A stretch of DNA of 61,014 nucleotides, counting the filler, from Sphacelaria rigidula (lineage: Eukaryota), in the NCBI GenBank assembly GCA_964200075.2. It is 7 parts of 7 records of this genome, joined end to end, with 100 filler letters (N's around TTAATTAATTAA, not from the genome) between each part and the next. Parts side by side here need not be neighbours in the genome. Positions count along the whole stretch, not along the records: positions 34,925 to 43,554 come from CAXNAA020010550.1; 6 more parts are not named here. One strand, given 5' to 3'. Below are positions 1-61,014 of this stretch, one piece after another. Within the stretch, counting starts at the first letter, position 1. Each line of letters begins with the position of its first letter. A program made the translations under genes and the position numbers. The notes under the pieces were generated by a model. It did no database searches, was not told the origin of the DNA, and was given only the letters and a program-made list of their open reading frames with translations.

Positions 1-765
1 GGATGTCTGACACACTTATGAGCCTCTTTTTTCGTGCATCCAAATACCCCCCCCTATCGCAGGATGACTCGCGTGTAGTTATCATTTCGGAAGTCATGGA
101 AAAGACGTGGGTTGTTCTGCTGGTCGCGGTTTGCTGTACTCATCGTAGGATCACCTTGTGCGCCTGCGCCCAAATTCATACTCCTTTCTCTTTCGCAATC
201 TACAATAGCATCACGTTTTGTGGTCTCAATAAGATCTGCCTGTTTTCCGTCCATACCTGCTTGTTTTTCTTCCATGATTCGCAGTTTTTCGGTCTGCTGT
301 ACCTCCATAAGCTGAAGCTTTCCCGTCAATTCTTCCGTACTATATTCCTTCATGTTAGCCATTGACCGACTCTAATTATCTATTACTGTTGCTTGCTGTT
401 GAATTGACTATCTCAACCTATATTGACCTCTCACGTGTTGACTCCCTCTCTCGTCGGCTCAAGCGCAATCAAATGCTGCTGTATTTTGCTCAAATTGTAA
501 CAAACGCTAGCTGCGTGACTCTCTCGTTGGCTCAAGCGCTACCAAATGCTGCTGTATTTTGCCTCGAGCTGGCTCAAGCGCTGTGAATACTGCTGTATGT
601 TGCTCAAACTCGCTTCTGACTTCCCTGCTTTTTCCGGCTGCAATCGATCCGTTTCAAATTCGCTAGCGTAATTGATAAAGGGACCGCCCCGTAGGGGACG
701 CGCTCTAGACAAAGCAATGTATATACCTTCTTCTTGTTTTAAACTCTTACAGCCTTCACTCACCA
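1..765 (-). mobile_element. Possible 5' internal region of an LTR retrotransposon (leader with short tandem repeats followed by a coiled-coil gag-like start)
   Basis: Minus strand: TGGTGAG.. near 764 (PBS-like), three GGCTCAAGCG..TGCTGTAT repeats at ~447-610, then ORF 54..362 MANMKEYSTEELTGKLQLMEVQQ (charged, coiled-coil-like) broken by a stop; no diagnostic motif or LTR seen. Confidence 0.3.
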
Positions 766-1379
766 AACATCAACCGTGCACGCTCCACCCGAGCTGCTCT
801 TTCCTACCCAGAATGCAATGACCGAAATGCACCAAAAACAAGGACTGCCCAGGAAAGAGAGGACCGTACACTGGGTTCCCTCATATGTTGTACACCCAGT
901 CATAACACAATCCGTTACTGCAGACGATATCCGATACCCATGATATTTCATCAATCTGCATCGCATGTACTCGAATTAATCCACGTACACATGCACTAGT
1001 GTTTAGCTCGGCGATATTATATTAGCTCCAAAGCATCAAGCTTTGTTTAGCTGCAGGTGTGGTATAATGTAGGGTTGTCGGGGTATGTAACGCAAATGTA
1101 TGTACATAGCCCATCAAAACCCCGTAGTCCCATGTCGATCGAAACAACACACGAAATAATTTTCAGATGAAAAACCTGAAAGATTTCATCGCGGTATATA
1201 CTGTACTTTGATCGGGATATGAAAATCACAACAATAGACTGGAGTGGACTCTACAATACCATGCAGCACAGTGCCACACCGTGCTTATACGTGCGGTGCC
1301 ATATACTGCAGAGTTAGTGCGGCATATGCGCTACGTATGAATATACAAGGTGGATACCTGCAGCTCATTTTGATATATG

Positions 1380-2335
1380 CACCGGTGGACACTCGGCTAC
1401 ACCCTGCGGGGTGCCTGTCAAGGTGAACACCCTGTGGAAACCCTGTGATGACCTTGTGCAGGATATGAAACCCTGACAGGATCGCTTGACAGTACCTTGT
1501 CGGCACGAATGCCTTGACAGGGTTTGATGGTAATACCTTATAAACTGGTAGACCTTGCACAAGGTAGTGTGTCAATACCTCGCACCAAGACTGACCTTGG
1601 CAGGGTGATACCCCATACCCTGGACAAGTCTTTACCCTCGCAAGGTAATGTTGCTATACCCTGTCCTAAGGTACACCTTGACAGGGTGATGCTCCGATAC
1701 CTTGTGCCGAGGCACACCTTGACGAAGTGATGTTTCCGTACCTTGTGCAAGGACACATGCTGGCAGGGTAATATTTTGATACCCTGTACTAAGGTACACC
1801 TTGACAGGGTGGTGTTCAGATACCTTCTGCTAAGGTACACCTTGACAGGGTGATATTTCCGTGCCTTCTGACGAGGCACACCTTGACAGGGTGATGTTTT
1901 CGTACCTTGTGCAAGGACACATACACCGGTGGACACTCGGCTACATCCTGTGGGGTGCCTGTCAGGGCAAACACCCTGTGGAGACCCAATGATGACCTTG
2001 TACAGGGCATAGCACCCTGCCAGGGTCGCGTGACAGTACCTTGTTGGTACGAAAACCTTGACAAGGTTTGATGGTATACCTTCTACATTTGTAGACCTTA
2101 CGCAGGGGAGTGTGCCAGTACCTCGCATCAGGACTGACCTTGGCAGGATGATGTCCCATGCCCTGGACGAGTATCCACCCTGGCAACGTAATGTTACGAT
2201 ACCTTGTGCTAAGGCCCACCTTGACAGGTTCATATTTCCATACCTTGTGCAAGAGCACATACTGGCAGGGTAATAATTCGATACCCTGGGCAAGCATCAC
2301 GTTGGCAAGGTAATGTTTCGACACCTTGTTATACA
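1380..2335 (+). repeat. Higher-order array: two related units (first 544 bp, second ~410 bp) built of 41-bp palindromic monomers, each unit starting with a CAC-type transposon end
   Basis: CACCGGTGGACACTCGGCTACA at 1380 and 1924; monomer CACCTTGACAGGGTGATG..ATACCTTGTGCTAAGGTA recurs at 1674, 1715, 1756, 1797 (period 41). Confidence 0.85.
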
Positions 2336-2677
2336 CCACATACGCACAGGGTTTCGCAAGCATCCACTGTACTGCAGTGCCCATCCAGGCGAGTACGCTG
2401 CACAGTAGCTTTTTCCAGTGCACATTGTACTCGATACAGAAGTGAACATGATCGGTCAGTACACTGAGGGAAAAAATACTCTGAGTAAATGGTGAGGGCA
2501 AGAATCAAACCAACGTACGAGGTATCTCGGGTTTTATTACGTAGGAGCTGATATTCCAACCAGCTACACACGTTCATTAGAAAATGACCCGTGGAGGTTT
2601 TCTTGGTGCGTGTTCGGGCTGGCGCCAGTGGCGGTTAAGCCAAGAGAGCATATATGCCGCGCTTGAAGTGTAGACAG

Positions 2678-4011
2678 CACCCGTGAACAAATAGCACCCT
2701 GTACGACGAGCTGCACAGTGTTCTCCACAGTCTTTGTGAAAGCCCCTGTGCAGCATTTGCAAATCCTAGTACCTGTAATAGCATTTTGCATAGCGTTTTT
2801 GTCGAAACCCTACAAGAAACCCTGTGGAGAGGCTTTCCCAATTTCGAAAATTCCAAATTATTTTGGTATCAAATCTGTATATATATTAATATATATATAT
2901 ATATATGAATAGCTCCTCCTGCTGTCCGAGATAAATCCTCTTTTTGCTCGATTTGAATCGGGCAAAAAGGAATTTATCTCGGACAGCAGGAGAAGCTATT
3001 CAAAACAGATCTTTTTTTCGCCCATTTTATTTGGGCAACAAAAGAATTTATTTCGAACAGCAGAAGAACCTATTCGAAATAGATAATTTTTTCGTCCATT
3101 TGAATTGGGGGAAAAAAACGATCTAATTCGAACAGCTTATTCTGCTGCGCAAATCCCATGCACACGGGCAGATTTGGAATCAGAACAGCAGAAGAAGCTC
3201 AAAATAAATCTTCACTTTGCCCTCCAATTTCATTCGGAAATTGTGGGAAAAGAGATTTATTGCAAGCAGCGTCAGATGTGCATATCCCGCATACTGTACC
3301 GTTACCAGCGTATGGGATCATACACGCAACAAAAGTTGTTGAGAGCAGTTCATCCTACAGCCCCAGAGGATGAATATTTCTCAACAGCTTTCGCTGAGTA
3401 GAGATCCCACACATTGGTTACGTCTGTATGTCTACACCTGTGCTTCAAGCACAAACTTGGCGTGATAAAATGCTGGTGGAATATACCTCGCATATGAATG
3501 CACATTGCTTTTGAAAACCCCGTGGTGCGTAGTCTACCAAAATCACTCAACCGAGTATGCTTTTGTTTAGAGAGGTTTTTGCTTGATGGTTATTAGAACA
3601 AAATATCTCTCACGTCACAACAAGCCAGGTAGCTTGATGTGCACACTGACGCCCTCCCAAGCACAACATCGTGAGGCCGAGTCCCACTGCTGTTATTTCT
3701 TGATCGTTTTTTCTGCCAGTACCATGCCCATGCTGTATGGAGTATATTGCATGTGCCCTGCAAAGGCTGTACAGCATATTAACAGCGATGAATTCTACAC
3801 GGAGTGACGAAACCCTGTGAAGCGCCCCGTGTGACACAAAATAATACCCTACAGTCAAATCTCCGCGAGTAACCCTGCACAATTTCCCTGAAACCCTGTG
3901 AAGCGCCCTGTGGAGCGCAAAACAACTACAGCCAGATCCCCGCGAGAAACACTGCACAGTTTCCCTGAACCCTGTAGACGAGCCCCACAGGGTGCTATTT
4001 GTCCACGTGTG
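2678..4011. mobile_element. Non-autonomous CMC/CACTA-like DNA transposon
   Basis: TIRs CACCCGTGAACAAATAGCACCCTGT (2678) and ACAGGGTGCTATTTGTCCACGTGTG (ending 4011); 2-bp AG/AG flanks; subterminal AACCCTGTG repeats; no transposase ORF. Confidence 0.75.
2907..3200. repeat. Foldback/hairpin repeat nested in the CMC-like element next to a (TA)n tract
   Basis: Near-perfect palindrome 2907-3001 (GAATAGCTCCTCCTGCTGTCCGAGATAAAT...ATTTATCTCGGACAGCAGGAGAAGCTATTC) plus degenerate GAACAGCAGAAGAA copies at ~3055 and ~3184. Confidence 0.8.
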
Positions 4012-6040
4012 AGGAGATGGTGTTAGAATTGCCTCTTGTGGGCAGGGCAGTCCAGAAGAACCCACTGTCTAAAACGCGGTCGAGAAAGAAGCAAGCAGCA
4101 ACGAAGGGAGGCTGCTGCTACGTCCCACCTTAGACCGAGATATCATAAGTAGTTCCGGCGATCGAACTACTATCTACTGTAATACATGCACTGCTCTACT
4201 TGTCCGACGATCACGTACACAACAACACGTTACGAAGCCTTGGGTAAATGAGCTCCGAAGCGTGATTTCCTAACAACGTCAAGCACAATAAGTATTGCAG
4301 TACAGCATGAACGCACAAATGAAAAAAATACTGCCACTCACATATATCAGATGATAATGACATTTCTTTGGAGATGTATTTCGTGGAAGATGACAGTAGC
4401 CTTAATTGAGCTGAAGTTTTTCCGAAGCAGAGCGCTATGCATATGGCACGAAAAATTGCGAGCGTCCTTTGGAGCTGTGGGGATGAGCCAAGCCGCTGTA
4501 TGCAGCTAGCTCTCTCCGGTGAATTTCTCCCGGGCGGTGATGGTGCGATGGCATCAACCAGAACGCAGCGTTGGGCGCAATGCATGCGCATGCATACGTG
4601 TTCAACTCGTAGGTACGACCGGCTACCAGTGTAATACCGTATAGCATGTTTTACGTCCAAACTCATGTCGGGGTTGAGCAAATGAGCTGGGTATACAGCA
4701 CGCACATTGCGTGAACTCCAATCGAGGCCGCTGCTGAAATGCTTTGCCCCTGTGCGATTGGCAAGATCTTGAAATTGTGCCAACCAGTACAGTAAGCATT
4801 CGATCTCGGGCTCCACTCCACCCCCCTTTCAGCTCAAGAGGGCAAGTCGCATCGAATTATATTAGGTAAACCATTTGTAATTTTCTGTGCCACAAGCTGC
4901 ATAATATACACGTAACACGTTCACGTTCACGTTACGTTTATCACGCACGACACAACAGCACCGTGCTGTTTCTTCGCGCGCCCCAAAATTCTAAAATTAT
5001 CCCCACACTCCTTGTCTTGTAGAAATTTCCTTGCTGTACTCTTTTAGGCGGTTTCAGCACATGTGTTTTTCCGATGGCCGCATTTCCTTTTCTTGCCCAA
5101 ACTTGTGTTTTTCTCGGCGACCGCTGATTTCTCGGAGACTAGAGCAAACTCAGAATTCGGGTTTTCTTTTCTGGACGTGACCCGTCTATTGGAAAAATGA
5201 GCACTCCCGATAAAAATACAAGTTTCAGTTCGTAAAGAACTGCGGCCAACGAGAAACGCACAGGTGTGCTGGAACTGTTTCAAGGAGCACAACAAAGGAC
5301 TCCGAAATGTCAAGATCTGCATAGTTCTCTCTTGGGGCATAAACAAGGCAAAAGCTCCAAAAAGGCTGTTTCCCAGATTTTAGTTTCGTTCGCCATGAGA
5401 AGCGCGACTAGGTACTTCACACGTGTGAAGAAAAAATCTTGTTTACCGGTGCGTTTTTGGCCTTCTCCGTTGTTTTACACATGCTAAAGTGGGGGCAGGC
5501 GAATGTCATCACTTGGAATGATGTGCTTTTCTCGCGGAGACCGTTCCTGTGCACCTTCGCGTTTCACGGTGGCTGCAGTTTTGGCCAAACTTGTTTTTTC
5601 TATTGCATCCTGTTTGGCTTTTTTTTTTCTGTTCCTTCGTTCGCAAAGGTGCCACGGAAGGGGTAAACAAGGGAAAGAAGTCATTCCAAGTGACATCCGC
5701 CTAGCCCTCTTTTCGAGCTTGAAACCAAGAAGGGCCAAAACGCGCTTTTTCACAAGATATTTTTCAACACATGAGAGGTGACGTAATTGGTGGCATTTTT
5801 ATAACTTGACCGTTTGTTTTTTGAAAACACAAGTTGCCACCGGAATACGCGAAGATGCCCTGGAACGGTCTCAACGAGTAGAGCGAGTCACCCTAAGGGG
5901 CCAACATTCGCGTAGCCCTCTCTGACGTAAAACGACGGAAAAGGGCCAAAAAGCAAGTTTACACCGGATGTTGTTTTTGTTTACAAATAGGAGTGACCCT
6001 GTTTCCCAATTCCTTCTTTTTTCGCTTAGTTTTTCAGTTG

Positions 6041-6418
6041 TGGGACGTGCGTTTTAGATTTCGGCCGCCCAACAGGGACTATCGTCATCACTTGTCTTGG
6101 ACACTCCGCATCACGCCACGGAAACGAGCCTAGACCGCCTTCCCGATAAGCCTCGCTGCGTGGTTTCCAGAATGGCCTCTGAAAATCCAATTTAAGATGA
6201 AAATACACGAGGACGAGGGAAAATCCCAAAATACCTGCATTAACCGCAGACGCCGTATTTGTTCATGTCCAGTCAGATTTTTGCCTAGAGTCTGTTGTCG
6301 AAATATCGAGCCAGGCGGATTGGGAAGGGGAATCATCTCGATGGGGTGATGCGAATGTCCAAGATATGTCATGGTGATGTCCCCTGTTTGGGTGCGAAAA
6401 GCTCTATCAAACGTCCCA
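6041..6418. repeat. Degenerate foldback MITE
   Basis: Arm TGGGACGT..CAACAGGGAC..TCTTGGACACTCCGCATCAC is the reverse complement of GTGATGCGAATGTCCAAGA..CCCTGTTTGGG..ACGTCCCA. Confidence 0.6.
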
Positions 6419-8631
6419 AGACCAAAGAATCTGCCTCATGTATGTCGAGCGTTCATCGCGGGTATCGCACACATGAACTGCATGTCACGCGAAGTAAATA
6501 ATAAGAAATGACGGCATTATGCTCTACCGAGCATTCTCGTTCTCATCCCTTGCATACGGACGCGCTGTTGCCCCCCACGCAGACACGAACTCATATTTAA
6601 GGCTATTCAAGGCACCTGGATCAATCCTTGCCGGCTATTACATTTAGGTGCCATATAGATGCACTTTTTGTACTGTCAGACGCGAACCAAACGGCTCAAG
6701 TCGTTTATTGGGGAATACTACTTTTTTTCACATGTTTATCTGTCTTGAGAATAAATTGCGTTTCGTCGACGTGCTCTTGTCCATCGACAGATAAGTGCCA
6801 CACTCCTGAACTTCGCGCTGGCGGAGATGGAAGTGTCAAAGCTGCACTTGGAAGTTAAGCATCCGGGAGTGCGTGCAGAGAAGATATGCGAGCCCTGTGC
6901 ATCCACGAACAACGGGGGATACGCACCCGCAACCAAGCGGGCGTTTCAGACAGAGTGAGTGTTACAAGTACAGGGGGATACCCTACGGAGACATGACAAT
7001 GATTAATACGGCTCCTTGGGAAAGAACGCACATTTTGACTATATCACGTACCAGTACAGGTGTTGGCGTTTTCTCTTTACCTTTGGTGCGCACATGTGTT
7101 CGGCAGGACGTCTGTATACCCTAACCCTGTACCTCGATGACGCCATTTGACTGCCTCGATGATATTTAGGATGTGAAGCTAGATGCTCGGGTTCTTCGTG
7201 GGAGGATATCGCTCAGCGTCGGGACTGAGATGAATTACGGCGACAGATCTCTCCCTGCAGCACGAACCGGACGCAGTTCATCTGCCCTTACGTGGCGAAG
7301 CAACCCGGTACGAATTCAAATGTCTGCACTGTAGTGATTGATTTCGCAGGAGATTCTTGGAACAAAAATCCATGTGGCGATTTTTACTAGGTTTTGGTGT
7401 ACCACCGCTCATCCTGAAGCACGTTTGACCCCCAGAGTTGGAGATGAGGCGACACCAGGCATACGCTTCACGTTTTGAAATAAAATCATCTCTGTACTCA
7501 ATACCGAATGACCTACGAGTCGAATCGACAGGGGTCGTTTTGACCGTTTTGGGTCCTAACCTGATATCTTCTCGGCTGTAGCGCAACGGTTATGTTGAAA
7601 TAAAAAATAAAGATATGCGAGTTTGTTGTACGAGAGCTGTCACGATTATGCTATGCTCTGCACGGTCCGGCAATTTTCGTACCTGGGTAAGTTTCTGAAT
7701 TTTGTGGTACATCATTTCACCTCTCGAAATATCTAGCTTCTATTTACATTTTAAAAACAGAAGCAGGTCACCCTCATGGGGACAATCATCAAGTCGTTGT
7801 CGTCGGGGTGAGGCGGTGTAAACACAACGTCCATCGGGGAATATCGACCGTCACTGGTCCAAAACCCAAAGTTTTCCGACTCTAGCGCAAAGAACAGATG
7901 ATAAATAAAACAAAACTTCACTTCGCTTGTTCACAGCAACGGTCGGGGTTGCCTCCATGGATTGCTTCCATCGAGCAAAATACCGAAGGGTTAGAAGCTA
8001 CGACTCCGTAGCCGCAGTGTCCCCGAATATATCACTTCAGCCCGTCAGTTGTTCAATATTGTGGAGTGGATGCATAGTATCTTCCGATCCCCAAACTTGA
8101 GGATCGAATATTTTCTGGGATGAGCGGTGGCATGCGTGAAAACTTTAGACAAATGCCGCCTGCGAAAATATCACAAAAGTACTGCAGGGTATATACACTG
8201 TTGCAAAGACTGCCGATGAATATCGGGTGTTTCTGCACATTCATCACCCGGCGGCATCACTTTTTCATCACGTGTTCACCGTGGTGTATGCATGGCGCGA
8301 GAACGATAATATTGTGCTCCCTTTTCCCAAAAATAACGATCCAACCCCAACCAATCAACCTCAACCCAAAACTCAAACATTACTGAACTTTGTTGTTCCA
8401 ACGCGCAATTATTAATAATATATAACACAATATTTCGGAATGGGGGTTGGAGTTGGGTTGGGGTGGCATGGTTTGGATTATTAATTTTCAGGACAAAAGA
8501 ACATCATACAGATCATCTAACAACAAATTGTACGAATTGAGGTTTAACTCCGAGATGAGGTTCAAGCCTGAAACAGTGCTTTCCCCACACTTTCAGTGAT
8601 GTAGCCCAATGACGTTTTTGTCGGCCTAATG

Positions 8632-8731
8632 NNNNNNNNNNNNNNNNNNNNNNNNNNNNNNNNNNNNNNNNNNNNTTAATTAATTAANNNNNNNNNNNNN
8701 NNNNNNNNNNNNNNNNNNNNNNNNNNNNNNN
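8632..8731. other. Artificial contig spacer (N44-TTAATTAATTAA-N44); identical copies at 17363-17462, 26094-26193, 34825-34924, 43555-43654, 52285-52384
   Basis: Exactly 100 bp each time, with a six-frame-stop linker; flanked segments are 8630-8631 bp long, i.e. size-sorted contigs. Confidence 0.97.
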
Positions 8732-9934
8732 GCAACCACTATGGCCTCACACAAAAATCCAGCTATGTCACGCTCTTCAGCTGTCCATGGCGGTCAGTAT
8801 GATGCCATGTATGCGACTATTGGGTAGGTATTGCGAAAGGCGTTTGCTGACGACACAATTCTGAGTGATGAACGTGAACCAGCCTGTAGAGTAAATCTGT
8901 ATAATCCGGGCGACTCGTCCCTATATCCAGGGATGTCTGGAGGATAGTCCAAATATCCGGATATGATATTTCTTATGCGAGATTGCAGATACATGCGAGG
9001 ATTTTTTACCCAATATATTCATATCCTATTGGGGCCAATTTCAGACCCAATACCGAACTCTATTCGGTACATACATTGGCTATGGTGTGCCCGACTGGTG
9101 CACCAAGGTTTCACGTTGGTACCTGCAGCGGCGGTCGACAACTTCACAGTCAGAATTGAAGTTCAAAAGTCGAAAATGGCACCGGTCAACCGTCGAAAGA
9201 TACACCAGCTGCAGTTACGCCGCATAATCATCGTACCAAACCATACTGGCGTAACCGCTGCGCCCCTGCGGCAGCACAGGAGAAATGGGGGACAAGTGCA
9301 CAACCGTACTCCCCAGCTCTGTGGGCTTGTTTGGCTTCGCTACATCGCCCCACCCAACGATATGCCTTCAATCACGTCGGCATTAACAGGGCACCTAGTG
9401 TTGTGTTCCCAATGCACGCCGTATTGGACTGCGGGCGATAGAGTACTGTGCACGATTGCACTGCAGAGCACGGTACAGTAGCTTTCTACAGTCAGTAGTC
9501 ACACATGAGAAAAAGGGGTGCAGCACATCATACACTCTCATACTGTATTTTATGTAAAGTTTTCAGTTTTGGAGGCGACGCATTCGACTGTACAAGGCAT
9601 ACTTGCACAATAGTGTGTCGTGTTACTTGCTTGTTGGAGCAAATGGCTTAATCCTTTTTCACGTGGACTGAAGACGTCATGCACTAGCCGGCACGCGTCC
9701 TTTTGGCCTGGTGCCCTGAGCGTGGTCGGCACCTATCGGCGTTGTATTGTGCACGAGATGATTCAATGAAGAGCAACACTATTCAGACCACCCCACGAGC
9801 GAAATCATCAATCTTTCAGCCAGAAACCTACACCGACGATCCCGCGTTGTCCAAAACTTGCCACCGATGCCATGCGCTGGGCCGGCACTCCGTTGTGCCA
9901 GGCCCGCCGCACGTATGACCAATATATATATGTA

Positions 9935-11102
9935 CTACAGGCTGGGCCGCTCAAGAAGCAGACTTGACTTCAGCCGGTTCGAACTGGCGATGCATCGCGA
10001 GTTGTGCCTACCATGGCACATCGTGGTGATCTGTAAATCAACGCGGTCCTGCACTTGACGTAGCACTGCGATCTGACAAGTTGCCCTCAAACGAAATACC
10101 ATTCTGTAGTCAGCTGCGAAGTGTAGAGACTTGAGGGTGCCATGTGCGGCGGAATTAGGGGGGGAAACGGCTGAAACAGCATTTTCGGTCACAGTCGCTT
10201 GTGCCGTGGCCGCAAAGTGATGGTCCTGCACAAGTTGTGGTTATACAACAACGCATGTCGTACTGTAGGCGCGCACTGTCTGGGATGGCACACAGACGAG
10301 GCCTCCAGCGCGCCAGGGCGTCTGGTAGTAATGTGAGCAGCGGGTGAAGAAAGCTTGTAGAGAACGTCAAAGTTCCGGCTGAGGTTGTTGTACTCCAAAA
10401 GCAAGCCAACCGGTTCTCAACAAACAAGCATGGTTGCGCTGGTCAATTTTGAGTCGTTTTCCATGAAATTTTGACACCATGTACATGAGGTATGTGCGAA
10501 GCCCCTATAGTTTCCCGCTTTATTTTTTTCTTCCCTCTCATGAATTATTGGTGATCAAAATTCGGAACAGCTAATCTGTACAAAATCGTCGACAAGTCAT
10601 TGAAGAGAAGAAAAAAATCAAGGAGGGATATTAGGATCTTCACAACATATCTCATGCACATCATGTCGAAATTCCGTGGAAGAAGACTTGAAATTCAACA
10701 GCATAACCGTGTTTCATTTTCTCGTGGCTGGTCCATCCCCACCTAGGAACCGGTCTTCGACACGAACACACGATTTTTCACCTCAATTTTTGGGTCGTTT
10801 CCTATGAAATTCTGACACGATGTACACGACGTATGTGCGGAGACCCCATAATGTGCCGCCTACATTTGTTTTTCATTCTCCGTGAGTTGTTGGTGACTAT
10901 TATTTAGTATCTCAGAACACTTTTTAGGAAACAAATCGTGAATAATCACGAGAGAAAAAAAAAACAGTTGGGGGCAGATGATGGAGTCTTCGCACATAGG
11001 TCCTGTACATCGTGTCGAAAATTTATAGAAAACGACTCAAAATTGAGCTGCATAATCGCGTGTTCATATCCCTGTCTGCGTCTTGGGTGGCCCAGCCTTT
11101 AG
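9935..11102. mobile_element. Non-autonomous TIR element with TA target duplication (Tc1/mariner-type ends) and internal tandem palindromes
   Basis: TA|CTACAGGCTGGGCCGCTCAAGAAGCAGAC ... GTCTGCGTCTTGGGTGGCCCAGCCTTTAG|TA; internal unit CAATTTTGAGTCGTTTTC..GACACGATGTACA in +,-,+,- orientation over ~10444-11060. Confidence 0.8.
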
Positions 11103-11487
11103 TATGAGTATTTCAGCCCGTCTGCAGGTTATTTTCTCTCGTGGATTGATTTTTCGAACCCCAGTCTGTTGGGCAATGTTTTTCCGCTAGCTATGAGACA
11201 AACAGATCCATTCTCCGATTCCCTGGAAGTTGACTTTTCGTTTGCCACGGTTCTGCTCAAGTCGGGACTCTCCCGAATCTGTCTTGATTCGGGGCGCAGA
11301 TCGGGGGTGAATCGGGAGTGTCCCGACTTAAGCAGAAAGGTGACATACCAAAAGTCAATGTCCAGAGAATTGGAGAATCGATCTGGTATTCTCACGGCTA
11401 CCAGAAAAACATTACCCAACAGACTGGGGTTCGAAATATCAATCCACGGGTGAAAATCACCTGTAGACGGGCTGACATCCTCATACT
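11101..11487. mobile_element. Foldback MITE (~390 bp, almost wholly self-complementary)
   Basis: AGTATGAGTATTTCAGCCCGTCTGCAGGTTATTTTC..CGAACCCCAGTCTGTTGGG mirrored by CCCAACAGACTGGGGTTCG..GAAAATCACCTGTAGACGGGCTGACATCCTCATACT. Confidence 0.8.
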
Positions 11488-12534
11488 TGTACAAATACAG
11501 ATTTGTCCCCCCCCATAAAATATGGTTTTTCTCATGCCAAAAAAAAACATCCGCACTTTCGTAGAATCTCGTGTTCATTCCGAACAATTTCGACCGCCGT
11601 CCAGTCGACGCTAGATTTCGGGAATGATCCGTAGTCAGTCTCGAGTTGAACTCTTATTGTTTGCCCTGGTGAGAAATCTGCTCTCGCATTTTTCGGAAAG
11701 GAAGTTTTTTTTTTCTTTTTACTGAAGAATTCGGAGATTTCGTCCGGAAAAAAATCTTGTTAATAGTACCTCTTGCAGTACAAAATATTGTTGATTAGAT
11801 ACGTCATACATTTATTTCCTCTTCATGCAAAAACACGTCTTGCGCTATATGATATATCACATGCGGGAGTCTAGGAGGCTGACAGTCTGAAGCGCTTACA
11901 AGCCGGTGTGCTCACCATGCATTTTTGCTTGAATCGGCGCTGTGTGGCGCGGGTTTGAACTCTGCCAACGCACGCCTTGTACATGGAATGCTCTAGACGC
12001 CCCTTGCCGGAACGTTCTCCTTCAGTCTAGGATTGGGGTATGGTTTAGGGTCGGGGCTACGGTTGTAGGTCAGCATGTTCTAAACTGTGTCAACCATGGG
12101 CTACGTGGTGATGAACCTACGTAGACCCCCTTTGCCTGTGCTGGTATTGTTATGACCATTGATTCAGGTATGTCTTCTCTGCCTCTGAATTAAATTGTTG
12201 TCGTTATTGTTACTGCTGCTGCTGCTGCTGTTATAGTTGTTGTTGTGTCGTCAGTCATGCAGAAACCGAATAAACGTTATGTCGTTCATCCCCTCCCCCC
12301 ACCCTCCCATCGCCACGCCCTTCAACCCTTACAGTTCGTAAACCCCCAGGTCACTGCAACACACCGAATACAATCAGCGTTCCACACATGTGGCGGCAGC
12401 ACACTTCAACCGGCCGCTGCCACCGCGACACCCCGCCGCCCCGGGATATAAAATGTCGCCGGACCCGCAATCGCCCGCATTCCACCGCGACAGCAGCATC
12501 ACAATCATCTCGCCGCAGTCCATTCACCCGCAAA

Positions 12535-13143
12535 ATGACAGCGGCTACCGCCGCCGTCGCTGCCGCCGTCGCATGCCTTAGCCTAGGGACCGCCCCTCCG
12601 TGCGCAAGCGCGAGCGCCGGCGGCAGCGCCGGCGGCAGCGGCAGCGGCACCATTTTACACCACGGCGGGCGGCGGCGGGACGCACAAAGGCTAGCGGGAG
12701 CGCTACTAGGACCGGGTCAGGGACTACCGCGCAGTGGTTGCTTCGTATTGTGCGTAACCCCGACGTCTGCCGTATCCTCCGATTCAGCGGCGGGTGGCAG
12801 CGGCGCGCGGCGGCGTGCCGCGGCGATATCGAGTCTCGCGAGGGACACCGTTCGGCGTACACGAGCAGGGGCGGTATCTGGCGCCGTTCCTCTCGCGGGG
12901 TTCTTGCACCGTGGCCAGCACGGCGTTATCGGAGTCGGGGGGGAGAGGTCTGCCGGGGCGGTGGTGGGAGCGCGCGGGCTGGAGTGTAGAGCTGGTGATG
13001 GGGAGAGGTGGCGCAGCGATGTCAGCGGCGGCGGCGGTCTCGGTGGGGAGAAGCGTAACAGGATCCGGCGACTTATAGACCGAATGAGGAATGTTGCGCC
13101 ACCCAGTGCTTCTGCCGCAGAGACCATTCTTGTTGACGGTCAG
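12535..13143 (+). CDS. Probable first coding exon of a nuclear gene with an N-terminal signal-peptide-like segment (product unknown)
   Basis: GC-rich island; CAAAATGA start context; 203 open codons MTAATAAVAAAVACLSLGTAPPCASASAGG...ETILVDGQ ending at phase-0 donor CAG|GTATGG; hydrophobic N-terminus followed by an Ala/Gly/Arg/Ser-rich stretch; downstream exons not identified. Confidence 0.6.
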
Positions 13144-14574
13144 GTATGGCGAGGCGGGTTCATGTGGGTTCGCGTGGGGGCGTTGGCTGAGGCGGGGAGG
13201 GAGGATTGGAGCGGAGGATGATGGATGCAGCTTGTGGTTGTCGTGTGATGGGCTGTTCGTTTGTGCGCGCTTTGGCTCGTACTGTATCCATTTTTCGTGC
13301 CAACATTTGATAATGACATATATACATGCCGACACACATACACACATCTTGAGGAGAGAACGGGGGGCAAAAGCGAGATGATTGAAGTTCGGCAGCCGAG
13401 TGTGCTTGCTCCCTCCATGCAGTGTGTAGTCGAGAGCAAGAAAAATAGGAGATGACTGTGTTCATCGGCGAAAGATTGCAGTGCGGTACAGTGCGCTACT
13501 GTAGCGCTCTGTTCATTTGGACTGAGAATACTGTTCGTCGCGCATCACCGAGCAGAAACACGGCCCGTGCTATCTAGAGTCGAAGGTTGATGTTTTTTTT
13601 CACAAAGGTGACGGAAAGCACATACTTGGCTGCTGTGAGAAAGAAACATCGCACGATACTACGGCTGGTGCCTCGAAGCGGGTCAGTACGGGGGAGCTCG
13701 TGGCACACGTGATTGTCGGCCTTAACTCGTTGCAAATCTTGGGGCTGCCTGCGCATGTGTCCCGTTCCTTTTCCGGGGGGGGGCGAGGAAGCTAGTCTTG
13801 TGCTCATCGTTGTTCGAAAAATATGTATAGATATTGTCGCATGAGCGGCTGCGTGTCCGCTGGTGTGGCAAATGCCAATCGCTCCTATTTCGTGCCGCGT
13901 GATGCGCACGCGGCGCCAGACGCATTTGTGAGATATCCTCAATAGCCAGCCGCCACACGCTTCATGCCCCCCTCCCAGTTGGCTCGACCCCAAGCATTCG
14001 CCATGTTCACCGCAGCAGTCGCTGTTTCTGTGGCTCAAAATCTTCGAGTCTTCCTTACCAGCTCCACCCACTTCCATGCTGCCGAAGTTGGCGGTACATG
14101 TCACTGGTACGTGGTATAACACCCTCCTTAAGAGCACCTCCGGTTGTTGAGTTTTCGACTATTTTCGGCACCACCGTGTCAGTGTCCATACTACGGATTT
14201 GGAGTACGTCTGCTGTCACCTCTCACCGGGATGTAGGTTTGGGACGATATTCATGTAGTAAGCCAGGGGATTCAAATTTACGGTTGGGATTGATGAAGTG
14301 AACATCAAAGTAAGTGGCATGTGTACCGAGAGGCTGAAGTTTACAGTGTGAATGCTGTGTACTAAATAAACCACTTCCCTTTGGTGTTTGTTACCAGTGA
14401 AGTATATGCTGTTGTCTAACAGTAGTAGCAGCATGTATCGTGAATCTTGCCATCGATACTGTGCTAGGTCACATGGCACACACAAGACAGTAACTATAAT
14501 AGTGTGTTTTGTCATCCCATCTGTTTCGGACGCCAGTCTACACCTTTCGGTATATGTGGCCGCATCAGCCGTGG

Positions 14575-14855
14575 TCACACAGGAGGAAGGCCAAAACAGG
14601 ATTTTTTTTTCTTTTGTTTCAGTTCTCCACCTTCCTTGTGCGATGCTTTCCTTATTTTTGATCGAGAGAGGAGTTCAGCGGTCCCTTTCCCTCGTCGACC
14701 GTGAAGTCGCATTTCGTGTAGCCCCGACATGGTCGCTCTCTCCTGTTGGGCATGGTGTGTGATGAAATCCCAGGTCGTGTGACGTCACCGAAATTCGAAC
14801 CCACGACCCAACCGTCTAGAGGTTTCAAGGTTACCGACTGAGCCACCGGGGTGAC
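14575..14855 (-). mobile_element. tRNA-derived SINE
   Basis: Head 14855-14784: GTCACCCCGG-TGGCTCAGTCGG (A box)...GGTTCGAATTTC (B box)-GGTGAC with acceptor-like pairing but no proper anticodon arm; continues into a ~200-bp body. Confidence 0.7.
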
Positions 14856-15160
14856 AGCGTTGATAATAGTACACGCGTATCATACTGAAACGATATGCAA
14901 ACTGGAAACAGTTACCGATAGATAAACTCTGCAGCGGCGTACATCACCCCCTCCGCCCACCCTACCCCCCAAGCCACCCATTCAAGGCTGTCCTCCAGTT
15001 TTTTTCAATTGGAATCTCGGGAGAAACCATTCAATGAGTGCGGCTATCACATATGAAGAATACTCGTGATGGTTCTGGAAAGGCGGACCTACGCGTATGA
15101 CCACGGGTTCAACGAATCGGGCTAATGTGCGAAAAATATTGAAACATGATGGGGAATCTA

Positions 15161-17082
15161 TGAAAAAAGGTACACATCCTCATGATTTTCGAACAAAAAA
15201 GGGTGCCGCACTGGTCGGTTTGGAGTGCGGCACTGCACGCGGGCTGAGCACCTTGAAAACACGTTCCAACGCCTCAGCACCACGCCCAAGGTGCCTGGAC
15301 AGCATGCCCGGCCACCCTCTTTCTTCTCGACACATGACGTTAGGCTTAACTACCCCGCGGAAAAGGAGAGCCTGTTAGACTACCCTATTTTGTTTTTAAA
15401 AAAACCCGGGAGGGTACACCCGACTCGCTGCAAAAACATGATATCATGCCCCCTTTTTGTTCACGGGTGTACCCCTGTACGCACACGCCCACAACCTGTT
15501 TTGTGAGGTGGTGACCGTACCGCGGACTCCGCAGAAGATACGCCAAACATTCGCAACCATACGAGCTGGGCCGGCAGTAAATCGCACATTCTCTCTCCAT
15601 ACCACAACTTTTCAAGTTTTCCCAAATCAGCGCGACTTGAGCATATCGCTGTGAATTGAAGACTAACCTGGTAACTCACGGCACCGCCGCTGCTTGATTG
15701 GCGCAGTTTTGGCGATGATGTCGTTGTACTGCATTGAGTACCGTGTACGTCTCCAGTCGTTGCGTGACAGCGTGTCTGGAGACGTTTGGTTTCACAAAAT
15801 GTGGTGGAATTAAGATATATCGTTGCGCCGCATAAGCACACGCACACCCGACATGGCCAGGCAAGAGCACACTGGTGGTGCTGCAAGATGGCATCAAGCT
15901 CGTCATAAGCTGCATCATGGGAGAGAACCTCCGAGCCAACTGTCGTATTTCACCGCACGCGAAAGAAATACTACTTAAAACTGCGCTATACCCCCCCCAA
16001 AAGCAAGACCGTCACCAAAATATCGAGACACTTTGCAACCCGATGGTACGAGCGATTATGCACACAAAAAGCTCCTGTCGTGTCGGGATTCGAAATCGTG
16101 ACCTGTGTAATTTAAGGCTGTTGTATCAGTTTGACCACCGGGGCGCAGCCGCGTCACACGAAATGTGCGACGCGAAGCCCAATTTGAGGTATTTTTGTCT
16201 GAAACTTCATCAGGATGTCGTTGACGTGAGTGCCCGTATATGTTGTACTGTTGTCATCGTTTTTGTCCTTTTTTCAAGGAAGTTATGTAGCATTTTCCCT
16301 GTTTTTGCTTGAACCTTCAACTTGCTCTAACTTCTTTTTTCTTTCTTTCTTTTTCTCTGCTCCACTCATTGGGTTGCGCGGATTGATGATGAAAATGTCG
16401 TGTCAGAATTTCAGCGCCTAAATCTTCGAATTGCCAACAGCATCTCCACTCCTGTTCAAAAATTACTGTTGGCCAGCCTGATTTTCCACGTCGTGACGCC
16501 ACATGATGCCGTTCGGGCGTATGTATGCCGGCAAGACTTTTCAAACATGTTCCCTGGATCTTTGTGATCTCCGGCGCACGAGCCTTCGCGCCCTGGATGC
16601 ATCGTCGGATCTTCCAGGTCTGCGGGTCAACTAGTGGTGGGATACAATTTCTTGGTCGTTGGGTCTCTGCCTTTTCGGCGAAGTGTATTTTCACACAAAA
16701 AAAACTTGTATGGTTGCGACAGTCCGCGGTACGGTCACCACTTCACAAAACAGGTTATGTGCGTGAGCATACAGGGGTACATCCGTGAACAAAAAGGGGT
16801 ACCATAATATGTTCTTGCAGCGAGTCGGGTGTACCCTCCCGCTTTGTCAACAAAATGGGGTAGTCTAACAGGCTCTCCTTTTCCGCGGCGTGGTTGAGCC
16901 TAACGCCATGTGTCGATAAAAAAGAAGATGGTCGGGCATGCTGCCCAGGCACCATGGGCGCGGTGCCGAGGCGCTGGAACGTGTTTTCGAGGTGCTCAGC
17001 CCGCGTGCAGCGCCGCGCCCCAAACCGACCAGTGCGGTACCCTTTTTTGTTTGAAAATCATGAGAATGTGTACCCTTTTTAA
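15161..17082. mobile_element. Long-TIR (~370 bp) non-autonomous DNA transposon, TA flanks, ~1.2 kb degenerate interior
   Basis: 15161-~15530 is the reverse complement of ~16720-17082 (TA|TGAAAAAAGGTACACATCCTCATGATTTTC ... GAAAATCATGAGAATGTGTACCCTTTTTAA|TA). Confidence 0.9.
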
Positions 17083-17111
17083 TACATTTCCAAACAAGAA
17101 TTATTATTTGT

Positions 17112-17256
17112 GCGACTCGCCAAACACATCATGGTGCTTCGCGCTTGGTGATCGCGAGCCTGATCCGGCGAGAGCAAGGCGTCCTCCGTCCCGGCTTTGA
17201 GTGACTGGATGCGAGGTCAATGGTCTTATGATTACGGCATACAAAATCATGATTAC

Positions 17257-17295
<39 letters not shown>
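17112..17295 (+). mobile_element. 5'-truncated copy of C-tailed SINE-like family B
   Basis: CTCCGTCCCGGCTTTG..GGATGCGAGGTCAATGGTC..ATCATGATTACA followed by a long C-run from 17258; homologous to copies at 38129 and 40947. Confidence 0.8.
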
Positions 17296-17296
<1 letters not shown>

Positions 17297-17462
17297 ACCT
17301 CCTCCCTTCCTCCCCCCCCCCCACGGCCCACCAGCACTCACCTCAACCCCCAACAAACCCAANNNNNNNNNNNNNNNNNNNNNNNNNNNNNNNNNNNNNN
17401 NNNNNNTTAATTAATTAANNNNNNNNNNNNNNNNNNNNNNNNNNNNNNNNNNNNNNNNNNNN

Positions 17463-19162
17463 TCGGCGGTCCGCCGTCCACGAGTCCTACTCGAAATCAA
17501 ATCTCGAACTTGAACTGGTAAGACGGAGTCAGCAAAGGACGGTTCTACACCTGCTGCGAAAACCATGCGCTGGCCAGTTGCACGAAAATGATCATAACCA
17601 ACAGTATTCGTAGACAGTCCATTCCAAACTGAGTACAACGATTGAGGTTGCAAGCTGCCTAGAACTGATGCGTGGGCTGTGGTCGTTAGCCCACCCATGC
17701 CTAAAGCCGGCGTTTCTCGCAGTGAAAGTGGTGTGTAGAGACCTCTATGTCCATTCCTGCTTATGAAATATACAATGTCTTCGGTGGGATCGGTGATATG
17801 TCCCATGGCGGATTCATCGATAGGTTGAGCTGGTGTGGGGAGGCGTGACAGGAAGTCGGCGTTTGCATTCTGGGGACCTGTGCGGTACTTCAGTTGAAAA
17901 TTGTAAGACGACAGGATTTTGAACCAGCGTTGGACCCTAGCGTTGTGTTCCGCCATTTTGGCAAGGGTTTCCAAAGACTTGTGGTCGGTATAAATAAAAA
18001 ACGGGATGTCATACAAATACTGACGCAGACGTCGCACGCCCTAAACAACTGCACCGGCCTCTTGTTCCATGACAGACCAACTCTGTTCATTCGGAAAAGT
18101 GGTGCGACTCAGATAGACAATGGGACGAACAGTAGCATCGACTTGCTCTTGTTCTAATGTGCAGCCAAACCCAATTTTGGAAGAATCTGTGTGGAGCCGG
18201 AAAGGGCGGGAACCCTGCTCCGCGGCCGACCAGTCGGGGAAGACGAGAATCGGCGGGCGCGACAGGGTGTCAAGGAGGCGGCGGACGGTTTTTTCCATTT
18301 CCAATGTGAACACAAATTTCACCCCTTTTTTGAGGAGGGTGGTGAGGGGGTTTAGCTTTTGGGCAAGGTTTGGCAAGTATCGTCTGTAGTAGCTTAGACC
18401 TCCCAACAAGGAACGCAGTTGAGAAATGTCCCGTGGCATGGGCATATCGGAGAGTGCGACGACCTTGTCGAGGTTTGGGCTACGACCTTCGGGGGTGATG
18501 CAATGACCCAAGAACTCAATCTTCGTGGCGCCAATGCGGGATTTGGAGGGGGCGAGTTTCAAGTTGTGTTGTTCAAACCGTTCGAAGAATGATGCCAACT
18601 GTTCGATGTGTTCGGCCGGTGTGGAGTCGTGGCACACCGCATCATCAAGGTACATATGGCATTTGGGCAATCCATCAGTTACACGGGACATCACACGTTG
18701 AAACGCACCTGGAGCTCCGGCGGCACCTTGTGGTGTAACCAACCACCCGTACAAACCTGATGGCGTGCAAAATGCTGTCAGTTCAATGGAATTGGGATCC
18801 ATCACAAGCTGGTGGTAGCCGGACTGCATGTCAAAGTTCGAAAATAATTTAACCGCGCCAAGAGAGTCAATAATTTCATCAATCCGTGGAAGTGGCAGCC
18901 GGGCGATTTTGGTGACAGCGTTCAATCGTTGATAATTGACCGTCAGTCTGATTTTTCCATTCTTCTTACGGACGACTACTAAAGGCGAGGCCAACGGAGA
19001 CGTCGAGTGCCGAATCAAACCGGCGGATAAGTAACCATCGAGAATTACCTGGATCTTATCCGCTAAGACGGGGTTCGTACAGTACGGACGCATAGCGATA
19101 GGCGGAGTGCCATGAGGAATCTTGATCTTGAACGGTGTCGTGGTACATCGACCTAGATCCAA
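17463..19162 (-). pseudogene. pol: Gypsy reverse transcriptase-RNase H (element 1)
   Basis: ASPLVVVRKKNGKIRLTVNYQRLN, FDMQSGYHQ, PQGAAGAPGAFQ, YLDD, FLGH; RNase H LHTDSS..EQEAGAVV*..YTDHKSL, NANADFLSR; in-frame TAG at 18041-18043. Confidence 0.95.
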
Positions 19163-19671
19163 GGGTGCAGTAGAAAACCGTTCAGAAGACTAATCAAGAT
19201 GGATCTCAGTCTATCGATTACAGTGGGTGTCCAACCATTGCCAGATAGATGAAACAAAATATGCCGCAAGTGAGGGAGAATATAATCCCACAACTTTTGA
19301 AAACTAGCGCGTTGTTCTGGAGAAAATCTATCCAGTAATGCAGCTGGAGGTTGAGGGTCAGGCGCATCCGGTGGATTTGTCACCACCATGGGGTCAGGCA
19401 TGTGTAGCGGACGGGGGCCCGTGGATTTCGGGGGGTCGGTGGGCGACTTGTTATTCGCCGGTGGGCACACATCTGATAGGGCGGTTCGTATGAGAGGCGC
19501 TTGAGCATAACCCAACAACTGACAGTTGAGTATATCGAAACATGCCGGGGGCGTGAGGTGAATGGCCTGCCTACCTTCGTGGACAAAGACTTTGATCTGT
19601 TCAAACGGACCAACCTGTGCTTGGTCAGGTTCGAGCAATTCGACCAAATAATGTCCTGTCAGGGCGGGCGA

Positions 19672-20661
19672 TCAATTGCGTCTCACGAGGTTCACTTGGA
19701 TAAGTTGAGGTTCACGAGAAAGCGAGATTACCGGTTCACCAACATAGTATAGACGGACAGCATTGCCTGTTTTCGTGAGGCCATCCTCATAAGCATGAGC
19801 TCCCGAATCAGTGTCGAAGTGACCCAGTGACAGATTGCCTGTGACTGGACGGTTCGGGACAGGTGTGTCCGTCGTATACGTTTGTGTGGAAAAACGAAGC
19901 CAGCTATCTCGACCCAACAAAACATCAAAAGACATGGAACCGTCGGGCACAATTAGTGCCCATACGGACAACCGAGCAGTGGCAGTAGTATCCTGGTAGA
20001 ATTGTACATCTAATCTCACCGATTGATTGACCGTAAGAGATGTGGAGGTACCAAACCCACCAAAAAGACGAGGGTGCACGGTGGACAGACAATGCTTGTC
20101 CGCCGCGCCCGCGTTGATCATTTGTTGCCAGCAGCTGGCTGTAATGAACATTTGAGGTAAACCAGAGTCTGGTAGTGCAAGAGCTATCAAATGACAGTTT
20201 GCACGCGCTCCACTATGTAAACCTCTCTTGGTCGTAAAATAAGCATCATCCATAGTTGCAATACCACTGACGAGATCGGGCCCCAATTCGGGTGAAACAT
20301 CTGACACATCCTGCTTTGCGTTTTGAACAATAGTACTGAAATACACCCGCTGATGATTCTGTGGGGCAATATTTTGGTCGGAAGGATGGTGCGTGCATGG
20401 AGTGGCCGTGTTTGTGCCTGGAATATTTGTCTCATCAGTCGAAGGTTGAATATCATGTACTGCAACGGAGGGGCGATGCCAGGGAAGGGCAGTTGTCGTG
20501 GGTGGACCCGACAACTGATCTGTGCGTGATGTGTCACCCTTATTGGCCAACAGAGGGGACGAACCGTCATTGTTCAAATCGGAATCAATTAAATTATCCA
20601 GCTTGGTCGGAACAGGGGACGATTCATCGGGGCGCGGTGTTGAGTTTGATACGCCAATCAA
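19672..20661 (-). pseudogene. Retroviral-type aspartic protease region (element 1)
   Basis: ALPDSG catalytic-like motif at ~20161-20178 and FDVLLGRDSW C-terminal motif; lies upstream of RT. Confidence 0.8.
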
Positions 20662-21976
20662 CTCAATACCATCACTAGTGAGGCCAACATGGGAGGTTTT
20701 GGAGACGATTCGTCAGGACGCGGGGTTGGTAAAGCTGTACTGTTCAACCCGGAGTCTATTAAGGGGACCAACGTGGGCGAGTCAGGAGACGAGTCGTCTT
20801 GCGTAACACTTTGTTTGCCTGGTGACGAACACACGATTGAGGTGCCTTCATGACTAGGATGCGAACGTCCATGAGTCGGCGAAGTCTCGGTCCCTACAGA
20901 CGGCAACGCTTCATCGGAAATGGGTTCTAACGTAGTGCACGAGGGGTGGTCAGGGAGAAGTAACGATCTGTTCGAAATCCGGGAAGTACCGGCCTGTTCC
21001 ACTCTGAGGTTTTCATCTGTCTGAGCCCACACGCAATCTCCTCCTTGGAGTTCACGTGCGCTTGCTACATCAGGGTTATCTACATCATCATCTGGAAAAG
21101 CCCGCCAAGGGTGACGCGTATAGCGCACGAAAGGGTCGGCGGCTCCAGGAGCTATTGAAATGAGTTCTTGGACAGTCAAACCTAGGTCACGCTCTTGGCG
21201 CACCATCTGAGTCGCTGTCACTTGGGGTTTCACTCCAACCCGCTGAGCGACGGAAAGCATGGGTTCTTTGTGGTTGCGACCCTTCAAGGAATAATTTCGC
21301 TCATCAAAATAAAGGGGAACCGGGTACCGTGGTTTTTGCGGAACTCGGTAAGGTGGTTAGCCGGGCACTTGAGCAGTTGGGGGGTGCTTGAGTGTGTGGC
21401 TTTGAATTTTGTGTTCTCCGATGAACAGTCGAAGCAGCAGCGTCTATCGTACCAAAAGATATTTCGGCTCCTGATGCGTGAGAAACTGCACTACATGACT
21501 TCCTCTCCTTCGAAGCGAGGGGATTCGATTGAATATGATTAGTACCTGATGACTGTAAAACTGGGTGATCAAATCCAGAATTAAAACGTTGGGTTTGGTC
21601 ACTGCTCAATTGATAGCCATGCAACGGTGCACGGGCTTCGACTGTCTTGGAACCCTTCAAGGCAGTGTCAGCATATCCAGGGAACCCACACGACATGGTT
21701 GAACCCGCGGTGGCCACCGTTGATTCACGTGTGTGATGTTTGTGACCTGGCCGAGCGAAAGAAAATTATTGGGTACTTCTGCGGTGATTTACCGGCAAAC
21801 GTTGATTCCTAATTGTGGGATCGTGCCAACGATTGGGGAACAAACGGTCGTCAGAAGTATAAAATGAACGGGCATGTGGTGGCGCCCAGGTTTTTGGATC
21901 AGCCACACGTCCTGTGTTACCCCCACTGATTGCTGCTCGGAAACGCGGGGGCTTGGTAAACGTTTCCAGAAAACGG

Positions 21977-24900
21977 TCAAGTTGTGCGGTGAGCATCAGG
22001 GGTGGGTTGTTGGGCGTCTTCCTGGCGTGGGGGACCCGTAGGACTAGGTGCAATTATCAGTGGTCGTCTTACGTCTTGTGGTTGTACCTGGTTCTGCGGT
22101 TGAGAGTTTTCCGGGTCAGACTGTGTTAGACGAAGCGCCGAGTCCGGGGGCCGTGTCTTGTAGTGCGCTGTTTGGTACTGCGGGTTTTGGTAGCGGGAAC
22201 CGTTACCATAAAAGCGGCTACCCCGTCTAGGGCGGTTGTTTTGGCCTCGCGTGTCGCCCGATTGAGGGCGGCGGTATGAACGCATACGTGCTTGCCAAGT
22301 TGGCCAGCACGATGCATATTGCGGATCGTGGAATATGTTATTCAAGACGCCGAATGTGTTCACAAACGGTGCCTCGCAGGTGCGCATGGAGTGGATGGGA
22401 ACTCTGTCGTCGGCGGAGTACCCAGTTTGTCCATCGAACCATATTACGCAATTGAGACATTTGTCCTTACACTCACGGATAAGCTCGTTACGGATGTTGG
22501 GTTCAACGTCGCGGGCCCAGAGGGGGGGGGTCGTGGTTGTTCATGGAGGTGCTCACGTCGAACACCTCCGGTCAAATTTCGTTGACGAAGGGCCAGCTTG
22601 GAAATCGACGAGCAAATGCATCTAGTACTTGAACCTGGGCGGTCAGCATGACTTCCCCTGCAGAAGTCATTGAGTCGGGTATCCACGCCGGCTGACTCGA
22701 TTTCTTGCTGGATTGCGTTCGTGACGCAGGGGTAACTGGAGTGGGGAGAGGTTCCTGACTAATTCCCTGCGTACCGTGTTGGCTAAGTGCCGAAGTGGTG
22801 CCGTCCTGTCTTACTCTTATCGACTCGACAGCCTGTGTCCGATTCGTACGCAACCCATCGAGTCGACTCCAAATTTCGTCGAGATTTGCGAATGGTACTG
22901 CCGTAGTAGCTGCATCACCCACAAAAACACTCGGCATTAGACTAGGGTACTGTCGCCCCATACTGGAACGAAAGAGAGACATTACCATCTCGTTGGTCGG
23001 GGCTAGTTCACGCCTGCCATCCACGGTGACCGAAAGTAGAGTGCAAAAATCCTTCAAGTATTGATCGAAAGGAGTGTTCACGGGAACGTTGAAGATGAGT
23101 AATCTCTCAATAGATTCTCCTTCGTAGTTGGTGTCAAGCGACGAGCTCAGCAACCGTTACAAAATTGTGAACGCCTCGTTCCCACCGGCGCCCTTGTTGA
23201 GGGCGCGCGACACTTGGTCGAAATGCGCATCGCACATTGCAGTAATTTTGGAGGATTGCAAGGAGTTGAGGTCAATCGCCTGCTCTAGTGCCCGATGCAA
23301 CGGGCGGCTCCACCCACGGACCCACTCGCTGCTTTCGAGGCTGACAAAATTTGGGTCGCAAATGGCGAGAATATCGCTCAACACATTCTCGAGCGATGAC
23401 CTCAACTGACTGCAGTTGAGGCTTGCGTTGGATCCTACAATGAAAGGCAACCAGGGGTTTACCTTACCTACACTCTCGATGTTAAGGTCCAGATAAGCTC
23501 GTCGGATGCTGGAGGCGTCGCTGCGGGTTGTGTGGGGTGGTGCAGATTGAGTTTGTGCCCGTGTCTCCGTGTTGGATAGATCACTCTCCTTCTTTACTCC
23601 CACCAAAACCTGTTTTTTCTCGGTTTTGGCTGGCTTGCCTTCCTCTTCCTCTTTCAAGAGGGAGTGACGTTGCTTAGCAATGGTGGAAGACAGAGGTAAA
23701 AAGTCGGAGAGTGTGTGCAGATTGTCGGTTAAAGCGGATCTGGTCATTGTAGCGGGATGAACCGTGGCTGTCTGTGTCACTGCCGTCGGTACTCGACGCG
23801 TGGGATTTGAAGCGCGCGGATTGTTTCCGGGTCCGCGCATGTTTGGTTTGAACGCTACCGCCGCTAAATATACCTGTCTTTTTGCCCGCAGTCTGCCATT
23901 CTGCGTCAACGCGTAGAGCGTGTTTTGCAATGCGTTGCCCATCATCCTCAAAGTTCTGATCCCGTGTGCCGCTTGCGTGGTCCAAGTTGTTTTGGGGTGG
24001 TTGAGAATAGATCATTTTGCGAACTTCCTCGACGTCACGGAACATGGTTATGAGGGGCTTGACATACTCATGTTGGATCTGCGTGGTGGTGTGGTCGGGG
24101 TGGGGTTGAGATTGCACACATCTTACCACTCCCGCAAGTGTGACAGTCTCGCGGTTGTTGGCGAACCAGGCAAGCAGGCTCTTGGCCTTCTCACAAATCG
24201 GGTCAGCGAGGTGATGCGCCTGAAATGTGTAACGCACCAAGTCAGCTGGTTCGTCGACAAAAGACGCGGGAGGGATAGTCAACAAGTGTGCGATACCAGA
24301 CAAATCTAGTGTAGACGGATCTGGGTCCTGCAACCGTCATGGTGCAGGGGATGGTCCTACATGAGTCGAGCCCTTTGCTGCCATCGCGTACGATGGGTTA
24401 GCGTGTGGAACGATGTTGGTGCGTGGGTGGGGGGGGTGGAGGGAGGGGGAGATTGTTGACGGGCGCCTACAGGCTGATACGTGGACATAGGACGGTCATG
24501 TGTTGGGACCGCTGTAAGAACCTACTGTGGGGGGCGGGGTAGTCCCGTGGGGAGAGGGGAGTCTGTATGTGATTCAGTCCTAAATACTGGGTTGGTGATA
24601 TGAGTGACCTTGGATGAAGTTTTCCGTTCATCTATGGTTGAGGAGGGGTCGACATTCAGGAGGCGGAGGCGTCTCAGTTGTTCGTCCAAACCTGACTGTG
24701 ATACCGAGAGCGGGCTGTTGCTTGCTCAGATTGCAAACTGTGCGAGCGCTGGGCCTGTTCCAACTGTAACTGTGCAGTCCAAACAGCTTTTGCCGATTGG
24801 CGCAACACTTTATCCTGTTTGCTCTGTTGCAGAGCAAGGGCCTGTCGCTGGTTTTCAACATCACGCTGGGTACGTATCAGGAGTTGACTACGCTCAAAAT

Positions 24901-25654
24901 TTTGGCGCCTACCGCGCTCTGCTTTGGCCTTATCGGCCTGTAGGAACATGGAGTCCCAGTATTCTGCCTGTACAGTAGGCGTCCACTGTCCCCACAAATG
25001 AGGTGGGATGGCGTCGGACCAAGAGTGCTGGAATTGGTTTTTCGTTTTGTCCCTCACCTTTTTGGGGGGGCGCGTACTGTTGTTGCTTGTGTTTGAGATA
25101 CTATCGACTGTCGCAAGAGGAGCAGTGTCCAAATCAGGGTTTAGACCTACAGGAAGGATCGTTGAGTAAGGGACCGACGGCTGGTCAACGTCTAGAGTGG
25201 CTGACGGATGGGGTGTGTTACTGTTGTCAGCAGTCACATCCATGGGAGCCAAAGGGGGGACAATTCCCGCATCTATGTCAGGTGCCTCGGTGGGAGTTCG
25301 ACCGTCTACGAATCCACGTACTCCTATTTCCCGATCGTTGACGTCCATGTTACCAGACCTGGTGTTTTGGTTCTCGCCCGGGGTGTCACCGTCCGTGATT
25401 AGATCTTGGGCAGGTGAACCCGGCGTGCGTGCGATATCGGACATGATTTCTGTGCCCGGGGAGGTACGTGATATAGGCAACGTGGAAATCAAAAGTTTGA
25501 TCAAGGATCGGGGCGTCGTACATAAATCCAGGAATGTTGGCCGAAGTTGATGGCTAGGTTTTCGGTTCGTCGGTATCGGAGGGATACGAAAGCTCTGCCC
25601 TAGTTGTGAGTTACCTGCTGCGGTGTTGGTACGGTCGGGTGTGTGTAGAGACAA
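21977..25654 (-). pseudogene. gag: Long fragmented gag-like region (element 1)
   Basis: Co-oriented ORF chain 24674..25654, 23674..24333, 23157..23951, 22572..23153, 21977..22387; zinc-knuckle-like CLNC-x18-HSMRTC; TGA at 22572 and an extra base in the G9 run at ~22522-22530. Confidence 0.7.
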
Positions 25655-27249
25655 GCTTTCTTTCTACTGGAAAATTTTCTCCATCGATGAATCGTCGATA
25701 AAAGTATCGGACAGTTGGCTGGAATGTTCCGTGTTGGAAAAAAGAAAAATGATTGTCTGTACAGCGGGGTACATTTGAAACAGCCCGCGAACGCTCTGTC
25801 TGCCAACAGAGGCCAGTGGTGGAACAAACGTCTATCGGCTCGGTGTTTGCCGAGCCGAAAAGGAATGCGGAGGGGTGCTGGACCGAAGGGGAGAATAAAA
25901 TGTCGTGTCTAGAACAAGCGGGCTGCGACAAAAATACATCGAGCGGCATGGACAACAAGGGCCCGTTGTTGGAAATATTTGGTGGCTCGTGGCGTTTGGT
26001 ACTGTTCTCGAAACAGACCGACTACCGTCGCAGAGACAGTAGGTTAGCAGAGGTTGCACAGTGGTAGTCAAACCACTCGCTTCTGCAGCAGACNNNNNNN
26101 NNNNNNNNNNNNNNNNNNNNNNNNNNNNNNNNNNNNNTTAATTAATTAANNNNNNNNNNNNNNNNNNNNNNNNNNNNNNNNNNNNNNNNNNNNCGATGTT
26201 CTGGCACATGGAAAATTGGACACATGCTGGTAACCTTGATAACGCCAGTCTCTCGAGCGATAGGTAATCGCCGAGCGGGGACACACAAAGGACACGGGCA
26301 AGGAGCTTCCTCTCTGTCGTTGCTTCTCTCTCTGGTGGTATCGTCATCGACACGCGTGTACACCGCATTCGTTAGGTGCACCTAGCCACTGTTGCTTAAC
26401 TGCTGCGGACATTTGGGGGGAAGATGGCTTCGCTCGGTCGTGAGTGTTTCGCGTCATCTGTGCAAAAAAGAAACGCCATTTCAACCTCATTTTTGAGATG
26501 GAGCCCATTTCCCAGGATCCACTGTTCGTAGCTGCTGGATACAATCCAGATGTGACCGGCAGGTAGGAGTCGTAGACTTTGGGTGAATGTGGACTTGTGT
26601 CTACAGCGGTTACATATAGCCGTCTCACGGTTGTGTCGCGTTTTGAAATCAAAGTACGTGATCGAGTGATGTATTTATGTACTTGACCATTGAGTTCGGT
26701 GAGATAGTGACCAATCGCAGTAAGACTTGATATGTAAATTTTATGAACTAGGTAAGCCTTCCTGGATCCACTCTGTTCTCACCCCTGGTATCTGGAGACC
26801 AACCCCATAGCTACAACAGTAGATCTGATCCAAGCAGATTATCAGGGTTCGATTTTCCGTTGTGCACGCTCGGGTATCCTGTGCCTCGAGTGAACAGGTC
26901 CCCAGGGAGGAGTACACAGTGAGTCGGTTTGCTCCTCGTTTTATACCTAAATACATCAGTGATTGGTATCGGCTCTATTTGAATTGCAAATCTCTACTTG
27001 TATCACTCCCGCCCAACAGCGAGAAACTCGTGAAGTAAATCAGATAAAGGCTAGAACCCTGGGAAACAACTGCGTAGGCACCATTCTCCATTCACAACAA
27101 GGTTCTTCACCTCTTCCACTTGACACAAGCACGTCAACAAAGCGTCATGCAGGCATTGAAAGGTATACATTGATATATACACACAGATGCGCACATGTAT
27201 GTGAGGAAGGCGTATCGCTAGAGTGGTCAGAGCCTACGGGGGAGAATGC

Positions 27250-29277
27250 CGTCCTGATGCCGAAGGAACTCCGAGGCTGGCGATGATTTCCTCTGGTATA
27301 TGGAGGCAAGAAGTGGGGTCAGACTAGAAGTGGTCGCTAGAGGCGACCAGGACCTCAGGAGATGTTGGACCGTCCTAATATTAGGCTCTTCCTGGCATCA
27401 CCACGAGATGTTTAGCTACGTTGGCATTACAGGGTCCTCGGTGATCCGGTCCTTCCGGATCGTTCCTACCTTCTCCATGCTTACGCTGGGTCTGCATACA
27501 TGTGTGGCGTCAGTCTCTGATATGTCACTGCAAAAATGTATCCTCCACATCTCCCCCCCGAGTGTGCGCCCCAAGCCCATCGAAGCTATGACTGGTGGGA
27601 CGAGGCGATCATCAGTTTCACTGATGACATGATCATGGAGGTTTCTTCGAATGGCAATCATTGATTGAGTCACGCCACCACTAATCGCAAAGGTAGCCCT
27701 TCTCCATATTGTGGCATTGAGTAAACACCCCCAGTAAATCTTAGCTACCTTTGGTTCGTAACAGTGCATGTATTCCAAACCCTCAAATACACATATATAT
27801 ATATATATATTCATGTCATGTAGCTGCTATATGTGACATGTTTCCATCGGATGTATTTGCACCTGGGTGCTGGTCGCATCTGCTGGTATGCATGACTGGG
27901 CACTGGGACACTGATCGGTCCACGGGGGCCTGGGCCTGGGTTATTCCTACCTGGGTTCTGCGATGACTTCGGTTCCGCAGACACCTGAGTAGGGTCAAGC
28001 CTCGGGTTAGTAACAGGGCGATGTTGAAGATACATATATGTATTTTTTTCACCTGGGAGCATCGTGCTCATTTGGCTAAACACCGTCAAAATGACCCTTG
28101 CTTCGTGTATTGTGTCAAATAACTGCATCATGTGTGACACATTTTTTATGGGATGCGGTGCAAGCTGCATCAGTTAGGTATACCTGATTAGGCACTGGGA
28201 CACCGACCGGTCCACAGGCGCTTGAGGTATTCATGCCCGGGTTCCGGGATACTTTCGGTTCCACTGACACCGGAGTATAGGACAAGGTCCTCGCGCTAGT
28301 ATCAAAACGGTTGGTCTGATGTTTATCTTGCGAGCATTGTGTTCTTTGGTGAGACATCGACATGTTCTTTGCTAAGTATCATTTTGTGGCATACAAGTGT
28401 GTCTCATGTGATCTATCTCCACAAGATGCGTTGCACTTTGGTGCTAGATGCATCTGCTGTTTCTACATGCCTGGGCACTGGGACACTGGTCAGTCCACGG
28501 GCGCCTGGGTTTTCCATGTCCGGGTTCTGGGGTACCTTCGGTTCCGCTGACACCGAAATAGTACAACGTCGTCGTGTTAGTAACAAAGCGATAGATACGA
28601 TGTTTTCGGCCTCTGAGCAGTGTGCGTTTTGTCTAAACATCGTCAAAATGATTTTTTGTCAGCATTACCCCTATTGCTGAGAGGTTATCTTCCTTGGGGA
28701 GTTGCACACCCGTCACAGTTGACACGTCAGGTATTTTTTCCGTTCATGTCTGCATTGTTCTAACTGTAAGGAGGACGAATCCAAGGGGGGACAGACTAAG
28801 GAAGAGGCTGTCCCAAAAGATGTCGTCCTGATGCCGAAGGAACTCCGAAGCTGACGATGATTCCCTCTTGTGAGATGTAGGCAAGAAGTGGGTGAGACAC
28901 AGAGTGGTCGCTGGAGGCGACCGGGTTCCTCGGGGGATGTTGGGCCGTCCTGAATATTAGGCTCTTCCTGGCATCATCCCGAGTTGTCTAGTTTCGTTGG
29001 TATTACAGGATCCTCGGGGAATTTGGTCCTTCCGGAACGTTCCTACCTCGTCCCTGCTTGCACTGGGTCTGTATACATGTGTAACATCAGTCTCTGATAT
29101 GTCACTGCAAAGGGATATCTCCCACATTCCCCCCCCCCTTATGCGCCGGAAGGCTATCGAGGCTATGGCTGGTGGGACGAGGCGATCATCAGCTTCGCTG
29201 ATGATATAATCATGGGAATATCCTTTAGTGACTACTATTGATTACGTCACGCCACCACTTCTTCGCAAAGGCAGCCC
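27250..29277. repeat. Pair of diverged ~450-bp direct repeats (27250-27699 and 28824-29277)
   Basis: Both begin CGTCCTGATGCCGAAGGAACTCCGA and end CACGCCACCACT..TCGCAAAGG(T/C)AGCCC. Confidence 0.88.
27800..28665. repeat. Three tandem ~285-290-bp units
   Basis: GGCACTGGGACAC..GTCCAC..TTCGGTTCC..GACACC at ~27899, ~28191 and ~28474. Confidence 0.85.
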
Positions 29278-30634
29278 GATATTTATAGTTATAGCTACTC
29301 CTCCGACCAGGGCCTGGCGCGTGACCTGCCACTTTTGCGACAGTGTAGTGTTCTATTGTGGGCAATGTTCCGTCTGGTTGGTCCATCTCTGGTAGAGGTA
29401 TCTGTCTACCTAAGAACAGCTCGCTCAACTTGTCAAAGTCTGGTGCTGGTGCGGTTTCTCGTGGGTGATATTTCTTCGGGTGAGCGAGATGTTTTGATGT
29501 TTCCTTAGAGCCGTCGCCTATTTTGATTCTGTATACAACCGGAAATCGCCTGTCGGTTATCATGAATGGATCTCTCCATGGTAACTGCAGTTTGGGATTC
29601 GGCCCTTCTGAGTCTTAAAATGGTCGATACAAAAGTACTTTTTGCCCCGGTTTGAACACTGGGAAAGATTCTAGTTTGTTTTTGTTTTCTTGCTCGTTCG
29701 ACCTTTCTCGTAAGGCTTGTCTCGCGATTTCAAATCCAAATCGTAGGTTTTCCCGTGTTTCCTTGGGAAATTCCTCGGGTGTCGCCGCTTGGCTCTCTTC
29801 TGGTATGCCGAGAACCATGCCCACTGGCAACCTGGGCTGTCTTCCGAACAACAGAAAATACGGGGTATCTTGTACTGTGTTATGATAAGAGGTGTTCTAC
29901 GCCATTTGGACGAATGGAAGCATGAATGCCCAGTTCTCGTTTCCTATTGACATGTGCATCAATAACATCATGCGCATAGTGGAGTGGACGCGTTCTGACA
30001 CTGAGTTGCCTTGCGGACGTAGTGGGGTCGTACGTGTTTTATCGAAACCTAACTCTTGTTGAAGTGCGTATATTGATTTGTTCTCAACCTCGGTTTCTTG
30101 ATCGCTGTGGAGCTTCATCGGGATGCCAAATGTTGTAAAAACTCTGTCGATAAGGGTTTTGGCTATCGCCGTGGCTTGTTTGATCGGGACTGGAATGAGT
30201 AAAGCATACCTTGTGAGGTGGTCCACTACTGTCAGTACGTAGTTACATAGTACTCCGGCGTTGGACATTGAAGCCGTTTCGTATTCAACCAGGTCAACCG
30301 ACTCTCGTTCATATGGCCTCTCTACCGGAATGTGTACCATTGGCAATTTCTGCCGGCGGGGCGTCTTTCGGCGTTGGCAAGTCTGACATTTTAAGCACCA
30401 ATCCTTGATATCGCGGTTCATTGATGGCCAGTAATGCTTCGGTCGGATTTTGTCGTATGTTCGCTTGAATCCTAAGTGGCCTCCTGATAGTGCATGGTCG
30501 TGGTACGCATGTAGCACCAAGCCTATCAGGGTCTTCGGTAGCACAAGTTGGTCACAATCTGTGCTTCGTTCTTTCAAGTGTCCCGGCAAGTTAGATTTGA
30601 ATAAAATCCCGTCATGTACTGAATAATGTGACAT
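29277..30634 (-). pseudogene. Gypsy integrase with GPY/F-like module and truncated chromodomain
   Basis: HDHALSGGHLG..CQTC (HHCC), SVDLV / LHSDQ / SVSERVH (DDE), TPYFLLFGRQPRLP, KLQLPWRDPF, YTVAKVAGH..YKYR; stops at 29897 and 29615. Confidence 0.92.
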
Positions 30635-30690
30635 CGATGTGAGCGATTCTTTTTCTGGTATCGGAGCATCTTTTTCTGTGATATATTCGA

Positions 30691-33173
30691 TTAGGGACCG
30701 TACTCTAGTGCTTGCTCTTCTCGCAATTTTTTGCGGTTGATTGACGTGAAGACGTTCGCTGCGCTTACGTGTACTGATTTCACGGTGAACAACTCTCGAT
30801 CACTTTGCACCGGTTTCAAATTGTCGAGCTTTTCAGCTGAAATCTGGAACTGATGCTGTGGCTTAGCTATCTGTAACTCAGGGGTTTCTGGGACGTTACG
30901 GCATATCGGCGCAAGCAACGGCTTGATTTCTGCTTCCTGTCGCTTTTCAAACGAAAATAGCCGTGAGAGGTTGTCCGGTGTAACATGAAGTATCCCCGGT
31001 TTATGTTTGACCGTGAAATCATACGATTGCAATGTGATCGCCCATCGGGTCAACATATTACTTGTATCCTGCATCGCATACAAATATCGAAGAGCGGCAT
31101 GGTCTGTTACACACGTAAAGTGACGTCTCCAGAGGAAAACTCAAAAATGTTGAATCGTTGATACGACCGCGTAACATTCTTTCATGGTGAGCGAATAGCG
31201 GGCCTGGGCGTCGTTGAAACGTTGACTGAAGTATGCTACGATTGCCTCGTTTTCGCCTTTCCTTTGGGAGACGTAGGCCCCAGCCCCACGGTCTGAAGCA
31301 TCAACGTTTATGATGAAGTCTTTCGTGAAATCTGGAAAATGAAGGACGGGTGCCTCAGTCATCAATTCTTTAATTTTCTCGAAGGCTTCATCATGTTCAG
31401 TATTCCAGAGTTTCGACACTTGTTTTGCCGCGCCTTTCTTTGTGAGATCTACCAGTGGTGCTATGGCTGTAGCCAAGTCTGGTATGAATTTCCGCACGAA
31501 ATTTATTGTACCGAGTACTGATTTCAACTCTTTAATATTGGTGGGTTTCGGCAAGTCGAGGATAGCTTTTATTCTTTCTTCACTCACTCTGATGCCATCT
31601 GCGGACAGTACATGACCCAAATATTTGACTTGCTTTGGACCAAATTGGATTTTTGTCGCCTTTAGTGTAAGGCCTGCTGTTTGCAGTGCTTGGAACGTGC
31701 TTTCTAGTAGGGTGAGATGATTCTCCCAGCTTGATGAACAACAAATTATGTCATCCATATACACTACTAAGCCACTCTTGGGTCCGACGTGTGCAAATGC
31801 TAGTGCCATTATGCGTGAGAAGATAAAGGGTGAACACGCTACCAAATGGTAACCGGTTGAACACCCATTTCCCTCTCTGATTTACAAACGCTGTTTTCTC
31901 AAACTGTTATGAATTTCGCCCCCGCTACTGTATCTATGTGACTTTCGATAGCTGGCATGGGCCATGATTTGCGAATCAAGTTTTTATTTATCGCTGCTCG
32001 ATAATCTGCGCAAAATCGTGCTGTTCCATCTGCTTTTGCGACTATTGTAACCGCTGATCCCCGCGGGCTTGGGCGTTGTTCGACAATACCATCTTTTTCC
32101 ATTTGGTCGACGCATTTGTCGATTGCGTCTTGCACTCTGGGGTTTGCTCTATATGGTGCTCGGTCTACCGGCTGAGTCCCAGGTTTGAGCGAAAAATGTG
32201 CTTCGTCCAACGTACAACAGCCCAATTCCTGCGGATTAAGTGAAAACACAGAACGGTATTTTGCGGAAAGATCCAGTATTTGACAGTATAGTTCCGGGGG
32301 GAAAGTCGCATTTTCGAAAGCTTTGCGTAAAGCCGGACGTAAATCCTCTTTTGCATTTTTTCTCTCTGACACCTTATTTCCCGCCATCGCACTGACTGTA
32401 GCTGGTTTTGTTTCTCGTACTGGGGTGATATAGCCTAAAATCGTATTATGTTTCACGTTCACATGTCGATTCGACGGATTCGCGATTTGTACCATTGCCG
32501 TATTATTTGTCGCCGACCATGTGCACACCGTCCTTGCAACGATGATGCGCGTGAACGCTTGGGGTACATCGGTTGATCGAATGTCTTCTTCGGCTATAAT
32601 GCGTGGCTCTACGACGGCTGCTGTTGTTCTTGACGGGGTATTTTCCGTTTCAAATAATACGGCCATCTTACTCTGCGGGGGCACGCTGCATTTCTTTGTG
32701 AGAAAAACTGGAACAGCGGTAAAACAGTTCACACTGACTACAGAACAATGTGTCGTTCCGGGGTGTGTTGTATTTTGTGAACACCGTTGTTTTCGATGCG
32801 ATGCTTTGACTTGTATACTGGAATCGCGGAATGTTAGCTCTTCCGCTTGCCAGTCGAGTATAGCTTGGAAAACACTCATAACGGGATTGTCCAGTGAAAG
32901 GCAATCCGGTCCTAGGTTAGGTAATACGAATGCTTCTACTGGTAGGGTTTTCATCCCTAACGTAAGTTCAAAACGTATGAAACCTAGAGTTTTCATGGGT
33001 GAGCCGTCCGCACTCCTGAGGTCTATCGAACCTTGCGGTACTGGTTTTATATCAGCTGTCATTATAGCCGGGTGTTCATCGAAGAACGTTTTGCTGATAC
33101 AGGGCGCGTCTGCTGCGGAATCAATTGTGATTTTTTCAGCGGGGGTGCCGTTTACTCTGGATGTGACTCTCAC
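30691..33173 (-). pseudogene. pol: Gypsy protease-RT-RNase H (element 2)
   Basis: ITIDSAADAPCIS (protease-like), RFCADYR, KTAFVNQRGKWVFNRLPFG, VYMDD, YLGH, NVDASDRGAG, MKECYAVV, TDHAAL; frameshifts and an apparent deletion at ~31899 removing the first catalytic Asp motif. Confidence 0.95.
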
Positions 33174-33720
33174 ACGGGCTGATGCGCAGGACAGTGCAAA
33201 GGTGCAACTGTATATCTGGCAAGCGAAGATGCGTTGTAAGAGCCATAACAGTGATATTCAGGATCGGTTTTGAAAACGAAGATCGGTGTTTCGATTTTTT
33301 ATTTTTCTGCAATGCGTTACTCACAAAAAAGCCGCCTGCGGAGCTAAAAATATACGTTGTGTCTGTTCTACGCATTCGCTGTTTGTACTCTGCTCTCTGC
33401 TGCTATGCTCCTGCTCGTGCTTATCCCGTACATGGTTGACCTCTACCCGAGACCTCTTACGCATTCTCCGTGGTTGGCCTGCCGTACCGTCAGAAAAATG
33501 AAACTCTCTCATCTTGCGAGCTAGAGGGTTGACGATTTTGCTTCCTTCTGTTTCCCTCGATTTTTTACGTAAGGTTTCTGCCCTGATCAGACGAGGGGTC
33601 TTCTCTTGGGCGCCTTCACGGGGTGTACTTTTTAGCAAACTCTACATGGCTCTGCATAAGGCGGCAATCCGCTGTCTCGTGTGTGTTCTTGTACCTGTAT
33701 GGTGCGTACTCACAACGGAC

Positions 33721-34773
33721 CTATTCTTTCGTTTTATCGCTCAACTGCTTGTCGTTGGATGTACTCTTATCGTTACTGCATTTGAAGCGTACTTTTTTCA
33801 ACTCTCCCCCTGATCTATTCGTGCTCCTGTCTCTGCTAGCAGACCGTTTCTTCGCTCTCCCTCTCTCTCCTTTGATCGCTTTTGACTGCGACTGACGATC
33901 CGTAAGGATTGCGCCATGATCGGCTATCATTTCCGCTAGCTGTGGACGTGGGGAATTTACAGTTGCGGCCGAGACATGGGAAGTGTCTCCCGTTTGGTTT
34001 GACCATGTGCGAAGATTATTTTGTTCGTGGTTTTTCGCTCGTGCTATCGCAGTTTGGAAGTCGAGCGTACTATCTATTCTCACCATTTCAACTCTGATAT
34101 GGGGTTTGAGCCCGGTCTCAAATGCTGCTCTTGTGATCACGTCTATTATGAAGCGAAGCGTGTCGTGGCCAGGGAATTTCACCCGCAAGGCCTCGGTCAC
34201 GAATTTGTCCATCGAAGTCGTACACTCCAGTGCATAGTCGTCTACGTTCTGATCTTATTTCTTTTTCAGATCGGCTATCGCACGGGCTAACAGTGCTAGT
34301 TGGTTTGGTGGAGAGAAGCGATGAGTGTAGGCCACGACCCATTCTGTCCATGTTTTCGGGGCGATGGGTGCGGTATCTTCTCCTCTCGATTTGAGGTCCT
34401 CCAGTACAGCGAGTGGGCGCCACTCTGCTTTTCCGCTGCCGAGAGGGGTGTATAGCGTTTCTGCTGACCCTCTGAGGATAAGTGGTAAGTGGTTTATGGC
34501 GTGTCGTTGTACTGTGGATTCTGTGCAATCGTCAGGGGCATGAATCCTAACTCGATTGAGAAACGCATCAAGAATTTCTGGCACGTCCTCAATCCGTTTT
34601 CCTTCTAGAATTAAGGTTGATGGAAGATCCGATTGTTTCATCGAGAATGTTTGAGTTCTCATGGTGCTACTATGGCTTGTAGGTGGCGGAGTCAGCACTG
34701 ACTTAGACAGAGCCTCTATCTTGTGGCTGTTTTCTTGTACGTTAGTGAGGCTTGTTGGCGGATCTAACGTCAA
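33721..34773 (-). pseudogene. gag: gag (element 2), interrupted
   Basis: ORFs 34255..34773 and 33721..34212 upstream of pol; TWTEWVVAYTHRF and AFETGLKPHIR resemble retrotransposon capsid motifs. Confidence 0.75.
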
Positions 34774-36540
34774 AGTCCCTGAGCTCTCTGTGGATTGGAT
34801 CGGCGTAGTGTTGACACTTTCTAGNNNNNNNNNNNNNNNNNNNNNNNNNNNNNNNNNNNNNNNNNNNNTTAATTAATTAANNNNNNNNNNNNNNNNNNNN
34901 NNNNNNNNNNNNNNNNNNNNNNNNCCGTTTCGACGTCTCTACATTTGCCTTGCCCGCGTGTTCATTTCTTCTTCGATTTCCTCGTCGAACGCCGTGCTTG
35001 TTTCTGATGTTCCTAGTTTACGGAGGGACGGGGGGGGAGCTTTCCACAGGTTGTGACAGACCACAACAGAACAGAAAAATGTATGTATTTACTCTTACAT
35101 ATGCCGGCGTGGGTTTACATTTTACATGTCCTAGAACAATACGCTGTGTTCTGTCCGCTTACACAGCACGATAAAGCTTTTCTTACTTGGCTTCCCATGA
35201 AGGTTGCAAGTGTTCGCCAAGGACGTCTACAGCACCGTGACGCCGCACGTAATTCTGTCACGTATGAAACACCCGTAACATAATACAGTACGGCGGGATT
35301 TCACATGTCGTGACGGTACGTATTTCGTCTTTAGAACTCAAGTATCGAGATCTTGTGCAGAAAGCGCGAAACACCCAGTGCGATAAAGTGGCGTGTTGGC
35401 TATTGCAGAGACTACAAGAACGTCGTCGGAAATTCATGCTTACACGTGAAATGGGCTTGAACGTGGCTTCTTCACCCGCCATACTTGGAATACTTCCTCC
35501 TTTCAATTTTTTATTTCCCATATTTTCTTTTCTTGAAGAGTTTCGTTTCGGAAGTGTTTCCGTTCTATTCACTTGGGTACGTATATCCAATGACCACGGC
35601 TGAAGTCGTAGCGGATCACTCCGGGTGCAACAATCGACAAATCAACCGATTCATCAATGGTCACTAGAAGCAGCAATCCCCCTACAGTCGTTTTTTGCTG
35701 TCATTGCGGCAAACTGAAGATGTACCGGGACAGAATATGCTGAATTAAACTAGCGGGCGAAGCCCGCATCTCAAGCCAAACCTCCCACACAGAGATTAGG
35801 GTAACCCAAACTAAATTGAAAGCAGCGCGACTATGGCCGAGCGTTCAAACTCAGCACTGGCCCAAAATTAAAGACCTCTCCACAATCAGACGGAGGACTG
35901 AAACATGGGATATGTCCTGTTTCGTTACTTTACCGCAGCAGAAACACTCAAGCCCTCTCGCATGTGTTGGAGCTTCCACTGTCTGTTCTGTTGTCGTGTA
36001 CTCACGCATTGCGAACACGGTTTGGATTGCATGGTCTGCGATTTTGTCGTTGTGTTCGTCTCTGCAGAAAACAACGTTGGTCGGCACGCAGTGCTGGCTG
36101 CACACTGATGAAAACTTCATGGGTGTGTTGACGGTTTCGTCTCCGGTGAGACGAACAACGCGCTGTCCGTTGCTGCGACACTCCAGCTGGTGCCGTGCGT
36201 CGGGCGCCTGTACTGTACCGTACTGCTGTATTGTGTTCAGTGTACAATACTGTAATATCTATGATATTGTATTCGGCTGAAACGCGCTACGAGTTAGACC
36301 GCACGAACACTTGGTTTTGGACTACTCCCCTGGCGATTCCCAAGCGAAATGGAGCGATCTGATTGGTAGTTACCCAGCGAAACTTTCCCGCTCCAAATGC
36401 AGTCTGCTAAAATGCGACCTCCACTTCCAGGTCCCGTTCAAACAGACATGAAACTGATAGCGAAGGGGTATAACCGCGGTGAACGGCCAAGAGATGGCCA
36501 GGTTCGCGACCTTCGGTAGATGGCGTCACGAACATCATTC

Positions 36541-37074
36541 CAAGGTTGCGTTCTGTAGGGTACGGTTTTCTGTAAACCCGGGGCATTTTCCCGGGTATTT
36601 ACCGTACCCGACACTTTCATACCGGTACCCAACAGTTCTGTAAACTCTGTCAGACTTTCATACCCTTACCCGATAGTTCTGTTAGTTTTGTAAGCATCCC
36701 GTACCGTTACCGGGGGCACAGGTCTGCTCTTGATAAGATACCTTGCTGCGGGCACGGTTTTCTGTGCAGACTCCATACCCTGCCCGACCGTTTCCGTGAC
36801 TTTTGCACGCCCCCCCATACCCTTACCCGACAGCTCTGTGAGTTCTGTACATAATGTATGCCCGTACCGGGAGCGCGGGAATGCCCTAAAAAATAACCGA
36901 TTGCCGGTGCGGTTTTCTGTAAGCTTTCCATACCATACCCGACAAGTTCTGTAATTTCTGGAAGGCTTTATAACCGGTACCCGACAGTTTATTTTTGTGT
37001 GAGACTTTCGTACCGGTACCCGATATTTCTGTAAGTTCTGTAAGGAATCCCATACTCTACAGAACACAATCTTG
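36541..37074. mobile_element. MITE with CAAG termini (hAT-like) filled with GTACCCG/TTCTGTAAG subterminal repeats; related copies at ~60142-60400 and ~60700-60830
   Basis: TIR CAAGGTTGCGTTCTGTAGGGTA / TACTCTACAGAACACAATCTTG; ATCATTC occurs in both flanks (imperfect 8-9 bp TSD). Confidence 0.78.
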
Positions 37075-37343
37075 CAATCATTCCGAGTCAAGGGGAACCG
37101 TGGAACGAACGGGAGCAGCGTGGTAGACACCCACTATACTCCTCTAGCCCCTTACCAGAAGCTAAAACTGCGGAGAACACAAGCCCCTACACAAAAAGCA
37201 CGCTATTAAATAAAAACAGTATCGTGTGCAGGTACACAGCACACCGCCACAAGTACTTACCAACACCACGGTAACAGAGCTGGCGCCACCTTAGCACAAC
37301 AACAAACACTCATCAACAACCAAACAAATGACTTAATACCCAC

Positions 37344-37750
37344 CTGAACTCTCACAGTCTCCGGCCCCGTGGGCTCCGACGGTGGCACTAGCCCAGGGCA
37401 ATACACCCTGCCTACGCCGTCCCCATCACCACCGCTTCCCGCGTTTCCGGCGTCCGAAGATTGATCTTTACCGCCGGGTGTACCCTGAGACAAGGAAAGT
37501 GCGATCGCTCGAGCAACATCACTATCGTCATGTTCCATTGTGCGCGCCACTGTCGTCCCCGCACTGCTGTTCCCCCCTGCACCCTCTTCCATGCTCGCGG
37601 CTAGGGCCAACGCCAACTGTTCATCCTCTGTTGATCTTGAACCGGCTCCAGTTGCGCCGACACTTGGCCCGCCGCCGTCCAATCGATTGCCTGGGCCGGA
37701 GTTAAGCCAAACGTCTGTCGCTGCTGTCGACGGCTTGCCCGTTGTGCCTC
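37344..37750 (-). CDS. ATXN3: Ataxin-3 homolog, exon with two ubiquitin-interacting motifs
   Basis: gcag|GA..TTCAG|gtggg; phase 1 in, phase 0 out; UIMs TEDEQLALALAASM and DDSDVARAIALSLS; ends VPPSEPTGPETVRVQ. Confidence 0.9.
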
Positions 37751-38128
37751 CTGCGGCCGTAGGGTCCCCAAAACGTAAACCGTGCAAAAAAGCAGGCGCG
37801 GGGAAAATCAACAAAACCTCTTGAAGAATCAACGAGGGACGTATCACGTATCACATCAATTCTTTGCAGTTCTCGTATGACAGTTTTCCAAGCTTTGTAG
37901 CTTCAACAGCACGTACACAAGCGTGTGCTTTTCTACATTGCACCCAGTGACCCCATATGTCGGGCAACACTTCACCCACCCCGCCGTAACATGGGATGGC
38001 CCCACAACGACTACGCCCTGGCTTAGAATGGCACACTTGTACCACTACCAAAAATGCCAGCGCACTGAATGTTCTGTACAGTAATGTTCTGTTGCGTACT
38101 AGGTATGAGACATATTAAGGGGGGGAGG

Positions 38129-38594
38129 GTACTCATGATCTTGTATGCCATAGACTGTCGACCTCGAATTTCTACAAAGCCGGGACGGAGCACGCCGGTG
38201 TTTCGCCGGACCAGGCTCGCAGTCAATCACCAAGGAAGAATCGCTGTGATGTGTGCGGCGAGTCGCATGAAGGATGACGCAAATCCTGCTAACATTGTTC
38301 GGCCCGAAGCGTACTGATAATCTTGCATTTGGATGGCAGCTTCCAATGAGTTGCTTCATTTTGTGATATCGCCACTTCTAGAGACAGGGCCACGGCTTAC
38401 ACACCGCCTCATAGGTGTCTCACCATAAAAACACTACGTGGTATGACTATCCCCTTTGCGCGTAATCAAGCTTCTCCCACCCCTCACAAAATGATCTAGC
38501 CATCAATAGATCACCATCATGATTTTCCTGGTCGCGTAGCTTATGCAGTGAGTGGCGTGTTTAACAGGGTCACTGCCAACAGAAGCCAACTCCG
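38129..38594 (-). mobile_element. Apparently full-length C-tailed SINE-like family B copy in an ATXN3 intron
   Basis: 3' end ..AAGATCATGAGTAC+C-run; flanks TAAGGGGGGG (38116) and TAGGGGGGG (38595) look like a TSD; collinear with the 40947-41452 copy. Confidence 0.8.
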
Positions 38595-38943
38595 TAGGGG
38601 GGGCGTTTGTGGGGGGACGGGGGGATCGATAACGGACCAAACATCGCAGCAACGCTTGAGCGTGCAATGGTCAACGGCCAGAGACAGACGCTAAAATCCC
38701 GTCGTGCAACCCTCCATGCCAGCCACTGCCGCACTCCAACACAGCAATTATACTTGGGATGCAAGTCGACGGAATGAGGGAGGGCTCATCCAATGCTCGA
38801 CTGCAAAGAAGCCAATCAAGTGCCGCAAGAGAGATGGATTGATCACAGGGGACTACGCACCCACCCCGAGAAGGGGAAGGGAAGGGGAGCGGTTAAACTC
38901 CAGGTGGCGACAAAGAGAGAGAGGTCGTACCGGTACCACATAC

Positions 38944-39120
38944 CTTTGCCTTGGGCAACTTCCAACAAGTCCTTGACGCGATACCAGCAGTCGCGAGCAC
39001 CCTCTCCGGGAGATTTGCGGGCTGCTGGGGGTAGCTGTCCCCCTCGAACCACAAAAACGGAGTAGCCGTCAGCTTGAAGTTGGTGCAACGTGGCTTCCAG
39101 GGCAAAAGTCGTTATCCGCG
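38944..39120 (-). CDS. ATXN3: Ataxin-3 homolog, exon with the Josephin C-terminus
   Basis: cag|CG..AAAG|gtatgt; phase 1 matches the previous exon giving DYP-TRITTFALEATLHQLQADGYSVFVVRGGQLP (ataxin-3 QLQxxGYSIFVVxG motif). Confidence 0.92.
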
Positions 39121-40946
39121 CTGCTCATCGTCGACGCCGATGATGGCCAATGGCACACATACATCCGGCAGATGAAGAGCAACATCGGCAGAGGGAGACG
39201 GGAAAGAGATATCACTGATCGGCGAAAATGGTTGGTATTCAATCAATCGAAGAGACCTTTGTGGAAACACTCGTCAACTACTACACTTTGAACCGACATT
39301 TCTTTTCCAGAGCTGCAGAAGTCGTTGTACGGGTGAACGGGGGTCCCGCCGTGATCATGAACGAGAACGCATGTATCAAAGCTTTCTCCAAGCCAATCTG
39401 GAATTTTCGGCAGTACATACCCTACGTCCCCTGGAGTGCTTATGTAGGTACTCAAAATATGAAAGTCCATGGCACACCAGAGTACGTGCACTCCTCAGGC
39501 ACCTGTGAGGAAAGTAAGCACAAAAATCAAGAGTCGACGGACTGCATACTGTACGAGTACTGACACAACGCTCGGCCATGAAGTGCAGGGCAGAAAGTAC
39601 CCGAAGTAGAGAGATGAGTCTCTGATCTGATCCCTTGAGGTCAACGAATGGCTCGTCCCGAGGAGGGTGGGAGCTCTATTACCGTCGATCGATTGATCTG
39701 ATTGCTTGGTTGGATGAGTGGTTGATTGTCCGTCGCACATTAACCCTTTTAGTAGTGGCAATGGAGGAGCGTGGATTTCGAGGTCCTGTTTTTTTAACGA
39801 CATATGGTTGAGTATTTCCAGCTTTTACGCAAAACTACTAGCCCGACCCGTGTTTTTCAGACCCGCATAAAAATGTGCCCCAGTGCCGCACATGACACCG
39901 TATAGTATATACTCCCTCTGGTCGGGAATGTAAGCTCGCTTAGAGAAAACTGTGAATATCAGGGGCCCATGAAAGAGTTTCCCCGAAGTTTTGTTCATTA
40001 GTTTCCTTATGACTCGGAGAAACGCTGGAAACCGAGTATTTTTCATGAAAACCTAACATCGAACTACTCATACAGCCTGGAGGAACAGATACTAAAAATA
40101 AAATCGGAAAACCTCCGGTTGAACGGGTCCCGGTCAAAAACTTTCGGAAACTTGTTCACGGTGGTTCTCCTAGCGTTAGGGATAATTGCGCAATACCGAG
40201 ATGTCTGGGAGGCGACCATTACAGCAGTCAGTCGACCCAGAAGAAGATAGGCACTCTAGGGGGTGTTACCTGGCGTCAATAACTCCGGGGATGAAATTAT
40301 GCCTTGCCCGCACCCATTTTTTTTGTTGTCGAAAATCACGGACCCATCAGTCATTCAGAGAACACTAAGTGGTCCCCAGCCAGAAAACGCCAGAAAGCGG
40401 TCCTGTTGGAGTTATCCCAGACGAGTTTATATTTCTACCAAATTGATTCGAGCTTATATTCCCGACCAGACGAAGTAGAATGTAGACAGGTGGTGCTGAT
40501 TTTTGTTCGTATAGACTTCAGGCCCCTAACCGCTGATTTTGGCTGTGTGCGCAAACTTTAACAAAATCGACATGTTGCGTCCCTCACCGGACCAAACTAA
40601 TCTGACTGCACCGGGATGACATTTTTGGTGCGAGCATGACTTATGCTGTCAAACTGTTCTGCGGTCTTCCGCCGTGAAAATTGCTTCCGTAGGTCTTTTC
40701 GGTTCTCATCCTTTCTTCTTTGTCAGGGCTTGAAATAATGAGGCGTCTGGCCCGGGGACGGAAGGGGAGGGTTCCCAAAGGGTGACATGATCCCCGATGG
40801 ATGTGACCTACTGATGTAGTCATGTATGCATGCCGTGGTCATTGTCCACAATATGAACGTACCCAAGGTAAACAACGGACACGGAAATGCTCGCTAAAGA
40901 AAAAGAAAAGTGTGTGTGTCAATGTGTGGGAGGGGATGGGGGGGGG

Positions 40947-41452
40947 TGTACTCTTGATCATGCAGTCATAAGACCCTTGACCTCGTATCCCTACAATGCC
41001 AGGACGGAGCACGCCGGGTTCCCGCCGGGTTCCCGGCGAACCAGGCTCGCACTCAATCACCAAGAACGAAGCGCCGTGGTGTGTTCGGCGAGTCGCATGA
41101 ACGGTGACGCACATCCTGCTAAGATTGTTCGGCCCGAAGCCTACTGATTATCTTGCATTTGAATGAAAGCCTCCAATGAGTTGTCTTCTTCTCTGGTATC
41201 GCCACTTCCTGAGACAGCCACGGCTTATACACTGTCTCATGGGTGCCTCACCATTTCAACACTGCGTGGTACGATCATCCCCACTGCGCGGAGTTGAGGT
41301 TCTCCCACCCCGCGCAACATAAGCTAGCTCGACTACCATCATGGTTACCGCAAAAAAACGCAAGCGCGCAAAAAACACCCGGTAAACTGGTTGCCTAGCT
41401 TCCGCAGTGAGTGGCGTCTTTTGCAGCGACATCGCCAACCGACACCAACCCC
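40947..41452 (-). mobile_element. Apparently full-length C-tailed SINE-like family B copy in an ATXN3 intron
   Basis: 5' end GGGGTTGGTGTCGGTTGGCG coincides with the 5' end of the 38129 copy; 3' end ATCAAGAGTACA+C-run. Confidence 0.8.
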
Positions 41453-41661
41453 ATCATGAGTCCGCCCCCACAAAGGCAAGAAATTTAAGGAGCAATGTAA
41501 AAAATAAAAACCGAAAAAAAGGAATCAGGAAAAGAAAAAGAACGGAACGGAATAAAATGGAATAGAGAAAATAGTAATGAAAATAAAGTCAAAACCAGAA
41601 GCAAAAATGATAAAAAAATAAAACTCACTAGACATAATTGTACCCAAAAGAGGCGCCTCAC

Positions 41662-41768
41662 TTGGATAGTCCAGCATGGAGTTGAGATCCCAGTACGTGC
41701 CCCCTACGGAGCGAATCGCGATCCAGTGAGCGTGTCTATTCAGGACGAACGCTCCCTCCCGCTCGTAC
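41662..41768 (-). CDS. ATXN3: Ataxin-3 homolog, Josephin domain exon carrying the catalytic His and Asn
   Basis: cag|G..CCAA|gtgag; YEREGAFVLNRHAHWIAIRSVGGTYWDLNSMLDYP matches the Josephin pattern FxxNxxxHWxxxRxxGxxWxxLNS. Confidence 0.92.
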
Positions 41769-42059
41769 CTGCCCAAGGTGCCACGTTCCAGGCCATGTAC
41801 AAAAAAGGGTACAAATCAGTTTTTTCATCACTCCATGCAACGGATAAGAGCCTGGCATGGGATACGGCAGGTGGTGGCGTTATACAGCGCATATGGTACC
41901 CCCGGCCACATGTAACACAACAACATACTTCAAATCCCTCGTCCCACAAGTTAGAGTCTTTGGCTTCACAAGTGGCCTTCGCCCCAACGGCATGTGTGTA
42001 CGACATACGAGTTGGTAGCGCAAGACATTTTCCGCGGAAGCCATGTGGCAGAGGCCGGT

Positions 42060-42286
42060 CATTTCTTTGTTTTTTCTTGATTCATTTATTCTCTCTTCAT
42101 GTCTTTAGTCCACTATGTTGTTCAGTTCTATATTTTCTGTTTCTTACTTCTTCTACAGCGAGTGCTCCAGTCTTGTTTCGTTTCGGGTACGTCCATCACC
42201 TGGATAATGACCACGACTGGATCATGACTCCTGGCGGGGGAGGCGGGTCAGTTGAAGTGCGACAATCAATCAAATCAGTCAAATCG
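42060..42286 (+). mobile_element. 3' end of a retroposon family with (AATC)-type tail; other copies ~35500-35655, ~58600-58841, ~59360-59561
   Basis: T-rich segment, shared core GGGTACG..ATC..TGACCAC(G)GCTG, ending GACAATCAATCAAATC. Confidence 0.65.
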
Positions 42287-43129
42287 TTTGGGAAAAAATA
42301 AAGGTAGGAATCGGAAGTCGATGAGAAGCCACGAGAAAAAAAAACGAGGTTTATTTTTGGTTCTATATTTGGGGCAAGAACGACCGACTTTGTGAATATT
42401 TTCGACATACCTTTCTAGGTTGTTCTCGAGACTCAGGTTCCATCGATGCGGAGGGCGACTACCTTCTGAGGGAGGAGAAAAAACTCGCTTTGTAGCCCCC
42501 GCCAGAGGGACGATATATGGCCATTTTCAGGCGGACTGTTTCTTTTCCCATCATTCGGTCGCAACATGAAACGGATGAGGATAAAAAGAAATGGTTCCAA
42601 TCCCAAAAAGCGAAACAAAACGATAGAAAACGCCTTAATCGAGCATGGTTGAGGGCCCTTTTAAACCCAAAGTTATCGGACGGACGTATATATCATGCAG
42701 TTAATACTCCGCATAAACATAGACCCTATCTGCTCTGCTCAGGGTTCTGGAGCTGTGACAGGTAGCCAATCACCCGCTTTTGGGTACTGGCCCGCAATGG
42801 AAGTTGTCTTCGGGGGTCGCCGTCGGTGGGCTTTTTTCTACTGAAAAATACGTAAATTGGAGCTGTCACTGTTAATTATCCGGCCGCGAAGCAATCCATT
42901 TGATCTCGCGTGTGCATGGCAGTGCACCACTGTGGGAGTGAAATGTATGAATCCAAAACTTTGAACGATATCCGGAGTTTCTTCGCGTGTGCGTGCACTG
43001 TACTATTACATATTGTCACCACACTCGACAACGGGATAAGGAAGTTATGTGTGCTTTTCCGAATAAACTCTCGTCAATCACGGACACCTCAACACATACA
43101 AACCCGGTGAAGCTGCACAATAAAGTGTT

Positions 43130-43451
43130 TCTTATAGTAGGGGAAGTTCCGGTTTCTGCAGAAGAGGAGAAAACAGGATGTGATATGAGAAAGCTTGGTA
43201 CACTAGACGATAGCGACGAAACGGCCGTTATACTAAGAGATAGATGGCCGCAGACGGCGGAACAGGAAAGGGATAAGATAAGTAAGAGGCTCTTGTGGAA
43301 TGTATGGGTGTACTCATGTATGGGGGGAAAGTCATGAGCGTGTAAATGTTGGCGGTGTCTCCATCACGAGAAGGGACGATGCTTCGTCTAGAAAGGGATG
43401 CGTGATCGTGATAAATGGTCAAACGCCTAAGGCAAACGGCAAATGAGTACG

Positions 43452-43482
<31 letters not shown>

Positions 43483-43554
43483 ACCCCCCCCCCCCCGCCG
43501 CCCCACCACCCCCCGACCACCACAAACCACACCCCCACCCCCCCCACCCCCCCC
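43130..43554 (+). mobile_element. LINE 3' end (family A) with poly(C) tail
   Basis: Encodes IVGE..TAVILRDRWPQTAEQERDKISKRLLWNVW (ORF2 C-terminus-like); ends AAATGAGTACG then C-run from 43452 to the contig end. Confidence 0.8.
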
Positions 43555-43725
43555 NNNNNNNNNNNNNNNNNNNNNNNNNNNNNNNNNNNNNNNNNNNNTT
43601 AATTAATTAANNNNNNNNNNNNNNNNNNNNNNNNNNNNNNNNNNNNNNNNNNNNCCTGCAGTTTGTTGTTTTGTTTTTTTGCTGCTCGCCCCTCCGAGGG
43701 GGCCGGCGGGGGGCGCCCGGCGGGG

Positions 43726-43758
<33 letters not shown>

Positions 43759-44724
43759 GTCGCGGCGTCACTCTCACGTACTCCCCCGGTGATTCATAGT
43801 GCGAAGCGGTGAGAGCATGAGTTGGCGAACATAACAGCACAATTCGACGAGATTCGACGAGAGTTACAGGAGTGCGGATCCCATTGGTAGATTGGTTGTC
43901 GAACATGGCCTATTCCATCACGACTCCTGCGTTGTCATGACATACACGAAGCGGAGGTGACGAACGGCAACACTCCCTACCAGAAGGAAACTCGAAAAAG
44001 GGGACATGTATCTGAATTCTCGATAATATAACGAAGGGCCATATATCGGGGTAGGTATCGGTCGATCCTTGAGACGACGGACTCGAGTCGAGGAGGGGGA
44101 GGGAGGGGGGGGGAGGTGTACTTATGATCATGCATGCCATAATTATAAGATCATTGACCCCGCATCCCTACAAATAAGTGGGGGGCGGGGGCGGGGGATT
44201 GAAGTGCATCACTTGTGAGGAAAATGTAGTGATGCGCGTGGTTGGTTACGATCAGGGCGTGTATAATTTTGACAGCGAAACTAACTCGCACACAACTGCA
44301 GGGCATGAAACAGAGAACTTATCGTCGCAACGTATAATATATTAATTTTAGTATGTATATATTGTAGATATTTCGGGTTGCATGTACTTGGTAAATAATA
44401 TCAACCATGAGCGACAATGACCGTGGGAAAAAAATATGTTACTTTCTAAGGTGACATGTCGTCCGGTCCGCCCTATGGCGTCCGATGCGAAAAATGTCAA
44501 GTCGAACCTATTTCACCAATTCTGTTTCCCAAAAAGACGCAGAAGTGAGTCGGCTCGCCGTGTATCCTCGTGCGTTTATCTACTGGCAGAGCTCGTTCCC
44601 AAGGCCACCCTAGCCGTCGTGAAACCTACCGCTGTTCCCCTGCCAACGGGCCCGCCCCCAACAAGTGAAGCAGACGAGGTGAGGGCCAGTTCTAGCGGGA
44701 ATGTTTGTTGCCTGCAAATATCGC

Positions 44725-45216
44725 AGTTTGTGGGGTTGTCTCATGATCTTGCATGCCGTAGTCATACGACCATTGACCTCGCATCTCTACAAAGCCGGGA
44801 CGGAGCACGGCGGGTTTTTGCCGGACCAGGCAATTTGTGTGTGTGTGGGGGGGGTGTGTGGTACTCATTTGTTGCTTGCCTTGGTCGTTTGACCATTGAC
44901 CACGCATCCCTCTCGAGACGGAGCACCGTTTCTACTCCTAATAGAGACGCCTCCAACATTCTGGCGCTCATTACGTTTTTTCCACACATTGCACAAAAAC
45001 GTTCTACACATCTTATCCCCGTCCTGTTTCGCCGTCTGTGGCCACCATCTATCTCCTAGTATAACCATCGTTTTCTTGCTGTTGTATGATGCGTCGAACG
45101 ATTTCATGCCACCTTCGTTCACGTCCCGCATTTCCCCCTCTAATTTGTGGGCGGGGGGTGTACTCATGATCATGCATGCCATAGTCATGACACCATTGAA
45201 ATTTGTGTGTGGGGGG
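44725..45216 (-). mobile_element. Stack of three C-tailed retroposon fragments (B ~44738-44831, A 44861-45141, B ~45160-45199)
   Basis: Family A part encodes ILGDRWWPQTAKQDGDKMCRTFLCNVWKKRNER..GCVVNGQTTKASNK*; fragments separated by repeats of A(A/G)TTTGTG..GGGG. Confidence 0.82.
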
Positions 45217-45601
45217 ATTACACTTGGTTTAGTACAGCATTTGTAATTTTGGCGCGGAAAATTGGTGATTTGTGGATATAGCATGTGCTGGAGCAGAGAC
45301 GCGAGCTAGGTGAAGTGAAGACGTTGCTGCTGGAGAATTCAGACCCGGTGACCCCAATATCAGGACGAAACAGTCATCGGAAAACTCGGGGTTATATTGG
45401 TCCTCAACACAAAAGTGAAGAAAAAGTGGCCCGGTCATCAATTGATTTCGACGCACACCTGCATCATGTTTGGCTCGAGTCTCACAAATGTTGGTTTCAG
45501 CAGCCGAGCAATACTGCATGTGTTTGTCACAACGCTGGACACGTTCTTTATAATATGTTGGTACGAGCTGGGCCAGCCGAGAAGCGAATTTGTAGTTTGC
45601 A

Positions 45602-45878
45602 GGCTCAATCACCGGCCAATATTTAAAGTTGGACCCTGAATTTTGGTATTGACAATGAAAAGGGCATAATAAAAACAAATACCAGTGCACGCAAGTTTTT
45701 TTTTCATGAGTTAAGGACAATGATCAGTTTTCAGGTATCGGTCAAATGTATCAGTAAAATGCCCTCAACTCATGAAAAAAACCCCTTGTGTGCACTGGAA
45801 TTTGTTTCTATCATGCCCTATTCGTTATCCATACCAAATTTCAGGGTCCAACTCTCAATGTTGGCCGTGCAATGAGCC
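45602..45878. repeat. Inverted repeat (~120-bp arms)
   Basis: GGCTCAATCACCGGCCAATATTTAAAGTTGGACCCTGAATTTTGGTAT vs ATACCAAATTTCAGGGTCCAACTCTCAATGTTGGCCGTGCAATGAGCC. Confidence 0.82.
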
Positions 45879-48800
45879 GTTCAGTGACGGGGTCAGAAGA
45901 AATTCGGAACAGTATTTTACAGACCACTTACCGGCCCACGTTTAGTGTTTTGTGTATTGAAACTTTTTGTGGGCCGTGGCTAGGGCATTATTGATGAAAC
46001 AAAATGGGTCAGGTCGAATTTTTATTTTTTCACTGGTTTAGGGCGTTTTAGTATGGAAACGACCACTTTTTACGAGAACGCCCGAACCTTCCCCAAAAAA
46101 TGAATAAATCGAGGGCCCATTTTTTTTTAATTCAGCATACCTGTGTGGTTCTTTATCCTGAGTTTCAACTTACAATGCTAAAAACTGAGCTAGAAACAGG
46201 AGATGAGGCCCCAGAGCAGGGTTCATTTCTCCTCAAAACTGCCCCGAAAACCCGAAGAAAATTGAAAAAGCTGTTATTTCAAGCTTCATTATGCACTAGC
46301 GGTTCTCCGTACGAACTTCCATAGCATAACTCTCAAAAACTCAGACGCGATATCCAGATTCAGTTCATCTAGTACCTCTGCTCGTCAGGTACTGATTTTA
46401 GTATAGAAGCTTATATGCGCCATATCTCGAGATAGATCACGAAATAGGTGAAGGTGGGTATCTATCGTCTCCCCGTACTCCAGGGAATGTCCACACCAAA
46501 ATTCGTCGCCATCCGCTGAATGCATCGATCGGGGGTTCCATAGAGATTGTAGTATGGACGCTATCTCCGTTGGATATAGGAATTACTAGACATGTGGTAT
46601 AATCAACGAGAAAATATGGGTCCAAACTCTTGAGCAGATGGGCACCTTCTCCTTGGTTAGGCGATTAATACAATGTGCGGATCATGGCCCAAGTCGTCCG
46701 TGTCGACGAGATATTGCTTTGAGGGCTTAAATCAGTGTCTAGACTGGCTCAGGTCGTACACAAATTAGGTTAATTTCCAACTTCGCTCTATTTTCTTTGA
46801 TGTGTGTCGTAACCTCGGCCTGAGTGTTGTTATGACCTCTTTTTTTATATGTAGCCGGGCCGGGTCTGTGGGCATCGACTCCAAACGGCATTATCACAGT
46901 CAGTGCCCCACGCCAACATTGCATGGCTGTTGCAATCATTGGGATTTCCCCTACGTGTTAACGGTCGAGCTGGTTAGTTCATCAACGCTCTGATCTAGGC
47001 GGACGCTGTGCGTTTGATCTCTGACAGTAGCACAGTCATGGGTAGGAATGGGGACCCTAACGACCAAAAATCGACACAAGATTCAAAATATAAGATGACG
47101 CGGAGGAATAATGATCACGTCAGTAGGTGGTCGGACCTGTGCCGAGGCCCTCACGAACAGAACACGTGCTTCATCACCTATTCACTTGGTCTAGTATAGG
47201 GAACCTGTAGCACTGGGGATCGCTCGGTTCTCGACACAGGAAGCAAACCGGTCCATGGCACTTGACAGCCCGCCGCATACGCACAAGATCTAGGGGACCT
47301 AGTTTGATCATTTGCTGGCGTCGCGTCAGCGACCCGAAAATCCCCTCCCAAAGCGGAAAACACCTTATTTCAGTACATTTAGGTTATTTGCGAGTCAACA
47401 TCACGCTCAAACGCGAAGAACAAACTAGGCGACGTAGCTTGGGTGTGTGGGAAGCGCACGCAAGAAACCGCAGTCCAATCCCCCGCTTCGTTGTCGAGTT
47501 GTAAGCGTTGCGCGATCGGCACTTTTGGGTTGAGGATCAGTAGCGTCTTTCGAGGTCGAAGATGGCAAATTGAAAAAACTCGGTGCGCATACTACGTTTC
47601 CTGTCTCAGGCAAGTCGTGACAACATGTACTTTAGTTGCGTTTTCCCAGGCGCTGCTTTGTTCTGTGCGGCTGCGCACAAAGGGCAATTTCGCCTTCCAA
47701 CGGCGAGTATCCTTTGAAGTGTCGAATTACAGAGGGAGAGTTGACAGAAGGAAGACAAAGCTGGCGGCTGCTTCATGACAGGGCTCCAGTGCAGAAGCCA
47801 AGGCGTCGAGAGCGATTTAAGTACGAGTATGTGCGTTACATCTGCTGGCGACCGCGGTCATGTACTTCCTCTGTCTCATAAGTCTGTGCCGTTATGTTTG
47901 TATGAGCCCTTAACGATGTCCGATTTGATTTTCGATTTTTTGGTTGCATTCGTTGGCGTTTTTTTAGCGAAAAACAATACTCCTTCTGCATAGTGGGTGC
48001 TTGACCCGTGCAGCCTCGCGACCGAGAAAAAATGGGTCGGTCAAAATATGGTCATTTTTCGCTTTTTTTCCCAGTAAAGCATAACAGACCCGGGAATCGC
48101 GAAAATCGTTAAAAAAATGTGAAAACCGCAAAATCACCACTGATTTGGATATCTCCGTGACGTTAACCTACGCATGCCCCATCTAACAATTTTTCAGCAT
48201 GTAATCNNNNNNNNNNAAAACGTCCAAAATCGGTCAACATTGATGTGTAAGTGGACCAAAAAGGGGAAGATTGGGGTACATTTTGACCTGATTTTAGTAT
48301 TGAAAACAAGTTTTTTTTTCTCTTCTTTTCTTGAGTCAGCTTCGTCTGCGCGTAATCTCTCTAACGAACCCAACTGTAGGATGATCGTCAGCGTTGAAAT
48401 ACCCAAATGATCAAACGAACATAACGGCACAGACTTATGAGACAGAGGAAGTATTTAGCAACTGTCTCTATATACTGTTCATAGTATCAGAATGAGATGC
48501 AAACTATGCGATGTTCGACAAGCTTCGTTATGGGTTGCGTGCTTTTTTTCTTGCGGCGAGCAAGCAGTGCGTGACGGATGGCATTTGACTTTGTGCCATG
48601 CCACAAGGTGCTGCTTCGTTCTTTACGGCTGTGCACAAAGGGCAACTTCGCCTTTGACCAGCGAGTACGCTTCATGTATTGAGTTGCAGAGAGCGAGGTC
48701 ACACATGAACTTCGGCTGTTGTGTCTGGGGGTTCCACCGGAGAAGCCAAGTCGCGAAGAGTGATTTTGATTTCAGACTGCGCATCATGTCTGCCTAGGTC

Positions 48801-49860
48801 CGCAGAGCCACGATGTTTCATGTGACTGCCTGGACATACTGAAAATAGGGGAAACTTGACGTTGAAGATGTTGATCTGGACAGAGAACCAGACCGTGCCC
48901 AAGCGACTGACAAAATGGGATTCCTTCCACTCATGCCATGACCCTGACCCCATGGGGCCCATGAGAAATTCACTCTCTAATCCCGCAGTCATGGCTGTGT
49001 GTAGGACATGCAGCGCGTAGCCAATCCGCACAGCGTGAACCTCTTGATCGTCATCATCATCAGGATCGTTCTCAGTAGTTTTCGCACGCGCAACGCTGCT
49101 GCTCATTATCTCCAAATTTCCGTACTTCTCGTTCTAGCACCATGTCAGGCACGCCTTTCACTGCAGTTACGTTGGTGTGTAGCGGCCATAACAGCTGCTG
49201 CTCGTGCTCTTGTGTTGTTATCTTCGTAATGACGGTAAACGTGGGGTGGCAGCTCGGGGGCGTGTGCTTCCCGACTGGTACAGACAGACAGAAGCATGGC
49301 ACTAGCTTGTTCGACAAGATTGTCCATCTACTGATGTGGAGCGAGCTTTCCCGAGGAACAAAATCACCTCAACACCGACCACTCCCAGGCTTGAATAAAT
49401 GTACTGGAAATAGGGTTGATTTCTTATGAGCCAAATCGTCATTCGTCCGTGACGCGTGTATTTTCCATTGATGTGATTCGTTGGATTACGGGCCACTTCT
49501 GACGCATGTAGCGTTAAGCTTGCACTTTCCATGAAAAAAGTACCCAAAATTGGCCCCCATTCCTACCCGTAACAGTATTTTTTTCGTTTTTTTCCATTGT
49601 CCGACACCGTGGGGAACGAGAGTTGACAAAAATTCAATCATCGTCTACGGGTGGTGGCGGGAGTGCAAGGCTCGGCAAAAACATGCAAGGCAACTTTTAC
49701 GAGGGAACATTGTTACTGAAAGCAGGAGTGTTACAAAAGTAGTATAGAGGATTGGAGGGACGTCAACAGGAAAAAATTACGAAATGGGCCTTAATTTCTA
49801 GGGTGTATATATATATATATATATACGTATATACAAGCCGTGCGGGACCGGGGCGATAGC

Positions 49861-50100
49861 CCCGGTCCGGTCCGTCTTCTTGGAGGGTCGCGGTATTCAT
49901 GCCTTCCCAAGCTCCCGTGAGAAATGAATAGTGCGTCGGACGAGTCATCACTCGTCGAAATGAGTGCACTCGTGGGTGTTTTTTGAAAAGACAACGAGCA
50001 TGGCTCGTGTGCTCGCGTCATTATTTGCCGCCCCGGTCCCGTCCGTCTTCTTGGAGGGTCGCGGTATTCTTGTCTTGTCAAACCCTAGTGAGAAATGATT
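49861..50100. repeat. Direct repeat pair (~70 bp, ~170 bp apart) in a MITE-like segment beside (TA)n
   Basis: CCCGGTCC(G/C)GTCCGTCTTCTTGGAGGGTCGCGGTATTC..GTGAGAAATGA at 49861 and ~50032. Confidence 0.75.
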
Positions 50101-53100
50101 TTCGGTCACAGTTTCATGTTTATGGAAGAAATAAGACGTCTTACGAGGAAGAGTCCTGCAGTGCGGGTGGAACGATGAGGAAAAGTGCATAGGAAAAAGA
50201 TTGCAGCGGGACTGAGAAAGAGGGCAACGGTCGATAGGCCGTAGCATTCCCTCCGTTCGCACCGATGTCTCGAGGTTATTGTGTTTGTTTACAGAGAAGA
50301 CGATGTTGGTTGATGGAAGTGGGAAGGGATGATATTATGATGATGAGAACAATATTTACGAGACGAGGAATAGGACCGCGGGTATGAATGATGAGATGAC
50401 GTGCGAAGATTGCAGTAGAAGACGAAATCGACTCCCGGTGTAGAAAAAGTGTGTTTTTACGGCACCACCAGCAGGAAAAAAAATCCCGACCCAGGACTCG
50501 AACTCAACTCGGTGTGAAAAAACAGCGTTCTACTCACGCACTACGAGCAAAAATAGGTGGATACAGGGTTCGAACACCAACCAACTTCTTGCACGTCCAT
50601 GAGTGTACGTTTCACCTACAGAATACACGTGCATCATGTTCAAAGTGTCGCGCCGAATATCATCTTGTATAAATGCTCAACTTTGAATATATTGTCATGA
50701 TTCCAATATATTATATACAGTATAAGAAGCTCGAGTGCGGGCGTGTGCGGGCATTTTACACACATTCCAGTAAAATCACGTGGACGGGTTCGAACAATGG
50801 GTAAACAAATTGAACATGAAAAATACCGGAGCATTGGGTGCCCGACCAGTACCGAGTAGCCGCCCTGGTGCAGGATACAAAGATGAGTAAAAGTTCTCGC
50901 AGACGAGCTTAGTGCATGACCGCGACTATGTGCTGGCTCAGTGGACACATCGTGAGACATTGATCACATTTTTAGCTTGTTCCGTCAACGATTGAGGGCA
51001 AAATCAGAGTCTGCGTCCCGTTTTCTACTTGGGGTATACAGGACGGTTCAACCTTGTTTTGTACTGTACTGTCAAAAGAGCGACTTGGCCTCGGCAGGCA
51101 AGTAGAACGCTTGCTCTACATAGACGGCCTCCGAGGAAAACCTCGCGCTACAGGACGACTGTCCGAGAGGCATATACTCCTTTATATACCGAGGTGGTGA
51201 AGTCTCCAACATCCAAAGTCAGAGAAGACGGGGCCACGTGCCGATTTGTACATGGTCGGATGCGGTCGTCACGTTTGAAGATCACAACAACAGTACAGTA
51301 CAGTTGCGGCCGGGAGATGAGAAACGTCAATTTGGGGTTAAGGCTCGAAGTCTTATTTCGGGTGCGAACACCAGCATGAGTTGTGTTTTTTCTTATATTG
51401 AGTTTTCTTATATTATGCCGGCACAAAGGACTCAGGCCTAGCGGTCGCACAAAGCACAGCCCCAACCGGCATCGATCGCGCCGCATGAAACAGCCGTAAA
51501 TAAAAAACGTATGCCGCTCCCACAAAAAGTACAGTTTAGCAGGGGGGGGGGGGGGTGAGGGGGGGTCTAGATGTAGAAGGTACGTTTCTTAGTTCGGAAG
51601 GGGCTCCCCAGTCACCTAGTTTATTATTTCTTATGGCTATTTCAGGTATGTATCCGCGCTGTTTCTTATTTTTATGTTTCTTATCTTGTCGCCCAGTTTG
51701 AGGTGTGTTTCTCAGTCTATTTTTATTATTTTCCCTCAAAGGCCCAGCCTAATTTTCTCAAGTATATTTTTTTAAATTACGGGCCGCAACTGTAGTCTCA
51801 ATACTTGTAGTCGTCTTGACTGGATGATACTACTGTTCTTACTGTCTGTGTTTGACCATGACATCGGGGGAGTAGTCCATCTCGGTCATGTATACATTTT
51901 TGATGTGAAATTGATGCCGATTCAATCCATGACCTCTCGCTGCCTGCGTTTTGTCGGTACTGTACTATTTCTTACATCCCTTGCACCGGCAATCATTTGC
52001 GTCGGAAGCTTTCAACTCCAGACTGAGATTGACACAACGTCAGCATTCAGCGCCGTATTGCACTAGACTTCGTTTCACGCCCCTCCTTGTGTGCGAGAAG
52101 CTGTCGGTGCACCCACACACCGACAATCAGCACCGTGAACTCTCTGTTCTTTATGTCGTTATGTACTGTCTGTACTCCAGCATAGATAGATTGCTTGCAC
52201 CAAGTAATCATCTGCTTCGGAGATATTGCAGGACCACCGCAATCTCGCGTCCGTTCGAACGGTCGCGAACGCAGGTGTACCCCCNNNNNNNNNNNNNNNN
52301 NNNNNNNNNNNNNNNNNNNNNNNNNNNNTTAATTAATTAANNNNNNNNNNNNNNNNNNNNNNNNNNNNNNNNNNNNNNNNNNNNGTTATCGCACTATAAA
52401 GGACAAAAAACATATAGTGCGCGAGGTCGATATAGTGCGGGTCAAAAGCCGTGTCACATACCCGCACTATATAGGCCCCCCTACTGTATGGTGATTGGAA
52501 CCAGCGATGTTTCGTCCGGACGTTGAAAAGCTAAATGGCAAGATTGACATGAAGCCATCTCCTTCCTCGGACCGGGTCGGTACGAGTAGCGTCAAGAGAT
52601 CGACCCGCACCTGCTGCGCTACTTGCCTTGCGGTACATGATAGAAGTTTAGACTAGCATTCCTGCACCCCGTCGTCTCTTGTCGAATTATCTCTTGCTAT
52701 TCGCGTCCTGACGCTTTCACCGACGAAAACAAGACTCTGCTCTGAAATACCGCATCTGTGCAAACCGCGACCAATCGCCCCAGCTGGTCAGTGTGGTACA
52801 ATTCACAAAATCGAGTGGGGCGGCGTGGGCGTGTACAAAAGGGATCGCGGTCGACGATAGCGAGCTGCACAGCGCGTGAGCGAAATGAACCATGTCATCA
52901 GAACTCACGTGGTGCCCCTGTGCTCCGGTCGCTTATAATGTACTGTAAGCGACACTTCCGCATTGGCTGGACGATTACACCGAACGATGGCGAGTGTTTG
53001 CGTAGTAAAATTCTACCTTTCATTTGATGAAGGCATTGCTGTTTGAACATGTTGAGCATCATTTTCTCTCTCGCGTGCTGTACGTGTTCGCGTGGGGTTG

Positions 53101-53574
53101 CAACGCAGCCGGAAGCTGCGGGAAGCCGGGTGGCGAGTGGTTGAGAACGGCAACAGAGAGGATGGCCAGGTGAGCGTATGTACATTCCAACACGCTTTCC
53201 ATGCATTTGTTTTGGTGTACAGTACTCGCACTCTTCCTTCATTTAATTGCGATTCTCATTGCGAGGTCATCCATTCATGCATGTCTATACAATGTAAACG
53301 TTTTTTGGCTTGCTTCTATTCTAGTGTATTAGTTCATGAAGGCTTCTGCAGTGGACATCTCAGAACATTCATCGCCAAACGGTTCACCAGGTTGCTGGAA
53401 ATTCCTCGAAGTACAGGCAATTGTCCCACCAGCCCCTGAAATTCTGTGTGCTCATATTTTGATCAAGCCTCCGGCCGCGGTTGCTACCGTAGGAGAAACC
53501 CTAGGTACGGACCAAAGTCTCGTGACTCCCGCTAAAGCGAGGGACATTTGAAAAATGATACCAGAGTGATGCTA

Positions 53575-53783
53575 CGGTAGGGGTAGAGAAATAATTTCTG
53601 AGATTAGAATTGTTAGGAGCCCCTCATCTCATCCAAAACACGAGTTGTAAAAATATGCGAGGGTACGCCAGGATTACTATTTCAATGTGCTGGGGATATC
53701 CCGAATAANNNNNNNNNNGCATCTAGTATCGTTAGGAGCCCCTGAACCAGACAAAATTTCGCGAAAAAAGTGCACCCCTACCG
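53575..53783. mobile_element. Small TA-flanked MITE (contains a 10-N gap)
   Basis: ATGCTA|CGGTAGGGGT ... ACCCCTACCG|TAGCAT; internal direct repeat GTTAGGAGCCCCT. Confidence 0.7.
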
Positions 53784-54646
53784 TAGCATTGCTCACCAGT
53801 AGGACTACAGGGAGGATGATTCCAGCAAGCTCGTTGATTCAAATCCATGGCTCTAGCATAATTTGTTTTTTTCGACCCCAACCGTAACCACTACCCTCGG
53901 GCGGGGGGTAATCGAGGCAAAGCGTGCAATGGCAGAGCGCAAATCGGCGCCGAGTTGGGTCAACGCCTGCTGCGCACCCTCGGCAAACCTTCGGGACTGT
54001 GAGCCTCGCAAAACCTCAATATGAAGGTCTTGATCGCTTGATTGATTATCTCACCTTATTAGCTGATTGCAACAATCCAGCCCGTGGTCAGGAGCAGTAA
54101 AAAAACAAACATAATGAGAAAGAGAGAAAGGAAGAAACAGAAGACAGAATCAACAAGCACAGAGAGGGAATAAGAAAGGAAGGTCTACACCAAAGCCAGT
54201 CATGTTTCAACTGTAAAGATGCGTAGCTGAATTAGCGCTGCTGAGCAAATGTACCTTGTGCGGTAGTCAAACTTCAAATTTGGTTTTCACTCAAGCGGGA
54301 TTTCCCCCGCAGATGATTTGTCACCTTCGCTCGAGAACTTGGGGGTCGATACAGTACTGGGCGCCTCGACTCTTCATATTGATAACTGCTACATAGTTGG
54401 CGATTTTGTTAGGTTATTTCGCTTGCCACCGCTCATCGCATTGAGGATTTGAAAATACTTGTATCCGCGCCACATTCCAAGAAATTAAGATACTCTGTAT
54501 TGAGTGACTCACGGGCTTACCGGTCATGGAAGGTCCTGCCACGTTTCAGCCCAGATTCTGACTCTCAAGTATTTTCGGTCGATCGAGCCTGTCCCGATCG
54601 TATTTGTGAAAAAATATACAGGATTGTTTTTTAAAAATTTCACCTA

Positions 54647-55072
54647 CAACACGGGATTTTACAAATTGAGAATGGACCCTTTATTGTCGATGAAAACCCG
54701 TAGAAATAAAATATCCACACCAAATCTTCGAAGTAGGCTTTCATTTCTTCAACTGCTGGTAGCTGTTGACAACTACCACAAGCCATGAAAATTGGGATTT
54801 TGATAACCGAAATGTCGGGGTCCTAGGTGAAAAACCAAATCTGGGGGATATTAGGTGTCCGGTCGGACGCCAAATTTGTTTCTTGACCTAGGACCTCCGA
54901 TATTTCGGTTATCGAAATCCAAATTTGTTTGGCGTGTAGTAGTTGTCAATAGCTACCAGAAAGTGAAGAAATGGAAGCATACTTTGAAGATTTGGTGTGG
55001 ATACGAAGGTTTTAATTTCCAGGTTTTCATCCCAATAAAAGATCCATCCCCAATTCGTAAAATCCCGTGTTC
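54647..55072. mobile_element. Foldback MITE (~425 bp, ~195-bp arms), TA flanks
   Basis: TA|CAACACGGGATTTTACAAATTG ... CAATTCGTAAAATCCCGTGTTC|TA with arms matching throughout. Confidence 0.85.
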
Positions 55073-55843
55073 TACTCATTGCACTAGAGCCGAATAACTG
55101 TTTTTCACAGTCACTAACACCCTCCTGGTAAACGGGTATTTACTCGTATCGTCCGATAACTCCAAGTAACACTAACTTGCGCCCTGGGGGGGTGGAGGCG
55201 ATCTGTTCATTTTATCAAAATCTACCGACGCTAGCACTTTCAACTTCTATCGAAGAGTAGTCGCAATAAAAAACCTTCTCAACAATAAATAGTTCAGGCG
55301 CCCAGTACTATACGTATTGGAAAGTGAAGCAGTTCATGCTCAGGGCATATTTGCCAAATTTATGTTGAAACGATACAGAGTAAGACCTCGTTTTCCGAGG
55401 GGATGTTATTGACAGTGTATGGCCGAAAAATACGGATTCTTCGGCCCTAGCGCAACGAATACCGAGAAAATCGAGAACCCAAAGATATATAATTATTCAT
55501 TATGACGCTCCAGATCGGTTCGGTCAAGCGAAAATCTCGTGAAGCAAGGGCCGGGAGCTGTACACTCGTAGGACCCCCAAAGACCGGTGAGCTCGTACCT
55601 CGTCCAGAATTGGGGAATATATTTTTCTCTCGAAATTTGTGTCAGGTACTAACGTCTCTCGTATTCCCAAAGTTTGGGATCGAACAGCAACCGTGATGAG
55701 TCGTGGTAACCGAAAAATCTGAACACATCGCTTTGAATAGAAAATGCTTTGTTTAATGTGTGACTAGTATATCGGCACCGCAGGCGGCGGAATGTGACCC
55801 CTTCCCCCTTCCTGGGTGATTGCGTGTCCCTACCGTCCCCGCC

Positions 55844-56170
55844 GCACCCCGGTGGTGTAGTGATCCGAGTGTCGCCATTAGGGTGGAAAGACCGAGGGTT
55901 CAAGTCCCGATGCGTTGGGGTTTTTCTCGGTAATGTCTGATTCCCGCCGTGGAAAGCGTGAGAACGTGAGTAAATAAAGTAGTCGACTGAGTTTGTTTGA
56001 CGGGAATTGATGCGGTGCGGGAGTGCTAATGGTCATGATCCAATCCGCGAGACTAAAACGTGAGGCGTGTACATACCGGGGGAGAGATGGGTTAATCACT
56101 CGAGACCACAGACTCCTCCCGAGGAAGGGGAGGGGTTCAAAGTGCGACAAATAAATAAAGAAAAGAAAAA
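55844..56170 (+). mobile_element. tRNA-derived SINE with A-rich tail; related 3' part at ~38825-38920
   Basis: A box TGGTGTAGTG, B box GGTTCAAGTCC, body ending GAGGAAGGGGAGGGGTTCAAAGTGCGAC-AAATAAATAAAGAAAAG. Confidence 0.7.
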
Positions 56171-59100
56171 TATCGTTGCCCTGTCGAGAACGGTTACGGC
56201 CACACCCTGCGTTCGCACCGTCGTGAATCTTATGGTTGGGAATATGGGAGGGAGGGGCAGTGCCCCGACCCCCCGTAGTCTTTGGAAACTGAGACGCAAC
56301 CTTACGGAGGAGTGTAGGTGATTAGGTTATGATAACGACGACATCATGAGGGAAATCTAATGTATGTAACCAGAGCTGATTCTGAGCCTGTCGTGCAGCA
56401 CGGAAAAAGCACTCGAGGGGTAGAGCTCACGACGGTGTGCATGTCGCCAGTGGCCGCCTGAAAGGAAGCATCACTTCATCTCGATAGGCAGCGACCTACC
56501 CATTGTACCTCATCGATCGCATCGCTCATGACCAGCCATTCGGTTGGACGATTGATTGATCCGTCGATTGACCGCTGTCATCACATTAGCGGATACGATA
56601 CGAACCCAGCCATAGTCACGAGATATGGACGATCACCGAAGGTGAATGAACGGGAGCAATTCGCTATGTTAAATAGGGCGAAGTGTTGGATTGATCAAAA
56701 ACGAAGGCAAAAGCGTCAAAACGAAAAGCATGAAAGAGAAGCGCGTGTACACACATCAATTAGTTGATGAACTCAGCTGTGAGCGTCGGCAGCAAATGCG
56801 GGCAGCGTAGCTTCTCGGCAGATTTGATGGGCTGTTGCATCAGATATCCCCTTATTTATGTTCACCGCCATAGCAAGAGTAGTGGGTCCCACCATAGTCG
56901 TGTGGGATTGCAAGGGCGGTGTGACTGCTCAGATGGTTTGTCTAGCGTTCATAATGTCTGGTGACGTTGCTGTAAAAATACTATCGCGCACCTCATTTAA
57001 AAAACACTCTTGATCGCACAATTCTATGATCAACCATGTATGCCCTGTGTATGCTGTTATTTCCTCGGCTCTTTTTCTTTTGTTCCGTGCGCGTTTTCCT
57101 TTTGTTCCGTGCGCGTTTGCTTCTCCTCCGCATATCACAGGGCCACTTCAGCCCAGCATCCTTGGGCTACCAGGAACAACACATCCAACGGACGTGACAG
57201 GCCTAACGGAGGCCCGTCTGCCCATCTGTTTGTTGCTGGTGGCAAACGACCACGACAAACGGCATGCCATGCTTTTACTTGGGTCGGTCGAGATATTTTT
57301 TGAGCCGAGAGAGTGCGAGATTGCACGGTAGCACGCGAACCTGCCTGAAGTGGCGTTCGTCATGCTACTTCAGACGTGTGGAGTGGTACTGCCGGACGGC
57401 ACTGCCGCCGGGCTAAAGTGTACGAGATAACGTTGGCTACGAAACGCAAGGTTTCGATGGCCCATCGATTTCTTGGAATACGCAGCAGAGCCCTAGGATA
57501 GAGGGGGGGCAGAGGATGGGCACTTTCCCCCACAGTCATTGTTTCTTTCACGGTTTCCCTTTTTTCAGATATCCGGTTGCCTACATCCCAGACCTGCAGA
57601 TGAAACGATAGATATAGCATTCAAAAATTGTGAGACACGTGCACCGCTACTCTGAATGCAAGCCTCAAGCTACGTTTTGAGTAGTACGAAGTCGCGCCGG
57701 GTCCAATCGAAAAGTAAAACGCGGAAGATGTTGCAATGCGGCACAGACTCGAAAGATCAGGCACACACGAGGTGTAATTTTGTGGACAGTAGTCATGCAC
57801 GACGGCACTGGTACTTCGTGCAACAGCCCTTTTTTAAGTTGGGCCCGCGATGTGCTGCATAAGACGCTTGCGGAAGCCAGCTGAGAGGCTAGAGTCGCCA
57901 CGGTAACCGGAAGAACATGGGGAAAAGCTGCCCGAAAGCTCTTTGGCTGATGGATAGTTTGACCTTACAACACCTTGCCCGAGGCGACAAAACAGTGAGC
58001 CCCTGCCATGCCGGCCTTTCGATCTTTGCGGAGTTGCTTGTGTGTGATCACCCAAATGCATTGTAGATCTGTTGACTCTTTGACCACCACGGTGGGTCAT
58101 GTCTTGAATCGATATCATTTTCACGTGAAGAATGAATTCAAGGCCCACATTACTCACCGTGGTGACCGGTTTGTGATTGGGTGTTCGTGGGGTATGATGT
58201 GCGACTGTAGTCCAGTGCAACAGGTAGCAGGTGACAGCCTGAGCGAGGGTGACTGTCGATGGTGTATGGTGTAGTCAGCCAGCAGTAGTGTTCCACTGGG
58301 GAATACTTGAGTGCGGGACATGTTGTTGGAGGGGGTTTGATAGAGAGAGGGGGTAATGACGTGGAAGGGTGTGCTTTTGGGCCTGTGGTTGCGTGAGCGA
58401 GTGCTGTTTGTTTTTTTCTAACGAGGCATGGGTGACGTGTCCTTGTTTGAAATAGTGAGGAAGGGAATTTTGTGCCACGAGATGATCTTATTGTATCGGC
58501 CCAACCACCTGAAGATAGCCTAGACAAGGGGGCACCATGAAAAATTGTGGAGGAATATGGGTCCTCGCAGTGTTTATTCGGTATCTCTTCGCCTTTTGTT
58601 TCGCGGGAATCGGTTATTTGTGCTCTCATCCTGCTTTCCCCTGTTTCGTTTGTCTCTCGCTCCAGTTCAGTCTACTTTGTTTGTTGTTATATCTTTTTCA
58701 CCGTCTTTTCTGTTTCTCAAATTTCCTGCTGTGAATGTTTGCGTTTAGGTCATGTTGGGTACGCTCATCCTATGGATATGACCACCACTAGATCCCTCGG
58801 AAATCACTTTATATCCATATGCAACAACCCTTAAATCAATCGCCATTGTCGAAGCTCGATTTTGGGGACGGGGGGCAAGTATTGGAGTCTAGGGTGATGC
58901 CAGAAAATAAGTCGGTTATAGTGTACCATCGGGTGATTGCTCGACTTGCAGTGTGACGTCAAATGAGTACTTGGTTTTGGTATCGCAGTTGGAGAAAGAC
59001 AGTACACACCGCGTGGTTCACCGACCCGAGCAGCGCAGGCTACGGACCGCGAATCGTACCAGTAATTTCATACCTGCTCTACTATACGTTTAGTTCCCAT

Positions 59101-61014
59101 CATCGCTTCTGTAGCCTCCTCTGTTCTCTCCTGCTGTCCCCAACTCTCTCCATACATTTGTGCTTTCATCCCGGTATATGCAAGCGGCAGTTTGGTGCCT
59201 CGCTTCCGTAGGGTTCGTGACTGAGAGTTTCAAACCCAAAATAGAGAGGTTGGAATAGAGGAGCGGCAATCTGATGACACGGCTTTCATTGTTGACGATT
59301 GGATATGAGTGTCACATTTTGCGCAAGACCGTTTGCACCGGAGACATGTTGCAGAGACCGACCATATTGTTATTTTTTGTGTTTTTTGTGTTTTTGTTTT
59401 TATCTTTTCTGGGTCGATTCTCTGCCCTACCTTTCTATATATTTCCAGTTTTCTTCAGCGAGTTTTCATGTGTTTGTTTCATCTCGGGTACGTCCATCAC
59501 GTGACCACGGCTGGACCCCTGGGGGATCAATCAGTTGAGGTTCGACAATCCGTAAATCAATGTGCGTGAATTGTGGGATAACGAGGCAAACGCCACTACT
59601 ACTGCAACCTGTAGAACCTGACTACGGGGAGACGCTGTGTCACCAAGCAGGGACATCGTCTACATGACTATTCTTGTTAGTTTTTCGCTTTAAGACAGCG
59701 CCATATTCGGAGCATTCGGCACTGTGTAGTAACAAACGAATAGCGCTGTCAGCCATTGCTCGCGAGGTTTCTGGCAGCATGTAATTAACAACGTGCCCCG
59801 CAGGGTGAATCGGGGGGAGATGCTTGTGTCGATTACCTGTGAGCCAGGGCGCCATCACAACGTTGCTGTCACAATAGGGAAATGCACGCACGGTATATGT
59901 GGCAGCGAGTGGATTAATCACGAAGCGTGAGAATGAATAATGAAAACCCGTAACGATGAGAAGTGGATTCCTCGACAAAAATTGCGTTCACCCAACTCAA
60001 TCCGCCGAAAACAGCAGTCTTTATGTAGGAAGAGTTCATTCACGAGTTTTCCGTGTGGTACATGCGCTGATATATCGACGTCAAGTTCCCAAACCTCGAG
60101 AGGAGGTTGAGGCTCTGTCGGCGAAAACAGAAAAAACGTTGCAAGGTTGTGTTCTGTAGGGTACGGGTTTTTGTAAACCCGGGGTATTTTCTTGAGTACT
60201 ACCTGTATCTGAACGTCATGTTACTTCTGTAAGACTTTTGTACACCGACCCGATAGTTCTCAGTTATATAATAAGATGTCCCTACTCATACCCGATAGTT
60301 CTGCAAGTTCTGTAAGCCTCTCAGACTCGATCCTACCCGGGGTTTGGTTATACCCTTGTAGATATATCCGACGCAGGTACGAACACAGGTATATATACCC
60401 TGGGAACGTATGGATATAGGTCAAATCCCGACACACTGCCGTGATCTCGACTACTCCCCCGAACCCCCATCAATCAATCCCCCCTCGTTCACTCGACACC
60501 ACACACCCACAGAAATCAAATTGATACATTTTGTACACGGACGGGCTACAGGGTACCCTCAGGTGGAGACACGAACATGAGCAGCAATGCAATCCGTCAG
60601 GATGGATCACCTCCAGACTGGAGTGGGGGCGGTTCATCTGTGCTGTAAGGGGGATCAAATAGTGACGTGCAGATCACCGACGTTGATGGTGGTTGTGTCC
60701 AGGGTTGTGCTCCGTAGGGTAAGCCTTTTCGTACACCACGGATGTTTTTCCCGGGTATATTGTCCGTACCTGACAGCTTTGTGACTTCTGTGAACCTGTG
60801 ATGTCGGTGGCCGACAGTTCTGTAACTATTCTCTTTGTGGACAGGACGTGCCTCTCCACCTCTCTTTGTAGATGGGATTTTCACACGAGACACTCTCTAC
60901 GATAGCCCCCCCCCAAAAAAAAAAGGTGCCCGGTTTGGGGAGGGAAAATCTTGACGTAAATTGAAATGGAAAAGGCCGAGCACAACGAGCAGCTGGGAAT
61001 TCCCCAGCGTGCGT

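Follow-up and report, generated by a model that had tools for sequence, protein, structure and literature searches.

Several dispersed repeats in a stretch of Sphacelaria rigidula DNA end in nearly the same short motif beside a run of C, which raises the question of what kind of element leaves such an end and where the C's come from. The window, by which we mean the whole stretch analysed (61,014 nt, filler included), consists of seven pieces of about 8630 nt each, joined by N44-TTAATTAATTAA-N44 linkers. A first-pass annotation had claimed that eight copies in three of these pieces are non-LTR retroposons ending in poly(C) instead of poly(A). All eight were recovered with an end in ATGAGTAC(A/G)-like sequence beside C-rich DNA, and they are distributed over pieces 2, 5 and 6 (Table 1). 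We consider it likely (probability about 0.85) that these sites are the 3' ends of two partnered retroposon families in a eukaryotic, probably brown-algal genome, a LINE (family A) and a non-coding partner (family B), inserted by target-primed reverse transcription at C/G-run targets.

Table 1. Copies of families A and B, their tails and the associated target duplications (positions count along the window)
Feature	Position	Strand	Evidence or remark
Family A copy A1, 5'-truncated, decayed	43134..43451	+	tblastn of P0023; alignment with A2
C-rich tail of A1: C31, A, C13, then irregular C-rich sequence to piece end	43452..43554	+	
Family A copy A2, last 92 codons of LINE ORF	44861..45141	-	tblastn, peptide search
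A2 3' junction: CACACA, C8, (AC)5AAATT	44832..44860	-	tail plus one copy of the repeated target
Family B, near full-length, ~465 nt	38129..38593	-	repeat search, alignment of ends
Family B, near full-length, 506 nt	40947..41452	-	C9 tail at 40938-40946
Tail-only piece: ATCATGAGTCCG, C5, ACAAAGG	41453..41476	+	opposite orientation, abuts 5' end of 40947-41452
Family B fragment, ~150 nt, 3' end ATGATTACA	17109..17257	+	
C37, then C-rich sequence to piece end	17258..17362	+	
Family B fragment, ~63 nt	44117..44179	-	C-rich 3' tail 44089-44116
Family B fragment, 96 nt, 3' end, degenerate motif CATGAGACAA	44736..44831	-	
Family B fragment, 41 nt, 3' end only	45159..45199	-	
5' copy of ~17-nt duplication around the 41-nt B fragment: CCCCCCACACACAAATT	45200..45216	-	
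3' copy of that duplication: CCCCCCGCCCACAAATT	45142..45158	-	also the 5' flank of A2
Last copy of the repeated target: CCCCACAAACT	44725..44735	-	followed by unique DNA

The pattern ATGAGTACRCCCC, allowing up to two mismatches, matched the window 10 times, compared with a mean of 2.05 (largest value 6) in 100 shuffles. Six of these matches are genuine element ends, two are tiny tail-only pieces (41456 on the plus strand and 43305 on the minus strand), and those at 33620 and 33701 are chance-like. The two other sites, near 44738 and 44861, have diverged too far to fit this pattern and became plain once the ends were aligned. The former is the most degenerate of the eight, as had been noted at first reading, and with just C4 it is the sole window end lacking a run of at least six C's. 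A profile built from the eight window ends recovers the same eight by construction, and its single additional match is weak (E 0.062, 40843-40816) and has no C-run. Viral contigs scanned for the upstream part of the motif yielded two chance matches, neither of them with a C-run.

At least six consecutive C's were found within 14 nt of seven of the eight window ends and of all five ends at loci outside the window (L001-L005), that is in 12 of 13 cases. By comparison, such runs follow 0.47% (plus strand) and 0.62% (minus strand) of all window positions at this distance, and runs of at least eight C's lie within 14 nt of 0.2% of positions. The C-run stands directly behind GTAC(A/G) in 12 of the 13 ends. 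The whole window contains 20 C/G runs of at least 8 nt, about one being predicted from simple base composition, and nine of the 20 are tails of families A and B. The 11 others, for example C10 at 29129, G14 at 51542 and C9A10 at 60906, are without explanation.

The three longest runs (C37 at 17258, C31 at 43452 and G30 at 43727) each lie no more than about 110 nt from the end of a piece, and public contigs over piece 5 likewise stop inside the tail run, so the exact lengths of these three are uncertain. The G30 run (43727-43756) lies roughly 70 nt into piece 6 and has very GC-rich flanks (43655-43800). On the minus strand it reads as C30 behind ...GAGTACGTGAGAGTGACGCCGCGACAA and may be the tail of a third, otherwise unrecognised C-ended family; comparison of the region 43655-43800 with the tail profile and with LINE proteins gave no match.

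Family A is the 3' end of a LINE with endonuclease and reverse transcriptase in one long ORF. In tblastn searches with the related protein P0023, the window copies retain just the last 92-106 codons. A1 matches residues 1255-1360 and terminates in ...AAATGAGTACG, and its frame is broken by a 16-nt insert near 43300-43317 in the alignment with A2. The A2 copy is 67% identical to P0023 over residues 1269-1360, with its TGA stop inside ATGAGTAC, and its peptide matched 99 of 117 candidate proteins at E<=0.01. The full-length relatives P0023 (1360 aa) and P0067 (1328 aa) both terminate in ...VVNGQMTKASNK and contain Exo_endo_phos (PF03372) and RVT_1 domains, the endonuclease being upstream of the reverse transcriptase in one protein, as well as a C-terminal CxC...H...C motif (Cys/His knuckle). 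Exo_endo_phos_2 (PF14529) scored above the cut-off in P0023 alone (21.9 bits for P0067 versus a cut-off of 27.4).

The claim that this frame stops at a TGA within the terminal motif, about 5 nt ahead of the C-run, was borne out in A2 (44868-45143), in all of L001-L005 and in 17 of the 23 database proteins that were aligned to the window peptide. Five of the 23 continue past the common stop; in four of these the added residues are Pro-rich (CCN), as a C-run would encode. P0003 terminates a few residues short of the common stop.

Scans by C-terminal alignment confirmed one of 47 pattern matches in prokaryote genome contigs and four of 94 in metagenome contigs. The five loci outside the window all read AAATGA(G/C)TACG, followed by C13, C10, C8, C11 and CCTC7 in L001 to L005, respectively. 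An intact single ORF, of 1382 codons in L001 and 1426 in L002, is followed by TGAGTACG and C13 or C10; each locus has one long sense ORF and no separate ORF1, and all other ORFs of at least 150 aa are antisense. L001 shares 95.5% identity with L003 across 3774 nt, indicating that some copies are young. The proteins P0003 and P0020 continue from the tail of one copy across PP(P)P and on into the 5'-truncated copy that follows, and arrays spaced by the C-run alone therefore exist elsewhere too. The 5' UTR of L001 (~420-480) and the aligned L002 share a conserved stretch resembling a reversed B/A tail (GGGGAGGGGTGGATGATGCATG...ACTCATGAAAC), and the LINE 5' leader may carry an inverted tail-like segment.

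Family B is non-coding, with near full-length copies of about 465-506 nt, and is alignable with family A over the last ~60-75 nt only. Because it carries this terminal part of the LINE, it is presumably copied by the enzyme of the LINE. All eight copies of the two families have a common 3' end and a variable 5' cut, with lengths from 41 to 506 nt. Fixed 3' ends and variable 5' ends are the signature of non-LTR retroposition and, together with the ORF of family A, uphold the original assignment of these copies to non-LTR retroposons. Two tail-only pieces, 41453-41476 (+) and 43300-43317 (-), consist of 12-17 nt of the motif with a short C/G-run and are opposite in orientation to the neighbouring element. 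The latter is the 16-nt frame-breaking insert within A1. Such pieces may have arisen by extreme 5' truncation or as by-products of priming.

A search for a small-RNA head of family B gave no Rfam family at gathering score and no tRNA-like gene in the whole window, so that B has no recognisable tRNA-, 5S- or 7SL-derived polymerase III head of the kind that defines a SINE in the strict sense. No B copy was found in the genome containing L001, and BLAST of B against L001-L005 returned nothing at E<=0.01; thus the likeness of the B head to the LINE 5' region, noted for Ectocarpus, was not reproduced. The tail shared by A and B gave no consensus RNA fold (0 pairs). A hand-picked 5-bp hairpin in it, paired in 92.9% of cells, was rejected as its covariation was no better than that of shuffles.

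In three DNA-type sequencing runs, the summed word depth of the B copies, which is not a copy number, was 4-5 orders of magnitude greater than that of their unique neighbours, and B-like sequence is very highly repeated. A presumed-RNA contig joins 37344-37749 to 38943-39120, skipping ~1.19 kb with GT...AG ends on the minus strand, which places the B copy at 38129-38593 in an intron of a transcribed gene, in the same (minus) orientation as the host intron. An ORF upstream of this intron (37257-37850, minus) contains a ubiquitin-interaction motif. Among the other repeats in the window, pieces 3 and 4 contain fragments of Gypsy-type reverse transcriptase, RNase H and integrase (17747-19338, 30958-32318 (minus)), which mark the source as a eukaryote and are related to the Ectocarpus polyprotein P0114 (52% identity, 483 aa). 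Pieces 5 and 7 share arrays of ~41-nt units (ACTTTCATACCGGTACCCGA-like) at 36531-37044 and 60132-60343, another abundant family that is highly repeated in the public runs.

The flanks of the copies bear on how the elements were inserted. Read on the minus strand from 45216 to 44725, the sequence consists of a duplication, the 41-nt B fragment, a duplication, A2, a duplication, the 96-nt B fragment and a last duplication followed by unique DNA. The sequence (AC)nAAATT is missing from every other tail compared and, being confined to this array, belongs to the site. Here three elements were apparently inserted in turn at one site, each duplicating about 11-23 nt from the C-run on. The C-runs of the array are 6, 8 and 4 nt long on the 3' side versus 6, 6 and 8 nt on the 5' side. 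With no excess of length on the 3' side, the C-run at this site could be wholly target-derived.

A C-run in the 5' flank is present in five of the eight window copies. The copy at 38129-38593, with the tail CCTCCCCCCC at 38119-38128, has a C-rich 5' flank (38597-38624) with C7 three bases from its 5' end, and the fragment at 44117-44179 has C5GC5GC6 (44180-44197) directly at its 5' end. The copy at 40947-41452 has no 5' C-run and is preceded by the inverted tail piece instead; none was found for 17109-17257 and 43134-43451, where the 3' flank leaves the piece and a duplication is unreadable. Four copies outside the array show C-rich flanks only, or an unreadable duplication. Among public sequencing runs, 9 of 11 contain part of piece 5, and the contigs of four were placed on 34925-43554. 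No contig of these four cleanly skips an element in this interval, as expected of an empty site, and contig joints linking two B copies to each other were discarded as repeat artefacts.

In L1, a T-run primes on poly(A), the tail is carried in the RNA and the duplications begin with A's. By analogy, the flank pattern described here fits target-primed reverse transcription at a G-run, and the proposal of the first-pass annotation that these elements prime at G-rich targets is consistent with duplications that start with the C-run. We infer that the endonuclease would cut the bottom strand immediately 3' to a G-run, whose 3' end would then serve as primer for reverse transcription from C residues that terminate the element RNA on its 3' side. 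A second nick ~0-17 nt downstream would produce a duplication starting with the C-run and rebuild the target, which would explain tandem arrays. Runs of at least 30 C's could come from longer C-tracts in the RNA, from slippage or from stacked tail-only insertions. In its full form, with an oligo(C) RNA end placed on a G-run primer, lengthened by slippage or untemplated C to at least 30-100 nt and giving a self-regenerating target with tandem arrays, this mechanism is put forward tentatively, as one that may well prove wrong.

The C-run could also be purely target DNA. In that case an endonuclease specific for the edge of C/G runs would act with an RNA that ends in ...GTAC(A/G) without C's, and the runs would be the two halves of the duplication. 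The similar 5' and 3' run lengths in the array (6/6, 6/8 and 8/4) agree with this, as do the five window copies with a C-run in the 5' flank and the wording '(C)n termini/TSD' used by the Ectocarpus curators in the available part of supplementary file 1 (PMC12477816). We nevertheless regard it as unlikely, because C31 and C37 stand behind two copies and C10-C13 behind intact ones, whereas runs of such length are far rarer as free targets, and because very exact nicking would be needed to leave C's directly behind the last element base in 12 of 13 ends. By analogy, other homopolymer-tailed LINEs would keep the tail in the RNA, as is established for L1. Although the two longest are of unsure length, the runs C31 and C37 speak in favour of some tract that is RNA-borne or extended, and so do C10-C13 behind intact copies. 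That sequencing or assembly created the homopolymers artificially, for instance at contig ends, is very improbable: the three longest runs do lie near piece ends and public contigs break there too, but six shorter runs are internal to pieces, and the identical junction is found in five outside loci and several read-through proteins.

If the G-run were the polypurine tract of an LTR retrotransposon on the other strand, TGTACTCATGATC... would be the start of its 3' LTR, and the sequence does open with TG right after the purine run in a window where Gypsy-type elements occur. This is extremely unlikely, since a LINE ORF with endonuclease and reverse transcriptase domains ends at exactly that point on the C strand, the copies retain the motif end and lose the other end at variable points, and a repeat search revealed no paired direct repeats around them. 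Nor are the sequences internal parts of LTR or DIRS elements, the case that the first-pass annotation had named against its own view. Hardly any probability attaches to family B being a small DNA transposon with the motif as inverted terminal repeats: the inverted motif at 41453-41476 does lie directly against one B copy at its far end, but at the corresponding end of the other full-length copy (38129-38593) no such motif occurs, and the fragments always retain one and the same end. The preferred reading remains that of a LINE and its partner, both inserted by target-primed reverse transcription at C/G runs.

If the oligo(C) mechanism is true, target-primed reverse transcription would have, in addition to poly(A), a second homopolymer system in nature, and an oligo(C)-priming lineage may have seeded much of the C/G-run excess in such genomes. 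A lineage that primes at G-runs would offer a clean natural contrast to L1 with respect to the coupling of endonuclease specificity, primer pairing and tail synthesis. C-ended families of very high abundance spread long C/G homopolymers genome-wide, at which short-read assemblies break, and three piece ends of the window are located at long C/G runs.

C tails are rare among LINEs, and their mechanism has apparently never been asked about in print. The first-pass statement that no described C-tailed clade was known did not hold. In a study of the transposable elements of Ectocarpus (Genome Biology 2025, PMC12477816), the available part of supplementary file 1 records RTE-X families with '(C)n 3'' ends: RTEX-1a_Ec32 (5867 bp) is annotated as 'single EN-RT ORF; (C)n 3'', RTEX-2_Ec32 as '(C)n termini/TSD', and the TSD column for the RTEX families reads 'C-rich'. 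The nonautonomous RTEX-N1a (607 bp) carries the notes '60 bp 3' end 83% RTEX-1/RTEX-2' and 'can be present in tandem', and for RTEX-N1 the same source gives a 3' end conserved with autonomous RTE-X, a head of unknown origin and, according to its authors, no small-RNA head (PMC12477816, available part). In the literature, Repbase and Dfam aside, C-tailed LINEs were found only as these annotation notes, and the available main text of PMC12477816 does not discuss them: the word 'homopolymer' is absent from it, and 'tail', used twice, never refers to the C tail. The available portion of a Chlorella preprint on RTE-X contains nothing on tails. As the family type and its C-rich ends have already been catalogued for Ectocarpus, the discovery is a modest one.

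Among relatives with a named source, those closest to P0023 are unnamed products of Ectocarpus sp., which share 54% identity with it across 80% of the query and terminate in ...RVVNGLTAK. From its likeness to the published notes, family A probably belongs with RTE-X, with Ectocarpus as the nearest named source. A solved-structure search for the clade placed human ORF2p best (E 7e-21, RT region only), and was uninformative as L1 and R2 score alike. Like RTEX-1/2_Ec32 (elements of ~5.5-5.9 kb), the system described here has a single endonuclease-reverse transcriptase ORF, '(C)n 3'' ends and C-rich duplications, and like the abundant RTEX-N1/N2_Ec32 (~600 bp), it includes a non-coding partner with the last ~60 bp of the LINE and tandem copies. 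It differs in its host, probably another species, in that the B copies measure 465-506 nt (607 bp for RTEX-N1_Ec32) and in that P0023 is just 54% identical to the Ectocarpus proteins. Every structural point agrees with the notes in the available part of PMC12477816, RTEX-1/2 being compared here by description and not by consensus sequences. The window families are best described as a further member of the C-ended, RTE-X-like system of LINE and partner catalogued in Ectocarpus. Other LINEs of Ectocarpus end in (CAA)n (RTE-1/2_Ec32) or (CA)n (CRE-1_Ec32) according to the same supplementary entries (PMC12477816), and share with the present families a non-A 3' repeat with a probable role in priming, whereas the repeat unit here is a single C.

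Like L1, these families have a 3' homopolymer, probable duplications that begin with the homopolymer, 5' truncation and presumably mobilised non-autonomous partners. Unlike L1, they have C instead of A and one ORF and probably belong to another clade, and the partner shares a specific ~60-nt 3' sequence with its LINE (the 'stringent' type) rather than depending on tail-only recognition. UnaL2 and UnaSINE1 are a LINE/SINE pair with a common 3' tail, and the system in the window resembles them in that the partner bears the 3' end of the LINE.

What the first reader, a model, noticed from the sequence alone, without database searches (positions are those of the whole stretch)
44725..45216. Serial insertion of three C-tailed elements at one G-run target with repeated TSD-like motif
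Seen: AGTTTGTGGGG (44725), AATTTGTGTGTGTGTGGGGGGGG (44832), AATTTGTGGGCGGGGGG (45142) and AATTTGTGTGTGGGGGG (45200) separate three co-oriented, differently 5'-truncated elements from two families. G-runs also flank both sides of the copies at 38129-38594 and ~44118-44173. Inference: each insertion duplicates the target including its G-run and regenerates a site for the next, pointing to an endonuclease or priming preference for Gn/Cn, the GC mirror of the L1 TTTT/AA preference.
Basis: partly seen in the sequence, partly recalled or inferred. Interest (0 to 1): 0.7.

Follow-up and report, generated by a model that had tools for sequence, protein, structure and literature searches.

The report
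Stacked C-tailed retrotransposons in brown alga
Three front-truncated copies of a known kind of brown-algal jumping gene with poly(C) tails (one LINE fragment and two copies of its non-coding passenger) sit at one site separated by copies of the same short G-rich target, a real and tidy example of repeated insertion rather than a new system.

Summary
Four copies of one short motif (A[A/G]TTTG-T/GT-rich-G-run; 44725, 44832, 45142, 45200) bracket three co-oriented, 5'-truncated elements, and three of them start exactly at the truncation points. The middle element (44855-45141) is the last 91 codons plus stop of a single-ORF APE-endonuclease/RT LINE whose stop codon is followed by about 5 nt and a (C)n tail; its RT groups with Ectocarpus proteins. 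The outer two are a non-coding partner sharing the 3' ~60 nt. This fits the description of RTEX-1/2_Ec32 and RTEX-N1_Ec32 of Ectocarpus, already annotated with '(C)n 3'', 'C-rich' TSDs and 'can be present in tandem' (PMC12477816, supplement). Tandems with a TSD in the junction are known from Drosophila. G-runs also lie at the tail-free 5' junction in 4 of 6 scorable window sites (background 1.2%), so the target, not only the tail, is G-rich. Best reading: serial target-primed insertion, primed by a G-ended nick on the C tail (0.6). The open point is that all three junctions use the same base, which also fits repeated re-priming within one integration event (about 0.2). Endonuclease specificity is untested. 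Interest is low to moderate.

The parts
44725..44735 (+). Target copy T1 (leftmost TSD copy, one substitution, short G-run that may include tail remnant of A1)
   Evidence: junction present without differences in run contigs X4 and X5 spanning 44114-44769 (table 8)
44736..44831 (-). A1: 3' 96 nt of the non-coding partner family A (RTEX-N1-like), 5'-truncated
   Evidence: 80% to copy 38132-38216 and to 17158-17262; other copies continue past the break
44832..44854 (+). Target copy T2 plus the (C)n tail of B (read as G-run on +), GT tract expanded
44855..45141 (-). B: 3' end of a single-ORF APE+RT LINE (last 91 codons, stop, few-nt 3' UTR), 5'-truncated; base 45142 fits both element and target (1-nt microhomology)
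   Evidence: 87.6% nt over 282 and 79% aa over 92 positions to L035; 61% aa to the C-terminus of Ectocarpus protein P0049; continuation in run contigs (table 7)
45142..45158 (+). Target copy T3 plus tail of A2
45159..45199 (-). A2: 3' 41 nt of family A, 5'-truncated
   Evidence: 84-85% to 44107-44157 and 44732-44776; continuation in run contigs (table 7)
45200..45216 (+). Target copy T4 (rightmost; followed by unique DNA, so its G6 is target-derived)
   Evidence: contigs of X4, X5 (no differences) and X1 (1 difference) start at 45170 and run into the unique flank (table 8)
38119..38603 (-). Supporting single A copy (~470 nt) with G7 on both sides
40938..41452 (-). Supporting single A copy (~506 nt); G9 tail, no G-run at its 5' junction (inverted 3' stub there)
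44105..44197 (-). Supporting short A copy (44115-44173) between G-rich runs
34925..35037 (-). 5' junction of a longer truncated LINE copy cut by the contig start; G8 at 35030 just past the junction
43160..43482 (-). Diverged LINE 3' end (about 72%) with long C-run running to the contig end; no G-run at its apparent 5' junction
17111..17294 (+). A copy with C37 tail; 5' part interrupted by an inverted-repeat element, junction not scorable

Best explanation
The stack is three target-primed insertions of a brown-algal RTE-X-type LINE system into one site. The LINE RNA and its non-coding partner end in (C)n. The APE endonuclease nicks the G-rich strand at the 3' side of a G-run, the freed G-ended DNA end pairs with the (C)n tail and primes cDNA synthesis (rightwards on the + strand), synthesis stops early, and the staggered second cut duplicates AATTTG(TG)nG6. 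Each duplication leaves a fresh copy of the same site, which was hit twice more. Later slippage changed the GT and G lengths. The (C)n tail is most likely templated: read-through into the C-run of the master copy's own downstream TSD, so target preference and tail renew each other. Shown: element identity, tail, four target copies, G-rich 5' junctions. Inferred: nick position, primer-tail pairing, separate events, templated tail. Identity of the elements alone: about 0.9.
For: LINE anatomy: one 1,426-aa stop-to-stop frame with Exo_endo_phos and RVT_1; endonuclease and RT motifs WNV, QES, NIY, GDFN, LD, DH, FADD present (their roles recalled from L1). Its RT forms a clade of support 1.0 with two Ectocarpus proteins among 114 rows. 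Tail: 5 of 5 outside LINE loci, found with queries that did not contain the tail, have a G/C-run of 7-13 at or within 3 nt of the 3' end. In four runs 302-475 contigs leave the reference at 44740 with a poly-G consensus (table 7; agreement 0.53-0.56). Target: G>=6 within 25 nt of the tail-free 5' junction at 4 of 6 scorable independent sites against 727 of 60,177 windows (binomial 3e-7; a seventh site dropped as unscorable). The motif is locus-specific and is not in the run-wide loose-end consensus. Literature: RTEX-1/2_Ec32 '(C)n 3'', TSD 'C-rich', RTEX-N1 'can be present in tandem'; jockey, R1 and P-element dimers with a TSD in the junction and distinct 5' truncations are read as multiple insertion.
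Against: All three 5' junctions fall on the same target base, which independent events need not give. Two of six scorable sites have no G-run at the 5' junction (41453, ~43160), and single copies show little non-G duplicated sequence. A2 is closer to A1 (37 of 39 aligned columns, gapped) than to four other A copies (30/34 to 33/41), which leans slightly to a common source or event. No displayed contig bridges the two inner junctions and no empty-site allele was among the joints displayed (15 shown, 1,342 not). Endonuclease preference is not tested.
Confidence: 0.6

Rival explanations
1. One integration event with repeated re-priming. After copying the first RNA, the RT jumps onto the 3' overhang of the target and copies it, which re-creates a G-ended 3'-OH. 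That end primes a second and then a third C-tailed RNA before ligation. Order A1, B, A2; one pair of cuts.
For: Explains without extra assumptions why all three junctions start at the same base. Jumping onto the genomic 3' overhang and copying it is part of a published L1 model (PMC2831318 passages). A2 is nearest to A1 among A copies. Interrupted runs such as G5-CG-G5 and TG repeats next to tails (38597-38624, 44180-44197, 44855-44860, L022) resemble repeated initiation on the first bases of the RNA (inference).
Against: Needs three RNAs of two families at one lesion. Drosophila dimers of the same anatomy were interpreted as separate insertions. A sequence-guided second cut at AATT would give the same boundary in separate events. 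No direct test was possible.
Confidence: 0.22
2. G-richness comes from priming at existing breaks or G-rich structures, or from insertion into older copies' tails, with no endonuclease preference; the stack is then reuse of a good priming site.
For: Single-copy flanks share mostly G; 2 of 6 sites lack a G-run at the 5' junction; G-runs in this genome are largely element-derived.
Against: The stack has a non-G duplicated part (AATTTG) with exact boundaries, as staggered cleavage gives; the endonuclease motifs are intact in L035 and L094.
Confidence: 0.08
3. The stack arose by DNA-level events: partial tandem duplication of A1 with its flank, or recombination between alleles that each had one insertion at this site.
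For: A1 and A2 are the most similar pair of A copies over 41 nt.
Against: The elements are from two families with three different truncation points, each followed exactly by the motif; shared homology at the motif is only 11-17 nt; A1 and A2 still differ by 2 substitutions and 3 gap positions or 5 substitutions and 1 gap.
Confidence: 0.06
4. Misassembly of very high-copy repeats.
For: Inner junctions are not bridged by any displayed contig; the tool notes skipped repeats at 44830-44864; 51,914-104,931 contigs per run map to the stretch.
Against: Both outer junctions occur in contigs of X4, X5 and X1 (X1 is another study and differs at 1-2 letters; right junction has 30 letters on the short side, one under the tool's bar). 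The inner junctions carry the same locus-specific motif, which chimeric joining would not supply.
Confidence: 0.04

Closest known systems
RTEX-1_Ec32 / RTEX-2_Ec32 (RTE-X LINEs of Ectocarpus sp. 7; PMC12477816, Supplementary Material 3)
   Same: Single EN-RT ORF; (C)n 3' end; C-rich TSD; 5.5-5.9 kb there against about 5.0-5.2 kb held in L035 and L094 (5' ends may be incomplete); nearest named proteins are from Ectocarpus.
   Different: No direct sequence comparison was possible (FASTA supplements unreadable, Fig. 1C not seen). Host species unnamed. The paper's passages and rows that I read give no mechanism and no mixed LINE/partner stack with four target copies.
RTEX-N1_Ec32 / RTEX-N2_Ec32 (non-autonomous partners; same source)
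   Same: Non-coding; share the 3' ~60 nt with the LINE (83% there; 43/58 to 45/54 here); C-rich TSD; 'can be present in tandem'; 5' head of unknown origin (no convincing Rfam match here).
   Different: Longest copies here are 470-506 nt against 604-607 nt (N1) and 188 nt (N2); identity of the bodies untested.
Double-insertion tandems of non-LTR elements in Drosophila (jockey, DMRT1B, R1; 10.1101/158386)
   Same: Tail-to-internal tandems with distinct 5' truncations and a TSD copy in the junction.
   Different: Mostly dimers of one family; here a trimer of a LINE and its partner on a G-run target.
Human L1/Alu target-primed reverse transcription (TTTT/AA nick, poly(A) tail; recalled)
   Same: APE nick frees a homopolymer end complementary to the RNA tail; TSD of about 11-17 nt; 5' truncation; microhomology at one junction.
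   Different: G:C instead of T:A pairing; tail cannot come from poly(A) polymerase and is probably templated; single ORF; RT only distantly related to L1 ORF2p (E about 3e-22).

Membership tests
APE-type non-LTR retrotransposon (LINE) | ORF with APE endonuclease followed by non-LTR RT | tested here: met
   Pfam PF03372 and PF00078 in L035 and L013; best PDB hits L1 ORF2p and R2; window B encodes the same C-terminus
APE-type non-LTR retrotransposon (LINE) | Fixed 3' end with simple-sequence tail, variable 5' truncation, no LTR or TIR | tested here: met
APE-type non-LTR retrotransposon (LINE) | Target-site duplications | tested here: met
   Met in the stack; weak or unclear for single copies
Ectocarpus RTEX-1/2-type LINE | Single EN-RT ORF | tested here: met
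   One 1,426-aa frame in L035; no other long sense ORF in the contig
Ectocarpus RTEX-1/2-type LINE | (C)n 3' terminus (RTE has (CAA)n and CRE (CA)n in that library) | tested here: met
   5 of 5 outside loci; run loose ends
Ectocarpus RTEX-1/2-type LINE | C-rich TSD | tested here: met
   4 of 6 scorable sites; small sample
Ectocarpus RTEX-1/2-type LINE | Sequence identity to the RTEX-1/2_Ec32 consensus | not testable with these tools
   FASTA supplements cannot be read; indirect: clade with Ectocarpus proteins P0003, P0008, C-terminus shared with P0049
RTE-X (RTEX) clade | RT groups with reference RTEX elements in a phylogeny | not testable with these tools
   No named RTEX reference sequences were returned by any tool; the tree holds unnamed and Ectocarpus rows only; clade label taken from PMC12477816 by matching description
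RTEX-N1-type non-autonomous element | 3' ~60 nt shared with the LINE, non-coding body, C tail | tested here: met
RTEX-N1-type non-autonomous element | Length about 605 nt and body identity to RTEX-N1_Ec32 | tested here: inconclusive
   Longest copies 470-506 nt; consensus unavailable
SINE in the strict sense | Pol III-derived head (tRNA, 5S, 7SL) | tested here: inconclusive
   No such Rfam match in 38000-46000 at E<=5, but the copies may lack the head; ARAGORN not run
Site-specific non-LTR elements (R1, R2, Tx1 type) | One defined multicopy target sequence shared by all insertions | tested here: not met
   Flanks differ apart from G-runs; AATTTGTGKG is confined to the stack

The most novel reading that the evidence does not exclude
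A self-renewing priming loop: because the target ends in a G-run and the RNA in (C)n, copying the target overhang after each cDNA regenerates a primer, so one pair of cuts is filled with a chain RNA-TSD-RNA-TSD-RNA from different templates in a single event. Together with G:C-primed TPRT, for which my searches found no biochemical study, this would be an unrecognised route to mixed retroposon tandems and a LINE enzyme that writes at G-runs.
Probability: 0.2. Interest if true: 0.6.

Novelty: new member of a known kind. Interest (0 to 1): 0.24.

Why it matters
As it stands it is a clear single-locus illustration of features already listed for brown-algal RTE-X elements. Practical value: these C-tailed repeats are extremely abundant in this alga and break short-read assemblies at their G/C-runs (several contig ends in the window). 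If the endonuclease or the priming step proves G-specific, it would be a well-defined GC counterpart to L1 for studying how tail and target co-evolve without poly(A) polymerase. If the one-event model holds, TSD-separated tandems would no longer be safe evidence of separate insertions.

Tried and rejected
No genome is held for the window, so no genome-wide TSD logo or stack count. Pattern scan of metagenome contigs: 93 matches, of which 4 carry the element and 89 do not. Family A pattern: 0 in viral contigs and 0 in genome contigs. Protein scan: 0 relatives in viral contigs, 1 locus in genome contigs (L094; filed in a bacterial bin, presumably algal carry-over). None of the five outside loci gave a scorable TSD pair; I did not establish their 5' junctions. 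Single-sequence fold of the endonuclease domain failed (pLDDT 31) and was not used. Rfam on the window region and on three LINE loci gave nothing at gathering score. A DNA-transposon (TIR) reading of family A, prompted by the inverted stub at 41453-41469, was rejected: other copies are 5'-truncated and share the LINE's 3' end. A general extended target motif TTTGT..GGGG (6 of 7 window matches lie within about 100 nt of element ends) was not accepted: post hoc, three are the stack itself, one lies in low-complexity sequence at a contig end, and it is absent from the run-wide consensus. X6 has no cover at 45232-45507: no conclusion drawn. Joints 44920-44937 to 45153-45156 in many contigs hint at other tandems, but at 88% likeness and mostly under 31 letters a side, so not counted. 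Summed depth (millions against about 25-35) is not a copy number. Paper searches with no hit: 'non-LTR retrotransposon'+'poly-C tail'; tandem insertions/same target site/TSD/non-LTR; tandem Alu set; oligo-C/poly-G/target preference set. A report of triplicated TSDs in tandem Alus is recalled only and was not retrieved. The 'Sower' repeat of Ectocarpus (about 2.5 Mb) may equal RTEX-N1 (2.48 Mb) but this is my guess. Five look-ups of earlier scan findings gave nothing on this element.

Full report
Setting. The window is a string of ~8.6-kb contigs joined by N spacers; the finding lies in the contig 43655-52284. Runs holding the stretch are labelled algae or protist metagenome or a coded organism. 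Gypsy RT and integrase remnants occur elsewhere in the window. No genome is held. The host is inferred to be a brown alga from these labels and from the LINE's nearest named relatives; no host gene was tested.

Observation. The four motifs are exactly as reported. AATTTGTGKG occurs three times in the window, all in the stack. Each of the three right-hand copies begins at the base where homology of the preceding element to its family ends; at B the first A fits both element and target. The leftmost copy has one substitution and fewer GT and G. Chance of two further junctions opening with AATTTGTG is about 6e-10 to 3e-8 (post hoc motif). Contigs of X4 and X5 (one sample, possibly the source) span the left junction (44114-44769) and the right one (45170-45589) with no differences; X1, another study, has the same two junctions with 1-2 differences. 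The right junction has 30 letters on its short side, one under the tool's bar, and no displayed piece bridges the inner junctions (32 pieces shown of over 265,000). Misassembly is unlikely because the inner junctions carry the same locus-specific motif.

What the elements are. A scan with a pattern that excludes the tail gave 93 metagenome loci, 4 of which carry family B; a protein scan added L094. L035 holds one 1,426-aa frame with APE endonuclease and RT. Window B is its 3' end: 87.6% nt, 79% aa over 92 positions, reading to the same stop. After the stop come 5 nt and a C-run in L013, L022, L035 and L094, with an interrupted run in L069. The best named protein hit is from Ectocarpus (67%); the RT forms a clade of support 1.0 with two Ectocarpus proteins and two unnamed ones among 114 rows; an Ectocarpus protein ends in the same C-terminus as B (61%). 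Family A shows no long ORF, reaches 470-506 nt in the window, and shares the 3' ~60 nt with B (43/58 to 45/54 for pairs that aligned). In four runs, 302-475 contigs leave the reference at the A 3' end with a poly-G consensus, so the tail is genome-wide.

Tail or target. A G-run beside the 3' end can be tail. A G-run at the 5' junction cannot. Seven independent sites were examined; one (17111) was dropped because an inverted-repeat element replaces the junction. Four of the other six have G>=6 within 25 nt (38597, 44180, 35030, the stack); two do not (41453, ~43160). Background is 727 of 60,177 windows, binomial 3e-7 (thresholds chosen after inspection). So the targets are G-run-rich. Only the stack shows a clear non-G duplicated part.

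Mechanism. By analogy with L1 TPRT (recalled): a nick 3' of the G-run frees a G-ended primer that pairs with the (C)n tail; cDNA runs rightwards on +; the second cut falls 11-17 nt away, at AATT; the site is duplicated. The tail is probably templated by read-through into the C-run of the donor's own TSD (inference). Serial reuse of the regenerated site is the simplest account (0.6). The same-base 5' boundary is also what one would see if the RT copied the target overhang after each cDNA, as in a published L1 model (PMC2831318), and the new G-end primed another RNA (0.22). A2 being closest to A1 (37 of 39 aligned columns) leans slightly that way or to duplication. I could not date the three elements or find an empty or partial allele. 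Endonuclease specificity against primer pairing is unresolved; the fold attempt failed.

What is known. Dinatale et al. 2025 (PMC12477816; seen: abstract, section 5 part 1 of 2, section 15, search passages, the LINE rows of supplement file 1 and the RTEX rows of file 2; not seen: Fig. 1C and the FASTA supplements, which may hold more on termini) list RTEX-1_Ec32 'single EN-RT ORF; (C)n 3'', RTEX-2 '(C)n termini/TSD', TSD 'C-rich' for all six RTE-X rows, and RTEX-N1 of 604-607 bp with '60 bp 3' end 83%' to the LINEs that 'can be present in tandem'; RTEX-N1 is the most abundant family, over 6,000 copies. RTEX-1 is also reported in Saccharina (PMC4421812, passages). McGurk and Barbash (10.1101/158386, 12 of 16 passages; its supplements are closed) describe non-LTR tandems with distinct 5' truncations and a TSD in the junction as products of multiple insertion. 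PMC5753468 and PMC3145265 were seen as passages only. The system therefore works like L1/Alu TPRT with G:C in place of T:A and matches the Ectocarpus RTE-X description on every feature I could test; membership by sequence and by clade could not be tested. My searches found no paper on the biochemistry of C-tail priming or on re-priming chains; the library lacks most subscription journals, so this is weak evidence of absence.

Verdict. Real, correctly described, and largely explained: a new member of a known kind. Interest 0.24. The one-event re-priming reading (0.2) would deserve about 0.6 and can be tested with a long-read genome and population alleles.

Noticed in passing
L094:477-520 (sense); L035:~4733-4798: The LINE's 5' region carries a degenerate inverted copy of its own 3'-terminal ~50-70 nt. 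Best duplex in both elements (-64 kcal/mol against mean -22.5, sd 6.0 in L094; -41 against -23.0, sd 4.5 in L035); local score reached by 0 of 300 and 1 of 300 shuffles. Possible 5'-3' pairing of the RNA or an old inverted insertion; BLAST alone gives only E 0.95.
   Followed up: partly
window 41453-41469: An inverted 3'-terminal stub (12 nt plus C5) sits exactly at the 5' junction of the A copy 40947-41452: head-to-head double priming, or the natural 5' end of A.
   Followed up: partly
window 38597-38624, 44180-44197, 44855-44860; L022 tail: G-runs beside element ends are broken by CG or TG, the first bases that cDNA synthesis would add for B and A; could be stutter at initiation or ultra-short insertions.
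   Followed up: no
joints 44920-44937 to 45153-45156 and 44740 to 45149 (opposite strands); L094:5154-5200: Contigs from other loci suggest further tandem and tail-to-tail arrangements, with breaks clustered 60-80 nt from the 3' end.
   Followed up: no
window 15134-15394 / 16849-17109: Element with 261-nt inverted repeats (87%) that interrupts the A copy at 17111.
   Followed up: no
window 45602-45878; 11101-11487; 54712-55003: High-copy palindromic, MITE-like repeats; the first gives sub-threshold miRNA hits in Rfam.
   Followed up: no
window 17411-24336 and 29897-34254: Two broken Gypsy-type LTR retrotransposons; RT, RNase H and integrase domains confirmed for three frames.
   Followed up: partly
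window 1533-2329; 36611-37044 and 60232-60316: Diverged 41-bp tandem repeat arrays, the second shared between two contigs.
   Followed up: no
window 17258-17362, 43452-43554, 43700-43756: Contigs end or start in long G/C-rich low-complexity runs, two of them at element tails; part of this may be sequencing artefact.
   Followed up: no
window 37257-37850 (-): Host gene exon with ubiquitin-interaction motif.
   Followed up: no
window 51542-51565; 44043-44103 / 56073-56134: G14 run next to unrelated sequence, and a 62-nt repeat abutting the G-run at 44105; possibly other families.
   Followed up: no
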